Source: Frankiaceae bacterium | GTDB taxonomy: Bacteria > Actinomycetota > Actinomycetes > JAFAQI01 | Direction: 5' to 3' | DNA: 64,000 bases | Assembly: GCA_025929365.1 (NCBI GenBank) | Contig: JAICMG010000003.1 | Coordinates: 507-64,506 of the forward strand | In this document: piece by piece, positions 1 to 64,000 of the stretch | Numbering within the stretch: position 1 is the stretch's first letter | Layout of the letters: every line of letters begins with the position of its first letter | Translations under genes and position numbers: made by a program | Notes under the pieces: model-generated | Databases searched by the model: none | Seen by the model: the letters and a program-made list of their open reading frames with translations, nothing else | What the model was told of the DNA's origin: nothing

Positions 1-1110
1 CACCCCGACGTTGGTGATCGTGATCGTGCCGCGCTGCATGTCCGCCGGAGCCGTCTTGCCCTCACGCGCGGTCGCGACAAGCGCATCAAGCGCGCCCGCG
101 AGCTGCGGCAGCGACAACGAACCAGCGTCTTTGATGTTCGGCACGATCAGACCACGAGGCGTCGCAGCGGCAATGCCCAGGTTCACGTAGTCCTTGACGA
201 CGATCTCCTGCGCCTCGTCATCCCACGATGAGTTGATCATCGGATGCCGGCGTACGGCGAGGATCAACGCTCGCGCGACGAGCAACAGCGGCGAGACCTT
301 CACTCCGGTGAAGTCCGGATAGTTGCGCAGCCGCCGCGCGAGGTTCATCGTCTCCGTCACGTCGACCGTGACCCACTCGGTGACATGCGGCGCGGTGAAT
401 GCGCTTTGCACCATCGCGGTCGCGGTCGCCTTGCGCACGCCCTTGATCGGGATCCGCTGCTCACGCGTCGCGGAGTCAAAGTCGGGCCGAGCCCGCGCGG
501 AGGCGGCGTACGCCGGTGCAGCGCCGACCGCCCCACCGGCTCCCGCGGCGGCCTGCACGTCGGCGCGCGTGACCGTGCCGTTGGGGCCGCTGCCGCCGAC
601 GCCACGCAGGTCGACGCCGAGATCCCGGGCGAGCTTGCGGACCGGCGGCTTGGCCAGCACGTGGACGTCGGCCGGCTCTGCCGCGCGAATCGGCATGGAC
701 GTGGCGGCCCCAGCCGCCTGCTTGCGGGGACGACGAGTGAGCTTGCCCGCCTTCGGCCCGCTGCCGACCAGGACCTCGATCTTCTCCTCCGTGTCGACCT
801 TCGGAGCAGAAGGCACCAGGTCTCCACCCTGGATCGCGGGAGCATCCGCCGTTGCCGTCGCATCGCCCCCACCGACCTCGAAGCTGATCAGCGGCAGCCC
901 GACGTCCACCGTTGCACCTTCCGCGTGGTGCAACGTGGTGACGACCCCGGCGTACGGCGAGGGGATCTCGACTGCAGCCTTTGCGGTCTCCACCTCCACG
1001 ATCGGCTGGTTCAGCGTGACGGTGTCGCCCTCGGCGACGAGCCAATGCAGGATCTCCGCCTCGGTCAGCCCTTCCCCGAGGTCCGGCAGCAGGAAGTCCT
1101 TGGTTGCCAT
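1..1110 (-). CDS. Dihydrolipoamide acyltransferase (E2) of a branched-chain 2-oxoacid/pyruvate dehydrogenase complex; partial, C-terminus beyond window edge
   Basis: Reverse translation from the ATG at 1108-1110 reads MATKDFLLPDLGEGLTEAEILHWLVAEGDTVTLNQPIVEVETAKA (lipoyl domain), then an E3-binding and catalytic domain. The ORF runs off the window, so it is absent from the ORF track. It is the third gene of the E1a-E1b-E2 operon. Confidence 0.85.
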   Translation of the reverse strand, partial: MATKDFLLPDLGEGLTEAEILHWLVAEGDTVTLNQPIVEVETAKAAVEIPSPYAGVVTTLHHAEGATVDVGLPLISFEVGGGDATATADAPAIQGGDLVPSAPKVDTEEKIEVLVGSGPKAGKLTRRPRKQAAGAATSMPIRAAEPADVHVLAKPPVRKLARDLGVDLRGVGGSGPNGTVTRADVQAAAGAGGAVGAAPAYAASARARPDFDSATREQRIPIKGVRKATATAMVQSAFTAPHVTEWVTVDVTETMNLARRLRNYPDFTGVKVSPLLLVARALILAVRRHPMINSSWDDEAQEIVVKDYVNLGIAAATPRGLIVPNIKDAGSLSLPQLAGALDALVATAREGKTAPADMQRGTITITNVGV

Positions 1111-1126
1111 CAGACGCAGCCCGCCA

Positions 1127-2101
1127 TCAGAAGCCGATCGCCCGGTCTACGGCGTCGAGCACACGATCGAGGTCGGGCAGGTAGTCCTCCTCGATCCGCG
1201 ACGCCGGGTACGGCGTGGAGTACCCACCGACGCGCAGCACCGGCGACTCCAGGGAGTAGAAGCACTGCTCGGTCACGCGCGCGGCGACCTCGGCAGCCAA
1301 TGAGACGTACACCGGTGCCTCCGCGACGACGATCGCGTGACCGGTCTTGCGCGCGGAGGTGAACACGGTCTCCCAGTCGATCGGTGACAAGGCGCGCAGG
1401 TCGACGACTTCGAGCTCGCGTCCTTCCTCGGCGGCGGCAGCCGACGCTTCGAGGCAGGTGCGCACGCTCGGCCCGTAGGTGATCAGGGTCGCATCGGTAC
1501 CCGACCGGGCGATGCGCGCCGACCAGAGGTCGGCGGGGCTGGAGTCGGTGTCAACCTCGGCCTTGTCCCAGTACCGGCGCTTGGGCTCGAAGAAGACGAT
1601 CGGGTCGTCGCAGGCCACGGCCTGCTGGATCATCCAGTACGCGTCGGCCGGATTCGAGCACGTCACGACCTTCAAGCCGGGCGTGTGCGCGAAGTACGCC
1701 TCCGGGGACTCGCTGTGATGCTCGACAGCACCGATGCCGCCGCCGTACGGGATGCGGATCGTGATCGGCAGCTTCACGTTGCCCGACGAGCGGTAGTGCA
1801 TCTTCGCAACCTGCGTGACGATCTGGTCGAACGCCGGGAAGACGAAGCCGTCGAACTGGATCTCGCAAACCGGCCGAAAGCCTCGGATCGACAACCCGAC
1901 CGCCGTTCCGATGATCCCGGACTCGGCGAGTGGGGTGTCGATGACGCGATCCTCCCCGAAGTCCTTCGAGAGGCCGTCGGTGACCCGGAAGACCCCGCCG
2001 AGCTGCCCCACGTCCTCGCCCATGACGAGAACCTTCGGGTCGTTCTCCATGGCCTTGCGAAGGCCCTCGTTGAGGGCCTTCGCAAGTGTCAACGTCGCCA
2101 T
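1127..2101 (-). CDS. 2-oxoacid dehydrogenase E1 component beta subunit (BCKDH/PDH E1-beta)
   Basis: MATLTLAKALNEGLRKAMENDPKVLVMGEDVG...; transketolase-like beta subunit motifs. The ATG at 2099-2101 overlaps the E1-alpha stop (TGATG). Confidence 0.9.
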   Translation of the reverse strand: MATLTLAKALNEGLRKAMENDPKVLVMGEDVGQLGGVFRVTDGLSKDFGEDRVIDTPLAESGIIGTAVGLSIRGFRPVCEIQFDGFVFPAFDQIVTQVAKMHYRSSGNVKLPITIRIPYGGGIGAVEHHSESPEAYFAHTPGLKVVTCSNPADAYWMIQQAVACDDPIVFFEPKRRYWDKAEVDTDSSPADLWSARIARSGTDATLITYGPSVRTCLEASAAAAEEGRELEVVDLRALSPIDWETVFTSARKTGHAIVVAEAPVYVSLAAEVAARVTEQCFYSLESPVLRVGGYSTPYPASRIEEDYLPDLDRVLDAVDRAIGF

Positions 2102-3276
2102 CAGTGGGCTCCGACGTTCAACTTCGCCGCAGCCGGTGACTCGCCCTCGAAGGAGGCGAGGTACGCCGCCATGCCGGCGCGTTCCTCGTCGAGCAACGAG
2201 GAGCCACCGGCGTACACGTGGTCGAACAGCGACAGCGGCTCGGGGTCGGCCATCTCGATGCACGCGGCGCGAACATGCGCGGCCAGCTCATCGGCAGCGG
2301 CGCTGACGTCCGCGAAGAAGCTCGCGTCCGCAACGCCGTGTCGCGACAGGTAGGCCTTGACCCGCTCGACCGGGTCCTTCAGCTTCCACGTCTCGAGATC
2401 GGCGGCCAGCCGGTAGCGGCTCGGATCGTCCGATGTGGTGTGCGGTGCCATGCGATACGTGTAGGCCTCCACGAGCGAGGGCCCGCTGCCCTCTCGTGCC
2501 CGCGCCAGTGCGGCCCGCGTCACGGCGAGCACCGCGAGGACGTCGTTGCCGTCGACGCGCACACCCGGAAAGCCGAAGCCCTCGGCGCGGCGATACAGCG
2601 GGATGTGGCTCTGCCGTTCGACCGGCTCCGAGATCGCCCACTGGTTGTTCTGGCAGAAGAAGACGATGGGCGCGTTGAACGAGCCCGCCCAGACGAACGC
2701 CTCGTTCACGTCGCCCTGACTTGTGGCGCCATCACCGAAGAACGCCATCGCGGCGCCGTCACCACCGTCGCGCTGAATCCCCATCGCGTAGCCGGTCGCG
2801 TGCAGCGTCTGGGAGCCGATCACGATCGTGTAGAGGCCGAAGCCGTTCTCGTTGGGGTCCCACCCGCCCTGGCTCGCGCCTCGGAACAGGCCGAGCAGGG
2901 TGACCGGGTCGACGCCCTTGCAGTACGCGACGCCATGCTCGCGGTAGGTCGGAAAGGCGAAGTCGCGCTCGGTGAGCGCTCGGCCCGCCCCAACCTGGGC
3001 AGCCTCCTGGCCGAGCAGGCTGGCCCAGAGCCCGAGCTGGCCCTGCCGCTGCAACGCGGTCGCCTCGGTATCGATGCGGCGGACCATGACGAGGTCCCGG
3101 TAGAGGCTCTTGATCTCGTCGTCGGAGATGTCGAGGGCGTAGTCCGGATGCTCGACCCGCTGACCCTCCGGGGTCAGCAGCTGGACGAAGCCCGGGCCCT
3201 CCGATGGCTGCGGTAGCAGCACTTCAGTCACGGTGCACTCCTTGTGGGAATCCACTGCCATCGTGGCACGCACCAA
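2101..3276 (-). CDS. 2-oxoacid dehydrogenase E1 component alpha subunit (TPP-dependent)
   Basis: E1-alpha family sequence (…YREHGVAYCKGVDP…, GDGATSQGDVNEA TPP motif). The start could be 3276 or 3261. Confidence 0.88.
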   Translation of the reverse strand: MVRATMAVDSHKECTVTEVLLPQPSEGPGFVQLLTPEGQRVEHPDYALDISDDEIKSLYRDLVMVRRIDTEATALQRQGQLGLWASLLGQEAAQVGAGRALTERDFAFPTYREHGVAYCKGVDPVTLLGLFRGASQGGWDPNENGFGLYTIVIGSQTLHATGYAMGIQRDGGDGAAMAFFGDGATSQGDVNEAFVWAGSFNAPIVFFCQNNQWAISEPVERQSHIPLYRRAEGFGFPGVRVDGNDVLAVLAVTRAALARAREGSGPSLVEAYTYRMAPHTTSDDPSRYRLAADLETWKLKDPVERVKAYLSRHGVADASFFADVSAAADELAAHVRAACIEMADPEPLSLFDHVYAGGSSLLDEERAGMAAYLASFEGESPAAAKLNVGAH

Positions 3277-3370
3277 CCCACGTGGCTATGTGCCGTTCCC
3301 ACACTGGTCGCCGGCGACGGCGGGGATCGCCATCGATGACCGCCGGTTCGACTTCGCCTACGCTTCCGCC

Positions 3371-3817
3371 GTGGACGCTTGGGTGCTCTGGGTCATCGCG
3401 GCCGCCGCGCTGGCTGTCGCCGAGGTGCTGACGCTGACCTTCGTGCTCGCCATGTTCGCCGCGGGATGTGGCGCGGCCGCACTCGCCGCGGGGCAGGGCG
3501 GCTCGGGCGCCGTGCAATGGATCGTCTTCGGCGTCACCGACGTCCTCCTGCTCGGGGGGTTGCTCCCGGTGGCACGCCGCCATCTGCGGACGCCCTCCGA
3601 GCTCAAGTCGGGGGCTGCCCGACTGATCGGCGAGCGGGCGATGTCGCTGACGGTGATCACCACCGCCGAAGGGGGCAGGGTGAAGCTCGCCGGCAACGAG
3701 TGGAGCGCTCGGCCGTACGCCGACGGCATGGTGATACCCGCCGGTCTATGGGTCGAGGTTGTGAAGATCGACGGTGCGACCGCCCTGGTCCAACCGACCG
3801 TCGCTCCGACGTCTTAG
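3371..3817 (+). CDS. NfeD-family membrane protein (partner of SPFH/stomatin protein)
   Basis: Two N-terminal TM helices, then a C-terminal OB-fold-like segment. Sits directly upstream of and coupled to a band-7 gene. The start is uncertain (GTG at 3371; the track ORF opens at 3233). Confidence 0.6.
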   Translation: MDAWVLWVIAAAALAVAEVLTLTFVLAMFAAGCGAAALAAGQGGSGAVQWIVFGVTDVLLLGGLLPVARRHLRTPSELKSGAARLIGERAMSLTVITTAEGGRVKLAGNEWSARPYADGMVIPAGLWVEVVKIDGATALVQPTVAPTS

Positions 3818-3827
3818 GGGGACCACC

Positions 3828-4718
3828 GTGAACGCAGGGCTCATCGTCGCGATCATCATCATCGCGATCGTCATCATCCCGCTGTTGCGCTCGATCCGGA
3901 TCGTGCCGCAGGCCCGGGCCGGCGTCATCGAGCGGTTGGGCCGCTACAGCCGCACCGTCAACGCGGGCATCGCGATCGTGTTTCCGTTCGTCGACCGGCT
4001 ACGACCTCTCATCGACCTGCGCGAGCAGGTGGTCAGCTTCCCGCCACAGCCGGTGATCACGTCTGACAACCTGGTCGTCAACATCGACACCGTCATCTAT
4101 TTCACGGTCACCGATCCGCGCGCCGCGACGTATGAGATTGCCAACTACCTCCAGGCGATCGAGCAGCTCACCGTCACGACATTGCGCAACGTGATCGGTG
4201 GAATGGACCTTGAGGCCACGCTGACGAGCCGCGACCAGATCAACGGGCAGCTGCGCGGCGTGCTCGACGATGCGACCGGCCAATGGGGAATCCGCGTCAA
4301 CCGCGTCGAGATCAAGGCGATCGACCCGCCGGACTCCATCAAGGAGGCCATGGAGAAGCAGATGCGCGCCGACCGCGAGAAGCGCGCCGTGATCCTCACC
4401 GCCGAGGGCACGAAGCAGTCGCAGATCCTCAACGCTGAAGGCGAGAAGCAGGCGGCGATCCTTTCCGCGCAGGGCCAGCGAGAGGCCGAGATCCTCCGCG
4501 CCGAGGGCCAGGCGAAGGCGATCGAGACCGTCTTCGGCGCGATTCACGCGGGCAACCCGGACCCGGCGCTGCTCGCCTACCAGTACCTCGAGTCGCTACC
4601 CAAGGTCGCGTCGTACGGCAACACCGTGATCGTCGTACCGAGCGAGCTGACCACCGCGATGCAGACGATCGCCAACGGCTTCGGCCGCGGCAACGACGGG
4701 CAGCACGCGGCGAGCTGA
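3828..4718 (+). CDS. SPFH/band 7 (stomatin/prohibitin-like) membrane protein
   Basis: N-terminal TM (LIVAIIIIAIVIIPLL) followed by a band-7 domain and a coiled-coil EAEGEKQAAILSAQGQREAEILRAEGQ. The RBS gggggacc precedes the GTG at 3828. Confidence 0.8.
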   Translation: MNAGLIVAIIIIAIVIIPLLRSIRIVPQARAGVIERLGRYSRTVNAGIAIVFPFVDRLRPLIDLREQVVSFPPQPVITSDNLVVNIDTVIYFTVTDPRAATYEIANYLQAIEQLTVTTLRNVIGGMDLEATLTSRDQINGQLRGVLDDATGQWGIRVNRVEIKAIDPPDSIKEAMEKQMRADREKRAVILTAEGTKQSQILNAEGEKQAAILSAQGQREAEILRAEGQAKAIETVFGAIHAGNPDPALLAYQYLESLPKVASYGNTVIVVPSELTTAMQTIANGFGRGNDGQHAAS

Positions 4719-4743
4719 CCGCCGGCCGGTACCGTCATTCGGG

Positions 4744-5667
4744 ATGGCTGGCGACACTTTCGACGCGAGAACGTGGGCGACGCGACTCGGTCGCGTCGGC
4801 GTCTGGACCGGCCAGCTCGACTACTCCGCTGCCGACGTCGTGCGCGAAGCGGCCCGCGAGATCGAGGCCTCGGGATACCGCGCGATTTGGACCGGGGAGG
4901 CCGTCGGGCGCGAGGTGTTGACCGCGGCTCAGCTTCTCCTCGCGTCGACCGACTCACTCGTCGTCGCGACCGGCATCGCCAACGTCTGGGCCCGGGACGC
5001 GCTGGCCACCGCAGCGGGTCAGCTCGCCCTCGGCGAGGCCTATCCCGACCGCTTCGTGCTCGGCATCGGTGTGTCGCACAAGCCGCTGCTCGACGTGCGC
5101 GGCGAGGACTACCGCACGCCGCTGACGTTCATGCGTGACTACCTCGACGGCATGGACTCCGCGTACGGCGTGTACCGCGCAGTACCTCCGGCCGCGCGGC
5201 CGCCGCGACTGCTCGCCGCACTCGGCCCGAAGATGGTGGCGCTGGCCGCCGAACGGGCAGACGGGGCGCACACGTACTTCGTCCCGCCCGAGCACACCGC
5301 CGTCGCCCGCGAGATTCTCGGCCCGAACCGGTTGCTGGTCCCCGAGCAGGTCTGCGTGCTGTCCGACGACGCCACCGTCGCGCGGGAGATCGCGCGCCGC
5401 CACACGACGTCGTACCTACGCCTGCCCAACTACACGACCAACCTGCAGCGGTTCGGATTCGAGCCGGCGGACTTCGCCGACGGCGGCAACGACCGGCTGG
5501 TCGACACGATCTGTGTGTGGGGTTCGATCGATGCCGTGGCCGCGCGAGTCAAGGCGCACCTCGATGCGGGCGCCGATCACGTCGCCGTGCAAGTTCTGGT
5601 CGACGATCGCCGTGGCCTTCCCCGCCAGGAATGGGCCGAGCTGGCACCGGCGTTGTTGGCCCTATGA
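4744..5667 (+). CDS. LLM-class F420-dependent oxidoreductase (luciferase-like monooxygenase family)
   Basis: Luciferase-like TIM-barrel sequence typical of the actinobacterial F420-dependent LLM family. The stop overlaps the next start (ATGA). Confidence 0.75.
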   Translation: MAGDTFDARTWATRLGRVGVWTGQLDYSAADVVREAAREIEASGYRAIWTGEAVGREVLTAAQLLLASTDSLVVATGIANVWARDALATAAGQLALGEAYPDRFVLGIGVSHKPLLDVRGEDYRTPLTFMRDYLDGMDSAYGVYRAVPPAARPPRLLAALGPKMVALAAERADGAHTYFVPPEHTAVAREILGPNRLLVPEQVCVLSDDATVAREIARRHTTSYLRLPNYTTNLQRFGFEPADFADGGNDRLVDTICVWGSIDAVAARVKAHLDAGADHVAVQVLVDDRRGLPRQEWAELAPALLAL

Positions 5668-6479
5668 GCGCGTTCGAAAAGGCGACCGCGATCCGGCGGC
5701 GCGGCGAGTCCCCGCAGTACGACGTGGAACTCGACCCGGGCTGGAACATCGGCGACAAGCCGAACGGCGGCTACCTGCTCGCGCTCCTGGCGCGCGCCGC
5801 CTGTGACGTGGTCGGCACCGAACACCCGCTTGCCGTGACGGCGCACTATCTGCGCGCACCGGACTCCGGCCCTGCCGAGGTCCGGACCGAGGTGATCCGA
5901 AGTGGCCGCCGTGCGTCGACCTCGCGGGCGGTCTTGTGGCAGGACGACAAGCCGTTCATCGACGCGACGGTGACGAGTGGACGCCTGAATGCGGTTGCCC
6001 CGGACTGGGTCGAGGGCGGACCGGCGGGCATGCCTTCACCGGAGGAGTGCGACGGAAGAGGAAATCCGAACTTTCCGATCTCGCTGTTCGACAACGTCGA
6101 CATGCGCGTCGATCCGGCGACCATCGCCTTCGATCTAGAGACGGGTAAGCCGATCCCGAACGGCACGCCCGCGGAACGCTATTGGTTCCGCCTTCGAGAC
6201 GGCGCGGAGCCTGACGTCATGTCGCTGCTGATCGCCGTGGACTGCGCATTTCCCACCGTGTTCCACCTCGGTCGCTTCGGCTGGGCACCGACGGTCGAGC
6301 TCAGCGTTCTGCTGCGCGGCATTCCGGCGCCGGGCTGGCTCGCATGTGAAGCCCACACCCGACTCGTCGCGGACGGGTGGTTCGACGAGGAGGCGTCCGT
6401 GTGGGACTCCACCGGGCGGCTGGTCGCCCAGTCGCGCCAGCTGGCCCTGGCGGGCGGCGACCCTCCGAAGTCGTCGTGA
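5664..6479 (+). CDS. Acyl-CoA thioesterase family protein (hotdog fold)
   Basis: Thioesterase-like hotdog sequence. The ATG at 5664 is verified in the sequence. Confidence 0.6.
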   Translation: MSAFEKATAIRRRGESPQYDVELDPGWNIGDKPNGGYLLALLARAACDVVGTEHPLAVTAHYLRAPDSGPAEVRTEVIRSGRRASTSRAVLWQDDKPFIDATVTSGRLNAVAPDWVEGGPAGMPSPEECDGRGNPNFPISLFDNVDMRVDPATIAFDLETGKPIPNGTPAERYWFRLRDGAEPDVMSLLIAVDCAFPTVFHLGRFGWAPTVELSVLLRGIPAPGWLACEAHTRLVADGWFDEEASVWDSTGRLVAQSRQLALAGGDPPKSS

Positions 6480-7123
6480 TAGACGACCCCGCCGCCGCCG
6501 CGCCGGTTCGTATCGACCCCGCGCGCAAGAAGATCGCCGACGACGCCAAGGGCTTCATGCCAGACGCCGAGGCAGAGGCGTTGTACGACGCCGCGTGGGC
6601 GATGGCGTCATACGGTCCGATCCTCGAGATCGGGACCTACTGCGGGAAGTCGGCGACCTGGCTAGGTGCCGCGGCGGAAGCGCGCGGTGGTCAGGTCGTG
6701 ACCGTCGACCACCATCGCGGATCCGAAGAGAACCAGGCGGGATGGGAGCACCACGACACCGATCTCGTCGACCCGACCGTGGGACTGATGGACACCCTCC
6801 CGTTCTTCCGCAGGACGATGCACGCCGCTGGGCTCGAGGATGTCGTGACCGCTGTGATTGCGCGGAGCCGGACGGCTGCGGCACTTTGGTCGACGCCGCT
6901 GGCGATGTTGTTCATCGACGGCGGCCACGCCGAGGAGCATGCGCAGGCCGACTACGCCAACTGGTCGGGTTTCGTGATGGCGGACGGCGTCCTTGCGATC
7001 CACGATGTCTTTCCCGATCCCGCCGATGGCGGGCAAGCTCCGTTCCACATCTATGAGCGAGCGATCCGCGAGGGCTTCCGCGAAGTCCGCGTCGTCGGAA
7101 GTCTGCGCGTCCTCCGCCGGTAG
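6473..7123 (+). CDS. Class I SAM-dependent methyltransferase (O-methyltransferase family 3-like)
   Basis: ILEIGTYCGKSATWL SAM-binding motif. The GTG at 6473 overlaps the upstream stop (GTGA). Confidence 0.7.
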   Translation, partial: VVIDDPAAAAPVRIDPARKKIADDAKGFMPDAEAEALYDAAWAMASYGPILEIGTYCGKSATWLGAAAEARGGQVVTVDHHRGSEENQAGWEHHDTDLVDPTVGLMDTLPFFRRTMHAAGLEDVVTAVIARSRTAAALWSTPLAMLFIDGGHAEEHAQADYANWSGFVMADGVLAIHDVFPDPADGGQAPFHIYERAIREGFREVRVVGSLRVLRR

Positions 7124-7311
7124 CACCACAAATCGGGGCATACGCCGCGGAAACCGCTTCGCCTGGTGCACACGAGCTAGTGCGCCATGAGCATTCGGGG
7201 CTATTACCAGCAGAGCAGGATGACACTAGTCCGCTATTCAGATCGACGTGCGGTTGACGACATGCTTGCCGATGGTGGCCACCCCAGCGGGCCACGCAGC
7301 GGGAGGGCATC

Positions 7312-8937
7312 GTGTCGAACTCTGGACGAACCACGCGCAGTATCTTCCGGCGCGTCGGCGCACTGCTGGCTTCCGGCGGTCTGATCGCCGGCGGTCTGAC
7401 CGCTGCGGCCGTCCCGGCATCGGCTAGCTCGCCGATCAATGTCATCGTCGAGGGCAGCTCTCCGGCCGGTCTCCAGACCTACATCGCGTTGGTCGGCGGA
7501 CACACCGTCACGCCGCTTCCGTTGGTCAACGGAGTCCTCGCGCAGGTCCCGTCGAGTCTTGCGCTCACGACGCTGCAGACCCTCGGCCTGGTCACGAGCC
7601 CTGACGCGCCCGTCGCGGTGGACGGCCTCGCCGGTGCGCTTCCTGCTACCGCGCCGGCACCGGCCAACACCTTCCCGGCAGCTACCGGCGCGACCAAGCT
7701 CGCGGCGCAGGGAGTCACCGGCACGGGGGTAGGTGTCGCGGTACTGGACACCGGTGTCGATGCGCTCCCTGATTTCGGCCGGCGTCTGCTCGGTGGCGTC
7801 GATCTGTCGGGCGGTAACAACCCGTTCCAGGACAGCTACGGTCACGGCACCTTCATCGCGGGCCTGATCGCCGCCGACGGCAGCTCCTCCTCCGGCGCCT
7901 ACACGGGTGAAGCGACCGACGCCAATCTCGTTTCGGTCAAGGTTGCCGGTGTCAGCGGCACCACCGACGTCGCGACGGTGATCCAGGGCATCACGTGGAC
8001 GCTCGCGAACCGCAATGCCTACGGCATCAAGGTTCTCAACATGTCCCTCGGCGAGGTGCCGACCGGACCCACGCAGCTCAATCCGCTCGACCAGGCGGTC
8101 GAGGCAGCCTGGCGGGCCGGCCTGACGGTCATCACGTCAGCCGGCAACAGTGGACCGGCGGCGGGCACGATCACCTCCCCAGGCGATGACCCCTATGTCA
8201 TTACCGTCGGCGCACTGAATGACCAGGCCACCGTGGCCGGCGGCGATGACAGCATCCCGTCGTTCAGCAGTGAGGGTCCGACCTCGGCGAACGGCTGGTT
8301 GAAGCCAGACCTCGTCGCTGCCGGCCGGTCGGTGGTCAGCCTGCGCGCGCCGGGTTCGTCGATCGACCGGAACTACCCGAGCGCTGAGGTCGGTACCAGC
8401 AACTTCGTGGGCTCCGGCACGTCGTTCTCAACAGCAATCACCAGCGGCGCCGCGGCGCTTGTCGCCGAGCAGAATCCGACGGCGACGCCCAACCAGATCA
8501 AGGCGCGACTGCTCGCGACTGCCACCCCGGGACCGACCGGCAGCGCCACCGTCGAGGGTCACGGCGATCTCGATGCGTACGACGCGGCTACCTGTCCGCC
8601 GGTCACGCTGTCCCAGAGCTTCAACTCGGTGGTCATGCCGGCCGCCCCTGGCGTCTCCATTCCGTTGCTCACGACATGGGCGGTGTCGGGCTGGAACCAG
8701 TTGAACTACAGTTCCGACGTCGCGTCAAACGCGTGGGACTCCAACGCCTGGGACTCCAACGCCTGGGACTCCAACGCCTGGGACTCCAACGCCTGGGACT
8801 CCAACGCCTGGGACTCCAACGCGTGGGACTCCAACGCGTGGGACTCCAACGCCTGGGACTCCAACGCGTGGGACTCCTCGGCCTGGAACTCAAACGCGTG
8901 GGATTCCAACGCCTGGGACTCCTCGACCTGGCAGTAG
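7312..8937 (+). CDS. Secreted S8-family serine peptidase (subtilisin-like) with a C-terminal SNAWD pentapeptide tandem-repeat tail
   Basis: Signal peptide present. Catalytic triad contexts are VLDTGVD (Asp), HGTFIAG (His) and GTSFSTA (Ser). The last ~70 aa are 14 five-residue repeats. Confidence 0.85.
   Translation: MSNSGRTTRSIFRRVGALLASGGLIAGGLTAAAVPASASSPINVIVEGSSPAGLQTYIALVGGHTVTPLPLVNGVLAQVPSSLALTTLQTLGLVTSPDAPVAVDGLAGALPATAPAPANTFPAATGATKLAAQGVTGTGVGVAVLDTGVDALPDFGRRLLGGVDLSGGNNPFQDSYGHGTFIAGLIAADGSSSSGAYTGEATDANLVSVKVAGVSGTTDVATVIQGITWTLANRNAYGIKVLNMSLGEVPTGPTQLNPLDQAVEAAWRAGLTVITSAGNSGPAAGTITSPGDDPYVITVGALNDQATVAGGDDSIPSFSSEGPTSANGWLKPDLVAAGRSVVSLRAPGSSIDRNYPSAEVGTSNFVGSGTSFSTAITSGAAALVAEQNPTATPNQIKARLLATATPGPTGSATVEGHGDLDAYDAATCPPVTLSQSFNSVVMPAAPGVSIPLLTTWAVSGWNQLNYSSDVASNAWDSNAWDSNAWDSNAWDSNAWDSNAWDSNAWDSNAWDSNAWDSNAWDSSAWNSNAWDSNAWDSSTWQ
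8725..8934 (+). repeat. Near-perfect 15-nt tandem repeat, 14 copies (tccaacgcctgggac), encoding (SNAWD)n at the C-terminus of the S8 peptidase
   Basis: Read directly from the sequence. The copies differ only at c/g wobble positions and in the last three units. Confidence 0.95.
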
Positions 8938-8952
8938 CGGACTGATGCGGAC

Positions 8953-11661
8953 ATGACATCAATGAGGCTGCCGGCGCGCGCTCGCGTCCTGATCGCGGCG
9001 GTCGTCACGAGTGCCGGAAGTTGCATTGCGTGGTCCGCCGTCCGATCAGGGCACGAGGGAGTCGGGTCCACCGCCGCGCTCCTCGTCCTCACGGCAATGT
9101 TGGTCTTTTGTGCCAAGTTCCCACTACTGCTCCACACCAACGACTACTCCGAGGCTGTCAGCTTCGACGAGGGTCTGCTGGCGGTCGCACTCGCCACGTT
9201 GACGACACCCGCGCTGATCCTGACCTTCGCTGCCAGCCAGTTCGCCGCGCAGATCTGGCGGCGGCGCGGTGCAGTCAAGGCGCTGTTCAACACGGGACAG
9301 TTCACGCTGTCCGCCACGGCAGCGGTCCTGCTTGCCGATGCCGTGGGTCGGCCGAACGGGACGGGCGCTGCGGCGTTGCCCCTCGTCATGCTCGCCGGGG
9401 TGCTGACCTTCATGGCCGTCAACACCGCGCTCGTGGGCGGCATGCTGGTCGCGGTCAGTGATCGGCCATTGCTCGAAGTCCTCCTGGAGGGAACCCGGCC
9501 GCGCTTCCTGCTCGTCGCCGCCGGAACCATGGCCGGCGTTCTCGGCGGGATTGCGGCCGCCAGCAACCGGTGGGCCCTGCTCCTCGTCCCAGCGGCCTTC
9601 CTCCTGCTGCGGCGGGTCCTCGCCGGCCACTTCGACGCCAAGCGCGATCGCGATCGGGTGGTCGGCCTCCTGGACGCCGCACGGACGATTCACGGCGCCA
9701 CCACCGACGGCAGGATCTACGAAACGGTCGAGGCTGCTGCCTCTCGTCTCCTGCGCGGAGAGGCGCACATCGTCGAGTCGCCCGCGCCCGGCGCCCTGGC
9801 GAGCGCGCAGCTTTCGTCGCTGGATGCGTCGCTGGTCGTGTCGAACGGCCGGTCGAGCGAGCCCTTCGACGCCGCCGATCACCACGTGCTCGTCGCCATC
9901 GCGGAGATCGCCGACGGTGCCTTCACGAACGCCGCGCTCTACGTGGAAGTGCAGCAACAGCGGCGCGAGATCGAAGCGATCCTCGCCAACCTGGCCGAGG
10001 GCGTCTGTGCCTTTGATGCCACGGCGCGGCCGACGTTCTGGAACGCCGCGGCACAACAGCTGCTCGGAACGAGCATCGAGGCATTCGACCCCACGTCGGC
10101 AAGCGGAGAGACGTTGCTGGCACCGGTTCGCCGTTGTCTGCAATCCGGGGCGACGCTCAACGCAACGATGACCCTCACTCGCCAGGACAACACGCCGCTC
10201 CCCGTCAGCTTCACCTGCGCGGCTACTCGCGAGGGCGACATCATCAACGGCGTCGTCCTCGCGTTCCGCGATGACACCGAGCGGCTTGGTTTCGAAGCGC
10301 AGCTCACACACCACGCGTTCCACGACCAGTTGACCGGGCTCGCGAACCGGCGACTCTTCATCGACCGCCTCGATCAAGCGGTCCGCCGCGCCGAGCGTCA
10401 CGGCGGCTTGACCGCGGTGCTCTTCATCGACATCGACCGGTTCAAGCTCATCAACGACAGCCTCGGACATCAGGCCGGCGATCGATTGCTGCGCGAGATC
10501 GCCGAACGGCTCACGGCCGCTGTCGGCTCCTACGACACCGTCGCCCGCATCGGTGGCGACGAGTTCACCCTGCTGCTCGATGAGATTCCCAACGCCGCGA
10601 CCGCACACGCCGTTGCCAACCGGCTCGAGCGCGCGATGGAGATACCGATCGAGGTCGCGCCCTCGCGCACTGTGGTCGCGAGCTTGTCAGTCGGGGTGGC
10701 GATCTCGCGCCCAGGCGCAACCGGCGATGACCTCCTTCACGACGCCGATCTCGCCATGTACGAGGCGAAGGCAGAGGGCCTCGGCCGGTGGAAGGAGTAC
10801 GCCGGCGGGACCGCGCACTCGCTCGCGCAGCTCGAGCTCGAGGAAGACCTTCGCCGCGCGATCGCTCGCGGCGAGATCGAGGTGTTCTTCCAGCCGATGG
10901 TGCTCGCGACGGATGGCGCGGCGGCCGACGCGGAAGCGCTCGTCCGCTGGCGCCATCCGCAGCGCGGGCTGATTCCGCCGAGTGAGTTCATCCCGGTCGC
11001 CGAGAAGACCGGACTGGTCCTTGCGCTGGGGCTGCTGGTGCTTCGTGAGGCGTGCCGGCAGTGCCGGGTATGGCAGGACGAGCTCGGCGTCGAGATCGGC
11101 GTCAGCGTGAACCTCTCCGCCCGGCAGTTCCAGGACGGCGACCTTGTCGAACATGTGCGTGCTGCGCTCGAGGAAGCCGAGCTGCCCGCCGAGCGGCTGT
11201 GTCTCGAGATCACCGAGACGCTTGCGATGCGCGAAACGGAATGGACGATCCAGGCCCTTAATCGGCTCAAGGAGATCGGCGTACGAGTGGCGATCGACGA
11301 CTTCGGGACCGGCCATTCCTCGCTGAACTACCTCAAGCGGTTCCCGATCGACGTCGTGAAGATCGACGGCAGCTTCGTCGCTGACATCACCACGAGCGTG
11401 GTGGACAACGCGATCATCACCGCCATCGTGAGGCTCGCTCAAACTCTCGACATCACCACAGTCGCGGAGTGCGTCGAGGACCGCGATCAGCTGGTGGCAC
11501 TACGGTCGCTGGGCTGCGACCTGATCCAGGGCTACCTGTTCGCGAAGCCGATGCCGAGCACCGAGCTCAACCAGTGGCTCGCGAGCGCGACGGATCCCGC
11601 GGTCATCAGGATTCCCACCCCTCGGCCGTCGCGCGTTGAGTTCGCCGCGCTCGGCGACTAG
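8953..11661 (+). CDS. Membrane-anchored sensory diguanylate cyclase/phosphodiesterase (N-terminal ~6-TM domain, PAS/GAF, GGDEF, EAL)
   Basis: GGDEF motif ([10 protein letters not shown]), EAL motif (EALVRWRHP) and the EAL-domain DDFGTG signature. The N-terminal 200 aa are hydrophobic. Confidence 0.9.
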
Positions 11662-12797
11662 CGGCGGGCGGGGGTTTTGCAGCCGCAGGCGTCGGTCTCG
11701 ATCCGCACCGGCAGCGGCAGGTCGTCGGCGCGGAAGATGCCGCTCGCGGGTGACGCGTGCGACAGCGCGTCGGCGGCGAGCACGACGGCCGCAGCCGTCC
11801 AGGTCGACTGCTCCGCGGGCCAGTAGACCTGCGCCTTGAACTGCCACCCGGTCCAGTACGAGCCGTCGTCGGCACGCATGTGCTGGATGTCGGCGTAGAG
11901 CTGCAGCGCCTCGTCCCGCATGTCGACAGTGTCGAGCGCCATCACGCACTCCGCCGACTCCGCACCCGTCACCCAGGGCTCGTCATCGACGCAGCGGATG
12001 CCGAGCCCTGGCACGACGTACCGGTCCCAGCGGCTCCTGAAGCGCTCGATCGCGGCCTGTCCGCGAAGCGCGCCGCCGAGCACCGGGTAGTACCAGTCCA
12101 TCGAGAAGCGATCCTTCTCGGCGAACACCTCGGGGTGCTCGGCGATGAGGTGCGCAAGCTGGCCGGCCGCGATCTCCCACTCCGGCTGCGGCTCGTCGAA
12201 GTACTCGGCCAGCGCCAGGCCGCACCGCAGTGAGTGGTACGTCGATGATGAGCCGGTCAGCAGCGGACCGCCCTCGCGTTCCTCGCCCTCCGGCGTCACC
12301 GACCAGGCGATCTCGCCGCGCTCGGTGGCGTACGACGTCACCAGATCAAGGCCGAGCTTGACGTGCGGCCACATCCGCTCGAGCTCTTCCTCGTCACCGG
12401 TGACGAGGAAGTGATGCCACGCCCCGACCGCGATGTAGGCGCACTGGTTGGTCTCGAAGGTGGCGTCCTCGACGATGCCGCCGGTGATCTTCGACGCCCA
12501 CGACCCATCCGGGCGCTGCATCCGGCGCAGGTAGTCGTACGCCGCCGCCACAGGCTCGGTAAGGCCGGCAAGCGTCATGGCCATCGCGCCCTCGATGTGG
12601 TCCCACGGGTCGCAGTGACCGCCCGTGAACCACGGGATCGCGCCGTCAGGTTCCTGCGCTCGCGCAATCGACTCGGCGGTCGCGCGAACCTGTTGCGCGG
12701 AGATGATGCCCTCGACCGCGGGGATCGTCAGCGCGCTACGCCGCCGCACTGTTGCCTCCTGCCCCGCCGGTGCCTGCGAGCGCGGGTTTGTCGGCAT
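11658..12797 (-). CDS. Prenyltransferase/squalene-cyclase-repeat (alpha-alpha toroid) protein
   Basis: Repeated ...DGSW/DGSYW...QCAY... prenyltransferase-like repeats. It is the last gene of the GT4-MTase-PT cassette. The start is uncertain (12797, or the GTG near 12716). Confidence 0.6.
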
Positions 12798-13482
12798 AAA
12801 CGACGAGGCTCTTCCCCATCACCGGATTAAGCAGCTTCTCCGCGGTGCGAGTGATCCACGGCGCGGACATGATGTCCCAGACGAGCATCTTGTTGTAGAT
12901 CCGCGACGGCAGGCTCTCGCGGCCGAAGGTGCAGTTGAGCCACCAGTACGGCGAGTGCAGCGCATGCGCGTGGTGCTGCGCGCGGGGCACCACGCCCGCC
13001 TCGGTCAGGCGCGCCTTCAGCTGGTCGCCTCGGTAGATCCGGATGTGACCGCCCGGCACGTCCTGGTACTCGCGTGGCAGTGCCCAGTTGATCTGCTCCG
13101 GCCACCACCGCGGCACGGTCACCGCGAGGCGGCCGCCGGGCTTGAGGATGCGGGAGATCTCGGCAATCGCCCGATCGTCCTCCGGGATGTGCTCGAGCAC
13201 CTCGGCCACGATCACCGCATCGAACGACGCGTCGGGAAACGGCAACGACACGATGTCGCCACGCACGACCTTGGCGGACGCCTTCTCGGGCGCCTCGCCG
13301 CTCGTGCTCATGGCGTAGAACATCGTCGCCACCTGACGCAGCTCGTCGAGGCTGTAGTCACAGGCGACGACCTCGGCGCCGCGCCGGTAGAGCTCGAACG
13401 CGTGACGCCCACCGCCGCACCCGAGATCGAGCACCCGCTCGCCCGGCGCGATCGGGAACTGCTCGAAGTCGACGGTCAGCAC
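12736..13482 (-). CDS. Class I SAM-dependent methyltransferase
   Basis: VLDLGCGGGRHAFEL motif I. Tightly coupled to the upstream GT4 gene (stop at 13483, start at 13482). Confidence 0.8.
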   Translation of the reverse strand: MLTVDFEQFPIAPGERVLDLGCGGGRHAFELYRRGAEVVACDYSLDELRQVATMFYAMSTSGEAPEKASAKVVRGDIVSLPFPDASFDAVIVAEVLEHIPEDDRAIAEISRILKPGGRLAVTVPRWWPEQINWALPREYQDVPGGHIRIYRGDQLKARLTEAGVVPRAQHHAHALHSPYWWLNCTFGRESLPSRIYNKMLVWDIMSAPWITRTAEKLLNPVMGKSLVVYADKPALAGTGGAGGNSAAA

Positions 13483-14778
13483 TTACTTGCCCGCCGACTC
13501 CGCCGCCCGACGTGCAATGGCTTCGCGGTACACCTCGACCATCGACTCGGCCACGCGACGCCAGGTGTAGGAGGTTTCGATCCGCTTGCGGCCCGCCGTA
13601 CCGATGGCCTTGCGACGAGCGTCGTCGTCGAACAGCGCGTCGAGCGCATCGGCGAGCTCGGCGGGGTCGCCCGGCTCGACGAGGACGGCGGTCTTCCCGT
13701 CATGCCCGACCACCTCGGGCAGCGCGCCACCGCGGGTGGCGATCAGCGGCGTGGCGCAGGCCATCGCCTCGACCGCCGGGATCGAGAAGCCCTCGTAGAG
13801 CGACGGCACCACGGCCACCTCGGCGGAGCCGAGCAGCTCGGCGATCGCGTCGTTCGACAGGCCCGACACGAACCGGACGTCCGCCGAGAGGTCGAGGTCC
13901 CGCACCGCGCGTGCGACCGGGCCGTCGGGGTTCGGCTTGCCGACGACGACGAGCTCGACATCGTGGCCGGTGCGCACCTTGGCGACCGCCTCGAGCAGCA
14001 CCTTCACGCCCTTGATCGGGGAGTCGGAGCTGGAGACCGCGACGATCCGGCCGGGCACCCGTGGTGCCTTCGGGGGACGGAAGGTGTCGGTGTCGACACC
14101 GATCGGGACCACCCGCATGACCGACGGGTCCACACCGAAGTCGCGGGCGATGTCCTGGCCGGAGTTGGTCGAGACCGTGACGATCGACGCGAGCCGGCTG
14201 GCCACCTTGCCCTGCATCTTCGTGAAGCCGTACCAGCGGCGCTTGCCGAGCTTTTCGCGGATGCCCTGCGCGTTGGCGATCTCGACGACCCGGTCGACGC
14301 TCACCGGGTGGTGGATGGTGGCGATCAGCGGAAGGATCTTGGCGACCTTGAGCATTCCGTAGCCGAGCGTCTGGTTGTCGTGGACGACATCGAAGTCGCC
14401 GGCCCTGGCCTTCAGCAAGCGGGCCGCTCGCAGCGAGAACGTCAGGGGCTCAGGGAACCCCCCGGTTCCCATGTGCAGGAACTCCAGGACGTCGATCCAG
14501 TCGCGGAACTCGCGCGGCCTGGGCACGCGGAACGGGTCGGGCTCACGGTAGAGATCGAGACTGGCCAGCTTGGTGAGCGATGGCCCGGGGTCCAGCTCCG
14601 GGTACGGCTGGCCACTGATGACCTCGACCTGGTGGCCGAGATCGACCAGCTCACGGGACACATGGCGGACGTAGACGCCTTGGCCACCGCAGTGCGGCTT
14701 GCTCCGATAGGACAGCAGGGCGATCCGCAGCGAGTCAGGACCGTTGGGGAAGTCGTCCACGCGGCAGCCGCACCTCAA
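13483..14778 (-). CDS. Glycosyltransferase family 4 (GT-B, retaining)
   Basis: N-terminal RIALLSY...GGQGVYVRHVSRELVDLGH motif and a C-terminal EGFSIPAVEAMACATPLIAT GT1/GT4 motif. Confidence 0.8.
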   Translation of the reverse strand: MRCGCRVDDFPNGPDSLRIALLSYRSKPHCGGQGVYVRHVSRELVDLGHQVEVISGQPYPELDPGPSLTKLASLDLYREPDPFRVPRPREFRDWIDVLEFLHMGTGGFPEPLTFSLRAARLLKARAGDFDVVHDNQTLGYGMLKVAKILPLIATIHHPVSVDRVVEIANAQGIREKLGKRRWYGFTKMQGKVASRLASIVTVSTNSGQDIARDFGVDPSVMRVVPIGVDTDTFRPPKAPRVPGRIVAVSSSDSPIKGVKVLLEAVAKVRTGHDVELVVVGKPNPDGPVARAVRDLDLSADVRFVSGLSNDAIAELLGSAEVAVVPSLYEGFSIPAVEAMACATPLIATRGGALPEVVGHDGKTAVLVEPGDPAELADALDALFDDDARRKAIGTAGRKRIETSYTWRRVAESMVEVYREAIARRAAESAGK

Positions 14779-14927
14779 TCACGCTGGCGCGACCGAGATG
14801 CGCGCACGGACCTTTGATCCTATCGAGCGGGATTCCGAACGTCGTTCGGCGGGCCCCCGAATCGGTCAAACCGCCCACACGTGCTGGTTACGGCACACTG
14901 TCCCGAGCCGCCAACCCGGAGGTCCGT

Positions 14928-16064
14928 ATGCCGCTGAGCCGACGTGAGCTCATGCGGGGCGCCGCCCTGCTCGGCTCCCTTTCGTCAGTGGCCGGAACGT
15001 TCGGAGCGGGCGCCGCGAGAGCCGACACCCCTGTCGGCTCGAGCCCGGCGCTCACCTCCGCCGACTACTTCGACCTCTCGACGGTCACGACGACGTCGTT
15101 TCAGACGAGCGGTCCACAAATCGGGCTGCGGACGTCCCAGACGCACTTTCAAGTGCAGGGGCTCGCCATCAACAGCGCCACGAACCAGTTCTTCATCGCC
15201 CAGGCGCCCGACCCCGTCCGGCCCAAGCTGCGCATGACGATGAACGGAACCAGCTGGACGGCCGACGGGTACAACCAGCACGCCTCCGGTGACCTCGTGA
15301 TCTCCCGCTTCGACCTGGCCACCTACCGGCTGCGCGACTCGATGTATTTCATGGGCGCGGGCCACGGCGGGCAGATCGGGATCGAGCCCTCGAGCCCGCT
15401 CGCGTACCTGTGGGCAGAGGTCTATCCGGGCAATCCCAAGCAGACCTCGGGCACGACCAGCTCACAGGTGTGGGGCACCCACCTGGCCCGGCTGCCCTAC
15501 GCAGCCGGTCGGTTGATGACCAACACCCAGGTCGTGCCGCACCGGTACTCCTCGACGCCGTACATCGTCGAGAGGTACGGCCCGGTTGCCGGCGCTCATC
15601 AGTTCAACGCCGCGATCGACACCTCCTCGGCGTACGGCGAGTCCGCCACCGGCGTCCTCGTCGTCCGGTACCGGCTCGGCGGCGACCCGTCGGGATCGCC
15701 GCGTCGGTTCACCGCCTTCGACCTCGACGCCGCGAGCAGGGGTGACTTCTCGGCACCGCTTGCGACGACCACCGAGCCGATCGAGATCATGGAAGGCGGT
15801 GGACACTCCGAGGGCTACGCGACGTGTGGGCAGTACATCTATCTGGTCGCGACGGACGGCAGCGGCAATCCCTGGCTCTACCAGGTCGATTTCAACGGCG
15901 TTCCGGGGACGTACATGACGAAGGTCGCTCTCCCCGGCAGCGGTGAGCCGGAAAGCGTCGCGCTGCTCGCTCCGAACCGCAGCCCCGCACGCCTCTACTA
16001 CCTCACCGCCGGAGTCCACCATCCGCGCACCTTTGACCTCTTCTTCCTGGGCACCACTGCATGA
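14928..16064 (+). CDS. Tat-secreted hypothetical protein
   Basis: RBS ggagg, then ATG at 14928. Twin-arginine signal MPLSRRELMRGAALLGSLSSVAGTFGAGAARA. No recognisable catalytic motif. Confidence 0.6.
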   Translation: MPLSRRELMRGAALLGSLSSVAGTFGAGAARADTPVGSSPALTSADYFDLSTVTTTSFQTSGPQIGLRTSQTHFQVQGLAINSATNQFFIAQAPDPVRPKLRMTMNGTSWTADGYNQHASGDLVISRFDLATYRLRDSMYFMGAGHGGQIGIEPSSPLAYLWAEVYPGNPKQTSGTTSSQVWGTHLARLPYAAGRLMTNTQVVPHRYSSTPYIVERYGPVAGAHQFNAAIDTSSAYGESATGVLVVRYRLGGDPSGSPRRFTAFDLDAASRGDFSAPLATTTEPIEIMEGGGHSEGYATCGQYIYLVATDGSGNPWLYQVDFNGVPGTYMTKVALPGSGEPESVALLAPNRSPARLYYLTAGVHHPRTFDLFFLGTTA

Positions 16065-16924
16065 GCACTGACCATGCCGCCCCTCCCGGGGCCGCCGAAG
16101 TCGCGCGCTTCGTCGGCCTGCTCCAGATCGAGTCGCTCGGCAAGGACACCTTCCGCGCCTGGAACCCGCCGCATCCGAAGGACCACATCCAGCAGTCGCT
16201 GTTCGGCGGTCAGGTCGCGGCGCACGCGCTGCGGGCGGCTCAGCTCACCCTCGACAACGATGATCACCGCGTCCACTCACTCCACGGCTACTTCCTGCGA
16301 CCCGGCAAGGACGATGCGCCCACTGACCTGCGGGTGGACCGCATCCGCGACGGCAAGTCGTTCACCACGCGGTCGGTCGTCGCGTTCCAGGGTGACGAGG
16401 CGATCTTCAACCTGACCGCGTCGTTCCACCGCGACGAACCGGGCGGAGACTTCGCGACGGCGATCGCCCACGACGTGCCGCGGCCGGAAGAGTTGCTCGT
16501 CGACCAGTCGCCCCGGTTCGACCGGATGGGCGTGGACTCCCCCTTCGAGCGGCTCGACGTCCCCGGGTTCTCCTTCCGCGATCGCAGCGAAGTACCGAGG
16601 CGAGCGATGTGGATCCGGCTGCGCGCCCCGCTGCCGGATGATCCGGCGCTCCACGCCTGCGCGATCACCTTCATCTCCGACATGGGAGTGCTGGGCGCGG
16701 TGCGGGCGACGCGCGGACGGATGCGAGCGCCGGCAATGGCCGCGAGCCTCGACCACGCGGTGTGGTTCCACCGGCCGGTGCGAGCCGACGAGTGGCTGCT
16801 CTACGACATCGCCGCGAAGTCGACCTCCGGCGCCCGCGGACTCGGCATCGGGACGATGCACACGATCGACGGCACGCACGTCTTGACCGTCGGCCAGGAG
16901 GGCCTGGTCCGCCTCGCGGACTAG
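16061..16924 (+). CDS. tesB: Acyl-CoA thioesterase II (TesB-like, double hotdog)
   Basis: TesB-family sequence (…FGGQVAAHALRAA…, …GLGIGTMHTIDGTHVLTVGQEGLVR…). Confidence 0.75.
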   Translation: MSTDHAAPPGAAEVARFVGLLQIESLGKDTFRAWNPPHPKDHIQQSLFGGQVAAHALRAAQLTLDNDDHRVHSLHGYFLRPGKDDAPTDLRVDRIRDGKSFTTRSVVAFQGDEAIFNLTASFHRDEPGGDFATAIAHDVPRPEELLVDQSPRFDRMGVDSPFERLDVPGFSFRDRSEVPRRAMWIRLRAPLPDDPALHACAITFISDMGVLGAVRATRGRMRAPAMAASLDHAVWFHRPVRADEWLLYDIAAKSTSGARGLGIGTMHTIDGTHVLTVGQEGLVRLAD

Positions 16925-18252
16925 GCCGCCCGCGGTCGTCGAGGCCGGAGCGCCGCCGCGAGCAGCACCGCGATCGCGCCCCCGGCAACGATAACCGCCG
17001 TCACCGAGGTCGCGTCGGCAATCTGGCCGGCGACGAGCAAGCCGACCGGGACCGTGCCACCGAAACCCATCATGTAGAGCGCCATGACCCGTCCGCGCAC
17101 GGCGTCGTCGAGATGCTCCTGCAGCCGGGTCGACAGCGACGTGACGGCACCGAAGTAGAACAGCCCGACGACGAACACGACCGGGTACGCCTGGTTCACG
17201 TCGCGCAACAGGCCGAATCCGGCAAGCGCCAGTCCGAACAGCGCGAGGGAGACCGCGATCACCGGCTCCCGCGGCCGACCCGCGAGTACTGAGCCGACCG
17301 CGATCGCACCGCAGGCGGCGCCGAGACCGAAGCTCGCGTACATCAGGCCGTACTGAAGACCGTTGACGTCCAGGTGCAGGTTCTCGCCACCGATCGCCGG
17401 CATCAGGCCGATGAAGGGGAGGCAGAAGAACGAGATCGCGGCGATCGTCAGCAGGACGGTCCGGATGAGCGGGTCCTCGCGTGCGACGACCACACCGCCG
17501 AGCAGCCGGCGAATCCCGCGGTCGGTGTAGGTCTCGGGTTGCCGAACCGGTCGGATGGCGAGTGCCCCGGCGACCGCGAAGAGGTAGGTGCCGGCATTGA
17601 TGGCGAAGACGCCGCTCGCGTGGATCACCGGCAGCAGGACGCCCGTGATGGCGGGGCCGATCACGCGCGACAGGTTCATCTGCACCGACTGCAGCGAGAC
17701 GGCACCCGGCAGGTCCACCCGCGGCACGAGGTTGGGGAGCAGGCTCGACAGCGGCGGCCCGGTCAAGGCGTTCCCGATGCCGATCGCGACGACGACCGCG
17801 AAGAGCATGACGCGCGACGGATGCTGCGCCGTTGCGACGACGGCGAGCACCGCGGAGAACACGAGCTGCTCGAGGTTGGTGATGACGAGCAGGTTGCGTC
17901 GGTCGACGACGTCGGCGAGCAGACCACCGACCGGAGCCAGCAGCAGCACCGGACCGAGCTGCGCGAACCCGACGTACGCCACGAAGCTCGCCGAGTGGGA
18001 GAGGCGATAGGCGAAGGCACCGAGTGCGACGTTCTGCATCCAGGTGCCGATGTTGGAGGCGAACGTCGCGAACCAGAGTCGCCGCAGGTCGCGGGACTGC
18101 AGCGCTGAGCGCGCGGTGCCGGGCCTGACCCGAAGATCGCCTGCGGCGATCGCGACGTCGCCTTCGAGGATCGCTTCTTCGGCAACTGCGACCGCCGCGG
18201 CTTCGTTGCTGTCAGCCGGCCCCTTGCGCGATCCCCGTGCCCCCTGGCCCAC
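16921..18252 (-). CDS. MFS transporter
   Basis: 12-TM hydrophobic profile with MFS-like motifs. The start is uncertain. Confidence 0.65.
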   Translation of the reverse strand: MGQGARGSRKGPADSNEAAAVAVAEEAILEGDVAIAAGDLRVRPGTARSALQSRDLRRLWFATFASNIGTWMQNVALGAFAYRLSHSASFVAYVGFAQLGPVLLLAPVGGLLADVVDRRNLLVITNLEQLVFSAVLAVVATAQHPSRVMLFAVVVAIGIGNALTGPPLSSLLPNLVPRVDLPGAVSLQSVQMNLSRVIGPAITGVLLPVIHASGVFAINAGTYLFAVAGALAIRPVRQPETYTDRGIRRLLGGVVVAREDPLIRTVLLTIAAISFFCLPFIGLMPAIGGENLHLDVNGLQYGLMYASFGLGAACGAIAVGSVLAGRPREPVIAVSLALFGLALAGFGLLRDVNQAYPVVFVVGLFYFGAVTSLSTRLQEHLDDAVRGRVMALYMMGFGGTVPVGLLVAGQIADATSVTAVIVAGGAIAVLLAAALRPRRPRAA

Positions 18253-18263
18253 GTCCGCGGTGA

Positions 18264-19559
18264 TTACTTGACGCGCAGCGGTAACGTGCGCGGGCCGCGG
18301 ACCTGCCCGGTCGACCAGCGGACGGCGTCGGGATCAGCGAGTGAGAAGTGCGGGAACCGCTCGAGCCACACCTCGAGCGCGACCCGAAGCTCCATACGGG
18401 CGAGGTGCGACCCGACGCAGCGGTGGATGCCGAGACCGAACGCCGCGTGCTTGTTGACCGCGCGGTCGATCACGACCTCGTCGGCGCGATCGAACTTCGC
18501 CGGATCGCGGTTGGCCGCCGGGAAGGACAGCAGGATCCAGTCCTCCGCCTTCATGTCGACCCCATGCCACTGCATGTCCTGGGTGACCAGGCGCCCCATC
18601 GTCACCGGGGCGTATGCGCGCAGGAACTCCTCCATCGCGGTGGGCAGCAGCTCCGGCTCCGCGACAAGCCGCTCGAGGTCCGACGGCGTCTTGGCGAGGT
18701 GCCACAGCGAGGCACCGATCGCGCTCCACGTGGTGTCGATGCCGGCGACCAGCATCAACGACATGGTGCCCGCCACGTGGAACGGGTCGAGCTTCTGGCC
18801 GTAGATCTCGGCCTCGAGCAGGTACGTCGTGAGGTCGTTGGCCGGCTCGGCGAGGTGGGCGCGGATCTGCACCAGCAGATAGTCGAAGAGCTTGCCGACC
18901 TTCTCGAGCCGTTCCTCGGGCGGAAGATTGATCCCCTCGAGGGTGTCCTCGACGTACTGCCGGAACTTCGGCCCGTCCTCCGCCGGGAAGCCGAGCATCT
19001 CGGCGATGACTCGCATGGGGATGTGCTGGGCGTAGTCGGTCGCGGCGTCGACGACAGCCGCGTCGCCCATCTCGTCGATGAGCCTGTGGCAGAACGCGCG
19101 GGTTGCTGGCTCAAGCTTTCCGACGGCGGTGCGCGTGAAGGCCGGCAGCAGCAGCTTGCGTGCATCGTGATGGAACGGCGGGTCGGACGAGATCGGTGGG
19201 ACGCCGCCGACCGGTGCGAGGTCCAGGGGTGGGCGGAAGTTCCCGACGACGGGCGAGCGGGAAGAGAAGCGCTGGGTGTCATAGGCGATCTCGGCCACGT
19301 CGTCGTGGCGGACCGGAAGCCAGGCCCCACCGAACCGCTCGGTGTGAGCGATCGGGCAACGCTCGCGGAGGTCGTCCTGGATTCGGTAGCAGTCGTCGGC
19401 CCACTCCTCTTCCATGTGAGAGAAGTCGGTCGCCCAGTCGGCAACCGGCCCAGTGACTGGCTCGACGCGGCTGCCGTATGGCCGCGCGCTACGGAGCTCG
19501 TCGAAGGACTGAGTGAACCGTTCGTCAGTGGTCTCGCTCACGTCCTCCACCCCGCCCAC
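18264..19559 (-). CDS. Cytochrome P450
   Basis: Heme-binding loop FGLGIHRCVGSHLARMEL. An ExxR motif is present. Confidence 0.9.
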   Translation of the reverse strand: MGGVEDVSETTDERFTQSFDELRSARPYGSRVEPVTGPVADWATDFSHMEEEWADDCYRIQDDLRERCPIAHTERFGGAWLPVRHDDVAEIAYDTQRFSSRSPVVGNFRPPLDLAPVGGVPPISSDPPFHHDARKLLLPAFTRTAVGKLEPATRAFCHRLIDEMGDAAVVDAATDYAQHIPMRVIAEMLGFPAEDGPKFRQYVEDTLEGINLPPEERLEKVGKLFDYLLVQIRAHLAEPANDLTTYLLEAEIYGQKLDPFHVAGTMSLMLVAGIDTTWSAIGASLWHLAKTPSDLERLVAEPELLPTAMEEFLRAYAPVTMGRLVTQDMQWHGVDMKAEDWILLSFPAANRDPAKFDRADEVVIDRAVNKHAAFGLGIHRCVGSHLARMELRVALEVWLERFPHFSLADPDAVRWSTGQVRGPRTLPLRVK

Positions 19560-19590
19560 CGCCCATGACGGGTGCCGGCTTCGCCGGCGC

Positions 19591-19782
19591 TCATTCGACG
19601 ATCACCGCGCTCTCGGGGCAGTTCGCCTCCGCGAGATGCGCCGCTTGTGCCTGATCGTCGGCGACGCCGCCGTCGCCGATGACCTGTCCGTTGCCCTCGT
19701 CGTCCTCGCCGAAGAGGGCCGGCGCCAAGGTGTAGCACCGGCCGTGCCCCTGGCACTTGTCCTGATCGATCCGAACCCGCAT
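19591..19782 (-). CDS. Ferredoxin (3Fe-4S/4Fe-4S, P450 redox partner)
   Basis: 63 aa, CQGHGRC...C pattern. Immediately upstream of the P450 gene. Confidence 0.8.
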   Translation of the reverse strand: MRVRIDQDKCQGHGRCYTLAPALFGEDDEGNGQVIGDGGVADDQAQAAHLAEANCPESAVIVE

Positions 19783-19812
19783 CGCCTACCTGCTCCCGTC
19801 GCCGTCACTCGA

Positions 19813-21423
19813 TCAGCGCGAGTTGACCGTATCGCTGCGGCCGCCGGTGGCGCGCTCCCGGTACTCGTCGCGCAGCCTGCGCTTGTAGAGCTTGCCGTTG
19901 TCCTCCCGTGGCAGCCGGTCGACGAAGTCGACGCTGCGAGGGCACTTGTAGCCGGCGAGCCGCTCCTGCGCGAAGCGGAGCAGTTCGCCTTCCAGCGTGC
20001 CGTCGTCGGTGACTCCTGGCTGCAGCTCGACGACTGCCTTGACCGCTTCGCCCCACTCCTCGCTCGGTACGCCGATCACGGCAACGTCGCCGACCGACGG
20101 GTGAGTGATGAGAACCGCCTCGATCTCGGCGGGGTAGATGTTCACGCCGCCGGAGATGATCAGGTTCGCGCTGCGGTCGGTGAGGAACAGCCAGCCGTCG
20201 GCGTCGAGGTAGCCGACGTCGCCGACCGTGTAGTAGTCGCCGCTGTAGGTGTTCGCGGTCTTCGTCTCGTCGCCGTGGTAGGCGAACCGGCCTTCGTCGG
20301 GTGCTCGGAGGTACACGGTCCCGGCCGCGCCTGGCGGCAGCGCGACGCCGTCGTCGTCTCGGATCTCGACCTGGCCCGGCTCGGTGAGTCCCACAGTGCC
20401 GGGCCGGGCCAGCCACTGCTCGCTGTCGACGATGGTGTTGAGGCCCTCCGTCGCTCCGTAGTACTCCCAGATGATCGGCCCGAGCCAGTCGATGATCGCC
20501 TGCTTCACCGGCACCGGACACGGCGCGGCACCGTGCCAGATCTGGCGCAATGAGCTGACGTCGTACTTCGCCCGGACCTCTTCGGGCAGCGAGAGCAGCC
20601 GGTGGAACATCGTCGGCACCAGGTGCATGTGCGTGATGGCGTGCTGCTCGACGAGCCGGAGCATTCCCTCGGCGTCCCAGCCATCCATCAGCACGATCGT
20701 GACGCCGTATGCGAACGGAAGACTCACGCCGAACAGCAGCGGCGCCGCGTGATAGAGCGGGCCCGTGACGAGACTCGCGTCCTTGCCCGACTGATAGCCG
20801 CCGGAGTCACGAAGCCGCTGCATCATGACCATCGACTGGTCGGTCATCCGACCGGTGATCTCGCGGTGCACACCCTTGGGGCGCCCTGTCGTCCCCGACG
20901 TGTACATCATCGTCATGCCGAGCTTCGCGTCGGGGAGATCGTCGGTCGCGTGACCGGCGAGCGCGTCGTCGAGCGGCACGAAGCCAGGGATGTCGCCGCC
21001 GATCGACAGCTTGAGCGCCGGCGTGGCGGCAGTCGCGGCGGCTTGCGCCACCTCGCTGAACCGGATGTCGGCGAACAGGGCCTTCGCGCCGCAGTCCGCG
21101 ACGACGTACGCCGCTTCCTCGGCGGTGACGTGCCAGTTGATCGGGGTGAGCCGCAGCCCGGAGCGGTTGATCGCCTGGGACACCTCGAGGAACTCGAGCC
21201 GGTTCGAGCACAGCAGCGCGACGCTGTCGCCGTACTCGATCCCGGCCGCGCGAAGCATTCGCACGATCTGGTTGGCACGCCCGTTGAGGTCGGCGAAGGT
21301 GGCGACGGCGTCCGGCGAGATCACGGCGGGAACGTCGGGCTGAAGCTGTGCCCAGAACGAACCGAGGGACCCGGTCCGGATCGCCTGCTCGAGCGCGCTC
21401 TCGGTCATCCCACTCCTCGTCAT
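19813..21423 (-). CDS. AMP-dependent synthetase/ligase (fatty-acyl-CoA synthetase family)
   Basis: AMP-binding motif [13 protein letters not shown]. The real start is [13 protein letters not shown] (21423 or 21408); the track ORF upstream of that is a GC-frame extension. Confidence 0.85.
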
Positions 21424-21505
21424 CGCCGCGGTTTGGCCATCTGACCACGTTCTAGCCGGGTCGCGTAGCCAAACTGGAGACGAGGATCGGCGAGGAGGTG
21501 ATCGG

Positions 21506-22135
21506 GTGCGGTTCCGGAACCGGATCGACGCCGGCACGCAGCTCGCCGACCGGCTCGCGACGGCCGAGCTGACCGACCCGGTCGTCCTCGGCTTGCCGCG
21601 CGGCGGGATCCCGGTGGCGTGGGTGGTGGCGAAGCGGCTGGCCGCGCCGCTCGACGTGTTCGTGGCGCGCAAGGTCGGCGCGCCCGGCCACCAGGAGCTC
21701 GGCATCGGCGCCGTCGCAGAAGGCACCGACGACGTGACGTGGACGGAGAGCGCCCGCTTGGTCGGGTTGTCGGAGCTGCAGCTCGACGACCTGGCGCTGC
21801 AGACCCGCGCCGACGTCCAGCGCCGGATCCTCACCTACCGCGGCACCCGGCCGCTCGCGCCGGTCGAGGACAAGGACGTGATCCTCGTCGACGACGGCCT
21901 GGCGACCGGCGTGACCGCAGAGGCGGGGCTTCGCGCACTGCGGGGCGCACAGCCACGGCGGCTGATCCTGGCCGTCCCCGTCGGCGCGCCCGAGACCGTC
22001 GAGCGGCTGAGGCTCGTCGCGGACGAGGTCGTATGCGTCGCCACACCGGAGCCGTTCTTCGCGGTCGGCGAGTGGTACGACGACTTCCGCCAGACGACCG
22101 ACGAAGAAGTCCGAAAGATGCTCAAGCCGGGGTGA
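21506..22135 (+). CDS. Phosphoribosyltransferase-domain protein
   Basis: PRTase motif [16 protein letters not shown] gaggagg precedes the GTG at 21506. Confidence 0.7.
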
Positions 22136-22139
22136 TGTC

Positions 22140-22667
22140 TCACAGACCGCGCGAGTAGCTGACCAGCTCCGGGTACGGCGGCCAGCCCGTCGGCCTGCTC
22201 TGCCCTTGAAGTACCCAGCCGCGTCGCTCATAGAAGCCGCGGGCTCGCGTGTTGGCCGCGAGAACATCGAGCGTGGCTCGGGAATGTCCGCGCGACACGA
22301 TCTGGGCCAATGCATGGTCGTGAAGCTGCGACGCAATTCCCCGATTCCACTGCTCGGGGACGACGAACAACGCTTCGAGGCTGTCATCGATTGATCCGAC
22401 GACCCCAACGGGAACCTGGTCGAGCATCGCGATCGTCACGCTTGTCTTGCCTTGCAGCCGCTCAGTCCACTCGTCGCTGACCACCTGCGCCGGAAACGGG
22501 TAGATCGCCTGATCAAAGATGTGGGCGTAGCCCACGACCGTTGACGCGCGTTGGACCGCCACACATGCGTCGAGATCAGCCGCGACCGCGATCCGAAGGT
22601 CAACCTCCACAATGCCCGTCATTGCAGCAGGTGGATCGACGGCCGCGCTTCCACGTTTCGGCGCCAC
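22140..22667 (-). CDS. GNAT family N-acetyltransferase
   Basis: Acetyl-CoA-binding motif ...RGIASQLHDHALAQ... with a GNAT fold. Confidence 0.65.
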   Translation of the reverse strand: MAPKRGSAAVDPPAAMTGIVEVDLRIAVAADLDACVAVQRASTVVGYAHIFDQAIYPFPAQVVSDEWTERLQGKTSVTIAMLDQVPVGVVGSIDDSLEALFVVPEQWNRGIASQLHDHALAQIVSRGHSRATLDVLAANTRARGFYERRGWVLQGQSRPTGWPPYPELVSYSRGL

Positions 22668-23300
22668 TTACCTGAGCATGGCCCGCCGCAGCGCGGTGAT
22701 CCCTTCGCCGGACAGATCCTCGAGCGCGACGGCGCGCCCGGCCATGGTCATCACGAGCGCCTCGGCAGGGCCCCGGACCTCTGGCCCGCTGCCGTGCGAC
22801 CAGTCCGCATCCGTGGCGACGAGCCGCAGGCCGGCGATGTGCTTTTTGGCGCGGAAGACGATGCTGGTCGCGACGAAGTCCGCGACGGCAACGAGATGTG
22901 CCTCAGGCGGATCGCGCCGGATCCCGAGCGGCCGGCAGATGTCCTGACCGTGAACGAAGACGTGAGTCAACGCACTGATCGGCGAACCATCCGCGGATGC
23001 CGCGAGATCGGCCGCGGTATCGCGGAAAGCGCGCAAGATCACCGCGGGGTCCGCCCGACCCCGTCGCTGGCCGTCAACTGCCACCCAGCGGTTGTAGTCG
23101 AAGCGATAGCGGATCAAGCCAGAGACAACAGCGCGCGGCTTAAAGGCTCCTTCGGCGCCTGCAGTCACATGTGCGAGCACATCTCTCACACGCCAGGCGT
23201 CGCACAGCGACGGCGAGCTCCACTGGTCGTCGGTGAGGTCGGCGAGGGCGTCCGCGAGATCGTGAGTCTCCACCCGAACCGCCAACCAGCCTTCCGACAC
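22668..23300 (-). CDS. Maleylpyruvate-isomerase-family / mycothiol-dependent (DinB_2-like) metal-binding protein
   Basis: N-terminal WSSPSLCDAWRVRDVLAHV motif typical of the TIGR03083 family. Confidence 0.6.
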   Translation of the reverse strand: MSEGWLAVRVETHDLADALADLTDDQWSSPSLCDAWRVRDVLAHVTAGAEGAFKPRAVVSGLIRYRFDYNRWVAVDGQRRGRADPAVILRAFRDTAADLAASADGSPISALTHVFVHGQDICRPLGIRRDPPEAHLVAVADFVATSIVFRAKKHIAGLRLVATDADWSHGSGPEVRGPAEALVMTMAGRAVALEDLSGEGITALRRAMLR

Positions 23301-23359
23301 AGGCCGATTCTCGCCGACGGTGGGAGCAGCCGATAAATCGGATTGAAGGCGGCGAAGGG

Positions 23360-23953
23360 GTGGGGCAGGCTCCGCGCGTGGAGGCGTGCACGTTTCGGAT
23401 CGCGACCGACCCTGACGCCGAGGCAGTCGCTCGGCTGCACGCGGAGAGCTGGCGGCGGCACTACCGCGGCGCCTACTCGGACGCGTTCCTGGACGGCGAC
23501 GTTCTCAGCGACCGACTGTCGGTCTGGTCGGACCGGTTGAACGTCCCGTCCGAGACGACGCGCACCTTTGTGGCCGAGCTCGACGGCGTACCGGTCGGAT
23601 TCGCCCATGTCGTCCTCGACGCCGATCCGATCTTGGGCGCATTGCTCGACAACCTCCATGTCGATGTTGCCAACCAGCGCAGCGGGATCGGCTCGGCTCT
23701 TATGGCTCGCAGCGGCCGATTCGTCGCCGAGGCGCGGCCCGCGTCGGGCCTCTACTTGTGGGTACTCGAGCAGAACACTGCCGCGCAGGCCTTCTACCGG
23801 GCGATCGGCGGGGAGCCTGCCGACTCGGCGCCCGTCGAGACGGTCGGTGGTGTCGAGGGCCGCCTCAACGGCACGCCGACGAAGGTGCGCTACACCTGGG
23901 CCGAGCCATCCGTCCTCGAGACCTCTGACCTGCGGCGATCACTTAGGTCGTAG
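23360..23953 (+). CDS. GNAT family N-acetyltransferase
   Basis: Acetyl-CoA-binding motif NQRSGIGSALMAR. The start may be the internal V/M. Confidence 0.65.
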   Translation: MGQAPRVEACTFRIATDPDAEAVARLHAESWRRHYRGAYSDAFLDGDVLSDRLSVWSDRLNVPSETTRTFVAELDGVPVGFAHVVLDADPILGALLDNLHVDVANQRSGIGSALMARSGRFVAEARPASGLYLWVLEQNTAAQAFYRAIGGEPADSAPVETVGGVEGRLNGTPTKVRYTWAEPSVLETSDLRRSLRS

Positions 23954-24218
23954 CGAGTTCCGCGCCCCAAGGATTGTCGACGTACAGCAGCCACCCGCCC
24001 GCGTGGTCGCGCCGCGCGATCTCGCTGCCCCGGAAGTCGAGCTCGATCGTGTGCCGTCCGGGGTGGCCACGGTCGCCGACCACCGGGAGCAGAGCAGCGC
24101 GACATCGCCGTTGTCGAACGCATAGGAGGCTTGGATCTGCATCTTCGGACTCATGGCCAGGAGCTGCTGGAGGTGCTTCCGGATCGCCTCGGCGCCCGTG
24201 GTCCGAGCGCGACGTCAC
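23939..24218 (-). pseudogene. Frameshifted, N-terminally truncated NTF2-like (SnoaL/DUF4440-type) gene remnant
   Basis: Two overlapping minus-strand frames together encode ...IQASYAFDNGDVALLCSRWSATVATPDGT / HTIELDFRGSEIARRDHAGGWLLYVDNPWG. That is the C-terminal half of an NTF2-fold protein split by a frameshift. Confidence 0.45.
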
Positions 24219-24239
24219 CGAGCTCGTCGTCCGCGGTCA

Positions 24240-24438
24240 CTCGACCCGCGAGGTAGCCCAGCAACTCCACCTGTCACCGCTCACCGTGCAGGACCACCTG
24301 AAGTCGATCTTCGCGAAGACGGGCGTGCGCACCCGACGAGAGCTCGTATCGCGGATCTTCGTCGACCACTACGAGCCACACCTCAAGGTCGGGGCCACCC
24401 CCACCTCGAGCGGCTACTTCCCGGCGGCCGGTGACTGA
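24240..24438 (+). pseudogene. LuxR-family HTH C-terminal fragment (no receiver/N-terminal domain)
   Basis: Only ...SERDVTELVVRGHSTREVAQQLHLSPLTVQDHLKSIFAKTGVRTRRELV... is recognisable. The upstream part of the track ORF is antisense to the NTF2 remnant. Confidence 0.5.
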
Positions 24439-24449
24439 CCCCGTCGTTC

Positions 24450-24473
24450 TGTAGGAACCGACTGGACTTGTCC
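24450..24473. repeat. Tn7-like left-end terminal inverted repeat (plus a subterminal yTGTCC repeat at 24509-24515)
   Basis: 16 of 24 positions match the right end, including the terminal TGTAGG and the internal TGTCC. Confidence 0.8.
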
Positions 24474-25025
24474 TAGGCCGAGCGTGGCCGGGACACCGTT
24501 CCACGTTAGTTGTCCAGGGAATTCCGCGGATAGATGCCCATTCCCCTCTTCGAGCTCGCCAACAGTGCGTTGCAACGCGTTCCGCACGGCAACCGTCTCC
24601 TGCCCGACCGCAACGTTCTTGCCAGGCATCAATACCCCTGCCCGTCGTCACAACACTCGGGGCGCTCTCACACGAACTGGACCGACGTAAGGGGGACGGG
24701 TCCGTAGCAGGCTCCCCGTGCGAGACTCCCAGCCGCAACCTGTGACGGCGGTGCCGGAGGTGTCGAAGGCTGGGGCAAGTACTGCCCGCTACGCGCGCGG
24801 GTGGGGCGCGGTCGCGCGCTAGAGGAGCGACGCGGTCGCGCTTGCTCACGTTGCCCAAGCCGAAGGATTCGGGAAGGACCGATTCGTACGATGGCCGTGC
24901 TAGGCGTGGCGCTGGTCATCGGCGCGCCCATCGTCTCTGTCCTCGCTGGCTTCGCGTTGACGAGGTGGACGGGTGTCGGCGCGAACGAGCTATTTTGGCG
25001 TGGCCTTGTCTGGCGCAGGCATGTG

Positions 25026-25301
25026 ATGGATCTTCCGCCCGTGGTCGAGAACTATCAGTGGACGTCGTTCCCTGAGGCCGCGCGGTATCTCGGGCTTGCC
25101 GAAAGGCGGCTCCGCGCATCGGTCTCGGCGGGAGTCCTCAAGCGAGCAACTAACTATGCGGGCGAGGTGGGCGTCACCCGCTCCTCCATCGAGCGGGAGC
25201 TGGAATGGCGCCGGAACTCGACAAGGAAGGACCGGGCGCGGCGGGCAGCACTTATCGCCCTTTCCGTCTTGTTCGGGCCCTACAAAGACTATCGTCGGTA
25301 A
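25026..25301 (+). CDS. Excisionase/AlpA-like helix-turn-helix protein (element cargo)
   Basis: WTSFPEAARYLGLAERRLRASVSAGVLKRATNYAGEVGVTRSSIERELEWRR resembles Xis/AlpA-type HTH proteins. An alternative longer start at 24891 adds a TM helix. Confidence 0.4.
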   Translation: MDLPPVVENYQWTSFPEAARYLGLAERRLRASVSAGVLKRATNYAGEVGVTRSSIERELEWRRNSTRKDRARRAALIALSVLFGPYKDYRR

Positions 25302-25417
25302 CTGCCGTTGTAAGACGGGTGCCCGTGCGGCAGAAGCCGCCTCGCATGACCCACGCGTCGTGGCCAACTTTCCGCCACGCAATGGCAGAGTCGCGGCGTG
25401 TCGTGCCCGCGACGACA

Positions 25418-26371
25418 TCAGCGGCTGTATCTCTGCCGGTGGTCGAAGTAAAGCTGTCCGATCACGAGACTCCATGACTGATGTGGTCGCTGAGCACACG
25501 CCGCAACCGCCGCGCTTGTGAAAGCAGTCCGCAGCCGTTCAGATGCCGGACGCCCTGACGATTTACCACCACGCAGCGTGTTGAGGACAGTACTAGCTTC
25601 GGCCAACCGGGTCGTGGCGGGAAAGGCCAGAAACCCCCGGCAGGTACCTAGTTGACGACCAGATAGGCCTAGACCTCCCAAGGGCGGCTGTGAAGTGGCG
25701 ACTTCGTTGGCGGGAGGCGCGACGACGTGCACGGCGGTCCCGAAGTCGGACAACTGTTCAGTGATGTCCGCAGAGCGACCGCTCCCGGTGCCGGTCAGAT
25801 GGAGTTGCCGAAGTCGGCCCTCCTGATCGATCCATATCGTGATGGTGCCGACTACCCCGGGGCCCCACGCGCGAAGGCGCCCGCTAAGCTCGGTAGTTGA
25901 GACGTCGCCCAGTGAGGTCTTTCCCCTAGACGTTACTCCCAACAGTCGGTGGCTGAGTGAGCTCAACGTTGTTACCGGATCGCCTAGGACGTCTAGCAAC
26001 CCACCCAGCGCCGGCCGATTGGCGGCAGAGGAGACACGTAGCCACGTGGGGCCGCCGCTTCCAGCAGCGTTTGTGCGCGAGATATACGTCGTCGCGCCGA
26101 CGATGATCAGCCGCGCCGTCTGACCCGCCGCGACAATCTTCAGATCCGCACGTTTGGAGGCCCAGTCCACCACTCCCGCGCCGCGAAAGGCCTGCGCCGC
26201 GCGACCCTCGTCATGCACAGTGCCGGCTACCGACATCCGGAAGCTATGCGCTGCGGACAGGGCCGAAGACACGCCGACCAACAACGTCTGTGAGCCCTGG
26301 TTGCCGTTCGGGCTTGCTCCGCATCCCGCGACCATCGCGCCGGCAATACTCATGGCAACGGCGGGCCCCAT
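25418..26371 (-). CDS. Putative lipoprotein (element cargo)
   Basis: MGPAVAMSIAGAMVAGC has a signal peptide with a VAGC lipobox. The 3' part of the ORF is low-GC and may be non-coding read-through. Confidence 0.5.
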   Translation of the reverse strand: MGPAVAMSIAGAMVAGCGASPNGNQGSQTLLVGVSSALSAAHSFRMSVAGTVHDEGRAAQAFRGAGVVDWASKRADLKIVAAGQTARLIIVGATTYISRTNAAGSGGPTWLRVSSAANRPALGGLLDVLGDPVTTLSSLSHRLLGVTSRGKTSLGDVSTTELSGRLRAWGPGVVGTITIWIDQEGRLRQLHLTGTGSGRSADITEQLSDFGTAVHVVAPPANEVATSQPPLGGLGLSGRQLGTCRGFLAFPATTRLAEASTVLNTLRGGKSSGRPASERLRTAFTSAAVAACAQRPHQSWSLVIGQLYFDHRQRYSR

Positions 26372-26403
26372 CCGGCGGTGCAAGAATCGAACACCTACCT
26401 TCG

Positions 26404-26664
26404 CTAACACTCAGCCATCCCAGAATTTGCTCCTGAAGAACGATAACGCTCGAGGACAGGTCGGCGGGCCGAATCCGCGCTCCGGGCGTAGTACGCCGGC
26501 AACAGCCCGGAAATCACGGAAGCACCTTGCCCTACTCCGAGCACCGTCCCGACAGTCAGGTGAAAGCCGACCAATCCACCTGCTCCGGAAGAGCAGGCGT
26601 TGGGGAAACGCAACGCCCGTAGGCAATCACCCACGATGAAGTCAACGCACCGGCCCCTCCCCAA
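26404..26664 (-). CDS. Small ORF immediately downstream of the RHS toxin tip; candidate immunity protein
   Basis: Its position is the only evidence. An 86-aa ORF starts 1 nt after the toxin stop and has a hydrophobic segment. Confidence 0.2.
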   Translation of the reverse strand: MGRGRCVDFIVGDCLRALRFPNACSSGAGGLVGFHLTVGTVLGVGQGASVISGLLPAYYARSADSARRPVLERYRSSGANSGMAEC

Positions 26665-27957
26665 TCACACGCGCCAGGGCCGCGAGTGCCATAGACCGCC
26701 ATCTGAGGAAACGACCTTGTACTCATTATCGGAATGCCCTAAGATCCTCCACTGCCATTTCGGGTAAAAGAAGACCAGAGTTCTCTCTTCTTCGTAGATT
26801 GTCCTTACCGAGGAGTAGCCAGACCGACATTCGTGGTACTGATTGCATTCGGTCCAAGTTTCCTCCTGAAACTCAACAGCTTCGCGCGTTTGGTGCCGTT
26901 GGTTGAACGCTAACTCTAAAATGACGTCACAGCCGGGACAGGAATCACCCTCGGCCTCTTTTTCAGAACTGTCTCTCCAGGGCCCGATGACGTCATATTT
27001 ATCTTGAAGCTGCATTATAGGAGTGGTCTGTTTCCAGACCGCTTTCGCGCGGCGGTGGTGGATGGGCCGAGGGGCCGTCCCAGACAAGCCGCCCCCTGAA
27101 TCGCCGACCACAGAGGTGCCGTCGAGGTCAAAGCTGTTGACAGGATCTTGGTTGCAGTAGTCGTAGTCATTGGCGCTACCGCCGGAGACCGGATCCACCG
27201 TGGTGAAGCGGCCCAGGTACGGGTCGTAGACCCGTTCGCCCATACTGACCAGCCCAGCGAGGCCGCCGGAATCTCGACGTTTGCCCCCTAGCCAACCGTA
27301 GTTGGCCGGATGCGTCGTATCGGCGGCGCGCGGTACGCCGAACTCCGTGCTCTCGAAGTAAGCCGTCATCGAGGGCGTCCCGGTTGGCGGGTCAGTGAGG
27401 GTAGCGATCACGTCGCCGTGAGGATTGACGATCTGCAGCGCGACGGAATCCGCGCGAGGCGCTTCGGCGCTCTGGTGGTAGTGGGTTCGGATCGCCGCGA
27501 GGTTTCCGGCGATATCGGTGTAGTTGGTCGTCGACGAGCCGTCGGAGCCGACGATCGACGATGCTGAGTCGCCCGGATCCGCGTAGATGTTGGTGGTGGT
27601 GAGACCTGTCGCGCTGCTCCCCTGTGACAGGATTCGACCCGCAGGGTCGAGATTGAATGTGTCGGTGTTGGTGCCGTCGTTCTCGCTGCGGACCATACCG
27701 TCGGCGTAGTAACTGAGGGCGACGCTACCCGTCCCGCCGACGGCGGTGTCCGTTGCTGGAAGAGCGGTGATGCGGCCCATCGGGTCGTAGGTGTAGCCGG
27801 CATTGGTGATGTGGTCAGCCGAATCGTGCGACCAGTAGGTCGTGGTTGGCGTGGTCGCCGTGGAACAAAGACCGTTGCTGCTGGGATACGTGACCAGAGC
27901 CGAGTCATACGCCTGCTGGTCTGAGCGCGGGCACCGGCTGCCGGACTGAGCCCTTCG
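26665..27957 (-). CDS. Orphan RHS/YD-repeat C-terminal fragment ending in an uncharacterised polymorphic-toxin domain
   Basis: YD repeats (YTYDPMGRITAL...). RHS core end motif GRFTTVDPVSGGSANDYDYCNQDPVNSFDLDGT. It ends in a ~160-aa low-GC tip (…CPGCDVILELAF…YHECRSG…). The frame opens right after a TAA at ~27958; the first ATG is at 27780. The N-terminal >1000 aa of a normal RHS protein are missing. Confidence 0.75.
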   Translation of the reverse strand, partial: RRAQSGSRCPRSDQQAYDSALVTYPSSNGLCSTATTPTTTYWSHDSADHITNAGYTYDPMGRITALPATDTAVGGTGSVALSYYADGMVRSENDGTNTDTFNLDPAGRILSQGSSATGLTTTNIYADPGDSASSIVGSDGSSTTNYTDIAGNLAAIRTHYHQSAEAPRADSVALQIVNPHGDVIATLTDPPTGTPSMTAYFESTEFGVPRAADTTHPANYGWLGGKRRDSGGLAGLVSMGERVYDPYLGRFTTVDPVSGGSANDYDYCNQDPVNSFDLDGTSVVGDSGGGLSGTAPRPIHHRRAKAVWKQTTPIMQLQDKYDVIGPWRDSSEKEAEGDSCPGCDVILELAFNQRHQTREAVEFQEETWTECNQYHECRSGYSSVRTIYEEERTLVFFYPKWQWRILGHSDNEYKVVSSDGGLWHSRPWRV

Positions 27958-28652
27958 TTAAGTAGCGGGCGCAGATCAAGGCCGACCAGGAGCAGGGTTA
28001 CTGGCAGGGTGTTTACGAGTGATTTGAAGTGGTTCGCAACCTCTCGGTCGTCGCGACGGGCCATGTTGAGGAAGTGAGCCTCGTCAACGATGAGGAGCTT
28101 CGTTTCACAGGCCAGCACACAATCAGCCGCGCGGAACATGAGGTCGGTTGCGGTAGCGCGATGTCCGCCGGGGTGCGCGTAGAACCGGCACAGCATCGAA
28201 CTGAACGCCTTGGTCGTCGTGTTGCCGGCCAGCGTGACATGGGCAACTGGTATCCGCACATCGCCCGAGGCGGTGTGCGTTCCGTAGGCCTCGATCTGCT
28301 GGCGATGGAAGTCCCGGCCGAACGTCTCTGCGATCGTGGACTTCCCCACGCCGGCAACTGCGTCGACCGCTGCGCTGGTGCGCACGCGGTGGCCGTCCTG
28401 ACGATTCGACGCGAGCAACAGACGGAGACGGCGGTGAACCGCGTGCATCTGGGGAGTCCTGATGGGGCCGAGATTGGCGTGCCAGTATGCCCGCAGGTCG
28501 TCGTAGCGAGTGCGCTCGGCCCTGCCCATGCGTTTGAGCTCCGCGGGCTCATATGTCGCCGGCCTGACCGGAGGCGTGCGGTCGCAATACTTGAACCAAT
28601 CCTCCTTCACGTTCAAGTTGAGAAGGCACTCGGGGTTCTGTCGCGTGTTCAT
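27950..28652 (-). pseudogene. tnsC: tnsC/tniB-like AAA+ transposition ATPase, C-terminally truncated at the RHS junction
   Basis: Walker A VAGVGKSTIAETF and Walker B LLIVDEAHFL are present. Homology stops at ...LVGLDLRPLLNEGL (~27950). Beyond that the track ORF reads the RHS DNA in another frame. Confidence 0.7.
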
Positions 28653-30727
28653 ATCGCGATGTCCAGGGTGTCGGCGTAGTAGTCAGCCTCGTCCAACTCT
28701 TCGTCGTCGACCTCGAGATCCGGTTCGGCAAAGCCAAGGGTGGCCTCATCCGGCTCGATCCGCCCGGTCGGTCCAGTGGACGGGGTACTCGCATCGCCGT
28801 CCAGCCCGAGCGTCCGCAGATGAAGCGCCTGCTGGAGGGCAATCCGCTTCTCGGGCCGGCCTTCTGCGGCGCCTTGGCGCCACCTTTCGACGTGCTCCTG
28901 GATGACGCGGAGGACGTCGTCGTGACGCCCGGTCTTGATCGCCACCTGCTTAGCGAAGTTGAGCGCGTCGAGCGAGAACGGTCCGCCGAGAACGTGGCGG
29001 TGCGTCCAGTCGAGCCGATGCCAGAGGTGCATTTCATCGTCGGCGTCCTGAAAGTAGACCTGGCGAATGTCGTTGGGGTCGTAGCGAATCGGCCACTTGC
29101 CCCTGTGCACACCGCCATACTTGCTCCGGGTATTGACGAGGTCTTCAAGTACCGCTCCCTGGTAGCGGAGCCCGTGCAGCTCGACTCCGTACCTCTGGAT
29201 GCTGCGCCATGCTGTCGGCAAGAAGTCGAAGGCCAGATCCCAGTCGGTCAGGATCCGCAGGTACCCGGCCTTGGTCAGGGCGTACTCGTGCATCTCCAGC
29301 GGAGAGATTGCGACGCCTGGCGCTTCGGGTATGACCAGCCCAGAGTGCGGACGTCGGTGGTAGACCTCAGCAATCCACCCTCGGATGATGGCGTCGAGCT
29401 CATGGATGAAGTAGACCGCCGTCTTCTCGACATCGAGGCCGCGGCTATAGACATCGGGCCCCTTATAACCTGGCAGGGTCTCGAGCAGATCCTCGCGGAG
29501 CGTTCGGAAGAACCGCTCAACCGGGGCCTTGTCAGTCGGCGTGTAGGGCCTTCCGGGCTGGATCGAGATGCCGAGCCGCGCACACACCGACTTCACGTGC
29601 TCTGAGATGAAGACCTTTCCGTGGTCGATCACGATTGTGTCGACCACGTCAACCGACTGCCGCTCCGTCGTGTCGTCGCTATCGATGTGAATCACGGTGT
29701 TCGGTACACCGGAGTACGGCCCCTCGCTCATCGTTGCACCAGGGTGCGGGCTTGGATGGATCGTTTCGTAAAGAACAGCGGCAACGTCCACGGCCTTCGT
29801 TGATACGGGTCGCAAGCACATGCCGACGATGCGCCTATCGCAAAGATCCATCGCGACGGTGAGCTCTGCCTCCACCCAGCGTTCGGTGATCGGGTCGATC
29901 CCGAAAACATCGAGCCGAGTCGTGTCCAGCAGGACGTACTCGCCTGGTCTGGTTGCGACGAGGCGCGAGTACATGACGCGTGGGCCGTTCGCGATCGAGC
30001 GCTTCTGCTTCGTCGAACCTCGGAAGGCATTGGTGCCCTTCGTGAGTCGGTCGAGAGCCTTGTACGCAGTCGACGTCGGCGGGCACAGCACAACGCCGGG
30101 GCCGTATTGCGTATCGAGGCGTTCCTCAACGAGCTGCAAGACACGCTTCTTGGTCGGCCTGCTCCGGTTTGTGTGCTCAGCCAGGACGGCCCGCACGGCA
30201 TCGGTCCACCTGGTGTCGATGTCACGGCCGGCGTTGCCGTTGCGTCCGCGCCGGCGATCAACGAGGCCCTCAACCCCACGATCGCGGTACAGGCGCACCC
30301 AGCGGCGAAGCGCTCGTTCCGTCATGTCGAGTTCGGTGGCCTTTGCGAGAAGGCGTTCACCCCACGGCCGCTTCGGGTCGTACTCAGGTCGGGGGTCAGT
30401 GGCATCCGGGTCATCCGGTCGGGGCAGTCCCTGGATGAGTTCGTCAAGGTGGGCGGCGCGCATGATCGCCTGCGCTTCAACCTCCGGCGGGAGATTGGAC
30501 ATCAGCGGGCCAATCCCAGCTGACTTAGGACGTGAGACAGGACTAACGGAGAAGGTCGGGTCACTGAGCAGAGTCGACGTCAAGATGACGCAACGCCGAC
30601 CCGTCCATGACTGCAGGGTCGTACGCCTGCCGTCCAAACCAACGACTTGGTACGCGTCGCCGTCGTAGTAGACGGTAACGCCGACGCTGAACGTTTGAAC
30701 CGATTCCATGGCGCGGTCACCCTTCAC
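28649..30727 (-). CDS. tnsB: TnsB/TniA-like DDE transposase (Mu-transposase/integrase core)
   Basis: 692-aa protein with an rve-like DDE core (…VLLDTTRLDV…, …IVIDHGKVFISEHV…) and a Mu-transposase C-terminal region. Confidence 0.8.
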   Translation of the reverse strand: MKGDRAMESVQTFSVGVTVYYDGDAYQVVGLDGRRTTLQSWTGRRCVILTSTLLSDPTFSVSPVSRPKSAGIGPLMSNLPPEVEAQAIMRAAHLDELIQGLPRPDDPDATDPRPEYDPKRPWGERLLAKATELDMTERALRRWVRLYRDRGVEGLVDRRRGRNGNAGRDIDTRWTDAVRAVLAEHTNRSRPTKKRVLQLVEERLDTQYGPGVVLCPPTSTAYKALDRLTKGTNAFRGSTKQKRSIANGPRVMYSRLVATRPGEYVLLDTTRLDVFGIDPITERWVEAELTVAMDLCDRRIVGMCLRPVSTKAVDVAAVLYETIHPSPHPGATMSEGPYSGVPNTVIHIDSDDTTERQSVDVVDTIVIDHGKVFISEHVKSVCARLGISIQPGRPYTPTDKAPVERFFRTLREDLLETLPGYKGPDVYSRGLDVEKTAVYFIHELDAIIRGWIAEVYHRRPHSGLVIPEAPGVAISPLEMHEYALTKAGYLRILTDWDLAFDFLPTAWRSIQRYGVELHGLRYQGAVLEDLVNTRSKYGGVHRGKWPIRYDPNDIRQVYFQDADDEMHLWHRLDWTHRHVLGGPFSLDALNFAKQVAIKTGRHDDVLRVIQEHVERWRQGAAEGRPEKRIALQQALHLRTLGLDGDASTPSTGPTGRIEPDEATLGFAEPDLEVDDEELDEADYYADTLDIAI

Positions 30728-31448
30728 GAGTTGGATTGGTCAACACGCTGGTGTGGTCGATCCAGACCGTGAGATCTGTCTGTAAGTGCTGTAGCCACAG
30801 TGCGTGCAATAGCGCCGGCCGCACGGCCGGCTTCGAGTAATCACGAGACAAGCGCGACTCAAGCGCTCCGATCGTGTCGCCGAGTTGCCACGCCTCGACC
30901 ACGCGATCGACGAGATCCGCCGACACTGATGCGCTCCGCCGATACCCGGCCAGAAATCTGACGTTCGTCGCGACGACCAGGTCGACGCCTGTCCACAACT
31001 CGTGACCCCAACCGCGGGACCCCAGCGACTCGTCGATTGCGTCAAAATCGGGACGATGAGGCGCCCGTGGTCTGCGATTCCAGTCCGGCGGCTTGACGTT
31101 GACGACAACCACCTCGCCGTTTCGACGGCGTAGCAGGTAGTCAGGAATGTGCTTACGCGGGCGCGCGTCCCGGTCTATGTACTCGAGGCAAAAAGGCTGC
31201 GCCGCGATCGCCACGACCGTCGGGTCAAAGTCGGCGAGTTGAAGCCGAAGCAGCTCAAGACGACTCTCGTAGAGCACGTGAGTGCGTGTCGTTGCGGTCC
31301 AGTACTCACCCGGATGATGGCGCTGCCCGTGATACGAGGCAGGCACCCGAATGGGAGCGCCTTCGAACAACGACGCAGTGTCGATTGTCCGTAGCAAGGC
31401 ATCCACAATCTCGCCCCGCGAGTCCCGGTATCTGATCTTCGTGTCCAT
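30717..31448 (-). CDS. tnsA: TnsA-like endonuclease
   Basis: TnsA N-terminal endonuclease motifs YESRLELLRL... and HIPDYLLRRRNGEVVVVNVKP (E/D/K catalytic triad). Confidence 0.75.
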   Translation of the reverse strand: MDTKIRYRDSRGEIVDALLRTIDTASLFEGAPIRVPASYHGQRHHPGEYWTATTRTHVLYESRLELLRLQLADFDPTVVAIAAQPFCLEYIDRDARPRKHIPDYLLRRRNGEVVVVNVKPPDWNRRPRAPHRPDFDAIDESLGSRGWGHELWTGVDLVVATNVRFLAGYRRSASVSADLVDRVVEAWQLGDTIGALESRLSRDYSKPAVRPALLHALWLQHLQTDLTVWIDHTSVLTNPTREG

Positions 31449-31639
31449 TCCAAACCTCCGTGATGGCCGTAGCGTTTATGCCAAACACGGACGTTAGATT
31501 GGGGTCTGGACCAAGCGTTTGTGCGCATTGAAAGTCCGGCGTGTCGCGCCATCGCGACACAGAAGATCCGGCGACCACCGACAAAACCGGCGACGACACA
31601 ACTACGGTTACGGGGCGAATCCCGAAGAGGAGGTAGGGC

Positions 31640-32092
31640 GTGCCCAAGCCGCGACGGCCTCTGCCAAGAGACCTCGTTCGTGGGTCATGGCCAAACGGCG
31701 TCCCGATCGACCCCGCGAGCGGAATCGCGATGCTGCAATCATTTGTAAGTCGCATTCGCGAGGAGACCTCCGGCATGTCTTCTCGCGCCGTCGGGGACGC
31801 AATCGGCGTACCTGCCTCGACGATCATCCGGATCTTCACGGGGACTGGCTGGCCCGATTGGTACACCTGGACTCAGCTGGAGTTGAAATTCGGTGCCTTG
31901 GCCCCGAACAAGCCAAGCACGGCCGGAACGTGCTGCGCGCTCAGATCAGCGACCGGCGAGGACGGCCGCTGCGGTCTGCAAGACATCAATGGCCGTCGGC
32001 CACTCAGGCGAACCACGACCGAGGTACAGGCCGCAGCGACCATGCCCTCCCGAAAAGGGCGAAAGAAGCCGGAAGGCGCGCGCTCGTCATAG
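31640..32092 (+). CDS. XRE/Cro-like HTH protein inside the transposon right end
   Basis: Strong RBS aagaggagg, then GTG at 31640. HTH segment MSSRAVGDAIGVPASTIIRIFTG. The C-terminal part is low complexity. Confidence 0.45.
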   Translation: MPKPRRPLPRDLVRGSWPNGVPIDPASGIAMLQSFVSRIREETSGMSSRAVGDAIGVPASTIIRIFTGTGWPDWYTWTQLELKFGALAPNKPSTAGTCCALRSATGEDGRCGLQDINGRRPLRRTTTEVQAAATMPSRKGRKKPEGARSS

Positions 32093-32164
32093 GCACGGAT
32101 ATCCGTGGAGGCCGGCCAACTGCCCGAGAACGCGGACAAGTAGCGGACATGCACGGCGAGATAC

Positions 32165-32188
32165 GGACAGGTTCCTCGGGAACCTACA
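32165..32188. repeat. Tn7-like right-end terminal inverted repeat; three subterminal CGGACA(A/T/G)G repeats at 32128-32170 are candidate TnsB-binding sites
   Basis: Read directly from the sequence. Confidence 0.8.
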
Positions 32189-32195
32189 CGTTCCC

Positions 32196-34781
32196 CTAGT
32201 TGTGCGGCATGTCGACGAAACGGGAGTAGTGCAGCTGCGAGGAGACGACGACGTCTTTCGTCGGACCGTTTCGGTGCTTGGCCACGATCAGGTCCGCCTC
32301 GCCGGCGCGCGGTGACTCCTTCTCGTAGTAGTCGTCGCGGTGGAGCAGGATCACCATGTCGGCGTCCTGCTCGATCGCGCCGGACTCGCGAAGGTCGGAC
32401 AACTGCGGGCGCTTGTCCGACCGCTGCTCGGCACCACGGTTCAGCTGGCTGACCGCAACGACCGGTACGGCCAGCTCCTTTGCGAGCAGTTTGAGCGACC
32501 TGCTCATCTCCGCGACTTCCTGCTGTCGGTTCTCCACGCGCTTCGGGCTGGTCATCAGCTGCAGGTAGTCAACCGCGACCAACCTCAGGTCGTGGCGCTG
32601 CTTGAGCCGACGCGCTTTGGCGCGGATCTCCATCATGTTCATGTTCGGCGAATCGTCGATGAACATCGGTGCCGAGGCAACCTCACCCATACGACGGGCC
32701 AGCTTGTTCCAGTCGTCGTCGTTGAGCGAACCAGTTCGGATCCTCGTCAGCGGAATCCGGGCTTCGGCCGCGAGCAGCCGCATGGTGATCTCGCTCTTCC
32801 CCATTTCCAGCGAGAACAGAACCGCCGCCTGACCGTGACCGATGCTTGCACTGCGGAGAAAGTCCATCGCGAGCGTGCTGTTGTGCGTCGGTATCAATGA
32901 TCGACCGGCGAGATACATGTGGTCGGCGTTATCGATCTGAACGCACCTGACCGGCACCGATTCGACCTTGCGCACCTGAGTGATGAAGCGCGTCGAGGCG
33001 CGGTGATTCGGCCGACGCCGCCGTTCCTTGTGAGCGAGTCGCTTGCGCTCGAGTGCGAACACCTCGCCCTCAGTGGTGAACGTCAGCGTGTAGGCGATTG
33101 AAGACGCAGCGGTGCGTCCCTTGACCTTCTTCTCGAACACGGCGCAGCGGTACCCGAGACTGACGATGAGTTCGCGGACGTCATCGGCGAGCCGTCGACT
33201 CGTCGAGGTGAACTGCACCGAGCCGCTGTGCATCACGGTCCCGTCAGTGTCGAGGAGGCCCGCTAGGAGGCTGCGGCGCTGCGCCTCGGACGCACGGAGG
33301 TACGCCACCGGAATGTGCTTGTTGCCCAGCACGCCGAGCGTCCGCAGCTGGCCCTTGAAAGTCCCGTACGCGGACCAGCATGGTCGGCACAAGCCGTAAC
33401 CGGTCGACGCCGGGCCGCCGCAACGTGGACACGTGGGCGCTGGCACGGAGCCGCTCGTCATCGGGGCCTTCCCACCACACGATCTGCCACACGTCCGAAC
33501 CTGAGTCGTCCGGGGCAGGAAGACCTTCCCGCACACAGCGCACGTCTTCTGGCTGGTCACCGGCTCGCCGTGCAAGCGGACCGAGTACTGAAGCCTTCCG
33601 GCGAGCTTGGTGACGTGGTAGCCCTCGGCCTCTATGTACATCGCGATCTCCGGATCGGCTGATGTGTAGCGGCCACCCGCACTATGGCCGTCGCCGAGCC
33701 AGACGCCAAGCGTGTACGGGGCGATCAAGAGATCATCGCGATGAGGAAGTTCGAGCGGTTCCGCCACCGCGACGGCATGGTTCAGCCGACGATCCGCGGT
33801 GGGGCAGTGGACGGTGGCGGCGATCTCACCCGTTGTGCAGACTGCGGAGCCAGTGGAACGAGGCAGGCCCTCCTCCTGAGCCGCCCGGCGCGACCGGCGG
33901 GTCTGCGTCAGCCATTGGTGCTGCTCGTCGGCGACGATGACCGTGCCGTCGTCGAAATGCACCTCGTAGCAGGGCCGGTCCGTCATGACCTCGGTCGCAG
34001 CAACAACTCTCGTCGGACGTCCGTCGGCGCCGATCAGGACGTCGCCGACCGCGACCTCGCCCATCGTCGTCCAGCCCGTGGGCGTCGCCAGCGGAGTATC
34101 GAGTGCCAGCGCCTTGCCCTGCCCGGGACGTCCGGCGACGACGATGAGCTGGCCGTCGTGCAAGCCGTTGGTCAGCTCGTCGAGGTCGCGGAAGCCGGTC
34201 GGCACTCCGAACAGCTCGCCGCCACGGTTTCCGATCGCCTCGATCTCGTTGTACGTCGCCCACATCGCGGCCTCGAGCCCGATGTAGTCCTCGCTGGTCC
34301 GCCGCTCGACCACCTCGTAGACGGCCTGCTGCGCGCGGTCGACAACGTCGTCGACCTCTCCGCCCATGCCGCTCGCCGCGCCGTACCCGAGCTGCACCAC
34401 CTTCGTGCCGGCCTCGACGAGCCGCCGCAGAATCGCACGCTCGCGGATGATCTCCGCGTAGTAGCCGGCGTTGGCGGCGGTCGGAACCGACGCGATCAAC
34501 GTGTGGAGATACGGCGCGCCGCCGATCCGCTCGAGCGATCCGCCACGGGTCAGCTCGGCGGCGACGGTCACCGGGTCGGCCGGCTCACCCTTGCCGTACA
34601 GCTCGAGGATCGCGTCGTACACGATCTGATGCGCCGGGCGGTAGAAGTCGGTGGGCCGCAGCACCTCGACGACGTCGGCGATCGCGTCCTTCGACAGCAG
34701 CATGCCGCCGAGCGCGCACTGCTCCGCCGCGATGTCCTGCGGCGGCGTGCGGTCCAGCTCGATGTTTCCGCCGCTCGGCAT
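32196..34781 (-). CDS. dnaB: Replicative DNA helicase DnaB, interrupted by an intein in the P-loop
   Basis: N-terminal ...PPQDIAAEQCALGGMLL. The Walker A GRPGQGK|...|STLAMDF is split by a 411-aa insertion. The C-terminal RecA-like domain is intact. ATG at 34781. Confidence 0.9.
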   Translation of the reverse strand: MPSGGNIELDRTPPQDIAAEQCALGGMLLSKDAIADVVEVLRPTDFYRPAHQIVYDAILELYGKGEPADPVTVAAELTRGGSLERIGGAPYLHTLIASVPTAANAGYYAEIIRERAILRRLVEAGTKVVQLGYGAASGMGGEVDDVVDRAQQAVYEVVERRTSEDYIGLEAAMWATYNEIEAIGNRGGELFGVPTGFRDLDELTNGLHDGQLIVVAGRPGQGKALALDTPLATPTGWTTMGEVAVGDVLIGADGRPTRVVAATEVMTDRPCYEVHFDDGTVIVADEQHQWLTQTRRSRRAAQEEGLPRSTGSAVCTTGEIAATVHCPTADRRLNHAVAVAEPLELPHRDDLLIAPYTLGVWLGDGHSAGGRYTSADPEIAMYIEAEGYHVTKLAGRLQYSVRLHGEPVTSQKTCAVCGKVFLPRTTQVRTCGRSCGGKAPMTSGSVPAPTCPRCGGPASTGYGLCRPCWSAYGTFKGQLRTLGVLGNKHIPVAYLRASEAQRRSLLAGLLDTDGTVMHSGSVQFTSTSRRLADDVRELIVSLGYRCAVFEKKVKGRTAASSIAYTLTFTTEGEVFALERKRLAHKERRRRPNHRASTRFITQVRKVESVPVRCVQIDNADHMYLAGRSLIPTHNSTLAMDFLRSASIGHGQAAVLFSLEMGKSEITMRLLAAEARIPLTRIRTGSLNDDDWNKLARRMGEVASAPMFIDDSPNMNMMEIRAKARRLKQRHDLRLVAVDYLQLMTSPKRVENRQQEVAEMSRSLKLLAKELAVPVVAVSQLNRGAEQRSDKRPQLSDLRESGAIEQDADMVILLHRDDYYEKESPRAGEADLIVAKHRNGPTKDVVVSSQLHYSRFVDMPHN
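32880..34112 (-). other. DnaB intein (Ala1, C-terminal HN, +1 Ser; class-3-like) with a LAGLIDADG homing-endonuclease domain and a Cys4 zinc ribbon
   Basis: The intein spans ALALDTPL...LIPTHN. Splicing would restore GRPGQGKSTLAM. LAGLIDADG motifs are LGVWLGDGHS and LLAGLLDTDGTV. Trp-67, Cys-390 (block F) and Thr-409 fit a WCT triad. Cysteine clusters are CAVCGK...CGRSCGG and CPRCGG...CRPC. Confidence 0.8.
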
Positions 34782-35164
34782 CGGTACGACTTCGCCGATG
34801 CTCACGCCGTCGACCCTCCCGATTACCCCGTGTGACGTCAGCCAAGGACAGCAGCCCCCACCGACAGTCCGTGACGCTAAGCGGCGAAGCGGCCCAACTC
34901 CACGCTCGGGCCGGACGGATCGCCCGGCGCTGTGGGGAGGGTTGTGGGCGGGATGTGAACAACCCGCGATTCGCGGTGCACAGCCTCTGGACAGCGCCGT
35001 GGATAACACCGGTGACCAACCCGCGACACACCCTCTGACCTGCAAAAACGGTCATCCACGGGTGTGGGGCGCAAAAACCTGCCGAGCAAACCCGCAATGA
35101 ACGGCGCATGGCCGCCGTTCGTGGCACGTGGCGCTGGCTGGTTGCGTCCCGACGCCGGTATCGC

Positions 35165-35237
35165 ATGTCACATAGGGGTCGCGACTCACCACCCCTATGT
35201 GACATGGGTGCGCGATGTCACAACACGCATGTGACAT
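35165..35237. repeat. Cluster of ATGTCACA-based inverted repeats in the rplI-dnaB intergenic region (dnaB leader)
   Basis: IR1 is ATGTCACATAGGGGT-n11-ACCCCTATGTGACAT, a 15-bp perfect palindrome at 35165-35205. IR2 is ATGTCACA-n7-TGTGACAT at 35215-35237. Confidence 0.8.
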
Positions 35238-35247
35238 GCGAACCGGC

Positions 35248-35697
35248 CTAAGACGCGACGACCTCGATGTCCAGGGCCGCGACAACCTCCGGGTGCAACC
35301 GGACCGACACCGAGTGGGTGCCGACGTTCTTGATGTGCGCGCTCGGCAGCTCGACGCGGCGCTTGTCGAGCTTCGGCCCGCCGGCAGCGGCCACGGCATC
35401 GACGACGTCGGTCGTCGTCACCGAGCCGAACAGCCGGCCGCCTTCGCCCGCCTTCGAGGACAGCTTCACCGAAAGACCCGCCAGCGTCTCCGCGATCGCC
35501 TTCGCCTCGCCGAGGTCCTTGACCTCGCGGACGTCACGGCCGCGGCGCAGCGCCGCGACCTGGCTCTCGCCGCCCTTGGTCCAGCGGATGGCAAGGCCGC
35601 GCGGCACGAGGAAGTTGCGGCCGTAGCCGTCCTTGACCTCGACGACGTCGCCGGGGCTGCCGAGCCCCGACACTTCCTGAGTGAGGATGAGCTTCAT
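35248..35697 (-). CDS. rplI: 50S ribosomal protein L9
   Basis: [33 protein letters not shown] at 35697. Confidence 0.9.
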
Positions 35698-35705
35698 CGC
35701 GTGTC

Positions 35706-35942
35706 CTATCGGGCCGTGCTCGTGTAAGGCAGCAGCGCCATCTCGCGGGAGTTCTTCACCGCGATCGCGACGTCGCGCTGATGCTGCGCGCAGTTGCCGG
35801 TGACGCGCCGCGCGCGAATCTTGCCGCGATCGGAGATGAACTTCCGCAACAGCGCGGTGTCCTTGTAGTCGATGTAGGCGGTCTTGTCCTTGCAGAAGCC
35901 GCAAACCTTCTTCTTCGGCTTGCGGGCGATCGGCTTAGGCAT
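35706..35942 (-). CDS. rpsR: 30S ribosomal protein S18
   Basis: [28 protein letters not shown]... Confidence 0.9.
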
Positions 35943-36027
35943 TGCTCACGTGCTCCAGTCGTCTCGTTCGGGAAGTTGTCCGCGTCTCAGCGCGCGACAG
36001 CGAGCGCAGTCACGGACAAGTGGTCAG

Positions 36028-36528
36028 CTAGAAAGGCGGCTCGTCGGACATGCCGCCGCCGCTAGGCGCGGGCGTGGCCCATGGGTCGTCGTCGGCAGCG
36101 CCCCCGCCGTACGACGCACCGCCACCGCCACCGCCACCGCCACCACCGCCGCCGCCGCCGCGCGTGGCCTTCGTGACCTTCGCGGTCGCGTAGCGCAAGG
36201 AGGGGCCCACCTCGTCGACGTCGAGCTCGACAACGGTGCGCTTCTCGCCTTCCTTGGTCTCGAAGCTGCGCTGCTTGAGGCGGCCGGTCACGATGACGCG
36301 GGCGCCGCGAGTCAGCGACTCGGCGACGTTCTCTGCCGCCTGCCGCCACACGCTGCAGCGAAGGAACAGCGCGTCGCCGTCCTTCCACTCATTGGTGGCC
36401 TTGTCGAGGATCCGCGGAGTCGAGGCGACCGTGAAGGACGCGACCGCGGCACCGCTCGGGGTGAAGCGCAGCTCAGGGTCGTTGGTGAGGTTTCCCACCA
36501 CCGTGACCGTGACATCGCCGGCTGCCAT
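36028..36528 (-). CDS. ssb: Single-stranded DNA-binding protein
   Basis: OB fold, a 14-Gly linker and an acidic tail DDDPW...DEPPF. Confidence 0.9.
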
Positions 36529-36534
36529 CGCCGG

Positions 36535-36825
36535 CTACCGCATGTCCGGCCGCAGCACCTTGGTGCGCAGCACGGCCTCGTTGAGGTTGAGCTGACGGTC
36601 GAGCTCCTTGACCGCCGCCGGGTCGGCCGTCAGGTCGATCACGGCATAGATGCCCTCGACCTTGTGACCGATCTCGTAGGCGAGCCGCCGACGGCCCCAC
36701 ACGTCGAGCTTGTCCACGGTGCCGCCGGCCTGGCGGATCACACCGAGGAACTGTTCGAGTGAAGGCTGGACGGTTCGCTCCTCGAGATCAGGGTCGAGGA
36801 TGACCATCAGTTCGTAGTGACGCAT
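36535..36825 (-). CDS. rpsF: 30S ribosomal protein S6
   Basis: [16 protein letters not shown]... ATG at 36825. Confidence 0.9.
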
Positions 36826-36982
36826 GCGTGCAACCCACCTCCTCTGGACTCGATGCTCGCCACCGGGGTGGTGGCAAGGCGGCCACGGCACTCGCTCGTC
36901 GCCGAAACCGGTCTGAGCGTCGAATGTCGTGGCAGGAGGTTGCTCTGCGTCGAGCGCCGACCAGGCTAGCAGCGCGTGGCGT

Positions 36983-37771
36983 CTAGACCGTAGGCCGAAG
37001 CCGGCGAGGCCGGGCCGCGGCGTCCACAGCCGGAGCCGCGATGAGGACGGTCCGCCCGTACGCGGAGGCGAGACCGAGCAGCATGACGACCGCGACCGCC
37101 GCCGGCAGCCCGCGGCCGGAGCGGCCGGCGGGCTCGAGCACGGTGGAGGTGTACCGGGGGTCCGAGGACTTCACCCGTGGTGCGACGACCGGGTGGCTCG
37201 CGGCCGGCGGTGCGCTCGAGTCGCCGTGGGGCAGCGACGGCAGCGCGGGCAGGACGGCGACCGCACCGCTGGTCTGCACCGGCTGCACCGGTTGCGCCGT
37301 CGCCACCGAGTACGCGCCGACCGTCGAGACCGGCGCCGGCGACGGGGCCGAGCCGCTCGGCGGCGGGACGTACGTCGAGGTCGTCGGAGCGACCGTCGGC
37401 TGCGAGCTCGCCGACTCCACCTCGATGCGGCCGTGTCCGGTGCGCACCCCGTCGGTCGCCGTCACCGTCGCCGACTTGTGGGCGATGTAGCTCGACGACG
37501 CCGAGGCGGGGGTCCGCGCCGGAAGCCGTTCCGAGTACGACGAGCCCGACACCGTCACCGTCACCGTCACATCGGTCAGGTTCGCGAACCGCACGCACGC
37601 GCCAGAGGTGACGATGACCGACGACACGTCGAAGTCGATCCCCTGACCCTGCGAGATCGTGATCGCGCTACACGACTGCGCCGATGCAGTGCTCGCTGTC
37701 ACGAGCTCCACGACGCCCGTCGAAAGGGCGAGCAGCAGCGCTGCGCCGGCGAGCCTGTGGGCACGGGTCAC
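36983..37771 (-). CDS. Hypothetical secreted protein with a C-terminal membrane anchor
   Basis: Signal peptide [31 protein letters not shown], a Ser/Thr/Pro-rich middle region and a C-terminal TM helix. GTG start ~37771. Confidence 0.45.
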
Positions 37772-37794
37772 CTGTCCATGGTGCCAAGTGCCGC

Positions 37795-38904
37795 CTAGTC
37801 GAGCCAGTGACCCGAGGTGAAAGTGAGGATTCCGACCGCCATCAGCGCGGGCGCAACCGACAGATAAGCGACATGAAGCCAGCGGCGGCGCAGCGACGCG
37901 CGGGCGAGCAACAGCCACAACGGGAACCACAACAGCGTCGCGCGCGCGACCGACAGGTAGTACGCCGAGCACGCGAGCCCGACCACCTGAAGCCCGACGT
38001 ACGTCGCCTCACCCCAGCGCCGCCGCACCAACAGCACCAGCGTCAGCACCACGCCGACGAACACCGCGAGGATCTCGGCGCGCCACGCCCAGACGTAGTT
38101 GCTCATGTCGAAGTACGAGGAGCGCGGTGTCGAGAAGGCCGCGTGCCAGGAGGTCGAGAACGCATGCCACGGCCGCGTGAAGTGGCGGCTCCAGCCGGCG
38201 TCCTCGGCGTGCGACCACGCCAGCCAGTCGCCGGTGATCGCATAGAGGTACGCGAAGTAGCCGAACGTCGCGACGAACGGTGCGAGCAGACCGCTCAGCC
38301 GCCAGCTCCATCGCCGATCGGTCGCCACCCAGTGCACCGCCAGGGCGATGCCGAGGAACACGCCGTCGATCCGCACCAACGCCGCCGCACCTGCAAACAG
38401 ACCCGCCGACAGCCATCTGCCCCGGCGCGCCGCGAGCCAGGACGGCAGGGCGAACGCAAGGAACAGCGCCTCCGAGTAGCCGGCAGCCAGAAAGACCGCG
38501 TACGGCGAGAGCGTCAGATAGAGGACGGCTCGGCGGCCGCACTCGGCTCCGGCCTCGAGCGCTCCGAGCTTCGCGAGCGCGACAACGGCCGCGACGCCGG
38601 CGACCGCCGAGACGACCAGTCCGCTCGCCACCCAGCTCCCGGTCAACCAGTAGCCGGCGTGCACGGCCAGCGGCTCGCCCGGAAACAGGGCGATCAGGTG
38701 GTGCTTGTCGATGTGGGCGCGGTAGCCGCGGTAGCCGTACTGCGCGAGCGCTCCGAACAGCTGCGCATCCCACTGGTTCCACCGGCTGAGAAACGACGGC
38801 ACCTGCCCCGCCCGATCGGCGCCGAGCATCCACAGCCCGGCGAACGCCACCGTCATGACGGCTACCCGGGTCGCGATCCAGGTGGCGACGGCGTCGCGGG
38901 TCAA
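37795..38904 (-). CDS. Polytopic membrane protein, GT-C/GT87-like (DUF2029-type) putative glycosyltransferase
   Basis: Multiple TM helices with aromatic-rich loops. It is a paralogue of the next gene. The start is uncertain (38904 to 38988). Confidence 0.45.
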   Translation of the reverse strand: MTRDAVATWIATRVAVMTVAFAGLWMLGADRAGQVPSFLSRWNQWDAQLFGALAQYGYRGYRAHIDKHHLIALFPGEPLAVHAGYWLTGSWVASGLVVSAVAGVAAVVALAKLGALEAGAECGRRAVLYLTLSPYAVFLAAGYSEALFLAFALPSWLAARRGRWLSAGLFAGAAALVRIDGVFLGIALAVHWVATDRRWSWRLSGLLAPFVATFGYFAYLYAITGDWLAWSHAEDAGWSRHFTRPWHAFSTSWHAAFSTPRSSYFDMSNYVWAWRAEILAVFVGVVLTLVLLVRRRWGEATYVGLQVVGLACSAYYLSVARATLLWFPLWLLLARASLRRRWLHVAYLSVAPALMAVGILTFTSGHWLD

Positions 38905-38938
38905 CCCGCCGGCGCGTCGTGGATCGAGTCTGCGGACG

Positions 38939-40450
38939 TCAGCTTGCCGCAACGAGGACTCCCCCCGCCGGATCGTCGACGCCGTCATGCCGGACGACGT
39001 CACGCCGCGGGTCGAGGACCTCACGAACTACCAATGCCATCAGCCACGCCAACACCACATCGCGGATCACGATCATCAGCAGATACGTGCTCATCGGCAG
39101 GCCCTGCTGGGCGTGGTCCTGCGCGATCAGCGTGTAGAGGTTCGCGGCCCCGAGCAGCACCTCGGTCACCTGCCAGATCAGAAGCGACGTCCAGCGCGGT
39201 CTCGCCAGCACCGCGAGCGGCACCAACCACAGCGCGTACTGCGGCGAGTCGATCTTGTTCAACATCACGAACCCTGCGACGAGCAGGAACGCGATCTGCC
39301 CGACGCGCGGCCGCCACGGAGCGGCGGCGACGAGGACGCCGATGGCGATCACGACGAACGCCACCGCGAAGCCGGCTGCGACGTTCGTCCGGAAGGGGAC
39401 CGCACCGCACTGTCCGGGCGCACTCAGCGCCCGACCGAAGGCGTCGCCAGAGAAGACGTGCTGGAAGACCAGCCAGACACTCCCCCAGTCGGCACCGCGC
39501 GTCTGGGACAGCGAGAGGAACCACCGCCAGCCGCGCAGCGGCGTCGCGGTCGCGCACCCGGACGGGAACAAGAAGCGTGAGTGCAAGACCGCCGATGACG
39601 TCTGGTAGGACAACACGATCGCCGGGATGTAGGCCGCGACGAGCCCCGCGGCGCCGCCCGCAACCGACTTGACCGCCGCGCGCCATTCGCGGGCCCGCGC
39701 GCACAACATCAGCAAAGCGAGCAGCACCAGTGCGGGATAGAGCTTCGTCGCCACCCCGATGCCCAGCAGGACTCCGGCCCATGTCGGCGAGCCGCGGCTC
39801 CACGCCCACAGACCCAGCCCGGTGAGCGCAACCGCAGCCAGGTCCCAGTTGGTGAACGCATGCATGAACAGCACCGGAGAGGCCGCCACCATCACCGCGT
39901 CCCAGGCCCGAGTGCGGCCGGCGAGCTGTGCAACCGTCCAGGTCGAGACCAGGGCCAACGCCGCGAGACCGAGCGCGGTGATGTCGAAGAAGGTCGCCGC
40001 ATGCCGGCCGCCCGGATCGGCGTGACCGCCGTGGACGAGGGACGTGAGCTCTGCCGCCGTCCACATGAGGCCCCCGATGACCGGGGGGTACTCAACCGGG
40101 TGGTCGCGGTACGGGACCGACACCGAGCCCGTGACATCGCCCTGGGGATTCGTCCGTGCGTTGAGGCCTTCGTTCGTGTAGAGGACGTACGTGTCCGTGT
40201 AGCAAAGCCGCGTGTACTGGTACTCGTCGGTGTACGGATGCGACAGGCACGACGACTTCTGCAGGTAGCCGAAGACGCAGACCAGGATCGTGAGGCCCAG
40301 CGCCACCCGCAGCGGCGTCCACCACGGCCACGAACGACCCGCCGAGTGCCGCCCGAACGGACCGCCGATGAGCTCGCTGACGCCCGCAGCCGCGGGGTCC
40401 TCACGAGTCGGTGAGTTCAGCCGCACGCCGTGCAGTCTGTCGCGTTCCAC
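38939..40450 (-). CDS. Polytopic membrane protein, GT-C/GT87-like (DUF2029-type) putative mannosyltransferase (Rv0051-like position)
   Basis: ~11 TM helices. The poly-Arg N-terminus in the track ORF is a frame artefact and overlaps ponA1. The likely start is the GTG at ~40426-40450. Confidence 0.5.
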   Translation of the reverse strand: MERDRLHGVRLNSPTREDPAAAGVSELIGGPFGRHSAGRSWPWWTPLRVALGLTILVCVFGYLQKSSCLSHPYTDEYQYTRLCYTDTYVLYTNEGLNARTNPQGDVTGSVSVPYRDHPVEYPPVIGGLMWTAAELTSLVHGGHADPGGRHAATFFDITALGLAALALVSTWTVAQLAGRTRAWDAVMVAASPVLFMHAFTNWDLAAVALTGLGLWAWSRGSPTWAGVLLGIGVATKLYPALVLLALLMLCARAREWRAAVKSVAGGAAGLVAAYIPAIVLSYQTSSAVLHSRFLFPSGCATATPLRGWRWFLSLSQTRGADWGSVWLVFQHVFSGDAFGRALSAPGQCGAVPFRTNVAAGFAVAFVVIAIGVLVAAAPWRPRVGQIAFLLVAGFVMLNKIDSPQYALWLVPLAVLARPRWTSLLIWQVTEVLLGAANLYTLIAQDHAQQGLPMSTYLLMIVIRDVVLAWLMALVVREVLDPRRDVVRHDGVDDPAGGVLVAAS

Positions 40451-40481
40451 GCGCTGAATCGCACAGTGTCGTCCGGGCGGA

Positions 40482-42632
40482 TCAGCCGCGACCGCGCCGG
40501 TGTCGCAGCGCGCTGTGTCCCTGCGGCGTGGGTTGGCCACCTGCCTGGCCGAAGCCGGGACTCGAGGTCCCGCTCGGCGTCGGCGGTGGCGGCGACGGCG
40601 ACGACGTCTGCGTCGGCGTCGTGACCGGCGTGACCGCCTGGGTCGGGGTCGGCTCCTGTGGGAAGGTCGCCACCTCGGTCGGCGTGGACTGCGGCACGGT
40701 CTGGGTCGGGGCCGGCGACCCGGTCGACGGCGAAGTGACCGCGGATCCGACACCTGCCGGCGCAGGGAATGGAAGTGCCGGCTGGCCGGCGAGGGTGGCG
40801 TTCATCATCTGCTGCCAGACTTCGGCCGGCAGCGTGCCACCGAACACCTCACCGACTCCGCCTGCGGACACCGTCTTGTTGCGGTCGACGTTGCCGATCC
40901 AGACCGACGTGCACAGCTGCGGGGTGAAGCCGGTGAACCACGCGTTCGTGTTGTTGTCCGTTGTCCCGGTCTTGCCGGCCGACGGCCGTCCGCTGAGCGC
41001 ATGGCCGTACGCCGTACCGCCGGGCTGCAGCACGTGCTCCATCGCGTACGTCGTGTCCGCCATGACGTCCTTGGCGAACACCTGGTTGGGGTGAGGGCTG
41101 GCGTGATAGATCCGCTGACCGGTCACCGTGGTCACCGACTTCACAAGATACGGCGCCGCGTACTTCCCCTGCGCGGCGATGGTCGCGAACGCGTCGGCGA
41201 GATCGAGCGGTGAGACCTGGTCGGGACCAAGGGTGATGTCGGGGACGGCCGAGAGGTTGCGCGAGGTCGGAATGCCGGCGTCGTAGGCCGCCGACACAAC
41301 GTTCTGCGGGCCGACCTTCTGCGCCAGCGGCACGAAGATGGTGTTGATCGACTGCGCGAACGCCCGCAGCAGCGAACAACCGAAACAGACCTCGCCCGGC
41401 GAGGAGTTATGGATCGGCGTGCCGTTGACGTTGACGACCGATGGCCCGTTGAACCTGCTGTTGAGGGAGATTCCCTTCTTCAGCGCCGCGATCAGGGTGA
41501 ACGCCTTGAACGACGAACCCGGCGGACGCGACCACTGGTCGGTGCCACCTGACAGGTCGATGCAGGCATCCGGGTTGAGCTTGGTGTGGCTGCAGTAGGC
41601 GCGGCCGCCGTACAGCGCGGCGATCGCGCCCGTTCCGGGGACGACCGACGCGGCACCGCTCTCAGGCGTCCCTCGTTTGTTGCTCGGCACCACCGCTTGC
41701 TCGGCGTTGATCAGGTTCTGCTCGTCCTTGGCGTTGATCGTGGTGACGATCTTGTAGCCCCCGAGATCGAGCTGCGACGACGTGATCCCGTCCTTGCTGC
41801 GCAGCTCGTACTCGACGGCGTCGCGGATGAAACACGTCTCGTTCGTTTCGCTGCACGACGTGATCGCCGCCCGCGTCCGGATGGTGTGGGGGAAATGCAG
41901 CCTCGCGGCCTTTTGCTGAGTCAGCCAGCCCTGGCTGACCATCCCGTTGACGACGTACTGCCAACGCGTCAGCGCCGCGGCCTTGTCCGACCGTGGGTCG
42001 TAGAGGCTCGGCCCGCGGATCACCGCCGCGAGCAGCGCGCCTTGCGCGGTGTTGAGCTGCGAGACGTCGAGGTTGAAGTACGCCTTGGCGGCCGCCTCGA
42101 TCCCGTAGGCGTCACGGCCGAAGTAGATGGTGTTGAGGTAGTCCTCGAGGATCGTCGACTTCGACCGGCTGGCGCCCAGCTTCGTCGCGATGAGGATCTC
42201 CTTGAGCTTGCGGGTCAAGGTCCGGTGCGGCGACAGGTAGGCGTTCTTGACGTACTGCTGGGTGATGGTCGACCCGCCCTGGCTGATGTCGCCGCCCTTC
42301 AGGTCGACGAGCAGCGCGCGCACCATGCCCGTGGGGGAGATCCCGGGCTCGGAGTAGAAGTGCCGATCCTCGGCCGCCAGCACGGCGTGCTGCACGGTCA
42401 GCGGGACCTGGCGCAGCGCCACGTCGGTCCGGTTGGTCGCGCCGATGTGGGCGAGGACGGTGTGGCCGTCGCTGTAGTAGATCGTCGTGGTCTGCTGCGC
42501 CGACAGCGCACTCGGATTGGGGATCGTCGTCTCGACGTACGCGATCGCCGACAACACCGAGAACGCGACCAGCGCCCAGAGCGAGCCCCACAGCACGTAC
42601 TTGGGCCGTGGGGCGAACCGTGCCAGCCTCAC
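40482..42632 (-). CDS. ponA: Bifunctional penicillin-binding protein 1A (transglycosylase/transpeptidase) with a Pro/Thr-rich tail
   Basis: GT51 motifs (RHFYSEPGISPTGMVRA, STITQQYVKN) and transpeptidase motifs SxxK (SSFK) and KTGT. Confidence 0.9.
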   Translation of the reverse strand: MRLARFAPRPKYVLWGSLWALVAFSVLSAIAYVETTIPNPSALSAQQTTTIYYSDGHTVLAHIGATNRTDVALRQVPLTVQHAVLAAEDRHFYSEPGISPTGMVRALLVDLKGGDISQGGSTITQQYVKNAYLSPHRTLTRKLKEILIATKLGASRSKSTILEDYLNTIYFGRDAYGIEAAAKAYFNLDVSQLNTAQGALLAAVIRGPSLYDPRSDKAAALTRWQYVVNGMVSQGWLTQQKAARLHFPHTIRTRAAITSCSETNETCFIRDAVEYELRSKDGITSSQLDLGGYKIVTTINAKDEQNLINAEQAVVPSNKRGTPESGAASVVPGTGAIAALYGGRAYCSHTKLNPDACIDLSGGTDQWSRPPGSSFKAFTLIAALKKGISLNSRFNGPSVVNVNGTPIHNSSPGEVCFGCSLLRAFAQSINTIFVPLAQKVGPQNVVSAAYDAGIPTSRNLSAVPDITLGPDQVSPLDLADAFATIAAQGKYAAPYLVKSVTTVTGQRIYHASPHPNQVFAKDVMADTTYAMEHVLQPGGTAYGHALSGRPSAGKTGTTDNNTNAWFTGFTPQLCTSVWIGNVDRNKTVSAGGVGEVFGGTLPAEVWQQMMNATLAGQPALPFPAPAGVGSAVTSPSTGSPAPTQTVPQSTPTEVATFPQEPTPTQAVTPVTTPTQTSSPSPPPPTPSGTSSPGFGQAGGQPTPQGHSALRHRRGRG

Positions 42633-43111
42633 CCGTGAGACCCGGACCTGCGACGGCGTGTCATGGGCTCACCAGTACCCAAAACCGCCGACGTCACCAG
42701 GTGGTTCCAGCCACATCCGAGGCACACCTCGACGACGAACACCGAGAACTCCGGCAACCGGGCGGCGAGGGCGGGCAGCTCGCGCGATGCCCAGGCGCGC
42801 CCGTTGGTATCGCCGTTGAAGCAGTCGCCGTAGGCGTAGGTGACGTGCACGAGCTCCTCGTCGGCGCAGACCGGGCACGGCTCCTCGGTCGCCTCGCCGT
42901 GGTAGCGCGCGGCGCGACGGAGGTAGATGTGCGCGTCACACGCGTCCTCCTGCCGCAGCCGGCCCATCGCGAGGCCGGTCAGCACCGCGCGGCGGGCCAG
43001 CGCGTAGTCGATGACGCAGCGCGCCCCCGCGACGTCTTCCACGTGAAGCGGGCGGAGCACGCGGGTCAGGGTACGCCGCGTGGCGACACCATTCCTGAAT
43101 GTGCGTGACAC
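42629..43111 (-). CDS. Conserved hypothetical protein (Rv0049/DUF5318-like position between ponA1 and the PadR gene)
   Basis: Cys-rich sequence. The track ORF extends to 43183 across the operator palindrome, so the GTG at 43111 is preferred as the start. Confidence 0.45.
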   Translation of the reverse strand: MSRTFRNGVATRRTLTRVLRPLHVEDVAGARCVIDYALARRAVLTGLAMGRLRQEDACDAHIYLRRAARYHGEATEEPCPVCADEELVHVTYAYGDCFNGDTNGRAWASRELPALAARLPEFSVFVVEVCLGCGWNHLVTSAVLGTGEPMTRRRRSGSHG

Positions 43112-43163
43112 GCGGAGGCAGCCCTGGAGCTTGCTTTCCGGCCGGGCCTGGCTTAGTCTGCGC

Positions 43164-43184
43164 GATGTATCGACCTGATACATC
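43164..43184. promoter_or_regulatory. Candidate PadR operator: palindrome GATGTATC-GACCT-GATACATC (ATGT-n11-ACAT) in the divergent promoter region
   Basis: A perfect 8-bp inverted repeat 36 bp upstream of the PadR gene start. A second GACCTGAT copy follows. Confidence 0.45.
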
Positions 43185-43219
43185 GACCTGATCCAACGAA
43201 ATCAACCATAGGGGCCCGC

Positions 43220-43816
43220 GTGAGCAGGAAGTCCGGCGTGCTGGAGCTCGCCGTGCTCGGGCTGCTCAATGAGTCTCCGATGCACGGCTACGAGCTGAAC
43301 AAGCGGCTCAAGGGCGTCCTCGGCCCGTTCCGCGCGATCTCCTACGGCACCCTCTATCCCTGCCTCAACGCCCTGCAGGCCGCCGGCTACATCACGGCCG
43401 ACGACAGCGCGAGCGAGGTGGGGGTCGGCCGGCGCAAGAAGACGACCTACAAGCTCACCGCAGAGGGCAAGGAGCGTCTGCAGGAGCAGCTCGCCGAAGG
43501 CGGTCCCTCGGCGTGGGACGACGAAAGCTTCGGGGTGCGGTTCGCGTTCTTCGCGCAGACCGACGCCGAAACCCGGCTGCGAATCCTGGAAGGGCGCCGC
43601 AGCAGGCTCGAGGAGCGGCAGGAGAACGCCACCTCCTCGATGAGCACCACCCGTGGCCGGCTCGATCGCTACACCCTCGAGCTGCAGCGCCACGGTCTGG
43701 AGTCCGTCGAACGCGAGGTGCGGTGGCTCAACGAGCTGATCGCCACCGAGCGTGCGGGTGTTGCCGCCCGCCCGGCACGCACCCGCCGTACCGCAACCCC
43801 GCAAACCGCGAAGTAA
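43220..43816 (+). CDS. PadR family transcriptional regulator
   Basis: LELAVLGLLNESPMHGYELNKRL...ISYGTLYPCLNALQAAGYI winged helix. Confidence 0.85.
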   Translation: MSRKSGVLELAVLGLLNESPMHGYELNKRLKGVLGPFRAISYGTLYPCLNALQAAGYITADDSASEVGVGRRKKTTYKLTAEGKERLQEQLAEGGPSAWDDESFGVRFAFFAQTDAETRLRILEGRRSRLEERQENATSSMSTTRGRLDRYTLELQRHGLESVEREVRWLNELIATERAGVAARPARTRRTATPQTAK

Positions 43817-43861
43817 CCACTACGTCGCGCTCCGCGCGCCATTGTTAGGAGACCAGCTCTG

Positions 43862-44941
43862 ATGGGTTCCGTCCGAGTCGCCATCGTCGGCGTTGGCAAC
43901 TGCGCATCGTCGCTCGTCCAGGGCGTTGAGTACTACAAGAACGCCAACCCGGAGGCGCGGGTCCCCGGTCTGATGCATGTCGACTTCGGCGGCTACCACG
44001 TCCGCGACGTCGAGTTCGTCGCCGCGTTCGATGTCGACGGCAAGAAGGTCGGTCGTGACCTCTCGGAGGCGATCGTCGCCAGCGAGAACAACACGATCCA
44101 CATCACCGACGTCCCGCCGTCCGGCGTGATCGTGCAGCGTGGACCGACGTACGACGGTCTCGGCGAGTACTACCGCGAGATGGTCGACGAGTCCGACGAC
44201 GAGCCGGTCGACGTCGTCCAGGTCCTGAAGGACTCGAAGGCCGACGTCCTCGTCTCCTACCTCCCGGTCGGCAGCGAAGAGGCGGACCGCTTCTACGCCC
44301 AGTGCGCGATCGACGCCAAGGTCGCGTTCGTCAACGCGCTGCCGGTGTTCATCGCCAGCGACCCGGTCTGGGCACAGAAGTTCACCGACGCGGGTGTGCC
44401 GATCGTCGGCGACGACATCAAGAGCCAGGTCGGCGCGACGATCACCCACCGCGTGCTCGCGAAGCTGTTCGAGGACCGCGGCGTCGAGCTGCTGCGCACC
44501 TACCAGCTGAACTTCGGCGGCAACATGGACTTCAAGAACATGCTGGAGCGCAAGCGCCTGCAGTCGAAGAAGATCTCCAAGACGCAGTCCGTGACCTCGC
44601 AGATCCCGCACGAGATGCGGGGCGCCGACGTTCACATCGGTCCGTCCGACCACGTGCCGTGGCTCGACGACCGCAAGTGGGCCTACGTCCGCCTCGAGGG
44701 CCGTTCCTTCGGTGACACCCCGCTGAACCTCGAGTACAAGCTCGAAGTCCACGACTCGCCGAACTCCGCGGGCGTCATCATCGACGCGATCCGAGCGGCG
44801 AAGATCGCGAAGGACCGTGGCGTCGGTGGTCCGATCCTGTCGGCATCGTCGTACTTCATGAAGTCGCCACCGGTCCAGTACAGCGACGACGAGGCGCGCG
44901 AGGCGGTCGCCAACTTCATCGAAGGCACGATCGAGCGCTAG
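43862..44941 (+). CDS. ino1: Inositol-3-phosphate synthase
   Basis: [22 protein letters not shown] Rossmann start. Actinobacterial MIPS family. Confidence 0.88.
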
Positions 44942-44962
44942 AACTCCTGCCGCACCAAGAAC

Positions 44963-46270
44963 GTGCGGAGTCACCGCGCAACCGGGTTGCGCGAGCTGTT
45001 CGGCCAGCAGTGGTTCGCCACACTGCTGGCCGCTCGGCTGTTGTCGCAGACGGCCGACGGGATCTTCCAGGCCAGCCTCTACGGGGCCCTGCTGTTCAAT
45101 CCTGAGCACCACACCCAGCCCGCGGAGGTGGCCGGAGGGCTGGTGCTGCTGGTCCTTCCCTACAGCCTCGTCGGTCCCTTCGCGGGGGTCTTTCTCGATC
45201 GATGGCGGCGCCAGCGCGTCCTCTCACGCGCCGCGATGCTTCACGGCGCGCTCGCCGGTGCATCCGCACTGCTCCTCGCGACGGCGGGATCGCGATCGGC
45301 CGCGTTCGACCTGGCGGCATTCGGCGCGCTTGCGGTCAACCGGTTCTACCTGGCCGCGCAGAGCGCGTCACTGCCCAGCGTCGTGCCCGCCGAGCAGCTG
45401 GTCCTCAGTAACGCGCTGAGCACGACCGCGGGCACCGTCGTGACCATTGCAGGCGCGGGGCTGGGACTCACCGTCCGGCATCTCGCCGGTTCGGGCGACC
45501 ACGGCAACGCCGTCGTCTCGGCGGTATCGGTGCTGGGCTACCTCGCGGCCGCGGCGGTCGCGTCCCGCCTGCCCGCCGCGCGGCTGGGCCCGCACGAGCA
45601 GCCCACCGCGTCGGTGCGGCAGCAGCTCGCCGCAGTGACGGGCGGCTTCGCCTCCGGCGCGCAGTACCTGTGGCGGCGCCGGCCGGCCGCGCGGGCGCTC
45701 GCGCTCCTGTACGGACACCGTGGCTTGTTCGGCCTCTGGACGATCATGACGTTGCTGCTCTACCGCAACACCTTCCAGCCGGACGGTCCGCTGCGCGCCG
45801 GGCTGGTCGGTGCGGGTCAGGCCGCGACGGCGGGCGGTGTGGGCCTCGTGCTCGCTGCCGTCGTCACGCCACGCGTGACCGACCGGATCGGCATGCATCG
45901 ATGGATCGCGATCAGCACCGCACTGCCGGCCGCCTCGGGGTTGGCGCTCGGTGCGCCGTACCGACTCCCGCTCTATCTGCTGTCGGCGGTTGCCCTCGGC
46001 TTCGGCATGCAGGCGTCAAAGGTGTGCGTGGACACCATCGTCCAGGAGACCGTCGAGGACGACTTCCGCGGCCGCGCCTTCGCGATCTACGACGCCGGGT
46101 CGAATACCTGCTTTGCGGCGGCAGCGGTCATCGGTGCGTTCACGTTGCCACTCAGTGGGCGCAGCCCCACTGCGATCGCGGTGATGAGCGCGGCGTACCT
46201 GCTGCTCGCCATCGGTTACGCCGCGAGCTCGCGCCTGCCGAGCGCCGCAACGCCGGCGCTAGCCGAGTAG
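44963..46270 (+). CDS. MFS transporter
   Basis: 12-TM profile. Confidence 0.65.
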   Translation: MRSHRATGLRELFGQQWFATLLAARLLSQTADGIFQASLYGALLFNPEHHTQPAEVAGGLVLLVLPYSLVGPFAGVFLDRWRRQRVLSRAAMLHGALAGASALLLATAGSRSAAFDLAAFGALAVNRFYLAAQSASLPSVVPAEQLVLSNALSTTAGTVVTIAGAGLGLTVRHLAGSGDHGNAVVSAVSVLGYLAAAAVASRLPAARLGPHEQPTASVRQQLAAVTGGFASGAQYLWRRRPAARALALLYGHRGLFGLWTIMTLLLYRNTFQPDGPLRAGLVGAGQAATAGGVGLVLAAVVTPRVTDRIGMHRWIAISTALPAASGLALGAPYRLPLYLLSAVALGFGMQASKVCVDTIVQETVEDDFRGRAFAIYDAGSNTCFAAAAVIGAFTLPLSGRSPTAIAVMSAAYLLLAIGYAASSRLPSAATPALAE

Positions 46271-47659
46271 ACCGCCGAGCACCGTGCCGAGGAGCCCCGT
46301 CGTCGGGGTCCGCGTCGCGATGGGCTTCGGAGACGTCACCGTTCGCACCGTCGACGTCGCTGCGGTGGTGCGCGTCGAGGTCACGGCCGACGGCTTCGCC
46401 GCCTTCGTGGTCGCCGCCTTCGTGGTCGCCGGCTTCGTCGTCGCCGGCTTCGTGGCGCTCGACTGCTTCGCGGTGACGGTCGTCGGGTCCGCGGAGGAGG
46501 CCGGCTGGTGCGGCAGGATGCCGAACACGCCGTTGATCACCGACTGCACGGTCGCGACGAGACTGCCCAGCAGGTTGTCGGGTGGCGGAGGCTTGGTGCC
46601 GGTCTTCGGACTGCCGCCGGCGTTGTTGCGGTGCCGCTTCGGACCCTTGCTGTTCGAGGGCGGCGGGGTCGTGAAGACGGTCGGCGGACCCACCGCTGAA
46701 ACGGTGCCGCCCGTCGGTCGCACGGTCCCTATCTGGCCCGGTGCCTGGCCGCGCTTCTGCAGGGCTGCCAGCGTCAACTCGACGCTGGAGGCACGGCCGG
46801 CGAGCAAGTGCAGGACCACGCCCCACGACCCGCCCTCGGCGCGCCAGCCGACTGCGGCGTTGTAACGCTGCTGGGCAGTGCCGCCATGGGTGGAGTCGGC
46901 GATCAAGACGGGCAGGACTTTCTCGGAGCGATTGACATCGCTCGGCACCGGTGCCGCGGTACCGGTCCACGACGCCTCGATGACGTGCGCGGTGGACCTT
47001 CCCGTCGTGTCGATGCCGCGAGCCAGCGCGTTCAGCGCGATGTCGTCGCGGACCAGACTCGGCGCGACGCTGTCCTCGTCCACGCTGTCCGTGAGATGAA
47101 GCGGCGTCGTCGCGGCGGGCAGCGCGTCGCCGGACAGGACCGCCTGTGCCAATGCGGGCAACGCGAGCTGCCGGCCGCTCGCGCTCGTGATCGAGGCGGG
47201 ACCTGACAGCGCGCCGACGCGGGTCGACGGGCCACGCGAGGCCTCGGTCGCAGAGCCGCGCGGTATCGCGACGAGGCCGAGGCCGAGATCCAGATCGAGG
47301 CCGGGTCCGGTCAGCGAGTCGATCACCGCGGTCCCGGTGCGCAGCTGCTGGCGGCCGCCGTTGACGACCTCCAGAGCCGCCATGCCGCCGAGCAGGGTCC
47401 GGCGCTGGCGGGTGATCAGCTCCGCGGATCCATGACGCCCCGTGGTGACCACCTCGCCGTTGCTGACCCTGTCTCCGGCAACTGCGAGGTGAGTGGCGCC
47501 CGAGGGGTCGACGATCTTCGCGTTCTTCACCGCGCCGAGAGTCGTCTGCGCGCCGACGATGGGGGACGAGCCACGCTCCGCGACCACGATGATGCCTGCG
47601 GCCATAACGGCAAGTGCCGCGATTCCACGGGCAAGAGCCGAACGTCCGGTTCGTCTCAT
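46259..47659 (-). CDS. Hypothetical membrane-anchored protein with a Thr/Lys/Pro/Ala-rich repetitive C-terminus
   Basis: N-terminal TM helix. The C-terminus reads KPATTKPATTKAATTKAAKP, encoded by 15-nt tandem repeats at ~46395-46460. Confidence 0.45.
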   Translation of the reverse strand: MRRTGRSALARGIAALAVMAAGIIVVAERGSSPIVGAQTTLGAVKNAKIVDPSGATHLAVAGDRVSNGEVVTTGRHGSAELITRQRRTLLGGMAALEVVNGGRQQLRTGTAVIDSLTGPGLDLDLGLGLVAIPRGSATEASRGPSTRVGALSGPASITSASGRQLALPALAQAVLSGDALPAATTPLHLTDSVDEDSVAPSLVRDDIALNALARGIDTTGRSTAHVIEASWTGTAAPVPSDVNRSEKVLPVLIADSTHGGTAQQRYNAAVGWRAEGGSWGVVLHLLAGRASSVELTLAALQKRGQAPGQIGTVRPTGGTVSAVGPPTVFTTPPPSNSKGPKRHRNNAGGSPKTGTKPPPPDNLLGSLVATVQSVINGVFGILPHQPASSADPTTVTAKQSSATKPATTKPATTKAATTKAAKPSAVTSTRTTAATSTVRTVTSPKPIATRTPTTGLLGTVLGGLLG

Positions 47660-47761
47660 ACGTGCATTGTCACCCGGACCGTCCACGCCCTCCATAGTCC
47701 GAGATGACTATTCGCCCGCGCAGGTCAGCGTGCGGGACACGCCGAGCGACGCGCACCTGCC

Positions 47762-49279
47762 TCACAAACCACGCTCGGACGCCCACTTCCGCAGCGCGAT
47801 GACGGCCTCATCGCGCGTCATCGGACCCCGCTCCAGGCGCAGCTCGAGCATGTGCCGGTAGGCCTCGCCGACCAGGGGACCGGGACTGAGCTCGAGCACC
47901 TCCATGATCTCGTTGCCGTCCAGGTCCGGCCGGATGGCGGCGAGGTCCTCCTGCTCCTTGAGCTCGGCGATGCGCTGTTCGAGCGAGTCGTACGCCGAGG
48001 CGAGCGCGGCGGCCTTCCGTGCGTTGCGGGTCGTGCAGTCAGAGCGAGTCAGGAGGTGGAGCCGGTCGAGCAACGGGCCGGCGTCGTGGACGTAGCGGCG
48101 AACCGCCGCGTCGGTCCAGGTGCCACCGGAGTAGCCGTGAAAACGCAGATGCAGCTTGACCAGCGCCGAGACGTCGTCGATCACGTCCTTCGGATAGCGC
48201 AACGCGGACAGCCGAGTGCGCGTCATCGACGCGCCGACCACCTCATGGTGATGAAAGCTGACCTTCCCGTCGGGGTCGATCGACTTCGTCTTCGGTTTGC
48301 CGATGTCGTGCAGCAGGGCGGCGAGCCGAAGCACCAGGTCGGGGCCGTCCGGCTCGAGCCCGATCGCCTGCTCGAGAACCGTGAGGGTGTGGACGTAGAC
48401 GTCCTTGTGCCGGCGATGCTCATCGACCGTGTCGCGCAACCTGGCGACCTCCGGGATGACGTGTTCGGCCATGCCCGTCTCGACCAGGATCGCCAGTCCG
48501 CGACGCGGCTCCGGGGCCAGCACGAGCTTGGTGAGCTCGTCGCGAACGCGTTCGGCACTCACGATCTCGAGGCGACCGGTCATCTCGGTGATCGCGGCCA
48601 TGGTTTCCGGCTCCACCTGGAAGCCGAGCTGCGCGGCGAAGCGCGCGGCCCGCATCATCCGCAACGGGTCGTCGGTGAACGACTGTGCCGGCTCGATCGG
48701 CGTGCGGAGTACGCCCGCTGCCAGATCGTCGAGCCCTGCCGATGGGTCCACGATCGGCGCCGCGGCATCGAGGGGAAGCGAGACCGCCATCGCGTTGACG
48801 GTGAAGTCGCGGCGTACCAGGTCCCCTTCGATCGTGTCGCCGAAGTCGACCTGGGGTTTGCGCGACGACGGGTCGTAAGCGTCGCTGCGGAAAGTCGTGA
48901 TCTCGCAACGGTGATCGCCGATCTGGACACCTACCGTGCCGAAGGCGATCCCGGTGGTCCAGGTCGGGCCGAGCGAGCCGACGATGCCCAGGATCTGCTC
49001 GGGACGGGCGTCGGTGGTGAAGTCCAGGTCTGAGGTCTGTCGACCCAGCAGCGCATCTCGGACTCCTCCGCCGACCAGATAGAGCGCGTGTCCGGCGTCC
49101 CGGAAGCGCTGGGCGACGGGATCGACGATCGGAGCGAGCCGCACGAGCTCTTGCAGCGCCCGACCCAAGGCGGCCGCGATCCAGTCCTCTCCTCCCGCCG
49201 GCACGCCCACCACACTAGGAACTCGGGTCGGGAAGGGCGTGGGAACGCGCTCGTAGGATCGGTCCATGTCCCCTTCCAT
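47762..49279 (-). CDS. CCA-adding tRNA nucleotidyltransferase / poly(A) polymerase with HD domain
   Basis: Nucleotidyltransferase motif [10 protein letters not shown]...DLDF and an HD domain (LLHDIGKP). The start is at 49279 or 49267. Confidence 0.85.
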
Positions 49280-49298
49280 GCGCCGCAACCTGCGACGG

Positions 49299-49724
49299 GT
49301 GGAGGAGACCTCCGCCGGGGGGCTTGTCGTGGACGGCAACGACATGGCGGCTCGCGCGGCGCTGATCGGTCGGCTCGACCGCAGGGGACGGCTGCGCTGG
49401 TCGCTGCCGAAGGGACACGTCGAGGCCGGCGAGACCGCGGAGGCGGCGGCGATTCGTGAGGTCGCCGAGGAGACCGGCATCACCGGGCGGGTGCTCGCCC
49501 CGCTCGGGACGATCGACTTCTGGTTCGTCGCGGAGGGTCGCCGGGTCCACAAGACGGTGCACCATTTCCTGTTGATGGCGCAGAGCGGTGAGCTCTCCGA
49601 CGAGGACGTCGAGGTGGAGCAGGTCGAGTGGGTGCCGCTGACCCAGCTCGCCGAGCGCCTCGCCTACGACGACGAGCGCCGTCTCGTGCAGGCGGTGCCG
49701 ACGCTGCTCGCCGACACTGCATGA
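49299..49724 (+). CDS. NUDIX hydrolase (MutT4-like position)
   Basis: Nudix box [23 protein letters not shown]. The start is uncertain (49266, 49299 or 49344). Confidence 0.75.
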
Positions 49725-51925
49725 CCCGACTACGCCGCGCATCCGCACTGCTGGTCGCGGCCGGACTCGCGATCGGCGGCGCCGGGCCGGGCGCGGCAAG
49801 CGCTACCGCCGCGATCACCCCGACCGCCCCGCTTCCGATCTCGGTGACGCTGTCCGCCCTCCGCCCGATCGCCCCGCAGCCCGGCGACACGCTGGTCGTT
49901 CGCGGCACCCTGACCAACAACTCGGCGGAACCGGTCAGCGGGCTCGCCGTCCAGCTGCGCCTGGGTGGCGCGATCTCGGCCCGGAGCACCTTCGACTCCT
50001 TCGCCGACGACCCGACGGGATCGGTCAGCGCGCTCCCGATCTCGCTGACCGTCGCCACGCCGTTACCGACGGCGAATCTGGCGGCCGGTGAGCACGAGCC
50101 GTTCACCTTGCAGGCCGCGATGAACCCGGCGACCACCGGGTTGCCGACATCGAGCTGGCAGGTGCGCGAGCTCGGCATCTCCGTGACCGGGCTGACGACC
50201 TTCGGTGCGGGCACCGTGGGCAGCCTGCGCACCTTCCTGCCGTGGGCGCCGCGCGACGCGATTGGTCCGAAGGCGCTGAACGTCGCGTGGCTGTGGCCAC
50301 TCGCGGACCGACCGCATCGTGACGGCTCCGCGCCATGGCGCGACGACGACCTGGCGTCACAGTTCGCGGCAACCGGCCGGTTGACCGGGCTCGTCCATGC
50401 CGCCGCGGCCGCCGCGCATCAAGCTCCTCCGCCGCCTCCGGTCGGACACGGGCACAAGGCAAACCCGAAGAAGACAGCCCCGCCGCGCTCCGCGGCGCGC
50501 GACGTCTCCATCACGTGGGCGATCGATCCCATGTTGCTCGACGATGCGGATGCGATGCGCGCCGGCTACCAGGTCTCCCGCTCCCCGAAACCAGCTGCCG
50601 GTACCGGGTCCGCGGCGGCGCGTTCCTGGCTCGGCGCGGTGCGGGCCGCCACCTCGGGCGCTGAGGTGATCCCGCTGCCGTACGGCGACCCCGACGTCGC
50701 GGCGGCGGTCCGAAACGGGCTCGCGACGCTGGTGGGGGTGGCCGCCACGACGGGCCGCAACATCATCCAGCGGTTGCTGCCCGCCGCCACCTTCCTGTCA
50801 GCCGGGTGGCCCCCCGGCGGGTTGATCGACCAGCACGCGGTCGACGCGCTGTTCAGCGACGGTGCGACCAGCCTGGTGCTCTCCGACACCGCGCTGCCCC
50901 CGGTGACACCGCCCAACGAGACCCCTGGGGCGCTCGCATCCCTGGTCACCGCCGCAGGCACCATTCCCACGGCGCTGACCGACTCGATCCTGTCCACCGC
51001 TGTCGACAACGGAAGCGTGAGCGCCGGCGACGCCCGCATCACCCTGCAGCGGTACCTGGCCGAGACCCTGATGATCGAAGCCGAGGCGCCATCGGACCAG
51101 CGCAGCATCGTGATCGCACCGGCCCGCAGATGGGCTCCCACTCCGACACTCGCCGCGGATCTGCTTGCGGACACCGGCAAAGTGCCCTGGCTCGGGTCGA
51201 CAACCGTCGGCGACATCCTCGCCGGCGCGCCCAGCACCGTCGTGCAGCGCCAGCCGCTGACCTATCCCGGCAGTGCGCGGGAGGCCGAGCTCCCCGCGGC
51301 GTACGTCAAGGGCGTGGCTCGACAGCAGCACATCCTGTCGCAGCTCACGGGCATCCTGCCGCCGGGCGACTCCGAAACGCGACCGTTCAGCATCGCGTTG
51401 CTGAGAGCGCTGTCCTCGGCATGGCGCGGCGAGCCCGCCGCGCGCCGGATCTGGCTCGGCGCCTTCGCGGGCGAGCTGCACGCCATGAGCTCCGGAGTCC
51501 GGATCGTCTCCGCGCCGTACAGCACGGTCACCCTCACCGGTCACGGCGGCAAAGTCCCGGTCACGCTCGCGAATGACCTGAACGCTCCGGTCAACATCAC
51601 CGTTCAGCTCGAGAACGCGACTCAACGGCTCACGCTGCCCCACAACGGCCGGGTCAAGGTCGCCATCCCGGCCAACCGGCAGACGACGGTCGATGTCCAC
51701 GCCGTCGCGCGGACCTCCGGTGTCTTTCCGTTGCAGGTACAGCTCCTCACGCCGAGCGGACAGAAGTACGGCGCGCCGGTGCAGTTGTACGTGCGATCGA
51801 CGGTTTACGGGACGATCACCCTTGTGATCACCGGAGCCGCGGCGGCCGCGCTGCTCGTCGCAGTGGGGATCCGGCTCATCCGTCGAGCCCGAGCCGCACG
51901 TCGGGCTGCCGCCGCGGGCGTTTGA
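49721..51925 (+). CDS. Large conserved secreted protein with a C-terminal TM anchor (Rv3909-like position)
   Basis: The ATG at 49721 overlaps the upstream stop (ATGA). Signal peptide [29 protein letters not shown]-terminal TM helix. Confidence 0.65.
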
Positions 51926-53547
51926 CCGACACCACCGAGCTCACCGGGCGAGCGACTCTCGCCCGGAGCGGCGTTGCGATGGCCGCCGGCACCCTTGCCT
52001 CGCGCGGCACCGGATTCATCCGGACCATCGTCATCGCGTACGCCCTCGGCATCGGAAGCGTCAACAACGCCTACACGGTGGCGAACACCGTTCCCAACGC
52101 GTTGTACGACCTCCTGCTCGGCGGCGTCCTTTCGGCCCTCGTGGTGCCGCTGCTCGTGCAGGCCGCACACGACGAGGACGACGACGGCGAGGCCTACGCA
52201 CAGCGACTTGTCACGATCGTTGCGGTCGTCCTCACCGTGGTCGCCATCGTCGCCGTCCTGATCGCGCCGTGGGTGATCTCGGTCTACGCGCACAACGCCC
52301 GGCCCGCTCAGAAGGCCCTCGCGACAACCTTCGCGCGTTACTTCCTGCCGCAGCTCCTCTTCTATGGTCTCGGCGCGATCCTCGGCGCGATCCTCAACAT
52401 CCGGGGCAGCTTCACCGCTCCGATGTGGGCGCCCGTCCTCAACAACCTCGTGGTCATCGCCAGCGGGATCGCCTTCGCGGCGATCACCCACTCCGCACCG
52501 CACGCCGGTCACCTCTCACAGGCGCAGATCCTCGTGCTGGCGCTGGGGACCACCGCGGGTGTGGTCGTCCAGACCATTGCGTTGCTCCCTGCGCTTCGTC
52601 ATGTCGGGATGCGGCTCACACCGCGGTGGGACTGGCGACACGCGGGCCTGCGACGAGCCGGGCCCTTCGCCGGCTGGGTGCTCGGCTACGTCGCGATCAA
52701 CCAGCTCGGATACGTCGTGATCTCCGACCTGGCGGAGGCCATCGACCACGGCAAGGGCCAGCTGGCGATCTACTCCTACGGGTACCTGCTCTTCTCGCTG
52801 CCGTACGCCGTCGTCGCTGTCACGGTGATCACCGCGCTGTTTCCGGCGATGAGCCGCAGCGGCACCGAGGGCGACGACGCGGCTGTTGCTCACACCTTGT
52901 CGGAAGGACTGACCCTCGCCGCCGTCGTCCTCGTGCCGGCCACCCTGTTGCTCGTCACCCTCGGCTCACCGATCGCGGTGCTCGTCCTGGCACACGGGCA
53001 CACCACCCACGCCGGTGCCGCACTCACCGGCCGGGTGCTCATCGCGTTCGCGGTCGGCCTGCTGCCCTTTTCGGCGTTTCAGATGCAGCTGCGGGCCTGG
53101 CTGGCGGTTCACGACTCGCGCACGCCGATGCTGGTCAACCTCTGGATCACGGCGCTCAACCTCGCCGCCGACGTTCTTCTCTACGCCGTCCTGCCCTCGG
53201 GCGACCGGGTGATCGGCCTCGCCGCCGGGTACTCCCTGTCCTACGCCGTCGGGACGGTTGTGTTCGCGATCAAGCTGCGGCGGCGGCTGGCAGCGACCAG
53301 GCGCAGCTTCGTCATCCGTACCCACGTCCGCCTCGTCGTTGCTGCGCTTGTCGCGGCCGTGCCGACCGAGCTGCTCGCGGTCGGGATCCGGCGCGGCCTG
53401 GGGACCGGGACCGGCGGTTCGCTGGCCACGATCGCACTCGCCGCGCCCGCCGGCACCGTGTGCTTCGTGATGCTGGCGCGACGGATGCGCATCCAGGAGC
53501 TCCACCAACTGGTGGGTTTGCTCCCGTTTAGGCGATTCCGCGCCTGA
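51922..53547 (+). CDS. murJ: Lipid II flippase MurJ (MviN)
   Basis: 14-TM MOP-superfamily sequence (…IAYALGIGSVNNAYTVANTVPNALYDLL…). Confidence 0.88.
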   Translation: MTDTTELTGRATLARSGVAMAAGTLASRGTGFIRTIVIAYALGIGSVNNAYTVANTVPNALYDLLLGGVLSALVVPLLVQAAHDEDDDGEAYAQRLVTIVAVVLTVVAIVAVLIAPWVISVYAHNARPAQKALATTFARYFLPQLLFYGLGAILGAILNIRGSFTAPMWAPVLNNLVVIASGIAFAAITHSAPHAGHLSQAQILVLALGTTAGVVVQTIALLPALRHVGMRLTPRWDWRHAGLRRAGPFAGWVLGYVAINQLGYVVISDLAEAIDHGKGQLAIYSYGYLLFSLPYAVVAVTVITALFPAMSRSGTEGDDAAVAHTLSEGLTLAAVVLVPATLLLVTLGSPIAVLVLAHGHTTHAGAALTGRVLIAFAVGLLPFSAFQMQLRAWLAVHDSRTPMLVNLWITALNLAADVLLYAVLPSGDRVIGLAAGYSLSYAVGTVVFAIKLRRRLAATRRSFVIRTHVRLVVAALVAAVPTELLAVGIRRGLGTGTGGSLATIALAAPAGTVCFVMLARRMRIQELHQLVGLLPFRRFRA

Positions 53548-53602
53548 CCGCCACGCTCGGCCCCGGTTAAGAAATAGCGCTCCGGCGCCGAGATCTGTAC
53601 GT

Positions 53603-54046
53603 ATGCGCCTCGGTTCCGACGACGGTGCCGTGCGCGTGCCCGGAATCGTCAAGCTGGTCGTACCGCTGGCCGTGCTGGGCCTGCTCGGATACGACACGTT
53701 CCTCACGATCGCGACTCACCTGAAGGCCGAGAGCGACGCCCAGAACGCGGCGTACGCAGCCAGCCAAGCGTGGTCGGACAACGAGGACGTCCAGGCCCGG
53801 ACCGCGATGGGGGCGTACCAGGCCGGCAAGGCCTACCTCGACGCCAACGATCCGGCTGATCACCTGTGCGCCGGCGACACCGATCCGGTATGCGGCACGA
53901 AGGGGAACTTCTCGGTTGATCCCGACGGCACGGTGCATCTCGTCGTACGCCGCGAAGCCAAGACGCTGATCTTCGGACACCTCGGCTTCATGCACAGCCT
54001 GTTGATCGCGTACGAGTCCGGCGACGCGAACTCGAACAAGGACTGA
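53603..54046 (+). CDS. Hypothetical small membrane/secreted protein
   Basis: N-terminal hydrophobic segment and no recognisable domain. Confidence 0.4.
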   Translation: MRLGSDDGAVRVPGIVKLVVPLAVLGLLGYDTFLTIATHLKAESDAQNAAYAASQAWSDNEDVQARTAMGAYQAGKAYLDANDPADHLCAGDTDPVCGTKGNFSVDPDGTVHLVVRREAKTLIFGHLGFMHSLLIAYESGDANSNKD

Positions 54047-54047
54047 C

Positions 54048-55124
54048 ATGCACCCCGGCTGGCGAACCGTCTCGGTCGCGGTATGTGCTGCCCTCGGCGG
54101 GGTCCTCGCCGGCGGTGTCCCGACCGCGACCGCGGACCCGCTCGGCAGCGCTCAAGCCCGCGCCGCCGCACTCGCCCACTCGATCCAGCAGCTCCAGACC
54201 AAGGCTGAAGTCGCCGCCGAGCGCTACGACAAGGCGAACGCGCAGCTGCAGCAGGCGGTCTCGCAGCGGATCAAGGCCGACGAGGCGCTCAACGCGATCC
54301 AGGCCACGGCTGCGGCGGCCCAGCAGGAAGTCGCCGATCGCACCCGTGCGCTGTACGAGAGCGGCGGCGATCCGGCCATGCTCGCCGCGATGCTCGGCGG
54401 CAACAACCCGCTCGATGCGCTGGACCGCTACAGGCTCGCCACGGCGGTCATCAACTACGAGGCACGCAGCGCCGACGCCGCGGCCGAAACCGTCGCCTCC
54501 GCGCAAGCACTCGACACCCGGGACACCGCGATCAGCTCGCAGGTGACGCAGCTGCAGGCCGCCAGCTCGGCCCAGGTCGCGAAGATCCATGAGCTGGTCG
54601 CCGAGCAGCGGCAGGAGCTGGCGAGTGTCAACGGCACGATCCGGCGGCTCTACACCATCACGCTTGCTGCCCAGCAGGCGCAGGGCGCCAAGGACTTCGC
54701 CAGCGCCGTCGCGGCGGCGGGCGGAACCGTCGGCTCCGGGGTCGGCGCACCGCCCAACGCGACGGTCGCCACCGCGATCGCCTGGGCGCGCAAGCAGCTC
54801 GGCAGGCCCTACCAGTGGGGCGGCACCGGCCCGAGCTCCTTCGACTGCAGCGGGTTGACGCAGCAGTCCTACCTGCACGCCGGAATCACCCTGCCGCGCG
54901 TGGCTGCCGACCAGTACAACGCCGGCCCCCACCCGTCACTCGCCGACCTGGAGCCGGGCGACCTGCTGTTCTGGGCGACCGACATCTCCAACCCGGCGAC
55001 CATCCACCACGTCACGATGTACCTCGGCGGAGGACTGATGATCGCGGCCCCTCACACCGGCACCGTGGTGCAGATCCAGCCCGTCTACATGCCGGGCTTC
55101 ATCGGCGCGACCCGACCCTGGTGA
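54048..55124 (+). CDS. NlpC/P60 family peptidoglycan endopeptidase with an N-terminal coiled coil (RipA-like)
   Basis: Signal peptide, an Ala/Gln-rich coiled coil, and a C-terminal NlpC/P60 domain (YQWGGTGPSSFDCSGLTQ..., catalytic Cys/His). Confidence 0.85.
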   Translation: MHPGWRTVSVAVCAALGGVLAGGVPTATADPLGSAQARAAALAHSIQQLQTKAEVAAERYDKANAQLQQAVSQRIKADEALNAIQATAAAAQQEVADRTRALYESGGDPAMLAAMLGGNNPLDALDRYRLATAVINYEARSADAAAETVASAQALDTRDTAISSQVTQLQAASSAQVAKIHELVAEQRQELASVNGTIRRLYTITLAAQQAQGAKDFASAVAAAGGTVGSGVGAPPNATVATAIAWARKQLGRPYQWGGTGPSSFDCSGLTQQSYLHAGITLPRVAADQYNAGPHPSLADLEPGDLLFWATDISNPATIHHVTMYLGGGLMIAAPHTGTVVQIQPVYMPGFIGATRPW

Positions 55125-55177
55125 CGGCGACCGTTGCGATGACGGTCCTTCTGCGCAGCGCTCCGTAGCATCAACGC

Positions 55178-56569
55178 GTGCCGGCGGGTCTCGATACTGG
55201 TGACCTGATCGACCGGCGTTACCGGCTCGACAGGCGGTGTCACACCGTCGGCGACCGCGAGCTGTGGCGCGCGACGGATGAGGTCCTGGACCGAAGCGTC
55301 GCGGTGCACCTGCTGGCGGCCCGCACCCGCAGCGATGCGAAGGCACTCGCCGCCGCGGCGGGCCGAGCCGGAAGCGTCCCCGACGCGCGATGGGTGCGCG
55401 TGCTCGACGTCGGGACGCTCCCGGTAGGTCGCAAGGTCACCGTGTGGATCGTCAGCGAGTGGGTCGAGGGCCAGACCCTCACCGCCCTGGTGCGCCGCGA
55501 GCCGCTGCGCGACGCGGTCGCCACCCACCTCGTCGCAAGCTGTGCCCAGGCAGTTGCCGCGGCTCAAGCCACCGGCGCACACCACGGCCGGCTCCATCCC
55601 GACGAGGTCCTGATCCCGCTCGACGGCCACCCGCGGCTCACCGGCCTCGAGACGCACGAGTCGCTGTCCGCGGACGAGATGTACGACGACGTCCTCGGGC
55701 TCGGTGCGTTGCTGTTCGCCGCAGTGACCGGTCGTTGGCCGCTTCGCGGCTGGCACGGGCTGCCCCCCGTCGGTCGCGGCGACGGCAGGCACCCGCGGAC
55801 CCAGCGACGCAGCGTCAGCAAGGGTGTCGACGAGATCACCGCAACCGCCCTCGACGGTGGCTTCCCTGACGCCCGAGCGCTCGTGAAGGCGCTCGCGCAG
55901 CTTCCCCAGACGCCGCTGGTCGGTGCGGTCGAAGAGGCCGACCCACGAGTTCGCGAACGCTGGCACCGGATCGCGTGGTGGGTCCTCCCTCCCGTGCTCG
56001 TCGCCGGGGTCGGCGTCGCGGCGTGGACCGCAGGGAGCGACTTGGGTCGGGTCCCTGGTGCTGATCGAGCGACCTCCGCGACGTTCCCGCAGTCTCATGG
56101 GCGCGGCGGGAACGGGACCCGCCTGGTCTGGTCCACGCCGCCACACGCGACGAGCTTCGACCCTGACGGCAACGGCACCGAAGATCCGGGCGGAGTCGGG
56201 CTGGCGGTGGATGACGACCCGTCCACCCTGTGGTCCACCGACGTCTACCGCGGCAGCCCGCGGTTCGGTGGGCTGAAGGACGGGGTCGGGCTGCTGGTCG
56301 ACCTCGGGCGGGCGAAGACGGTCGACACCGCGCGGCTGCTGCTGTCCGCGACCGGCGCCGACATCGAGCTTCGCGCCGGACCGAACCCCCCGGCGACGGC
56401 GACGGACCTCCGGCTCGTCGCGGGTCGGAACGCAACCCCCACTTCACTCACGCTGCGGCTGGCGGCTCCCGTCCGCGCCCGCTACTGGTTGGTCTGGATC
56501 ACCTCGCTACCGAGAACCGGGTCCGACAACTACTCACTCGGCATCGCCGAGTTCACGCTTCTGCACTGA
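55178..56569 (+). CDS. Pseudokinase-TM-extracellular-domain protein (homologous to the C-terminal module of mycobacterial MviN)
   Basis: Kinase-like fold with degenerate catalytic motifs (VAVHLL instead of VAIK; HGRLHPDEV instead of HRD...N). One TM helix and a ~180-aa extracytoplasmic domain. Confidence 0.7.
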   Translation: MPAGLDTGDLIDRRYRLDRRCHTVGDRELWRATDEVLDRSVAVHLLAARTRSDAKALAAAAGRAGSVPDARWVRVLDVGTLPVGRKVTVWIVSEWVEGQTLTALVRREPLRDAVATHLVASCAQAVAAAQATGAHHGRLHPDEVLIPLDGHPRLTGLETHESLSADEMYDDVLGLGALLFAAVTGRWPLRGWHGLPPVGRGDGRHPRTQRRSVSKGVDEITATALDGGFPDARALVKALAQLPQTPLVGAVEEADPRVRERWHRIAWWVLPPVLVAGVGVAAWTAGSDLGRVPGADRATSATFPQSHGRGGNGTRLVWSTPPHATSFDPDGNGTEDPGGVGLAVDDDPSTLWSTDVYRGSPRFGGLKDGVGLLVDLGRAKTVDTARLLLSATGADIELRAGPNPPATATDLRLVAGRNATPTSLTLRLAAPVRARYWLVWITSLPRTGSDNYSLGIAEFTLLH

Positions 56570-56592
56570 CCCCGCCGCTACCGTTGGCCGCG

Positions 56593-57210
56593 ATGAGCGA
56601 CCAAACGCTCGGCGACGCCGACCTGCTCGCCCGCCACGTCGGCGGCGATCCGGATGCGTTCGGCGAGATCGTCACGCGGCACCGCGACCGGCTCTGGGCC
56701 GTCGCGCTGCGCACCCTTGGAAATCCCGACGATGCCTCTGACGCCCTCCAAGATGCCCTGCTGTCGGCCTACCGGGGTGCTGCCGGCTTTCGCGGCAACT
56801 CGGCCGTGACGACCTGGCTGCATCGGATCGTCGTCAACGCGTGCCTCGATCTGGCTCGGCGCCGATCGGCTCGCCCCACGCAACCGCTGCTGACCGAACC
56901 GGGTGTGTCCGCTCCCGACGTGATCACCGACCGTGAGACCGCTCTCGCCGTCACGGACGCGCTTCGCAGCCTCCCCACTGACCAGTCGGCGGCCGTGGTG
57001 CTCGTCGACATCGAGGGGTTCAGCGTCGACGAGGCCGCGCAGATCCTGGGCGTTCCGACCGGCACCGTGAAGAGCCGTTGCGCCCGCGCGCGGGCGCGGC
57101 TGGCACAACGCCTCTACGACCTCAACCCGAACGCCGAGCGGAACGACGAGCCCAGCCAGCGCGTCCAATCCCACGACTCCCCATCATCGGAAACGGAGGA
57201 TCTGTCGTGA
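56593..57210 (+). CDS. sigM: ECF RNA polymerase sigma factor (SigM-like)
   Basis: Sigma-70 region 2 (LWAVALRTLGNPDDASDALQDALL) and region 4 (FSVDEAAQILGVPTGTVKSR). The ATG at 56593 is verified. Confidence 0.8.
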   Translation: MSDQTLGDADLLARHVGGDPDAFGEIVTRHRDRLWAVALRTLGNPDDASDALQDALLSAYRGAAGFRGNSAVTTWLHRIVVNACLDLARRRSARPTQPLLTEPGVSAPDVITDRETALAVTDALRSLPTDQSAAVVLVDIEGFSVDEAAQILGVPTGTVKSRCARARARLAQRLYDLNPNAERNDEPSQRVQSHDSPSSETEDLS

Positions 57211-58145
57211 GCGAGCACCTCACCCTCGACGAGCTCGCCGAGCTCGACGAGGGCCTGCTCACTGGACGTCGCGCTCGAGCCGCACAGCGCCATGTCGGGG
57301 AGTGCGACGAGTGCTCCTCACTCGCCGAAGCGCTCCGAAAGACTCAGGCGTCGTTGCGCGACCTGGGGCCGGTGCAGATGCCCGCCGAGGTCTCCGCCCG
57401 GCTCGATCGCGCGCTTCGCGATGCCGGCTCCACGTCGGCCGAGGACGTCGTCCCCGACCTGGCCACGGTTCGCGCTCGCCGATTCGCGGGCCTGCCCCCG
57501 TGGGCCTACGCGGCGGCAGCTGCGGTCGTGGTGCTCGCCGGCGTCGGGATCGGCATCGGCACCGCGCACCACCACCACAACTCGGTGGAGTCGGCCGGGC
57601 CGGCGAAGGCTCCGCTGGTCCCGACCACTACTGCCTCCCCCCACTTCGTCCAGGAGGAGTCGGGTCAGACGTACACGCCGAGCACGCTCGCGCAGACGGC
57701 CCCTGGCCTCGCCTTCGGTGCAGCTGGGTCCGACCAGCTCGGCGTGGCGAGCGGCCCCAACTCCGCTGCCCTGCCCGGGTCGACGGCCAGCGGTGGCGGC
57801 ACCGCGACGAATGGGCACGGCCAGCGGAATCCGCCGGTCGTACGCCCACCGGCACCGCTGGCTCCTGAAACCGCCGGCGTGATCGCTCCCTCACTGCAGC
57901 GACTCGCGCGTTCGCAACGGGCGTTGCTGCAGTGCGCCTCGTTCATCACCGACACCGCCAACGCGGCTCCGCTCGCGGTCGACTTCGGTCGTTGGACGAA
58001 CCCCAAGGCTCATCTCCGGGGGGCTCCGGCCGTCATCTTCGTCTTCGCCGACACCAGCGACTCGAGCTCGATCGACGTCTACGTCGTTGCCGCGGCGTGT
58101 GACGCGAACTCCCTGCTCGACTTCCAGGTCCTCAAGAAGCAGTAG
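57206..58145 (+). CDS. Zinc-binding (ZAS-type) anti-sigma factor
   Basis: The GTG at 57206 overlaps the sigM stop (GTGA). HxxxCxxC motif HVGECDEC. One TM helix and a Pro/Ala-rich extracellular part. Confidence 0.75.
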
Positions 58146-58154
58146 TCCGTCGCA

Positions 58155-58691
58155 CTAGTCCGCCACGGGCTTCGGCTTGCGCGGCGGCCCGAGGACCAGC
58201 GGCCACAGGACCGCCGCGGCAATCGCGCACAGATACGGCACGCCCACCTCGTGCCAGGGATGCAGCGGGTCATGCGGTCCGTGCGGGAACAGCCGAAAGC
58301 CGAAGGCGGTCCCGAGCAGGCCCGCGATCGCGCCGACGACGGGCGGATTGACTCGCGGCTGGGCGCGGCGAAGAAAGCTGCCCGGTGACGATCCGGCGAC
58401 CGCGATGAGGATCGGCACCAGCCACGAGAAGATGTGCACCTCGACGTACTGGGAGTAGATCCACCCGCCGATGACCGCGACCGGGACGATCACCTGCGCC
58501 GCGGCGACGAACGTCTCGAGCGCTGAGGCTGCCGGGGCCTCGAGGGCGTCCGCATGGCAGGCCGCGCATCCCCCCTCGCCGTACAACGCCGCGTCGTCGG
58601 CACAGCGCGGGCGCTCGCACCGGGCACACCGGTCACGCGCCACCCGGCCGGGATGAACTGCGCACCGCAGCGCGACGATCGTGTCGGGCAC
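58155..58691 (-). CDS. Membrane protein with an N-terminal Cys-rich zinc-ribbon-like segment
   Basis: CAVHP...CARCERPRC...GGCAAC followed by ~4 TM helices. Confidence 0.45.
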   Translation of the reverse strand: MPDTIVALRCAVHPGRVARDRCARCERPRCADDAALYGEGGCAACHADALEAPAASALETFVAAAQVIVPVAVIGGWIYSQYVEVHIFSWLVPILIAVAGSSPGSFLRRAQPRVNPPVVGAIAGLLGTAFGFRLFPHGPHDPLHPWHEVGVPYLCAIAAAVLWPLVLGPPRKPKPVAD

Positions 58692-58798
58692 GCCTGCCAG
58701 CCTTCCATGCCGCCCGACCGCGGGGCGCGACGGGAATGCGATTTCTAGACTGAGCGTTGCTCTGACGCTCTGCAGACGACCGGTGCGAGGGAGATGGC

Positions 58799-59728
58799 AT
58801 GACCGACTCGGTGAGAGACGTGATCATCGTCGGGTCCGGCCCCGCCGGATACACCGCCGGGCTGTACACCGCGCGCGCCAACCTGCACCCGCTCCTGATC
58901 GAGGGATTCGCCTACGGCGGCGCCCTGATGAACACGACCGAGGTCGAGAACTTCCCCGGATTCCCGGACGGTGTCATGGGCCCTGAGCTCATGGACATGA
59001 TGCGCAAGCAGGCCGAGAAGTTCGGCGCCGAGATCCTCACCGACGACGCGACCGAGCTCGATCTGGCCGGCGACGTCAAGCGGGTCACGGTCGGCGGCGA
59101 GGTGCACCTCGCGCGCACCGTGATCCTCGCGATGGGATCGGCGTACCGCGAGCTCGGGGTTCCGGGCGAGAAGGAGCTGTCCGGCCATGGGGTGTCGTGG
59201 TGTGCGACCTGCGATGGCTTCTTCTTCCGCGACCAGCCGATCGCCGTTGTCGGCGGCGGCGACTCCGCCGTCGAGGAGGCCACGTTCCTCACGAAGTTCG
59301 CCGAGTCGGTGACGATCGTGCATCGCCGCGATGCGTTGCGCGCCTCGAAGATCATGGCCGACCGGGCGCTGTCGAACCCCAAGATCTCCTTCGCCTGGAA
59401 CAGCGTCGTCAAGGAGGTGACCGGAGACGGAAAGGTCAACGGCCTCGTCCTCGAGGACGTCGCGACCGGCTCGACCTCGACGCTGCCGGTCGGCGGGGTG
59501 TTCGTCGCGATCGGTCACGATCCCCGCAGCGAGCTGGTCCGCGACCAGGTGACCCTCGACCCCGACGGGTACGTCGTCGTCGATGCACCACGGACCCGGA
59601 CCAACCTGCCGGGTGTCTTCGCCTGCGGCGACCTGGTCGACCGCACGTTCCGCCAGGCCATCACCGCCGCCGGCACGGGGTGCGCGGCGGCGATCGACGT
59701 CGAGAAGTACCTCGAAGACCTGCACTAA
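58799..59728 (+). CDS. trxB: Thioredoxin-disulfide reductase
   Basis: FAD motif [13 protein letters not shown] and redox-active site CATCDG. Confidence 0.92.
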
Positions 59729-59812
59729 AGCGACGGCGACTCCGAGACTGGGAACATCCCTGTCAACCACCGTGTTGAACCGCACGACCGACCGACTCCG
59801 AGGAGAGACCTG

Positions 59813-60139
59813 ATGGGTGCCGCCACCAAGACCGTCACCGACGCCACGTTCGACACCGAGGTGCTCGGCAGCGACGTACCCGTCATCGTCGACTTCTGGG
59901 CCGAGTGGTGCGGCCCGTGCAAGATGGTCGCTCCCGTCCTCGAGGAGATCGCGGCTGAGCACGCCGGCAAGATCGTCGTCGCGAAGCTCAACACCGACGA
60001 GAACCCGGAGATCACCCGGCGCTACCAGGTCATGTCGATCCCGACGATGTCGGTGTTCTCCGGCGGTGAGGTCGTGAAGTCGATCGTCGGCGCAAAGCCG
60101 AAGGCCGCCTTGCTCCGCGACCTCGAGGGCTACATCTAG
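59813..60139 (+). CDS. trxA: Thioredoxin
   Basis: WCGPC active site. Confidence 0.92.
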   Translation: MGAATKTVTDATFDTEVLGSDVPVIVDFWAEWCGPCKMVAPVLEEIAAEHAGKIVVAKLNTDENPEITRRYQVMSIPTMSVFSGGEVVKSIVGAKPKAALLRDLEGYI

Positions 60140-60191
60140 TCCGTACGGCCACTTCCGTAACAAGCCGCGAAATTCAAGGCTTGCAAGGGGT

Positions 60192-61358
60192 TTGACGGAC
60201 CCGCTCGCTGCGTACCATCGGCGCGTGAGCGAGTTTCGGCTGGGCGATCGCGGCCGCGGTGTCGCCGAGATCCGCTCGAAGCTCACCGGACTCGGTTTCC
60301 TCGACGGCAGCTCGGCGGTCTTGGAGCCGGACGGGTTCGATGCTGCGCTCGACCGCGCGGTGCGCGGCTTCCAGCAGGCCCGCGGGCTGCGCGCGGACGG
60401 AGTCGTCGGCCCGGAGACCTACCGCTGCCTCGACGAAGCGCACTGGCGGTTCGGCGATCGCGTCCTCACCTACACCGTCAACCGTCCGATCGTCGGCGAC
60501 GACGTCGCGACGCTGCAGCAGCGGCTGCTCGAGCTCGGGTTCGACCCAGGACGCTGCGACGGCATCTTCGGTCCCGCCACGGACGCCGCGCTGCGCGAGT
60601 TTCAGCGCAATGTCGGGCTTACTGCTGACGGCACGCTGGGCCCGGGGACGCTGCGCGCGCTCGAACAGCTGCGGCGCACCGTCACGGGCGGGTCCCCGTC
60701 GGAGCAGCGCGAAGAGGAACGGCTGCGGCGCAACGGCCAGACGCTGACCGGTCGCACGATCGTGCTCGACCCCGGCCACGGCGGTGCGGACGAGGGGGTG
60801 AGCGGAAACGGGCTGTTCGAGTCGGAGATCACCTACGACCTGGCCTCGCGGATCGAAGGGCGGCTCGGTGCGCTGGGTGTCACCACCTACCTCACGCGTA
60901 ACCAGGAGGCTCACCCGACCGACGCCGAACGCGCGCAGTTCGCCAATGACGTAGGCGCCCAGGTCTTCGTCTCCCTGCACCACGACGCGATCAGCAACTC
61001 CAGCGCGAGCGGAGTGGCGTGCTACTTCTACGGTTCGTCGATGCCCGGCCGCGCGTCGCGCTCGGCCGTGGGCGAGCGGCTCGCGGAGCTGATCGTGCGG
61101 GAGGTCGCGTCGCGGACCGACCTCGTGGACTGCCGCACCCATCCGAAGTCGTGGGAGCTGTTGCGGCTGACCCGAATGCCGGCGGTGCGGGTCGAGCCCG
61201 GCTACCTCAGCAGCCCCAGCGACGCGGCCCGCCTCGCGACCGGCGAGTTCCGTGACGCGCTCGCCGAGGCGGTCGTCGCGGCACTGCAGCGCCTGTACCT
61301 GCCGGAACACCTCGACGTGCCGACGGGTCAGTTTCGGATCGCGGCGTTAGCCGGCTGA
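60192..61358 (+). CDS. cwlM: N-acetylmuramoyl-L-alanine amidase with two peptidoglycan-binding domains (CwlM-like)
   Basis: Two PG_binding_1 repeats and an Amidase_3 domain. Position downstream of trxB-trxA matches cwlM. Confidence 0.8.
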   Translation: MTDPLAAYHRRVSEFRLGDRGRGVAEIRSKLTGLGFLDGSSAVLEPDGFDAALDRAVRGFQQARGLRADGVVGPETYRCLDEAHWRFGDRVLTYTVNRPIVGDDVATLQQRLLELGFDPGRCDGIFGPATDAALREFQRNVGLTADGTLGPGTLRALEQLRRTVTGGSPSEQREEERLRRNGQTLTGRTIVLDPGHGGADEGVSGNGLFESEITYDLASRIEGRLGALGVTTYLTRNQEAHPTDAERAQFANDVGAQVFVSLHHDAISNSSASGVACYFYGSSMPGRASRSAVGERLAELIVREVASRTDLVDCRTHPKSWELLRLTRMPAVRVEPGYLSSPSDAARLATGEFRDALAEAVVAALQRLYLPEHLDVPTGQFRIAALAG

Positions 61359-61602
61359 GTCCAGCGACAAGGTTCGGCCTGACTCTCGACCCGACATCAA
61401 GACCAAACACGAAAACGCGTCTCGACATGAGGCGCAGATCCGGTCGGGCGCGCGCTCGGCGATCGAGGCGGCCCTTCCGACACCATCACCTTGCCACGTC
61501 CGACTCGGCGGATGCCGTCCGACACGCCGCGGAGGTGCACGCCCTCGACGTGCTCGATCATGACCGGACGAAAATCGACGCCCTCAACGCGACGCTGAGG
61601 GG

Positions 61603-62286
61603 TTAGTTCGGGTTGGCCGGGGTGATGATGCGTTGCGCCGTGAAGGCGGGCGTACGCAGTCCGCCGTCGCCGGCCATCGATCCGAGCAGCCGCTCGAGGG
61701 CCACCTCGACATCCTCACGCCAGGACGCCACCGACTTCAGCTCCAGCCGAAGCCTCGGGTAGCGCGGGTGCGGACGGACGGTCTTGAACCCCACCGCGAG
61801 CAGGTAGTCGGCCGGAATCACGCAGTGCCCGATGCCCTCCCACGACAGGTCGCCGAACGCCTCGACCGCCTTGACCCCGCGGCGCACCAGGTCCTTGGCG
61901 ACACCCTGGATCAGCATGCGCCCGAGGCCGCCACCGGCGAACTCCGGCAGGACGTGCGCGGTCATCAGCAGCACCGCGTCCGCGCTGACCGGCGACGTCG
62001 GGAAAGCCACCGAGCGCGGCGAGTACGACGGCGGCGCGAACATCACGTAGCCGGCCGCCACCGCGTCGACGTACAGGATCTTCCCGCAGCTGCCCCACTC
62101 CAGCAGCGCCGCAGAGACCCAGGCCTCCTTCTCGAACTCGGTGTCGCCGCTCTCCGCGGCGCGGGCTCCGGTGCCCGGGTCGAGCTCCCAGAACACGCAG
62201 CGCCGGCAGCGGCTCGGCAGGTCGTCGAGGTTGTCGAGGGTGATGTTCACCAGCCGGCGCGTCATCGCGTCACAGCCATTCGTCAA
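61603..62286 (-). CDS. Conserved GNAT-like/acetyltransferase-fold protein (Rv3916c-like position)
   Basis: Conserved protein between cwlM and parB in actinobacteria. Confidence 0.5.
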   Translation of the reverse strand: MTNGCDAMTRRLVNITLDNLDDLPSRCRRCVFWELDPGTGARAAESGDTEFEKEAWVSAALLEWGSCGKILYVDAVAAGYVMFAPPSYSPRSVAFPTSPVSADAVLLMTAHVLPEFAGGGLGRMLIQGVAKDLVRRGVKAVEAFGDLSWEGIGHCVIPADYLLAVGFKTVRPHPRYPRLRLELKSVASWREDVEVALERLLGSMAGDGGLRTPAFTAQRIITPANPN

Positions 62287-62426
62287 CCCTCCGGCGCAGA
62301 CGCAGGCGCCCGCCGGCGGCGGGGGAATCGCCGGGAAGGAACCCTACTGCCGCTCACCCGTTTAGACCAGACCTCGAGACGTGGTTGTTGTCTGGTTTCG
62401 GTCGTCGGGTGGCTGGCGTGAGGTCC

Positions 62427-62644
62427 AACCCCGCTAAGACCAGGGGATAGCTCATGCTCCCCTCGCTTTCCGCTGCCCGGCTGCGGTTTCGATCCCTGAC
62501 CGCCGAGACCAACGTAAGTAGCCGAACTCGGGCGAAGTTAGGCCACCTACGTTGGGCTCGCGCTCAGGAATAGGACAAACGAGCCGTAACCGGGCGCCGC
62601 AAGGTAGGCGGGGGACCAAGCCATCCCCCTGGTCTTAGCGGGTT
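62427..62644. other. 218-bp element bounded by 17-20 bp perfect inverted repeats (AACCCCGCTAAGACCAGGGG ... CCCCCTGGTCTTAGCGGGTT) with internal hairpins; MITE-like or a structured RNA
   Basis: The inverted repeat is read directly from the sequence. It lies in the 397-bp parB to Rv3916c-like intergenic region. Confidence 0.4.
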
Positions 62645-62683
62645 TTGATCGAGCGGTGACCTCGCCGAGACCTTGTTCGACCC

Positions 62684-63603
62684 CTACTCCTCCTCGGCCG
62701 CGAGGGGGTTGCGCTCGACGACGCCCGGCGCGAGCAGCTTCAGCACCCGCTGCAGATCGCCCATCGAGGCGAACTGGACGACCAGCTTTCCGCGCTGCTT
62801 GCCGAGCTCCACCGTGACCCGGGTCTCGAGCAGGTCGGACAGCTCCGCGGCGAGCCGGTCCAATGCCGGCGAGGCGAGCGCCTTGCGCCGCGTGGTCTTC
62901 GGCCGGACCGCGGTCGCGCCGGAGGTCACGGCCTCCTCGGTCGCCCGCACCGACAGCCCTTCCGCCACGATCCGGGCCGCCAGCCGCTCCTGCGCGTCGG
63001 CGTCGTCGAGCGCGAGCAGCGCTCGGGCGTGGCCGGCGCTCAGCACCCCGGCTGCCACCCGTCGTTGCACCGCGGGCGGCAGCCCGAGCAGCCGGATCGT
63101 GTTGCTGACCTGCGATCGCGAGCGGCCGATCCGCTCGGCAAGCTCCTCGTGGGTCGCCCCGAACTCGTCGAGCAGCTGGCGGTACGCCGCGGCCTCTTCC
63201 AGCGGGTTCAGCTGCTGGCGGTGCAGGTTCTCCAGCAGTGCGTCGCGCAGCATCGCGTCGTCGCCGGTGTCGCGCACGATCGCCGGAACGACGGACAGGC
63301 CCGCCTCGCGCGACGCCCGAAGCCGGCGTTCGCCCATGACCAGCTGGTAGCGGCCGTCGGCGATCGCCCGGACGACGACGGGTTGCAGGACCCCGACCTC
63401 GCGGATGCTGGTGACCAGCTCCGCCATCGCCTCCTCGTCGAAGGCCTCGCGGGGCTGTCGCGGGTTCGGCTCGATCGCGTCAACCGCGACTTCCGCGAAA
63501 TGGGCGCCGAGCTCGGGATCGGCCTCGGGCGAGGCGGAGATCAGCGCGCCCAGCCCACGTCCCAGGCCGCCGCGCTTGACGTTGCTCACCGGCTGCCCGC
63601 CCA
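62684..63603 (-). CDS. parB: Chromosome partitioning protein ParB
   Basis: ParB box GERRLRA and an HTH. The start is at [18 protein letters not shown] (~63603, ±1 nt; the track ORF extends further upstream in a GC-rich frame). Confidence 0.85.
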
Positions 63604-64000
63604 TCCCCGCATCGCGAGATCGTATGCCGCCGCCTCGTAGGCCTGAGCACCGCGTGAAGAACGGTCGTAGGTCATCACGGTCTGCCCGAAGCCGGGCGCC
63701 TCGGACACCCGCACGCTGCGGGGGATCACCGCATCGAGCACCAGCGGCCCGAAATGCGCGCGGACATCGGCCACGACCTGATCGGCCAGCCGGGTCCGCC
63801 CGTCGTACATCGTGAGCAGGATGGTCGAGATCGACAGCCGCGCGTTGAGGTGCACCCGCACCAGCTCGATCGTCTCGAGCAGCTGGGTAAGGCCCTCCAG
63901 CGCGTAGAACTCGCACTGGACCGGAATCAGCACTTCGGCGGCGGCCACGAGCGCGTTGATCGTCAGCAACCCCAGCGACGGCGGGCAGTCGATGAAGACG
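63586..64000 (-). CDS. parA: Chromosome partitioning ATPase ParA/Soj (C-terminal part; N-terminus beyond window edge)
   Basis: ...[37 protein letters not shown]... It overlaps the parB start by ~18 nt. Confidence 0.85.

Follow-up and report, generated by a model that had tools for sequence, protein, structure and literature searches.

In the window (the whole 64,000-nt stretch of DNA that was analysed), the gene for an S8 protease and the membrane sensor gene directly after it form, judging by gene order in relatives, a conserved two-gene cassette of uncultured soil Actinomycetota. The protease ends in a tandem array of tryptophan pentapeptides; this tail, with the pattern (small-small-A/S/T-W-N/D)n and an invariant Trp at every fifth residue, is by the profile searches described below an undescribed repeat type with thousands of members. 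We propose, at a confidence just short of even, that the two genes work as one module, the Trp array serving to couple the exported protease to the MASE9 sensor of its partner, by a mechanism that we infer. The cassette is known from sequences of uncultured organisms alone.

The reading frame and the 14-unit array lie exactly where a sequence-only reading of this DNA had placed them (Table 1), and its assignment to the exported-type S8 subtilases stands. The Peptidase_S8 model (PF00082) matches residues 137-418 with 143.4 bits against a cutoff of 21.8 (E=1.1e-41); the D146/H178/S371 triad occurs in order together with the oxyanion residue N279, and all four are invariant among 85 homologues. 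By inspection, the N-terminus has a basic n-region, a hydrophobic core and a PASA/SS site, and the AxA-type site is kept as PAASAS in the consensus of the homologue alignment; the protein is probably exported. Homologues do not keep the RR found in the signal peptide of the window protein; twin-arginine export was rejected on that ground, and Sec export is assumed. The propeptide block is predicted by AlphaFold2 as beta-alpha-beta-beta-alpha-beta with pLDDT 87-95; it has no Pfam match, and its I9-like assignment is made from the fold pattern alone. The term secreted refers to the inspected N-terminus and this predicted propeptide. In the linker before the array, W461 is invariant and N462 nearly so in two homologue alignments. 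The closest solved chains, 9ues_B and 3afg_A, cover residues 125-426 only. The exact 541-aa protein is recorded as P0274 in the protein collection, and a search with it retrieved 3134 homologues. The GC content of the window is 68.2%, not 70% as given before. Alternative-frame ORFs across the array (8669-8962 on the minus strand, 8676-8945 on the plus strand and 8706-9140 on the minus strand) were dismissed as by-products of the repeat, and Rfam, tRNA and promoter/terminator scans found nothing.

Table 1. Features of the protease-sensor gene pair; positions are those of the window.
Feature	Position	Strand	Basis
CDS, 541-aa exported S8 subtilase with C-terminal Trp-pentapeptide array (GTG start)	7312..8937	+	ORF list, Pfam PF00082
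Signal peptide (probable), residues 1-39 (MSNSGRTTRSIFRRVGALLASGGLIAGGLTAAAVPASA/S)	7312..7428	+	Inspection of N-terminus; low pLDDT
I9-like N-terminal propeptide (predicted), residues 41-103	7432..7620	+	AlphaFold2 fold pattern
Peptidase_S8 catalytic domain, residues 137-418	7720..8565	+	Pfam
Catalytic-domain residues D146, H178, N279, S371	7747-7749, 7843-7845, 8146-8148, 8422-8424	+	Alignment of homologues
Linker, residues 427-471, degenerate aromatic units (TTW-AVSGW-NQLNY)	8590..8724	+	Alignments
Trp-pentapeptide array, 14 x 15 nt (SNAWD x10, SSAWN, SNAWD x2, SSTWQ)	8725..8934	+	
Stop codon TAG of the S8 gene	8935-8937	+	Directly after array
Junction, S8 stop to first sensor ATG, 15 nt	8938..8952	+	ORF list, sequence
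CDS, 902-aa membrane MASE9-like-GAF-like-PAS-GGDEF-EAL protein	8953..11661	+	Pfam PAS, GGDEF, EAL
Polytopic membrane sensor region (MASE9-like), residues 1-228	8953..9636	+	Conservation, hydropathy
PAS domain, residues 339-444	9967..10284	+	Pfam PAS_4 and PAS
GGDEF domain, residues 455-609, GGDEF motif at 534	10315..10779	+	Pfam E=1.6e-45
EAL domain, residues 631-866, EALVR at 661, DDFGTG at 782	10843..11550	+	Pfam E=1.3e-78

The order of signal peptide, propeptide and D/H/S domain is shared with other subtilases that carry C-terminal parts, such as Tk-SP of Thermococcus kodakarensis (3afg) and the type VII mycosins. Tk-SP-type enzymes have a jelly-roll or P-domain where the window protein has its Trp-pentapeptide array. 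The best NCBIfam model for the protein is that of mycosin (TIGR03921), whose cutoff of 278.75 bits lies far above the 147.4 bits obtained; the C-terminal transmembrane anchor of mycosins is missing (the C-terminus is the polar Trp array), as is an ESX neighbourhood.

The sequence-only reading had also pointed to a link with the downstream GGDEF-EAL gene, and the comparison of loci bears this out. The gap between the genes, put there at 17 bp, is that of Table 1 for the ATG at 8953, or 24 nt for the alternative sensor start ATG 8962, which is the start called on a near-identical contig; in relatives, homology of the downstream gene begins 7-40 nt past the S8 stop. No terminator-like site was found by scanning at the junction or elsewhere in the window. 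A GGDEF-EAL gene lies directly downstream on the same strand in 69 of 81 loci (at a coverage of at least 50%), and 70 of 82 sources have an ORF of at least 600 aa that begins no more than about 130 nt past the S8 stop. This synteny persists where the proteases are only about 55% and the partners about 40% identical. The 81 loci have no other conserved neighbours; in the window, the S8 gene is flanked by metabolic genes and the GGDEF-EAL gene.

By alignment, the partner is a GGDEF-EAL protein with both catalytic motifs intact: the GGDEF motif is intact in the window and in 65 of 70 orthologues, EALVR is conserved in 65 and DDFGTG in 63 of them. Its N-terminus has six to eight hydrophobic segments, as seen from hydropathy and conservation, and carries the conserved motifs SEAxxFDEG and RRRPxVKSxFNxGQ (also RRRxxVKxxFNxGQ), with K109 and N113 invariant. 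This pattern agrees with the definition of a MASE9-type polytopic domain, in which loops are short and the membrane core contains polar or charged residues. Among 18 aligned sensor N-termini (15 from the window's family and three from partners in other clades), 11 match Pfam MASE9 (PF20972) at E<=0.1, the best with 7e-6; against a cutoff of 24.3 bits, the orthologues L045 and L013 reach 28.8 and 17.6, respectively. The window's own sensor is too diverged to score and falls below the reporting threshold, so that its MASE9 assignment is made by orthology. A word-indexed search with the membrane domain returned one protein, and the domain was identified as MASE9 because this sole match bore that label. 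The domain has almost no extracytoplasmic part; according to a proposal by those who described MASE9, whose signal was given as unknown, the ligand binds inside the membrane (bioRxiv 10.1101/2021.11.05.467447).

The association extends beyond the window's own family. Seven further Trp-repeat S8 clades, whose proteases are 33-45% identical to that of the window, were examined, and a profile of the window-family sensor N-terminus scored 28-80 bits in partners from five of them. Of these clear partners, three are GGDEF-EAL proteins (L083, L090 and L091), L084 is cut by the end of its contig, and L082, encoded on the opposite strand, is a histidine kinase. Two matches are weak: the kinase L085 (7.9 bits; BLASTP E=0.003) and the HD-GYP protein L087 (17.3 bits; 16.3 bits with Pfam MASE9, below its cutoff of 24.3). 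Because the outputs of the partners differ between clades, the Trp-repeat protease appears to be linked to the membrane domain and not to c-di-GMP as such. MASE9 is described as a promiscuous sensor, and the partners found here likewise combine it with GGDEF-EAL, HD-GYP and kinase outputs; the available part of that description mentions no protease partner, while here the domain regularly adjoins a Trp-repeat S8 gene (Galperin and Chou, bioRxiv 10.1101/2021.11.05.467447). Not all MASE9 proteins have an S8 neighbour, as L088 has no such gene upstream.

As far as homology searches can tell, the same tail with Trp at every fifth residue occurs in thousands of S8 proteins from uncultured Actinomycetota, which disagrees with the recent, lineage-specific expansion proposed from the sequence alone. 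C-terminal xxxW[ND] repeats occur in nearly all of the best 120 of the 3134 homologues, with W invariant in each unit of the alignments; across 82 sources the number of units ranges from 6 to 24, with a mode of 14 (37 sources). A tail-profile search with HMMER found 2515 representatives at E<=1e-3; of the best 150 of these, 47 have an S8 domain. A second architecture, signal peptide-propeptide-W repeat-S8, was found among the matches, so that the repeat may stand N- or C-terminal to the catalytic domain, and secreted proteins that lack a protease domain carry it too. The unit consensus differs by lineage (SNAWD, SNAWN, ASAWN, SSAWN, ASSWN, SSNWN or SSSWD). For most family members, the 14 units are unlike one another and each is conserved by position, for example unit 4 as G[FW][AT]W[TS], unit 5 as S[RK]AWN and unit 7 as GAAWN. 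A reading of WN(S/G/A)(S/T) as an N-glycosylation sequon was considered and rejected, the sequon being absent from SNAWD and SNAWN units. A word-indexed search with the tail only, in which 24 candidates were scored, gave three matches, all fragments of the same S8 family; the best 80 genome matches were all MAGs, and a literature search found nothing relevant on the repeat or the gene pair. The family has as yet come to light in uncultured soil Actinomycetota alone, and it may add to the understanding of how these abundant organisms sense their surroundings.

The uniform units of the window's array are a matter of protein sequence more than of DNA. Twelve of the 14 in-frame 15-nt units encode SNAWD, the exceptions being units 11 and 14. 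The array had been called perfect or nearly so at the DNA level; its DNA identity is only moderate, with five distinct DNA units (TCA/TCC, GCC/GCG and GAC/GAT synonymous variants besides units 11 and 14) and 89% matches in TRF (period 15, 13 copies, score 313, far beyond chance), and only units 2-6 are DNA-identical in succession. Between units, pS is 0.39 and pN 0.041. In the arrays of relatives pS reaches 0.8, and synonymous differences are near saturation between amino-acid-identical units: L003 carries ASAWN twelve times with pS 0.61 and pN 0, and L004 has 11 distinct DNA units out of 12, including TCN/AGY serine switches. In uniform arrays pN/pS is 0-0.15. Because amino-acid-identical units use scrambled codons in these relatives, selection maintains their likeness at the protein level; on this codon evidence, recent duplication alone does not account for the uniformity. 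Protein-identical units over scrambled codons in some lineages and 14 frozen, different units in others make a rare evolutionary pattern.

In the module that we propose, the protease and sensor genes would be co-transcribed, and the protease would be exported by Sec and activate itself by removal of the I9 propeptide. Its unstructured Trp-rich tail would hold the enzyme on the outer surface of the membrane or envelope, touching the MASE9 domain; extracellular proteolysis would thereby be coupled to the output of the sensor, here the synthesis and breakdown of c-di-GMP. Control could run in either direction, with the protease feeding the sensor or being held by it. A multivalent tether fits the tail better than a fold of fixed size, because the tail is predicted to be disordered, tolerates 6-24 units and may be placed at either end of the catalytic domain. 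Trp next to Asn or Asp is typical of membrane-interface and glycan contacts. Against a tether, we know of no precedent for a Trp-pentapeptide anchor, and a plain tether fails to explain why units are identical within arrays yet different between lineages. If the coupling holds, a genomically coupled exported protease with a Trp array would give a direct handle on what MASE9 senses, a question that it shares with several other membrane-embedded sensor domains.

In the LapD/LapG system of Pseudomonas, a membrane c-di-GMP protein controls an exported protease. Both that system and the window pair join a membrane GGDEF-EAL protein to an exported protease; by analogy, a coupling of surface proteolysis and c-di-GMP is plausible here. 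The pair does not belong to the LapD/LapG type: LapG is a cysteine protease and LapD combines degenerate domains with a periplasmic one, whereas the window has an S8 protease and a partner with intact GGDEF/EAL motifs and no extracytoplasmic domain. Unlike LapD/LapG, other Trp-repeat S8 clades have a kinase or HD-GYP output.

The same genes might instead encode a self-processing peptide-signal precursor, in which the subtilase or a partner cuts the tail at every Trp and the resulting pentapeptides, about 14 in number (e.g. DSNAW or SNAWD), are the membrane-partitioning ligand of the adjacent MASE9 sensor; we regard this as unlikely. It would account for units that are identical in amino acids over scrambled codons (L003, L004), for a lineage-specific consensus that resembles a pherotype pattern, and for a second architecture with the repeat in the pro-region, between propeptide and catalytic domain; a tail predicted to be disordered would be accessible to cleavage. 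Two traits of S8 enzymes count for this reading: the frequent acceptance of aromatic P1 residues by subtilisins, and the processing of tandem-repeat peptide precursors by kexin-type members in fungi. Its models are the Gram-positive peptide-pheromone cassettes agrBDCA and comQXP (agrD/agrB/agrC and comX/comP), in which, as here, the gene for a processed exported peptide (putative in the present case) adjoins a polytopic sensor without an outside domain. The likeness to pheromone cassettes and kexin-processed precursors includes Trp units that are lineage-specific and internally uniform. For a sensor of this kind, the MASE9 description proposes a ligand that binds within the membrane (bioRxiv 10.1101/2021.11.05.467447). 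However, most of the family has 14 dissimilar units, each conserved at its own position, neither spacers nor cleavage motifs are present in the tail, and some secreted proteins carry the repeat but no protease domain. Unlike the known cassettes and precursors, moreover, precursor and protease would be one polypeptide. Were this reading true, the pentapeptide would be the long-sought MASE9 ligand in soil Actinomycetota, and the gene pair a single-polypeptide 'protease plus pheromone precursor' cassette for quorum or autocrine sensing, with c-di-GMP, histidine-kinase or HD-GYP outputs.

The fold of the tail bears on a further alternative, in which the array would form a Trp-ladder solenoid and bind polysaccharide of the cell wall or the environment, with each unit forming one side of a beta-helix coil and the enzyme anchored to glycan independently of the sensor. 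The strict five-residue period is shared with the pentapeptide-repeat proteins (PF00805; Qnr, MfpA and Rfr), which form a right-handed quadrilateral beta-helix, and the register S/T-A-W-N/D-G resembles their A(D/N)LxG pattern with W as the central residue, small residues two positions before it and G/S two after. In the Firmicute-like protein P0214, W-type units run straight into GSDFN units that Pfam assigns to Pentapeptide (E=5.5e-9). Stacked ladders would favour identical residues in each unit, and the diverged tails retain exactly 14 units and their position-specific residues. The centre is Trp in the tail and Leu/Phe in PF00805, and the tail differs further in its extracellular setting at the end of a protease. 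That the tail lies outside the classical pentapeptide-repeat family, as the sequence-only reading held, agrees with the profile searches: neither the window tail (E<=1) nor two diverged tails (E<=10) matched any Pfam or NCBIfam model, and among solved structures the best match to the tail profile had E=2.8, with no pentapeptide-repeat chain at E<=10. Two AlphaFold2 runs (85 and 106 sequences) gave the tail pLDDT 26-34, with no strands and no beta-helix; such low confidence could also mean an unknown fold. Similarity between units shows no lag-4 peak, that is, no four-unit (20-residue) super-period, and the tolerance of 6-24 units likewise speaks against a solenoid, which would in addition leave the synteny with the sensor unexplained; we consider it decidedly unlikely. 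Aromatic-rich wall-binding repeats are known from GW modules and choline-binding repeats, and the mycobacterial protein Erp is exported and carries PGLTS pentapeptides. The Trp array resembles these in export, short tandem repeats, strain-variable copy number and aromatic residues, here putative binding elements; it differs in unit length and sequence, and no homology was detected.

It is very unlikely that the tail is a disposable C-terminal extension. On that reading it would be a pro-segment or spacer of low complexity, cut off or left unused once the protein is exported and lacking a specific partner, and shared regulation would be all that the synteny reflects. Many subtilases do carry removable C-terminal extensions, and predicted disorder and a flexible unit number would suit one. 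Such an extension would hardly keep Trp invariant at each fifth residue over deep divergence, nor be under the strong selection against amino-acid change indicated by the pN/pS of uniform arrays, nor track the MASE9 partnership over S8 clades that are 33-45% identical and have three output types.

Copy number does vary among close relatives, as had been expected. The near-identical contig L001 (99.6% identity) has 13 units where the window has 14, through a single out-of-register 15-nt indel that is the sole gap over 16.9 kb, and clusters of at least 90% identity contain arrays of 10-13 units, with one member at 4. Arrays of the window's clade consist of uniform units and drift in length by 15-nt steps. 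Scarcely credible is a recent lineage-specific expansion acting as a length-variable contingency locus: the DNA-identical units 2-6, the isolated indel and the differing counts within clusters would fit it, but the array goes back to the ancestor of a very large family, in-frame variation cannot switch the gene on or off, between-unit pS already stands at 0.39 for the window array and rises to as much as 0.8 among relatives, and part of the count differences may be assembly artefacts. Of the two findings named beforehand as speaking against such an expansion, a widespread domain and an invariant copy number, the first was made and the second was not. A phase-variable switch of expression or frame was rejected, as the 15-nt unit keeps every length change in frame. 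In metagenome DNA, an exact 20-mer of the array's right flank had no match, and the 120 matches to a degenerate flank pattern were due to chance and lacked an array. Unit counts were taken from assemblies, in which short-read MAGs can miscount a 210-bp array, and some of the differences may be artefacts of this kind; closed long-read chromosomes (L045 and L069) carry arrays of 18 and 24 units, respectively. One frameshift was seen, in the long-read MAG L065, and is probably an error.

Our analysis, which covers sequence data from uncultured organisms, shows that the protease gene and the sensor gene of the window belong to a conserved cassette, which pairs a MASE9-type sensor with an exported S8 protease that is intact and has a Trp-pentapeptide array. 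The Peptidase_S8 domain covers residues 137-418 of the protease (Pfam, E=1.1e-41). The top NCBIfam model is the mycosin equivalog, whose cutoff is 279 bits; the protease scores 147 and is therefore a relative of the mycosins and not itself a mycosin. By inspection, its N-terminus (with basic residues, a hydrophobic core and PASA|SS) reads as a putative signal peptide, and the AlphaFold2 model confidently predicts a beta-alpha-beta-beta-alpha-beta propeptide at residues 41-103 followed by a subtilisin core, also confident. D146, H178, N279 and S371 show no variation across 85 homologues.

Features of the window and partner genes of distant Trp-repeat S8 proteins (P, protein representatives; L, fetched loci or contigs)
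Feature	Locus	Position	Strand	Description
S8 subtilase CDS	window	7312-8937	+	GTG start, 541 aa
Trp-pentapeptide array	window	8725-8934	+	14 in-frame 15-nt units, the final 70 residues; TAG after
Sensor CDS	window	8953-11661	+	902 aa: polytopic N-terminal region, GAF-like stretch, PAS, GGDEF, EAL
Partner of P0246	L083	10 nt downstream of S8		membrane-GAF-GGDEF-EAL
Partner of P0152	L090	overlaps S8 stop		membrane-GAF-GGDEF-EAL
Partner of P0177	L091	167 nt downstream of S8		membrane-GAF-GGDEF-EAL
Partner of P0144	L084	25 nt downstream of S8		membrane protein, ends at contig end
Partner of P0210	L085/L086	overlaps S8 gene end		histidine kinase, then response regulator + CheA/CheW
Partner of P0248	L082	upstream of S8	opposite to S8	PAS-histidine kinase
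Partner of P0125	L087	upstream of S8	opposite to S8	HD-GYP protein

The array (TRF score 313) reads SNAWD ten times, SSAWN, SNAWD twice and SSTWQ. The sequence-only reading had called it perfect; it contains five DNA variants, namely synonymous TCA/TCC, GCC/GCG and GAC/GAT exchanges and the two variant units, and consecutive identical units are found only at positions 2-6 of the array. Two other figures of that reading are corrected here: GC is 68.2% in the window, not 70%, and 15 nt, not 17, separate the protease gene from the next ATG. Long ORFs in other frames run over the array at 8669-8962 (-), 8676-8945 (+) and 8706-9140 (-), with SPRRW..., GLQRL... and ESQAL... repeats; they were rejected as genes, being by-products of the 15-nt period.

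A whole-protein search returned 3134 homologues of the window protease, and almost every one of the best 120 has a C-terminal array of this kind. In closer relatives (named Mycobacteriales MAGs) the uniform units are lineage-dependent (SNAWN, ASAWN, SSAWN, ASSWN, SSNWN, SSSWD, STAWD); distant relatives (Acidimicrobiales, Streptosporangiaceae and other Actinomycetota MAGs) have GSAWN, GTAWD, GNAWN, GTTWN and similar units, or 14 different ones. The Trp of each unit, mostly preceded by Ala and followed by Asn or Asp, is invariant in alignments of 22, 85 and 106 sequences, and the protein almost always ends one residue past the last Trp. Among 82 sources (the window, a near-identical contig and 80 genome loci), a strict W-period-5 run comprises 14 units in 37, and the uniform arrays have between 6 and 24. 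The best 80 genome matches are all metagenome-assembled genomes, several of them long-read; two of these are closed chromosomes, whose arrays have 18 and 24 units, so long arrays are not assembly artefacts. A tail profile scored against 1.84 billion protein representatives matched 2515 proteins at E<=1e-3; metagenome DNA scans and a protein word-index tail search gave no usable result. An S8 domain is present in 47 of the best 150 matches; these include a second architecture, with the repeat placed between propeptide and catalytic domain, and the remainder are chiefly translated eukaryotic 5-nt satellites, with some Firmicute-like secreted proteins and one eukaryotic adhesion GPCR. These comparisons show the tail to be an old and widespread module.

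Among the database matches, P0133, P0136, P0140, P0159 and many others have GMEWN, GMAWH, GMVWY and GLAWL units with W at each fifth residue, and a large share of such entries look like translated 5-nt satellite DNA, not real proteins. The Firmicute-like secreted proteins P0214, P0148 and P0173 carry xxxW[ENQ]G units right behind the signal peptide and have a hydrophobic, Gly/Ala-rich C-terminal end; the W-type units of P0214 continue directly into GSDFN units (Pfam Pentapeptide, E=5.5e-9). P0124, the adhesion-type GPCR (7tm_2 and GPS motif), has 93 consecutive xxVWN units in its ectodomain.

The array had also been suggested to be a recent, lineage-specific expansion of variable length. Length variation holds for uniform arrays. 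Between a GCA_025980775.1 contig and window positions 1-16874 the identity is 99.63%; there are 48 mismatches, and the sole gap is one 15-nt period within the array (13 units in the contig, 14 in the window). In clusters of at least 90% identity the uniform arrays have 13/4/13 units, 13 units five times and 10 once, and 13/10/12/12/10 units; since counts differ inside such clusters the variation is real, though all counts are taken from assemblies and short-read assemblies can miscount units. It hardly extends to clusters whose 14 units all differ, in which the count is almost fixed at 14. A purely recent expansion is unlikely, as homologues have like arrays and the codons of like units are scrambled. 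The twelve ASAWN units of locus L003 are encoded by 8 DNA sequences (synonymous differences between units, pS, 0.61; nonsynonymous, pN, 0), and 11 of the 12 units of L004 are distinct in DNA, TCN/AGY serine switches included (pS 0.80); the window array has pS 0.39 and pN 0.041. Like units over scrambled codons show that selection keeps each unit at a lineage-specific peptide, and uniformity thus reflects more than recent duplication alone. Window unit 11 (SSAWN) retains Asn, the consensus of sister lineages, consistent with incomplete homogenisation. In the diverged clade, conservation across 53 tails is position-specific (unit 4, G[FW][AT]W[TS]; unit 5, S[RK]AWN; unit 6, DGxWA; unit 7, GAAWN), and a 4-unit periodicity sought in these tails was not found. 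The comparisons show that the window array represents an ancestral array of about 14 units in its uniform, length-variable state.

The sensor gene is the sole conserved neighbour among the neighbouring genes of the window. At coverage of at least 50%, 69 of 81 loci have it directly 3' of the protease gene and in the same orientation, which bears out the suggested tie between the two, and the adjacency persists at about 55% protease identity and about 40% partner identity. In 70 of 82 sources an ORF of at least 600 aa starts no more than about 130 nt from the protease stop; in several of the others a contig end or a frameshift interrupts the sequence. No terminator-like site was found between the two genes in the window, and they are probably co-transcribed. 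In the long-read MAG L065 (about 7080-7680), a frame shift inside the Trp array, probably a sequencing error in the repeat, joins the protease ORF to the sensor gene. With GGDEF, EALVR and DDFGTG motifs intact in 63-65 of 70 orthologues, the sensors look like active enzymes, unlike LapD-like receptors.

Beyond the window family, contigs were fetched for nine Trp-repeat S8 proteins just 33-45% identical to the window enzyme, all from high-GC DNA, and seven clades were informative on adjacency (see table). On L089, a second Trp-tail S8 gene follows that of P0198; these tandem paralogues (5001-6734 and 6920-8545) have GSTWS and GSSWS units, and the contig stops before any sensor gene. P0141 lies on a short contig (L092) with an unclassified neighbour. 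A profile of the first 232 residues of window-family sensors scored 80 bits against the partner in L084, 49 in L083, 42 in L082, 40 in L091 and 28.5 in L090, was weak against the L087 HD-GYP protein (17 bits) and very weak against the L085 kinase, all such membrane-domain scores carrying compositional bias. Pfam names the domain MASE9 (PF20972): the L045 orthologue, at 28.8 bits, exceeds the cutoff of 24.3, 11 of 18 aligned sensor N-termini match at E<=0.1, and the MASE9-like domain of the window itself has diverged too far for Pfam to report. A profile search with the sensor membrane domain gave a sole match, an unrelated MASE9-HD-GYP protein. The MASE9 description presents a promiscuous eight-segment membrane sensor of unknown ligand, proposed to bind within the membrane, with HdgA of Streptomyces venezuelae as the only studied member, and its MASE9 passages make no mention of a protease partner (bioRxiv 10.1101/2021.11.05.467447). 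The surveyed loci show that the protease-sensor association tracks the membrane domain over three output types. No Trp-repeat gene lies upstream of the MASE9-HD-GYP gene of L088 (2-1436), and the partnership therefore concerns a subset of MASE9 proteins, not all; a helical-repeat-looking protein is encoded downstream of that gene on the opposite strand. In L085/L086 (2701-9191) the Trp-tail S8 gene comes first, followed by genes for the histidine kinase, response regulator, CheA-like kinase and CheW, suggesting that the protease-sensor pair can feed a chemotaxis-type pathway.

Protease and sensor are probably coupled through the tail, which we propose acts at the outer membrane face. Our favoured, still tentative reading, held at slightly under even odds, is a multivalent tether or contact element, because the tail is predicted to be unstructured, is rich in Trp plus Asn/Asp, an interface-seeking and sugar-contacting pair, tolerates 6-24 units, and occurs on either side of the catalytic domain as well as in protease-free secreted proteins. 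The main rival, a polyprotein cut into lineage-specific pentapeptides that serve as the sensor ligand, accounts best for unit identity within a lineage and difference between lineages, but is hard to square with the 14 mutually different units of many family members, and we consider it unlikely. The folded Trp-ladder solenoid of the sequence-only reading, a less likely alternative, gained no support: AlphaFold2 gave no confident fold for the tails of the window protein and one diverged-tail member (pLDDT 26-34), no solved relative was found (top PDB match to the tail profile E=2.8), and Pfam and NCBIfam returned no match to the tail, diverged tails at E<=10 included. A disposable extension is unlikely.

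Several other features of the window were recorded. A 363-aa gene at 11658-12749 (-), convergent with the sensor gene end (4-nt overlap), has no Pfam family for its product and is conserved in the two closest relatives only; it is followed by a methyltransferase and then a GT4 glycosyltransferase. A single-stranded-DNA-binding-type protein at 36028-36528 (-) contains a run of 14 glycines (repeats at 36117-36161), which corresponds to the CCG/CACCGC tandem-repeat rows of TRF. A 33-nt tandem repeat (4391-4462; 2.2 copies, 79% matches) lies within a Band_7 (SPFH) gene at 3828-4718. A second in-frame 15-nt tandem repeat is found at 46396-46455 (4 copies, 93% matches) in the gene for a 478-aa exported-looking protein (46259-47695, -), and encodes TKPATTKPATTKAATTKAAKP close to the protein C-terminus.

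Follow-up and report, generated by a model that had tools for sequence, protein, structure and literature searches.

A probable deletion derivative of an actinobacterial Tn7-like transposon inserted at the 3′ end of dnaB

Tn7-type elements are valued because they bring large cargo to a single site in the chromosome that is both predictable and harmless. The closest described relatives of the element reported here are the Tn7-like transposons of clade 2, a clade dominated by Actinobacteria and not experimentally characterised (Benler et al. 2021, mBio; PMC8649781). A Tn7-like element has also been reported in ~40% of annotated Streptomyces genomes (bioRxiv 10.1101/2024.11.13.623437). Beyond this clade, Tn6022 is inserted at comM through TniQ and TnsF, and certain archaeal elements are associated with nrdD (PMC10293859; bioRxiv 10.1101/2025.07.27.667033). 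The features of Tn7 used in the comparison were taken from PMC10293859 and from established knowledge. The word dnaB is absent from the paper of Benler et al. (PMC8649781), and a literature search found no paper describing the dnaB 3′ end as an attachment site of this type.

The window, i.e. the whole 64-kb stretch of DNA that was analysed, carries a 7.7-kb Tn7-like element at 24450-32188, with the termini TGTAGG...CCTACA and a perfect 5-bp duplication, CGTTC, all read from the sequence. With a probability of about 90%, the element derives by deletion from an actinobacterial tnsA-tnsB-tnsC-tniQ Tn7-like transposon, is non-autonomous and is inserted at a dedicated attachment site at the dnaB 3′ end. 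Its features are as follows.

24445-24449, no strand: left copy of the duplication, CGTTC, identical to 32189-32193
24450-24520, plus strand: left (tniQ-distal) end, TGTAGG terminus and putative TnsB sites TGTCC
24801-25301, plus strand: 166-aa ORF, no family match; cargo or not a gene
25418-26410, minus strand: putative lipoprotein cargo, weak partial match to NF053532 (SCO4651 lipoprotein family)
26404-26664, minus strand: 86-aa ORF, possible immunity gene, directly downstream of the Rhs tip
26665-27905, minus strand: orphan Rhs fragment with YD repeats, Rhs-associated core and C-terminal tip
27906-28652, minus strand: tnsC (TniB-type AAA+ regulator), N-terminal 249 codons only; AAA_22 and TniB matches
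28649-30727, minus strand: tnsB, DDE transposase, full length; rve_3, Mu-transpos_C and HTH
30717-31448, minus strand: tnsA, endonuclease subunit, full length (243 aa); NF033179 TnsA_like_Actin
31640-32092, plus strand: HTH gene facing the right end, weak HTH_3 match
32119-32188, minus strand: right (tnsA-proximal) end, TGTAGG terminus and three TGTCCG sites
32189-32193, no strand: right copy of the duplication, CGTTC, read from the sequence
32196-35045, minus strand: dnaB (replicative helicase with LAGLIDADG intein), ORF intact; DnaB, DnaB_C and LAGLIDADG_3; start codon uncertain

The TnsA-type endonuclease is identified by NF033179 (203 bits, cut-off 110). Its score against Pfam PF08722 is 22.3 bits, below the cut-off of 26.5, and no significant match to solved chains was found. 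Residues E61, D103 and K119 are invariant across 27 relatives, in agreement with the E/D/K endonuclease motifs noted in the sequence-only reading. Their putative role as the catalytic triad is based on where the motifs lie (YES..LE / PD / VxVK) and on a weak alignment to the solved PseTnsA chain (E = 0.5). The 692-aa TnsB ORF is 64% identical to its closest homologue across 98% of the homologue's length. It carries the Mu-transpos_C (36 bits) and rve_3 (27 bits) domains of a full-length DDE transposase, and its match to solved TnsB (entries 8rdu and 7svw) has E = 2.5e-14; both bear out the earlier DDE/Mu-type assignment. All invariant family residues are kept in this TnsB, including the acidic D262/D267, D362 and E398, which are predicted to form the DDE triad. 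In host phylum and gene set the element matches Benler clade 2 and NF033179, and it belongs to this family.

TnsB relatives (n = 555) were collected from species-representative genomes, and 79 of their loci were read. The family is common on chromosomes and plasmids of Streptomyces, Frankia, Rhodococcus and Nocardia. Nearly all of the loci read have the order tnsA-tnsB-tnsC-tniQ, with a TnsC of ~350-372 aa followed by tniQ, whose product measures 800-1000 aa and has LysR-type and other HTH domains. The closest relative, L001, has a TnsB 64% identical to that of the window, a 372-aa tnsC product and an 802-aa TniQ. In both of the two closest relatives, L001 and L003, tniQ lies directly after tnsC.

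The element had been described as intact, but its tnsC is cut at codon 249 of ~372 and fused to the Rhs fragment. The TnsC fragment is 63% identical to residues 12-249 of the L001 protein, and homology stops at residue 249, position 27906. Past this point the ORF runs out of frame across the unrelated Rhs fragment; no TnsC beyond residue 249 was found in any of six frames, and the C-terminal third (~123 residues) is missing. Both the Walker A (GVGKST) and Walker B (LLIVDEAH) motifs are present as claimed, in an N-terminal fragment rather than in a complete AAA+ regulator. The absence of tniQ/tnsD was likewise noted correctly: a tblastn search with the L001 TniQ gave no match in any frame of the 64-kb window. 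The cut in tnsC and its junction to the Rhs fragment explain this result, since L001 has its TniQ directly after tnsC. Because TnsC is incomplete and TniQ absent, the window copy is filed as a deletion derivative and not as an autonomous family member. It is defective, without the genes needed for its own movement, and would be immobile by itself. An assembly error at the tnsC-rhs junction is conceivable, as the contig was probably assembled from a metagenome; a chimera, however, is made less likely by the duplication, which matches on the two sides of the element. The practical message is to annotate the window copy as a defective transposon, a decayed remnant with an orphan Rhs toxin tip.

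The uniform gene order of nearly all 79 loci, the position of tniQ in the two closest relatives and the abrupt stop of TnsC homology ahead of the Rhs fragment also make it very unlikely that the element is an intact autonomous transposon, one that reaches dnaB independently of TniQ and needs, besides tnsABC, at most a targeting factor that is unlinked or supplied by the host. This is so even though tnsA and tnsB are full length, both ends are perfect, the TnsC fragment retains Walker A and B, and no TniQ could be recognised after tnsC in L014, another element at dnaB.

Among the other genes, the Rhs fragment scores 50.7 bits against TIGR03696 (cut-off 32.5). The N-terminal body of an rhs gene is missing from it; the fragment adjoins the truncated tnsC and has a frame open to ~27957. 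Its position suggests that the 86-aa ORF at 26404-26664 is possibly an immunity gene. The lipoprotein ORF at 25418-26410 reaches 53 bits against NF053532, under the curated cut-off of 65, and a signal/lipobox-like N-terminus is visible in its translation. The HTH gene matches a 291-aa gene of L001 with 57% identity over 116 aa; homology is limited to the first 115 residues, and the gene is therefore shortened in the window copy. Between tnsA and the right end lie 740 nt in the window copy and 1171 nt in L001. As claimed earlier, the tns genes read inward from the dnaB-adjacent end, with tnsA, tnsB and tnsC all on the minus strand.

Other kinds of element were considered and rejected. A CRISPR-associated transposon (CAST) was set aside on the basis that no element ORF has a Cas domain and there is no repeat array, and the Tn5053/Tn402 family on the basis that TnsA is present and no resolvase ORF lies in the element. 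A Mu-like transposable prophage does not fit a 7.7-kb stretch that holds only tns genes, the HTH gene, the Rhs fragment and the lipoprotein gene.

The neighbour of the right end is dnaB, with rplI directly upstream of it. The dnaB stop codon is at 32196-32198, so that the duplication begins 2 nt past the stop and the last base of the element lies 7 nt away, in line with the insertion 3-7 bp past the stop given in the sequence-only reading. That reading had proposed dnaB as a candidate new attTn7-like site. A search of other actinobacteria for TGTAGG-ended tns elements 3′ of dnaB, as it had suggested, yielded ten further independent elements in the same place and the same orientation (11 counting the window copy). 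In L001, the dnaB tail (...LHYSRFVDMPHS, then the stop) is followed by 9 nt and then TGTAGG. The right end also lies against the dnaB stop in L010, L014 (Frankia nepalensis), L017, L023, L029, L048, L088, L090 and L104. The distance from stop codon to terminus varies from 6 to 12 nt among these elements. The duplication starts 14-16 nt after the conserved DnaB Met codon in 10 of the 11, the window copy among them. L029 is inserted inside the dnaB ORF with the 24-nt distance from the conserved Arg-Phe codons kept, and dnaB is intact in 10 of the 11 insertions. L017 and L023 form tandem arrays, with the older, different elements separated from dnaB by newer ones; in L017 the resident element contributes its first T to the duplication, GGACT. 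Across attachment genes, the nearest TniQ neighbour has the same attachment class in 38 of 41 cases. Insertion is thus site- and orientation-specific beside a conserved gene, as in Tn7-like elements. The recurrent insertions in one register and orientation, the tandem arrays and the tracking of the attachment gene by TniQ similarity establish the dnaB 3′ end as a real TnsD-type attachment site.

If all dnaB-adjacent elements went back to one ancient, vertically inherited insertion, their position would reflect ancestry and not targeting. The hosts are all Actinomycetota, and the TGTAGG termini and orientation are common to the elements; yet in genomes with 88-94% identical DnaB the site is unoccupied and the dnaB tail unchanged. 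Moreover, the TnsB-site hexamers differ among the dnaB elements (TGTCCG, TGGCGA, TGAGCA, TGATCA), their TnsBs are only 45-64% identical to that of the window, and the L017 and L023 arrays are repeated insertions at one nucleotide register. The same family is also found behind other genes elsewhere, including NlpC/P60 genes. Common ancestry is thus an extremely unlikely account of the shared position. The exact empty LuxR-dnaB junction that the sequence-only reading predicted was looked for in related genomes and not found; in the nearest genomes the unoccupied dnaB end is followed by other genes.

In the TniQs of dnaB-associated elements, a TniQ domain is accompanied by HTH_1 and further HTH domains. 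The TniQ of clade A, the window lineage, is linked to dnaB by one relative, L001; the second member, L003, is cut before its right end. Clade A TniQ has 26-29% identity to the other dnaB-associated TniQs and is no closer to them than to NlpC/P60-associated ones; either dnaB specificity arose repeatedly, or TniQ and target are less tightly coupled than has been supposed. On balance, we lean towards an undescribed attTn7-type dnaB site that is used across Actinomycetota (Mycobacteriales, Frankia, Nanopelagicales, Acidimicrobiales, Solirubrobacterales) by at least two TniQ/TnsD clades (~26-29% identity), and possibly by elements of a third type, whose ends differ (L094), with every insertion in one register relative to the ...Y-S/T-R-F... 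codons. Repeated insertion and decay at dnaB may have built the variable island of 0.05 to 17 kb downstream of dnaB in the window lineage.

The left end at 24450 reads TGTAGGAACCGACTGGACTTGTCC, and the right end, which closes at 32188, reads TGTAGGTTCCCGAGGAACCTGTCC in reverse complement. The two termini are identical at 17 of the first 30 positions. The shared terminal TGTAGG and the internal TGTCC at equal spacing described earlier were recovered, with TGTCC(G) at +20 in both ends, as was the CGTTC duplication at both of its positions. The claim of subterminal TnsB-site arrays on both sides holds for the right end, where TGTCCG occurs at +20 (32164-32169), +40 (32144-32149) and +51 (32133-32138). 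The left end is not a symmetric array: putative TnsB sites TGTCC face inward only twice, at +20 (24469-24473) and +62 (24511-24515), with one inverted copy at 24491-24495. The final 70 nt of the right end contain three inward-facing TGTCC, against 0.06 expected (Poisson P ~4e-5); for the two of the left end, P is ~2e-3. Thus, TGT...ACA termini, several asymmetric subterminal putative TnsB sites and a 5-bp duplication, as in Tn7-like elements, are all found.

The same +20/+40/+51 hexamer layout after TGTAGG is found in 44 distinct family right ends and in the window right end. Perfect 5-bp duplications flank 16 other complete family elements (6.4-17 kb), whose left ends have sites at +20 and +39 to +72, comparable to the +20/+62 of the window. 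These matching layouts in relatives settle the reality of the ends and the duplication. The window has 37 TGTAGG/CCTACA pairs with a spacing of 2-30 kb, and identical 5-bp flanks occur at the 24450/32188 pair only. The region downstream of dnaB is variable among relatives beyond the element, with 14828-24449 missing or different in some, but the idea that the terminal repeats and CGTTC are chance matches in an ordinary variable region with transposase remnants and true boundaries elsewhere, which had been named as a way to refute the element, is extremely unlikely, given one end pair with identical flanks against 0.067 expected, the family-specific layout of the right end and a register behind dnaB shared with ten other elements. 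What is new from the present comparison is the dnaB attachment site, the terminal layout and the insertion register. A rule for annotating this abundant, uncharacterised family follows: TGTAGG, then the hexamer at +20, +40 and +51, with a 5-bp duplication.

A mechanism can be modelled on the Tn7/glmS paradigm. An intact ancestor, or the present copy helped in trans, would have inserted at the dnaB 3′ end by cut-and-paste transposition. TniQ, with its N-terminal TniQ domain and C-terminal HTH array, would bind the conserved last dnaB codons (...H-Y-S/T-R-F-V/A-D/N-M...). Judging from position, the last ~14 codons of dnaB (32199-32240, ...LHYSRFVDMPHN) are the probable recognition sequence, and it is the coding sequence that TniQ would contact. 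TniQ would then recruit the AAA+ regulator TnsC, which would place the TnsA/TnsB transposase so that the right end is joined at a fixed distance downstream: counted to the start of the duplication, 14-16 nt from the Met codon or 23-25 nt from the Arg-Phe codons. Such an insertion would leave dnaB intact and create the 5-bp duplication. For the window copy we propose a deletion or rearrangement in which tniQ and the final third of tnsC were lost and the rest of tnsC came to adjoin the orphan Rhs toxin fragment. The copy keeps both ends, tnsA and tnsB, but would have neither its own target choice nor transposition activation.

Each new attachment site is a natural safe harbour and a view of how TniQ DNA-binding modules retarget. 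Most Actinomycetota, among them mycobacteria, Frankia and relatives of Streptomyces, would have a dnaB-linked site, which could be exploited with the native machinery of an intact family member. The comparison also points to the downstream flank of dnaB as an accessory-gene hotspot.

Compared with Tn7 of E. coli, which uses TnsABC with TnsD and the attTn7 site after glmS, the window family has the same TnsA/TnsB transposase, AAA+ TnsC and, in the relatives of the window copy, a TniQ-domain selector. Both Tn7 and the window element have TGT...ACA ends, several TnsB sites (putative in the window) that are denser on the right, and a 5-bp duplication. Both are inserted just beyond the stop codon of a conserved and essential gene, and it is their right end and tns genes that lie beside it; for Tn7 and the dnaB elements alike, the coding sequence rather than the stop codon appears to set the register. 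The target gene differs, being glmS for Tn7 and dnaB here. Sequence similarity to Tn7 is low, as TnsB matches solved TnsB only at E = 2.5e-14; there is no tnsE, and the window copy is without tniQ and a third of tnsC. In Tn6022 and the nrdD elements, as in the dnaB family, modular TniQ-linked DNA-binding domains retarget one core machinery to different conserved genes. Tn6022 inserts inside comM with a separate TnsF, whereas the dnaB family appears to use one large TniQ. With Tn5053/Tn402 (TniA-TniB-TniQ-TniR), the window family shares a DDE transposase with a Mu-type C-terminal domain, an ATPase of the TniB type (the window TnsC has a Pfam TniB match), TniQ and the 5-bp duplication. TnsA is absent from Tn5053-type elements, which encode a resolvase and are directed to res sites, whereas the window element has TnsA and no resolvase.

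The window element opens at 24450 with the left terminus TGTAGGAACC... and closes at 32188, its right terminus reading TGTAGGTTCC... in reverse complement. The pentamer CGTTC stands immediately outside either end (24445-24449 and 32189-32193), and this 5-bp duplication begins 2 nt past the stop codon of dnaB (32196-32198). Among the 37 TGTAGG/CCTACA pairs lying 2-30 kb apart in the window, this pair is the only one with identical 5-bp flanks, with 0.067 expected by chance. The bare pentamer TGTCC shows no overall enrichment in the window (121 copies vs 141 expected) but is clustered at the element ends, with three inward-facing copies within 70 nt of the right terminus (P ~4e-5) and two at the left end (P ~2e-3). 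TGTAGG itself occurs 18 times in the window against 7.9 expected, a count reached in none of 100 shuffles, and the copies other than the two transposon ends have no end-like context.

Searches with TnsB return more than 2,000 homologues at E <= 1e-10, nearly all from actinobacteria or actinobacteria-rich metagenomes. A scan of one genome per species gave 555 relatives. In the 79 loci that were read, the order tnsA-tnsB-tnsC-tniQ is nearly universal, with a TnsC of ~350-372 aa and a TniQ of ~800-1000 aa. A common layout is shared by 44 distinct right ends, namely TGTAGG followed by a hexamer, the putative TnsB site, repeated three times at +20, +40 (±1) and +51 (±1). The hexamer varies by element (TGTCCG, TGGCGA, TGAGCA, TGATCA, TGCGCA, TTAGCA and others), and the right-end TGTCCG sites of the window element match this layout exactly. 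Perfect 5-bp duplications also flank sixteen other elements (6.4-17 kb) with TGTAGG...CCTACA termini. In these the first left-end site is at +20 and more follow at +39 to +72; the left end of the window element, with sites at +20 and +62, is similar. The family right-end layout, together with the left ends and duplications of these 16 elements, shows that both window ends are real, and the termini and CGTTC duplication described in the sequence-only reading are thereby confirmed. By its TnsA, TnsB, TnsC and end structure, the element belongs to an Actinobacteria-dominated Tn7-like clade catalogued by Benler et al. and termed experimentally uncharacterised (PMC8649781). Relatives are frequent on plasmids of Streptomyces, Rhodococcus and Nocardia as well, where they are generically annotated.

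In the closest relative, L001, which carries tnsA, tnsB, a 372-aa tnsC and an 802-aa tniQ, TnsB is 64% identical to that of the window. At the start of the L001 contig stands the dnaB tail ...LHYSRFVDMPHS*, with TGTAGG after a further 9 nt. The right end likewise lies against the dnaB stop, in one orientation, in L010, L014 (Frankia nepalensis), L017, L023, L029, L048, L088, L090 and L104; a metagenome scan with an alignment of clade A TniQ, the lineage of the window's own relatives (L001, L003), contributed four dnaB-adjacent cases to the comparison. Among these elements the terminus lies 6 to 12 nt past the dnaB stop codon, and in 10 of 11 the duplication begins 14-16 nt after the conserved Met codon in the DnaB tail, (R/K/H)-F-x-x-M. 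L029 has a longer DnaB tail and is inserted within the ORF, with 24 nt between the Arg-Phe codons and the duplication compared with 23-25 in the others. The register is thus tied to conserved codons and not to the stop, as the Tn7/TnsD/glmS paradigm predicts. Recurrent site-specific insertion of ten other elements in one orientation upholds the earlier proposal of a candidate attTn7-like site at dnaB.

In both L017 and L023, dnaB is separated from at least one older element, with different hexamers, by a complete element that has a perfect duplication, and the L017 duplication, GGACT, takes in the first T of the resident element. Such placement of newer elements between dnaB and older ones shows repeated use of the same position. 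The tandem arrays of different family elements extend over 8254-21866 in L017 and 1156-15947 in L023, with the newest always adjoining dnaB; that hexamers differ between array neighbours is expected if target immunity acts only on an element's own kind. In L094 (metagenome contig Ga0182741_1000750, 1513-4271), TGTCGAGATGC... stands 11 nt beyond the dnaB stop, with a tniQ-like and then a tnsA-like gene after it. Possibly another type of element, differing in terminus and gene order, is present here; as in the TGTAGG family, the presumed duplication would have its first base 15 nt past the Met codon.

The transposition genes of the window element all lie on the minus strand and, as the sequence-only reading had it, point inward from the end next to dnaB. 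TnsA (243 aa) matches NF033179, 'TnsA_like_Actin', with 203 bits against a cut-off of 110, and retains E61, D103 and K119, which are invariant among 27 relatives; sequence searches against solved structures, singly or as a profile, gave no significant match. TnsB (692 aa) contains integrase-core and Mu-transposase C-terminal domains, matches solved TnsB structures (E = 2.5e-14) and has all invariant residues of an 18-member family alignment. The tnsC of the sequence-only reading is present, its ORF matching TniB and AAA_22, but it is truncated: similarity to the 372-aa TnsC of L001 stops at residue 249, position 27906. In no frame of the 64-kb window could the missing third of TnsC or a TniQ be detected, the lack of TniQ agreeing with the absence of tniQ reported earlier.

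Immediately past the tnsC break lies an orphan Rhs fragment comprising the Rhs-associated core (TIGR03696) and a C-terminal tip; next come a small ORF and a gene for a putative lipoprotein. The cargo thus includes (26404-27905) an orphan Rhs C-terminal toxin tip and the small downstream ORF, which could be its immunity gene; a full-length rhs gene is absent from the element. The HTH gene beside the right end shares homology with a 291-aa L001 gene over its first 115 residues only. The window element therefore has perfect ends and an intact transposase, without the TnsC C-terminus and the target selector. Since tniQ and a complete tnsC were sought and not found, this copy is classed as a defective derivative, not an autonomous element, and would be immobile.

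Genomes that encode an 88-94% identical DnaB align collinearly with the window on the upstream side of dnaB. They have the same tail (...CACTACTCGCGCTTCGTGGACATGCC...) and no element, so the element is an insertion relative to the closest genomes available. The exact empty junction predicted earlier, joining the LuxR-fragment gene to dnaB (CACAACTAGGGGAACGACGGGGTCAG), had no exact match in JGI metagenome contigs. Downstream of dnaB, L114 and L115 have an M20 peptidase gene and, beyond it, the homologue of window 21459-16136; in L118, window homology restarts 49 nt past the dnaB stop, at window position 14827. In this lineage the entire 3' flank of dnaB varies. From the dnaB stop to a conserved glycosyltransferase gene the distance is 49 nt in L118, 1.8 kb in L117 and 17.4 kb in the window (14828-32195), and L114/L115 carry the M20 peptidase and shared genes there. 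In place of the M20 peptidase gene of the closest relatives, window 21460-24449 holds a phosphoribosyltransferase-like ORF, a 261-aa ORF, a GNAT gene and a short HTH gene of LuxR type, each transcribed in the direction of dnaB. That older Tn7-like insertions built the whole island is speculation, as no TGTAGG ends were found at its other boundaries (~14.83 kb and ~21.46 kb).

The window DnaB (32196-35045) also has its ATPase domain interrupted by an intein that carries a LAGLIDADG homing endonuclease. No intein occurs in the 94%-identical DnaB proteins (458 aa) of the closest relatives, and several slightly more distant DnaB proteins (744-787 aa) have one.

TniQ similarity goes with the attachment gene in the family: in 38 of 41 comparisons the attachment class is that of the nearest TniQ neighbour. 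Of the six classes, two were defined by end sequence instead of flanking gene and so are not fully independent. TniQs from dnaB-associated elements have LysR-type and other HTH domains in addition to their N-terminal TniQ domain, an architecture which suggests that they bind DNA directly. The candidate target is as follows:

CACTACTCSCGSTTCGTSGACATG, dnaB 3'-end stretch, predicted TniQ target

Clade A TniQ is linked to dnaB through one relative only, and is at least as close to the TniQs of elements inserted elsewhere as to the remaining ones associated with dnaB. A TniQ homologue search gave only 14 matches; the one identical protein, P0121, is on a JGI contig. The metagenome scan with the clade A alignment returned distant relatives only (<=45% identity, <=30% over full length). 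In the dnaB-associated L014 (Frankia nepalensis CN4 contig), a 554-aa ORF follows tnsC (6350-8011); it has no Pfam match, to TniQ or otherwise, and resembles none of the other TniQs.

Other attachment genes encode NlpC/P60 hydrolases or small membrane proteins. Insertions directly after NlpC/P60-type cell-wall hydrolase or small membrane-protein genes occur at L018, L055, L061, L065, L070, L082 and others, as well as at L006, L013, L030, L032, L008, L009, L011 and L021. The small membrane-protein genes sit near apparent conjugation or secretion genes. These insertions point to additional attachment sites, of which some may lie on integrative or conjugative elements.

Gene content led to the rejection of four other readings: tyrosine-integrase island, CAST, Tn5053-type element and Mu-like prophage. 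The ends, duplication, truncation and recurrent site-specific insertion, all demonstrated by sequence and comparison, fit a reading held at roughly nine chances in ten. A TnsD-like TniQ of the family would recognise the conserved coding sequence at the dnaB 3' end, after which TnsC and TnsAB would put the right end at a fixed distance downstream; the window copy would have arisen as a deletion derivative by loss of the tnsC 3' end and tniQ. The proposed TniQ binding, TnsC role and immobility of the window copy are modelled on the Tn7 paradigm (PMC10293859; bioRxiv 10.1101/2025.07.27.667033).

No Tn7-like element linked to dnaB was reported in the open-access literature searched, and dnaB is unmentioned in the main text of the open-access Tn7 papers examined; the sequence-only statement that dnaB is not a described Tn7 attachment gene met no contrary report there. 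Within that literature the site appears undescribed, and an earlier description elsewhere is possible. New attachment genes are an expected kind of variation in this family. The window element would work like Tn7 at glmS.

What the first reader, a model, noticed from the sequence alone, without database searches (positions are those of the whole stretch)
26404..27957. Orphan RHS C-terminal cassette with an unclassified low-GC toxin tip and a possible immunity ORF, carried as transposon cargo
The fragment has YD repeats and the RHS core terminus (…GRFTTVDPVSGGSANDYDYCNQDPVNSFDLDGT). The terminus is followed by a ~160-aa C-terminal domain (…SCPGCDVILELAF…TECNQYHECRSG…WQWRILGHSDNEYKVVSSDGGLWHSRPW). 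I cannot assign this domain to a known toxin family. Its DNA is visibly AT-richer than the surrounding genome. The N-terminal >1000 aa of a normal RHS protein are missing, so this is an orphan tip of the kind that serves as a recombination reservoir for polymorphic toxins. An 86-aa ORF starts 1 nt after its stop, which is the classic immunity-gene position. Finding this inside a Tn7-like element suggests transposon-mediated spread of a toxin/immunity module.
Basis: partly seen in the sequence, partly recalled or inferred. Interest (0 to 1): 0.65.

Follow-up and report, generated by a model that had tools for sequence, protein, structure and literature searches.

The report
Truncated RHS toxin remnant inside defective transposon
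This is the leftover tail end of a large RHS toxin gene, carrying a toxin-like tip with no known relatives; an internal deletion fused it to a broken transposon gene, so it is a silent relic of an ordinary kind rather than a working toxin/immunity module.

Summary
On the minus strand, 27900..26665 encodes about 254 aa of RHS shell ending in the RHS core terminus (TIGR03696, E=2e-13). A 157-aa tail follows, and its last ~120 aa sit in a 51% GC island (core 64%, window 68%). The tail has a coding codon signature. It has no homolog in 1.84 billion cluster representatives, Pfam, PDB, plasmids, phages or metagenome contigs, and AlphaFold models are unusable (pLDDT 38-43).

The fragment does lie inside a Tn7-like element. 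I mapped it to 24450..32188, with TGTAGG ends and a 5-bp target duplication (GAACG), inserted 7 nt after the dnaB stop, as in related loci. The element is defective: tniB is cut at about codon 250 and joined directly to the RHS fragment at ~27900, and tniQ is missing. The cassette is therefore a deletion product.

The 86-aa "immunity" ORF has no codon periodicity, no clear best frame and no family match. It does not share the low GC of the tip, and an independent gene caller skipped it, so it is probably spurious.

Relatives show classical main-rhs plus orphan arrays, mostly with unclassifiable tips. Verdict: an ordinary orphan RHS C-terminal cassette with a singleton tip, and of low to moderate interest.

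The parts
24450..32188 (-). Defective Tn7-like element (7,739 bp). It is flanked by 5-bp target-site duplications: CGTTC at 24445-24449 on the + strand, which is GAACG at 32193-32189 on the - strand.
   Evidence: the 11-mer CGTTC|TGTAGG occurs once in the window, about 0.015 expected by chance. The same TGTAGG...CCTACA ends, a 5-bp TSD and insertion at the dnaB 3' end are seen in L004/L005 and L007.
32100..32188 (-). Left end: terminal TGTAGG, 7 nt after the dnaB stop, followed by three A(C/T)(C/T)TGTCCG-like repeats that are putative TnsB-binding sites.
24450..24530 (+). Right end: terminal TGTAGG with two (A/G)(C/G)TTGTCC repeats. The first repeat is at the same offset (16) as in the left end.
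31640..32092 (+). Element-encoded HTH protein, divergent from tnsA. It is 57% identical to the N-terminal part of a 291-aa protein at the same position in L007.
30717..31448 (-). tnsA (actinobacterial TnsA-like endonuclease subunit).
   Evidence: NF033179, E=3.7e-60, 203 bits against a cut-off of 110.
28649..30727 (-). tnsB (DDE transposase with a Mu-transposase C-terminal domain).
   Evidence: Pfam Mu-transpos_C, rve_3 and HTH_28. Relatives are 683-710 aa.
27903..28652 (-). Truncated tniB/tnsC: about 250 of ~370 codons. The listed 414-aa ORF then continues out of frame through the RHS DNA to 27408.
   Evidence: The Pfam TniB match covers profile positions 11-162 of 189. In the alignment with six intact homologs, similarity ends after ...AQTSRRMT.
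27895..27905 (.). Deletion or illegitimate-recombination junction between tniB and the 3' part of an rhs gene.
   Evidence: TniB homology ends near 27903. RHS homology starts at 27900 (tblastn with P0008).
27139..27900 (-). RHS shell fragment (~254 aa) that includes the core terminus.
   Evidence: The codon-model score is +0.29 in frame.
27139..27255 (-). RHS core terminus VYDPYLGRFTTVDPVSGGSANDYDYCNQDPVNSFDLDGT, the demarcation and putative autoproteolysis region.
   Evidence: TIGR03696 match and invariant columns in alignment A1.
27040..27138 (-). Linker of the tip, rich in Gly, Ser, Pro and Arg, at 69% GC.
26668..27039 (-). Low-GC (51%) variable C-terminal domain of ~124 aa. It is rich in Trp, Glu and aromatic residues and carries CPGC...CNQYHEC. 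It belongs to no known family.
26404..26664 (-). 86-aa ORF (TTG start), probably non-coding spacer.
25418..26410 (-). Lipoprotein gene with lipobox VAGC. It matches the SCO4651 lipoprotein family partially and below cut-off, and resembles LppX/LprAFG only faintly. It is the first convincing gene downstream of the tip.
   Evidence: NF053532, E=2.8e-14, 53 bits against a cut-off of 65. PF07161, E=0.1. Codon model.
24801..25301 (+). 166-aa ORF of unknown function next to the right end. It has a predicted membrane segment and faint excisionase-like HTH matches.

Best explanation
The locus is a silent orphan remnant of an RHS polymorphic-toxin gene, lying inside a decayed Tn7-like transposon.

Shown:
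- A Tn7-like element of an actinobacterial family that inserts just downstream of dnaB occupies 24450-32188, with intact ends and a matching 5-bp duplication.
- Inside it, tniB stops at about codon 250 and is joined at ~27900 to the last ~254 codons of an RHS shell plus its C-terminal variable domain.
- tniQ is gone.

Inferred:
- One internal deletion or illegitimate recombination removed the 3' third of tniB, all of tniQ and the 5' part (more than 1000 codons) of an rhs gene or orphan cassette that the element carried as cargo.
- The surviving tip is most likely a toxin domain. It is a 51% GC, clearly coding, ~124-aa domain placed right after the conserved ...DPVNSFDLDGT demarcation. It would have been acquired horizontally by the tip-swapping typical of RHS loci.
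- In its present state the tip cannot be delivered. It has no N-terminal secretion or delivery region, no complete shell and no recognisable ribosome-binding site before the ATG at 27780, and it is overlapped by the out-of-frame tail of tniB.
- It could act only as a silent recombination substrate, offering about 760 bp of core homology, if a compatible full-length rhs gene exists elsewhere in the genome.
- The 86-aa ORF is most likely not a gene, and the cognate immunity gene has probably been lost or was never retained.
For: - RHS identity: TIGR03696 at E=2.1e-13. The closest relatives are all annotated as RHS repeat-associated proteins, at 64-40% identity.
- Truncation and junction: TniB homology ends at about aa 250 of 367-372, and RHS homology begins at 27900.
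- Intact relatives have tnsA-tnsB-tniB followed by a tniQ of 800-930 aa.
- Element ends and TSD.
- The tip is coding but foreign. GC1/2/3 is 0.52/0.42/0.59. The codon model gives -0.06 in frame against -0.55 and -0.86 when shifted.
- Relatives show the classical main-rhs plus orphan-array layout, with 3 core termini in L010 and 6 in L009. Their tips are diverse: Phage_lysozyme2 in P0007 and P0009, phospholipase A2 in P0018, and none assignable in 7 of 10.
- ORF86 is not gene-like.
- The sequence before ATG 27780 (ctacgacccgATG) has no Shine-Dalgarno element. [quoted passage not shown]
Against: - The RHS frame is intact over 412 codons with no stop or frameshift, and the tniB remnant is also undamaged. 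Either the deletion is recent or something maintains the frame, so 'silent relic' is not proven.
- No toxin activity, fold or catalytic motif could be assigned to the tip.
- The pre-deletion structure is inferred, not observed.
- The source is a single contig that appears to be a metagenome-assembled genome, judging from its closest relatives. No second assembly covers the tniB-rhs junction or the tip.
Confidence: 0.62

Rival explanations
1. The cassette is an active orphan reservoir. It is kept because it can recombine, through its ~760 bp of conserved core sequence, with a full-length rhs gene elsewhere in the same genome, and so replace that gene's toxin tip. The immunity gene would be ORF86 or the lipoprotein.
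For: Orphan arrays of closely related fragments sit behind main rhs genes in L009 and L010. The RHS frame is fully intact. Tip switching by orphan recombination has been shown in Salmonella (PMC3967940).
Against: No full-length rhs or second RHS core lies in the 64-kb window. There is no credible immunity gene. The fragment's 5' boundary is a junction with tniB, not the usual orphan boundary behind a main gene. Nothing can be said about the rest of the genome.
Confidence: 0.2
2. The tip and a downstream antidote work as an internal toxin-antitoxin (addiction) pair that stabilises the transposon, as described for Salmonella rhs orphans expressed from internal promoters.
For: PMC7043789 shows that rhs orphan toxin/immunity pairs can act as type II TA loci. 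Tn7-like cargo is enriched in TA modules (PMC8649781). The ORF86 stop and the lipoprotein GTG start overlap (GTGTTAG), which is compatible with translational coupling.
Against: The scan found no promoter-like site in 24300-28100, although sigma-70 consensus scans mean little in high-GC actinobacteria. There is no Shine-Dalgarno element before ATG 27780. ORF86 lacks a coding signature. A lipoprotein exported to the envelope is an unlikely antidote for a cytoplasmic toxin.
Confidence: 0.08
3. The C-terminal 157 aa are not a toxin domain. They would be an open stretch of foreign or degenerate DNA joined to the RHS core, with no function, or a product of mis-assembly in a metagenome.
For: It is a singleton among 15 billion proteins. 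AlphaFold confidence is very low. The GC step coincides exactly with the stop codon, and an independent Logan contig ends exactly there, at 26673.
Against: The in-frame codon signal clearly beats the other five frames. 157 open codons in 51-55% GC DNA are unlikely by chance: (61/64)^157 is about 5e-4 for one frame. The position, length and low GC are typical of RHS tips. Seven of 10 relatives also have tips that cannot be assigned. The lineage is poorly sampled, since the nearest RHS and TniB relatives are only 64% identical.
Confidence: 0.1

Closest known systems
Orphan rhs-CT/rhsI modules of Enterobacteria (Dickeya dadantii, Salmonella Typhimurium, E. coli; PMC3150448, PMC3967940)
   Same: A 5'-truncated rhs fragment that keeps core-encoding homology upstream of the demarcating motif. 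An unrelated, lower-GC C-terminal domain follows. There is no evident translation start.
   Different: It is not behind a full-length rhs gene. Its 5' boundary is a fusion to a truncated transposon gene. No credible immunity gene follows. The demarcating motif is DLDGT in this actinobacterial clade rather than PxxxxDPxGL. The host is a high-GC actinobacterium without a T6SS context.
Actinobacterial rhs loci with orphan arrays seen in metagenome contigs L009 and L010
   Same: The same RHS clade (about 30-40% identity over the core). The terminus is of the same type, ...GGSANDYDY..DP.N.FDLDGT, and the tips are diverse and mostly unclassifiable. In L010 the low GC extends over the tip.
   Different: Those loci have a 1778- or 2041-aa main gene followed by 2-5 orphans, each with small downstream ORFs that share the low GC (L010). 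The window has one isolated fragment, and its GC returns to the local level at the stop codon.
Isolated orphan P0006 in L002 (closest relative, 64% identity)
   Same: It is also a lone RHS fragment of ~350 aa, truncated at almost the same point (…GYTYDPMGR…), with no main rhs nearby and an unclassified tip.
   Different: It sits in an ordinary chromosomal context, between a glutaredoxin-like gene and DUF349/hem genes, with no transposon. Its tip is unrelated and is followed by a plausible two-TM 94-aa ORF.
Tn7-like transposons with TnsD-type target selectors (Tn7 at glmS; actinobacterial clade noted in PMC8649781)
   Same: TnsA, TnsB and the AAA+ TnsC/TniB are present. The terminal repeats begin with TGT, there is a 5-bp target duplication, and insertion is oriented a few bp past the stop codon of an essential conserved gene. 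Intact relatives have a long TniQ with several HTH domains.
   Different: The target is the dnaB 3' end rather than glmS. The copy in the window lacks tniQ and a third of tniB, so it cannot move by itself.

Membership tests
RHS / YD-repeat polymorphic toxin | RHS repeat-associated core domain at the end of the shell | tested here: met
   TIGR03696: E=2.1e-13, 50.6 bits against a cut-off of 32.5, aa 206-280 of the 430-aa frame.
RHS / YD-repeat polymorphic toxin | Long array of YD/RHS repeats forming a closed shell (usually more than 700 aa) | tested here: not met
   Only about 254 aa of shell remain. Pfam RHS_repeat and TEN_YD-shell give no hit at E<=0.01. RHS homology starts at 27900.
RHS / YD-repeat polymorphic toxin | N-terminal secretion or delivery region | tested here: not met
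   The frame closes at 27957, and the sequence upstream of 27900 is tniB.
RHS / YD-repeat polymorphic toxin | Variable C-terminal domain directly after the conserved core terminus | tested here: met
   157 aa follow ...FDLDGT. They are unrelated to the tips of 10 relatives.
Orphan rhs-CT/rhsI module | 5'-truncated fragment that keeps core homology and lacks translation initiation signals | tested here: met
   No Shine-Dalgarno element lies upstream of ATG 27780.
Orphan rhs-CT/rhsI module | Located downstream of a full-length rhs gene with which it shares core sequence | tested here: not met
   No other RHS match in the 64-kb window. The rest of the genome cannot be tested.
Orphan rhs-CT/rhsI module | Cognate immunity gene immediately downstream | tested here: inconclusive
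   ORF86 shows no codon periodicity, no clear best frame and no homologs, and was not called by a gene caller. The lipoprotein is a real gene but nothing links it to RHS tips. Binding was not testable.
Known toxin domain families (nuclease, deaminase, ART, lysozyme, lipase and others) | Significant sequence or fold match of the tip | tested here: not met
   Pfam at E<=10 gave none. PDB sequences: best E=1.9. PADLOC and PHROGs gave nothing significant. Foldseek against PDB: best E=1.6, on a model with pLDDT 43.
Tn7-like transposon | TnsA, TnsB, the TnsC/TniB ATPase and a TniQ/TnsD target selector | tested here: not met
   TnsA and TnsB are present and full length. TniB is truncated at about aa 250. 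No TniQ lies anywhere between the ends. Intact relatives have all four.
Tn7-like transposon | Terminal inverted repeats starting with TGT, internal transposase-binding repeats and a 5-bp target-site duplication | tested here: met
   TGTAGG at both ends, a TTGTCC repeat at offset 16 in both, and TSD GAACG. The same holds in L004/L005, with TSD GGACT.
Tn7-like transposon | Site- and orientation-specific insertion next to a conserved gene | tested here: met
   The left end lies 6-9 nt after the dnaB stop in the window, L004/L005 and L007.

The most novel reading that the evidence does not exclude
The ~124-aa low-GC tip (26668-27039) would be the founding member of an undescribed toxin family. It is Trp-rich, has a possible Cys4 metal or disulfide site (CPGC...CNQYHEC), and is weakly predicted as helices followed by a five-stranded meander. 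In addition, dnaB-targeting Tn7-like elements of Actinomycetota would carry rhs toxin cassettes between genomes, and the window would preserve a decayed example of this.
Probability: 0.15. Interest if true: 0.5.

Novelty: new member of a known kind. Interest (0 to 1): 0.3.

Why it matters
The practical value is small. It adds one more uncharacterised RHS tip to a large pool: 7 of the 10 nearest relatives also have tips that cannot be classified. It also documents how such cassettes become stranded, here by an internal deletion in a transposon. If the tip proved toxic it would define a new small toxin family, but with one sequence and no partner it is a weak starting point. The by-product is more useful: a Tn7-like family that inserts a few bases after the dnaB stop codon, forms tandem arrays there, and has clearly defined ends and target duplication. 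This helps to annotate actinobacterial genomes, and to avoid calling the 414-aa tniB-through-RHS ORF or the 86-aa ORF as genes.

Tried and rejected
1. Homologs of the tip. None were found in the word-indexed search, the full phmmer run over 1.84 billion representatives, GTDB genomes, JGI metagenome contigs, or plasmids and phages by tblastn. P0002 and P0003 are internally repetitive eukaryote-like proteins whose scores are inflated by 6-8 repeats, so I rejected them.
2. Structure. Two single-sequence AlphaFold runs gave pLDDT 38 and 43. Foldseek against PDB gave a best E of 1.6. No fold was assigned, and I ran no further fold searches because the model is unreliable.
3. Weak BLASTP hits of the tip to TniB proteins (E of 0.04 or more in an 79-sequence database), and the 'CPGCDV'/'CPECEV' coincidence with P0006. 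Both were rejected as noise, because the billion-scale search found nothing.
4. Lipoprotein as immunity. No relatives turned up in metagenome contigs and there was no PDB match. Only a sub-threshold SCO4651-family match and a faint LppX_LprAFG match were found. It was not found next to RHS genes in any fetched locus. This remains unresolved.
5. Close relatives of TnsB in GTDB genomes: none. Intact elements were reached through TniB homologs instead.
6. ORF166 against the right-end ORF of L005, and ORF86 against the ORF downstream of P0006: no similarity.
7. Rfam, tRNA and promoter/terminator scans of the region found nothing.
8. Generic repeat finding did not reveal the transposon ends. They were found only after the left end had been defined by comparison with relatives.
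Full report
What is at the coordinates

On the minus strand one frame is open from 27957 to the TGA at 26665-26667. NCBIfam TIGR03696, the RHS repeat-associated core domain, matches at E=2.1e-13 (50.6 bits, cut-off 32.5). A search with the core part returned 20 proteins, almost all labelled RHS repeat-associated protein, and the best is 64% identical. In an alignment of ten of them the terminus ...MG.R.YDP..GRF...DP..GGS.N.YDY...D..N..D..G is nearly invariant. By tblastn, RHS homology in the window runs from 27900 to about 27079, and there is no second RHS-like stretch anywhere in the 64 kb. The main rhs genes of relatives encode 1778 and 2041 aa, so well over 1000 codons are missing here.

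The tip

The 157 residues after ...FDLDGT consist of two parts. The first is a linker rich in Gly, Ser, Pro and Arg (27040-27138, 69% GC). The second is a ~124-aa segment (26668-27039) at 51% GC, against 64% for the RHS core and 68% for the whole window.

The segment looks coding. GC by codon position is 0.52/0.42/0.59. A codon model trained on 20 long genes of the window scores it at -0.06 in frame, against -0.55 and -0.86 in the shifted frames and -0.25 to -0.82 on the other strand.

The segment has no detectable relative:
- The word-indexed search of 5.8 billion clusters found nothing.
- Exhaustive phmmer over 1.84 billion representatives found only itself and two repeat-protein artefacts.
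- GTDB genomes, JGI metagenome contigs, plasmids and phages gave nothing.
- Pfam at E<=10, PADLOC, PHROGs and PDB sequences gave nothing significant.

Two single-sequence AlphaFold models have pLDDT 38 and 43. The better one shows helices followed by a five-stranded meander, and it has no Foldseek match in the PDB better than E=1.6. So the tip cannot be classified. This is normal for the clade: 7 of 10 close relatives also have tips without any Pfam domain, while the others carry Phage_lysozyme2 (P0007, P0009) or phospholipase A2 (P0018). The lineage is also thinly sampled, because the nearest RHS and TniB relatives are only 64% identical.

The transposon

Upstream on the same strand lie three transposition genes:
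- tnsA (30717-31448; NF033179, E=3.7e-60).
- tnsB (28649-30727; Mu-transposase C-terminal and integrase-core domains).
- An ORF (28652-27408) that is TniB only in its first ~250 residues.

Intact homologs of that TniB are 367-372 aa. In the alignment, similarity stops after ...AQTSRRMT, at about nucleotide 27903. The rest of the 414-aa ORF is the RHS DNA read out of frame.

The contexts of two homologs show the intact layout: dnaB (with an intein), then the element, which carries an HTH gene, tnsA, tnsB, tniB and a TniQ of 800-930 aa with several HTH domains.

Comparing the dnaB-proximal DNA defined the left end. In the window, in L004/L005 and in L007 the element begins with TGTAGG, 6-9 nt after the dnaB stop codon. 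In L004/L005 the matching right end, CCTACA, is followed by the same 5 bp (GGACT) that precede the left end.

Applying this rule to the window predicted CGTTC|TGTAGG on the plus strand. That 11-mer occurs once, at 24445-24455, about 0.015 expected by chance. Both ends also carry a TTGTCC repeat at offset 16.

The element is therefore 24450-32188 (7,739 bp), with a single matching target duplication. It contains the RHS fragment, the 86-aa ORF, a lipoprotein gene (25418-26410) and a 166-aa ORF (24801-25301, plus strand). 'Inside a Tn7-like element' is correct. However, the element has lost tniQ and a third of tniB, and the RHS fragment begins exactly where tniB ends. The simplest history is one internal deletion or illegitimate recombination that removed the tniB 3' end, tniQ and the 5' part of a cargo rhs gene or cassette. 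This history is inferred, not observed.

The proposed immunity ORF

The 86-aa ORF (26664-26404, TTG start) fills the gap between the RHS stop and the lipoprotein start. Several results argue against it being a gene:
- Its GC by codon position is flat (0.63/0.59/0.63), while genes here have GC3 of 0.71-0.83 and GC2 of 0.46-0.56.
- The codon model gives -0.22 in frame against -0.37 for the next frame. That is no real separation, whereas real genes differ by 0.5 or more.
- The window has 277 ORFs of 86 aa or more, far more than 64 kb can hold as genes (my estimate is roughly 60), so ORFs of this size are mostly noise in this high-GC DNA.
- GC returns to 60-63% right at the RHS stop, whereas in relative L010 the low GC of the tip continues over the downstream small ORFs.
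- There is no family match.
- The exact sequence is not among 15 billion predicted proteins, although its neighbours from the same contig are.
- An independent Logan contig, identical to window 25010-26673, contains the whole ORF, and its gene caller did not call it.

Absence of homologs alone would mean little, because the tip is itself a singleton. The compositional evidence is what counts. I consider the ORF probably spurious.

The lipoprotein is a real gene. It has the lipobox VAGC, a sub-threshold match to the SCO4651 lipoprotein family and a faint LppX/LprAFG resemblance. Nothing ties it to RHS tips.

How it works, most likely

The position after the conserved core terminus, the length, the foreign composition and the diversity of tips among relatives all fit a polymorphic-toxin C-terminal domain (established knowledge for RHS and CDI systems; PMC3150448, PMC3967940). 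In its present form it cannot be delivered:
- It has no N-terminal region.
- It has about 250 aa of shell instead of a closed cage.
- It has no Shine-Dalgarno element before ATG 27780.
- The tniB-derived frame runs across it.

It is therefore best described as a silent orphan remnant. It could still donate its tip by homologous recombination if a compatible full-length rhs exists elsewhere in the genome. That cannot be checked from this window.

Two facts keep this from being certain. The 412-codon frame is undamaged. And orphan rhs toxins can be expressed from internal promoters and act as toxin-antitoxin pairs in Salmonella (PMC7043789).

Comparison with what is known

The object matches the definition of an orphan rhs-CT in its 5' truncation, retained core homology, foreign tip and lack of start signals. 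It fails two usual features, namely a main rhs gene upstream and a recognisable immunity gene downstream. Classical arrays of the same clade exist in L009 (six core termini) and L010 (three). A second stranded orphan, cut at almost the same residue, exists in L002 without any transposon.

Two surveys of Tn7-like cargo and target selectors do not mention Rhs cargo or a dnaB attachment site in their main texts (PMC8649781, PMC10293859). The one supplement of PMC8649781 that was searched does not mention them either. Three other papers contain the terms Tn7-like, cargo and Rhs, but they were not opened. This is absence of mention, not proof of novelty.

Verdict

Its interpretation is right about the kind of object, wrong or unsupported about the immunity ORF, and too generous about transposon-mediated spread.

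The finding is a new member of a known kind: an orphan RHS C-terminal cassette with a singleton tip, stranded by a deletion in a defective transposon. Interest is low to moderate (0.3).

The most useful by-products are the mapped dnaB-targeting Tn7-like family and the warning that the 414-aa and 86-aa ORFs are artefacts.

The source appears to be an uncultured member of the Actinomycetota, possibly Mycobacteriales. This rests on the names attached to 90%-identity cluster mates of two housekeeping proteins.

Noticed in passing
window 24450-32188; L004/L005 6149-14513; L007 from position 50: A family of actinobacterial Tn7-like elements inserts 6-9 nt after the dnaB stop codon in the same orientation. 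The ends are TGTAGG...CCTACA with a 5-bp duplication, and the TnsD-like TniQ is 800-930 aa with LysR-type and other HTH domains. A dnaB attachment site is not mentioned in the main texts of two large Tn7 surveys.
   Followed up: partly
L004/L005 14518-16867 and from 16875: Tandem array at the dnaB site. A second, tns-less mini-element (LysR regulator, KptA-like PTS_2-RNA gene) directly abuts the first element. A third copy with the same left end starts 7 nt after it.
   Followed up: no
window 27408-28652 (-): The 414-aa ORF is an artefact. It is TniB for about 250 residues, followed by about 165 codons of RHS DNA read out of frame (a tail rich in Pro, Thr, Arg and Ser).
   Followed up: yes
window 26673 (L011 = window 25010-26673, 100% identical): An independent short-read assembly from run SRR22941857 confirms the ORF86-lipoprotein-ORF166 stretch. 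Its contig ends exactly at the RHS stop codon and GC step. This may reflect a graph branch (strain variants with different tips) or a coverage drop in the low-GC tip.
   Followed up: no
window 31640-32092 (+): A helix-turn-helix protein is encoded at the transposon left end, divergent from tnsA. It is 57% identical to the first 115 aa of a 291-aa protein at the same place in L007. It is only 150 aa here, so it may also be truncated.
   Followed up: partly
L002 8142-9224: The closest relative (P0006, 64% identity) is also a lone RHS fragment, cut at nearly the same residue (…GYTYDPMGR…). It lies between a glutaredoxin-like gene and DUF349/hem genes with no transposon. It has a Gly-rich, hydrophobic tip and a plausible two-TM 94-aa ORF downstream.
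   Followed up: partly
L009 1-12300; L010 1-10000: Classical actinobacterial rhs loci: a 1778- or 2041-aa main gene followed by arrays of orphan fragments (six and three core termini). Small ORFs lie between them, and in L010 the low GC spans both tip and downstream ORFs.
   Followed up: partly
window 32196-35045 (-): The replicative helicase gene dnaB carries an intein with a LAGLIDADG homing endonuclease (949 aa in total), as does its counterpart in L004/L005.
   Followed up: no
window 25418-26410 (-) and 24801-25301 (+): The remaining cargo of the defective element is a lipoprotein (lipobox VAGC, sub-threshold SCO4651-family match) and a 166-aa ORF with a hydrophobic segment and faint excisionase-like HTH matches. 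Neither has a known function or relatives in the fetched loci.
   Followed up: partly
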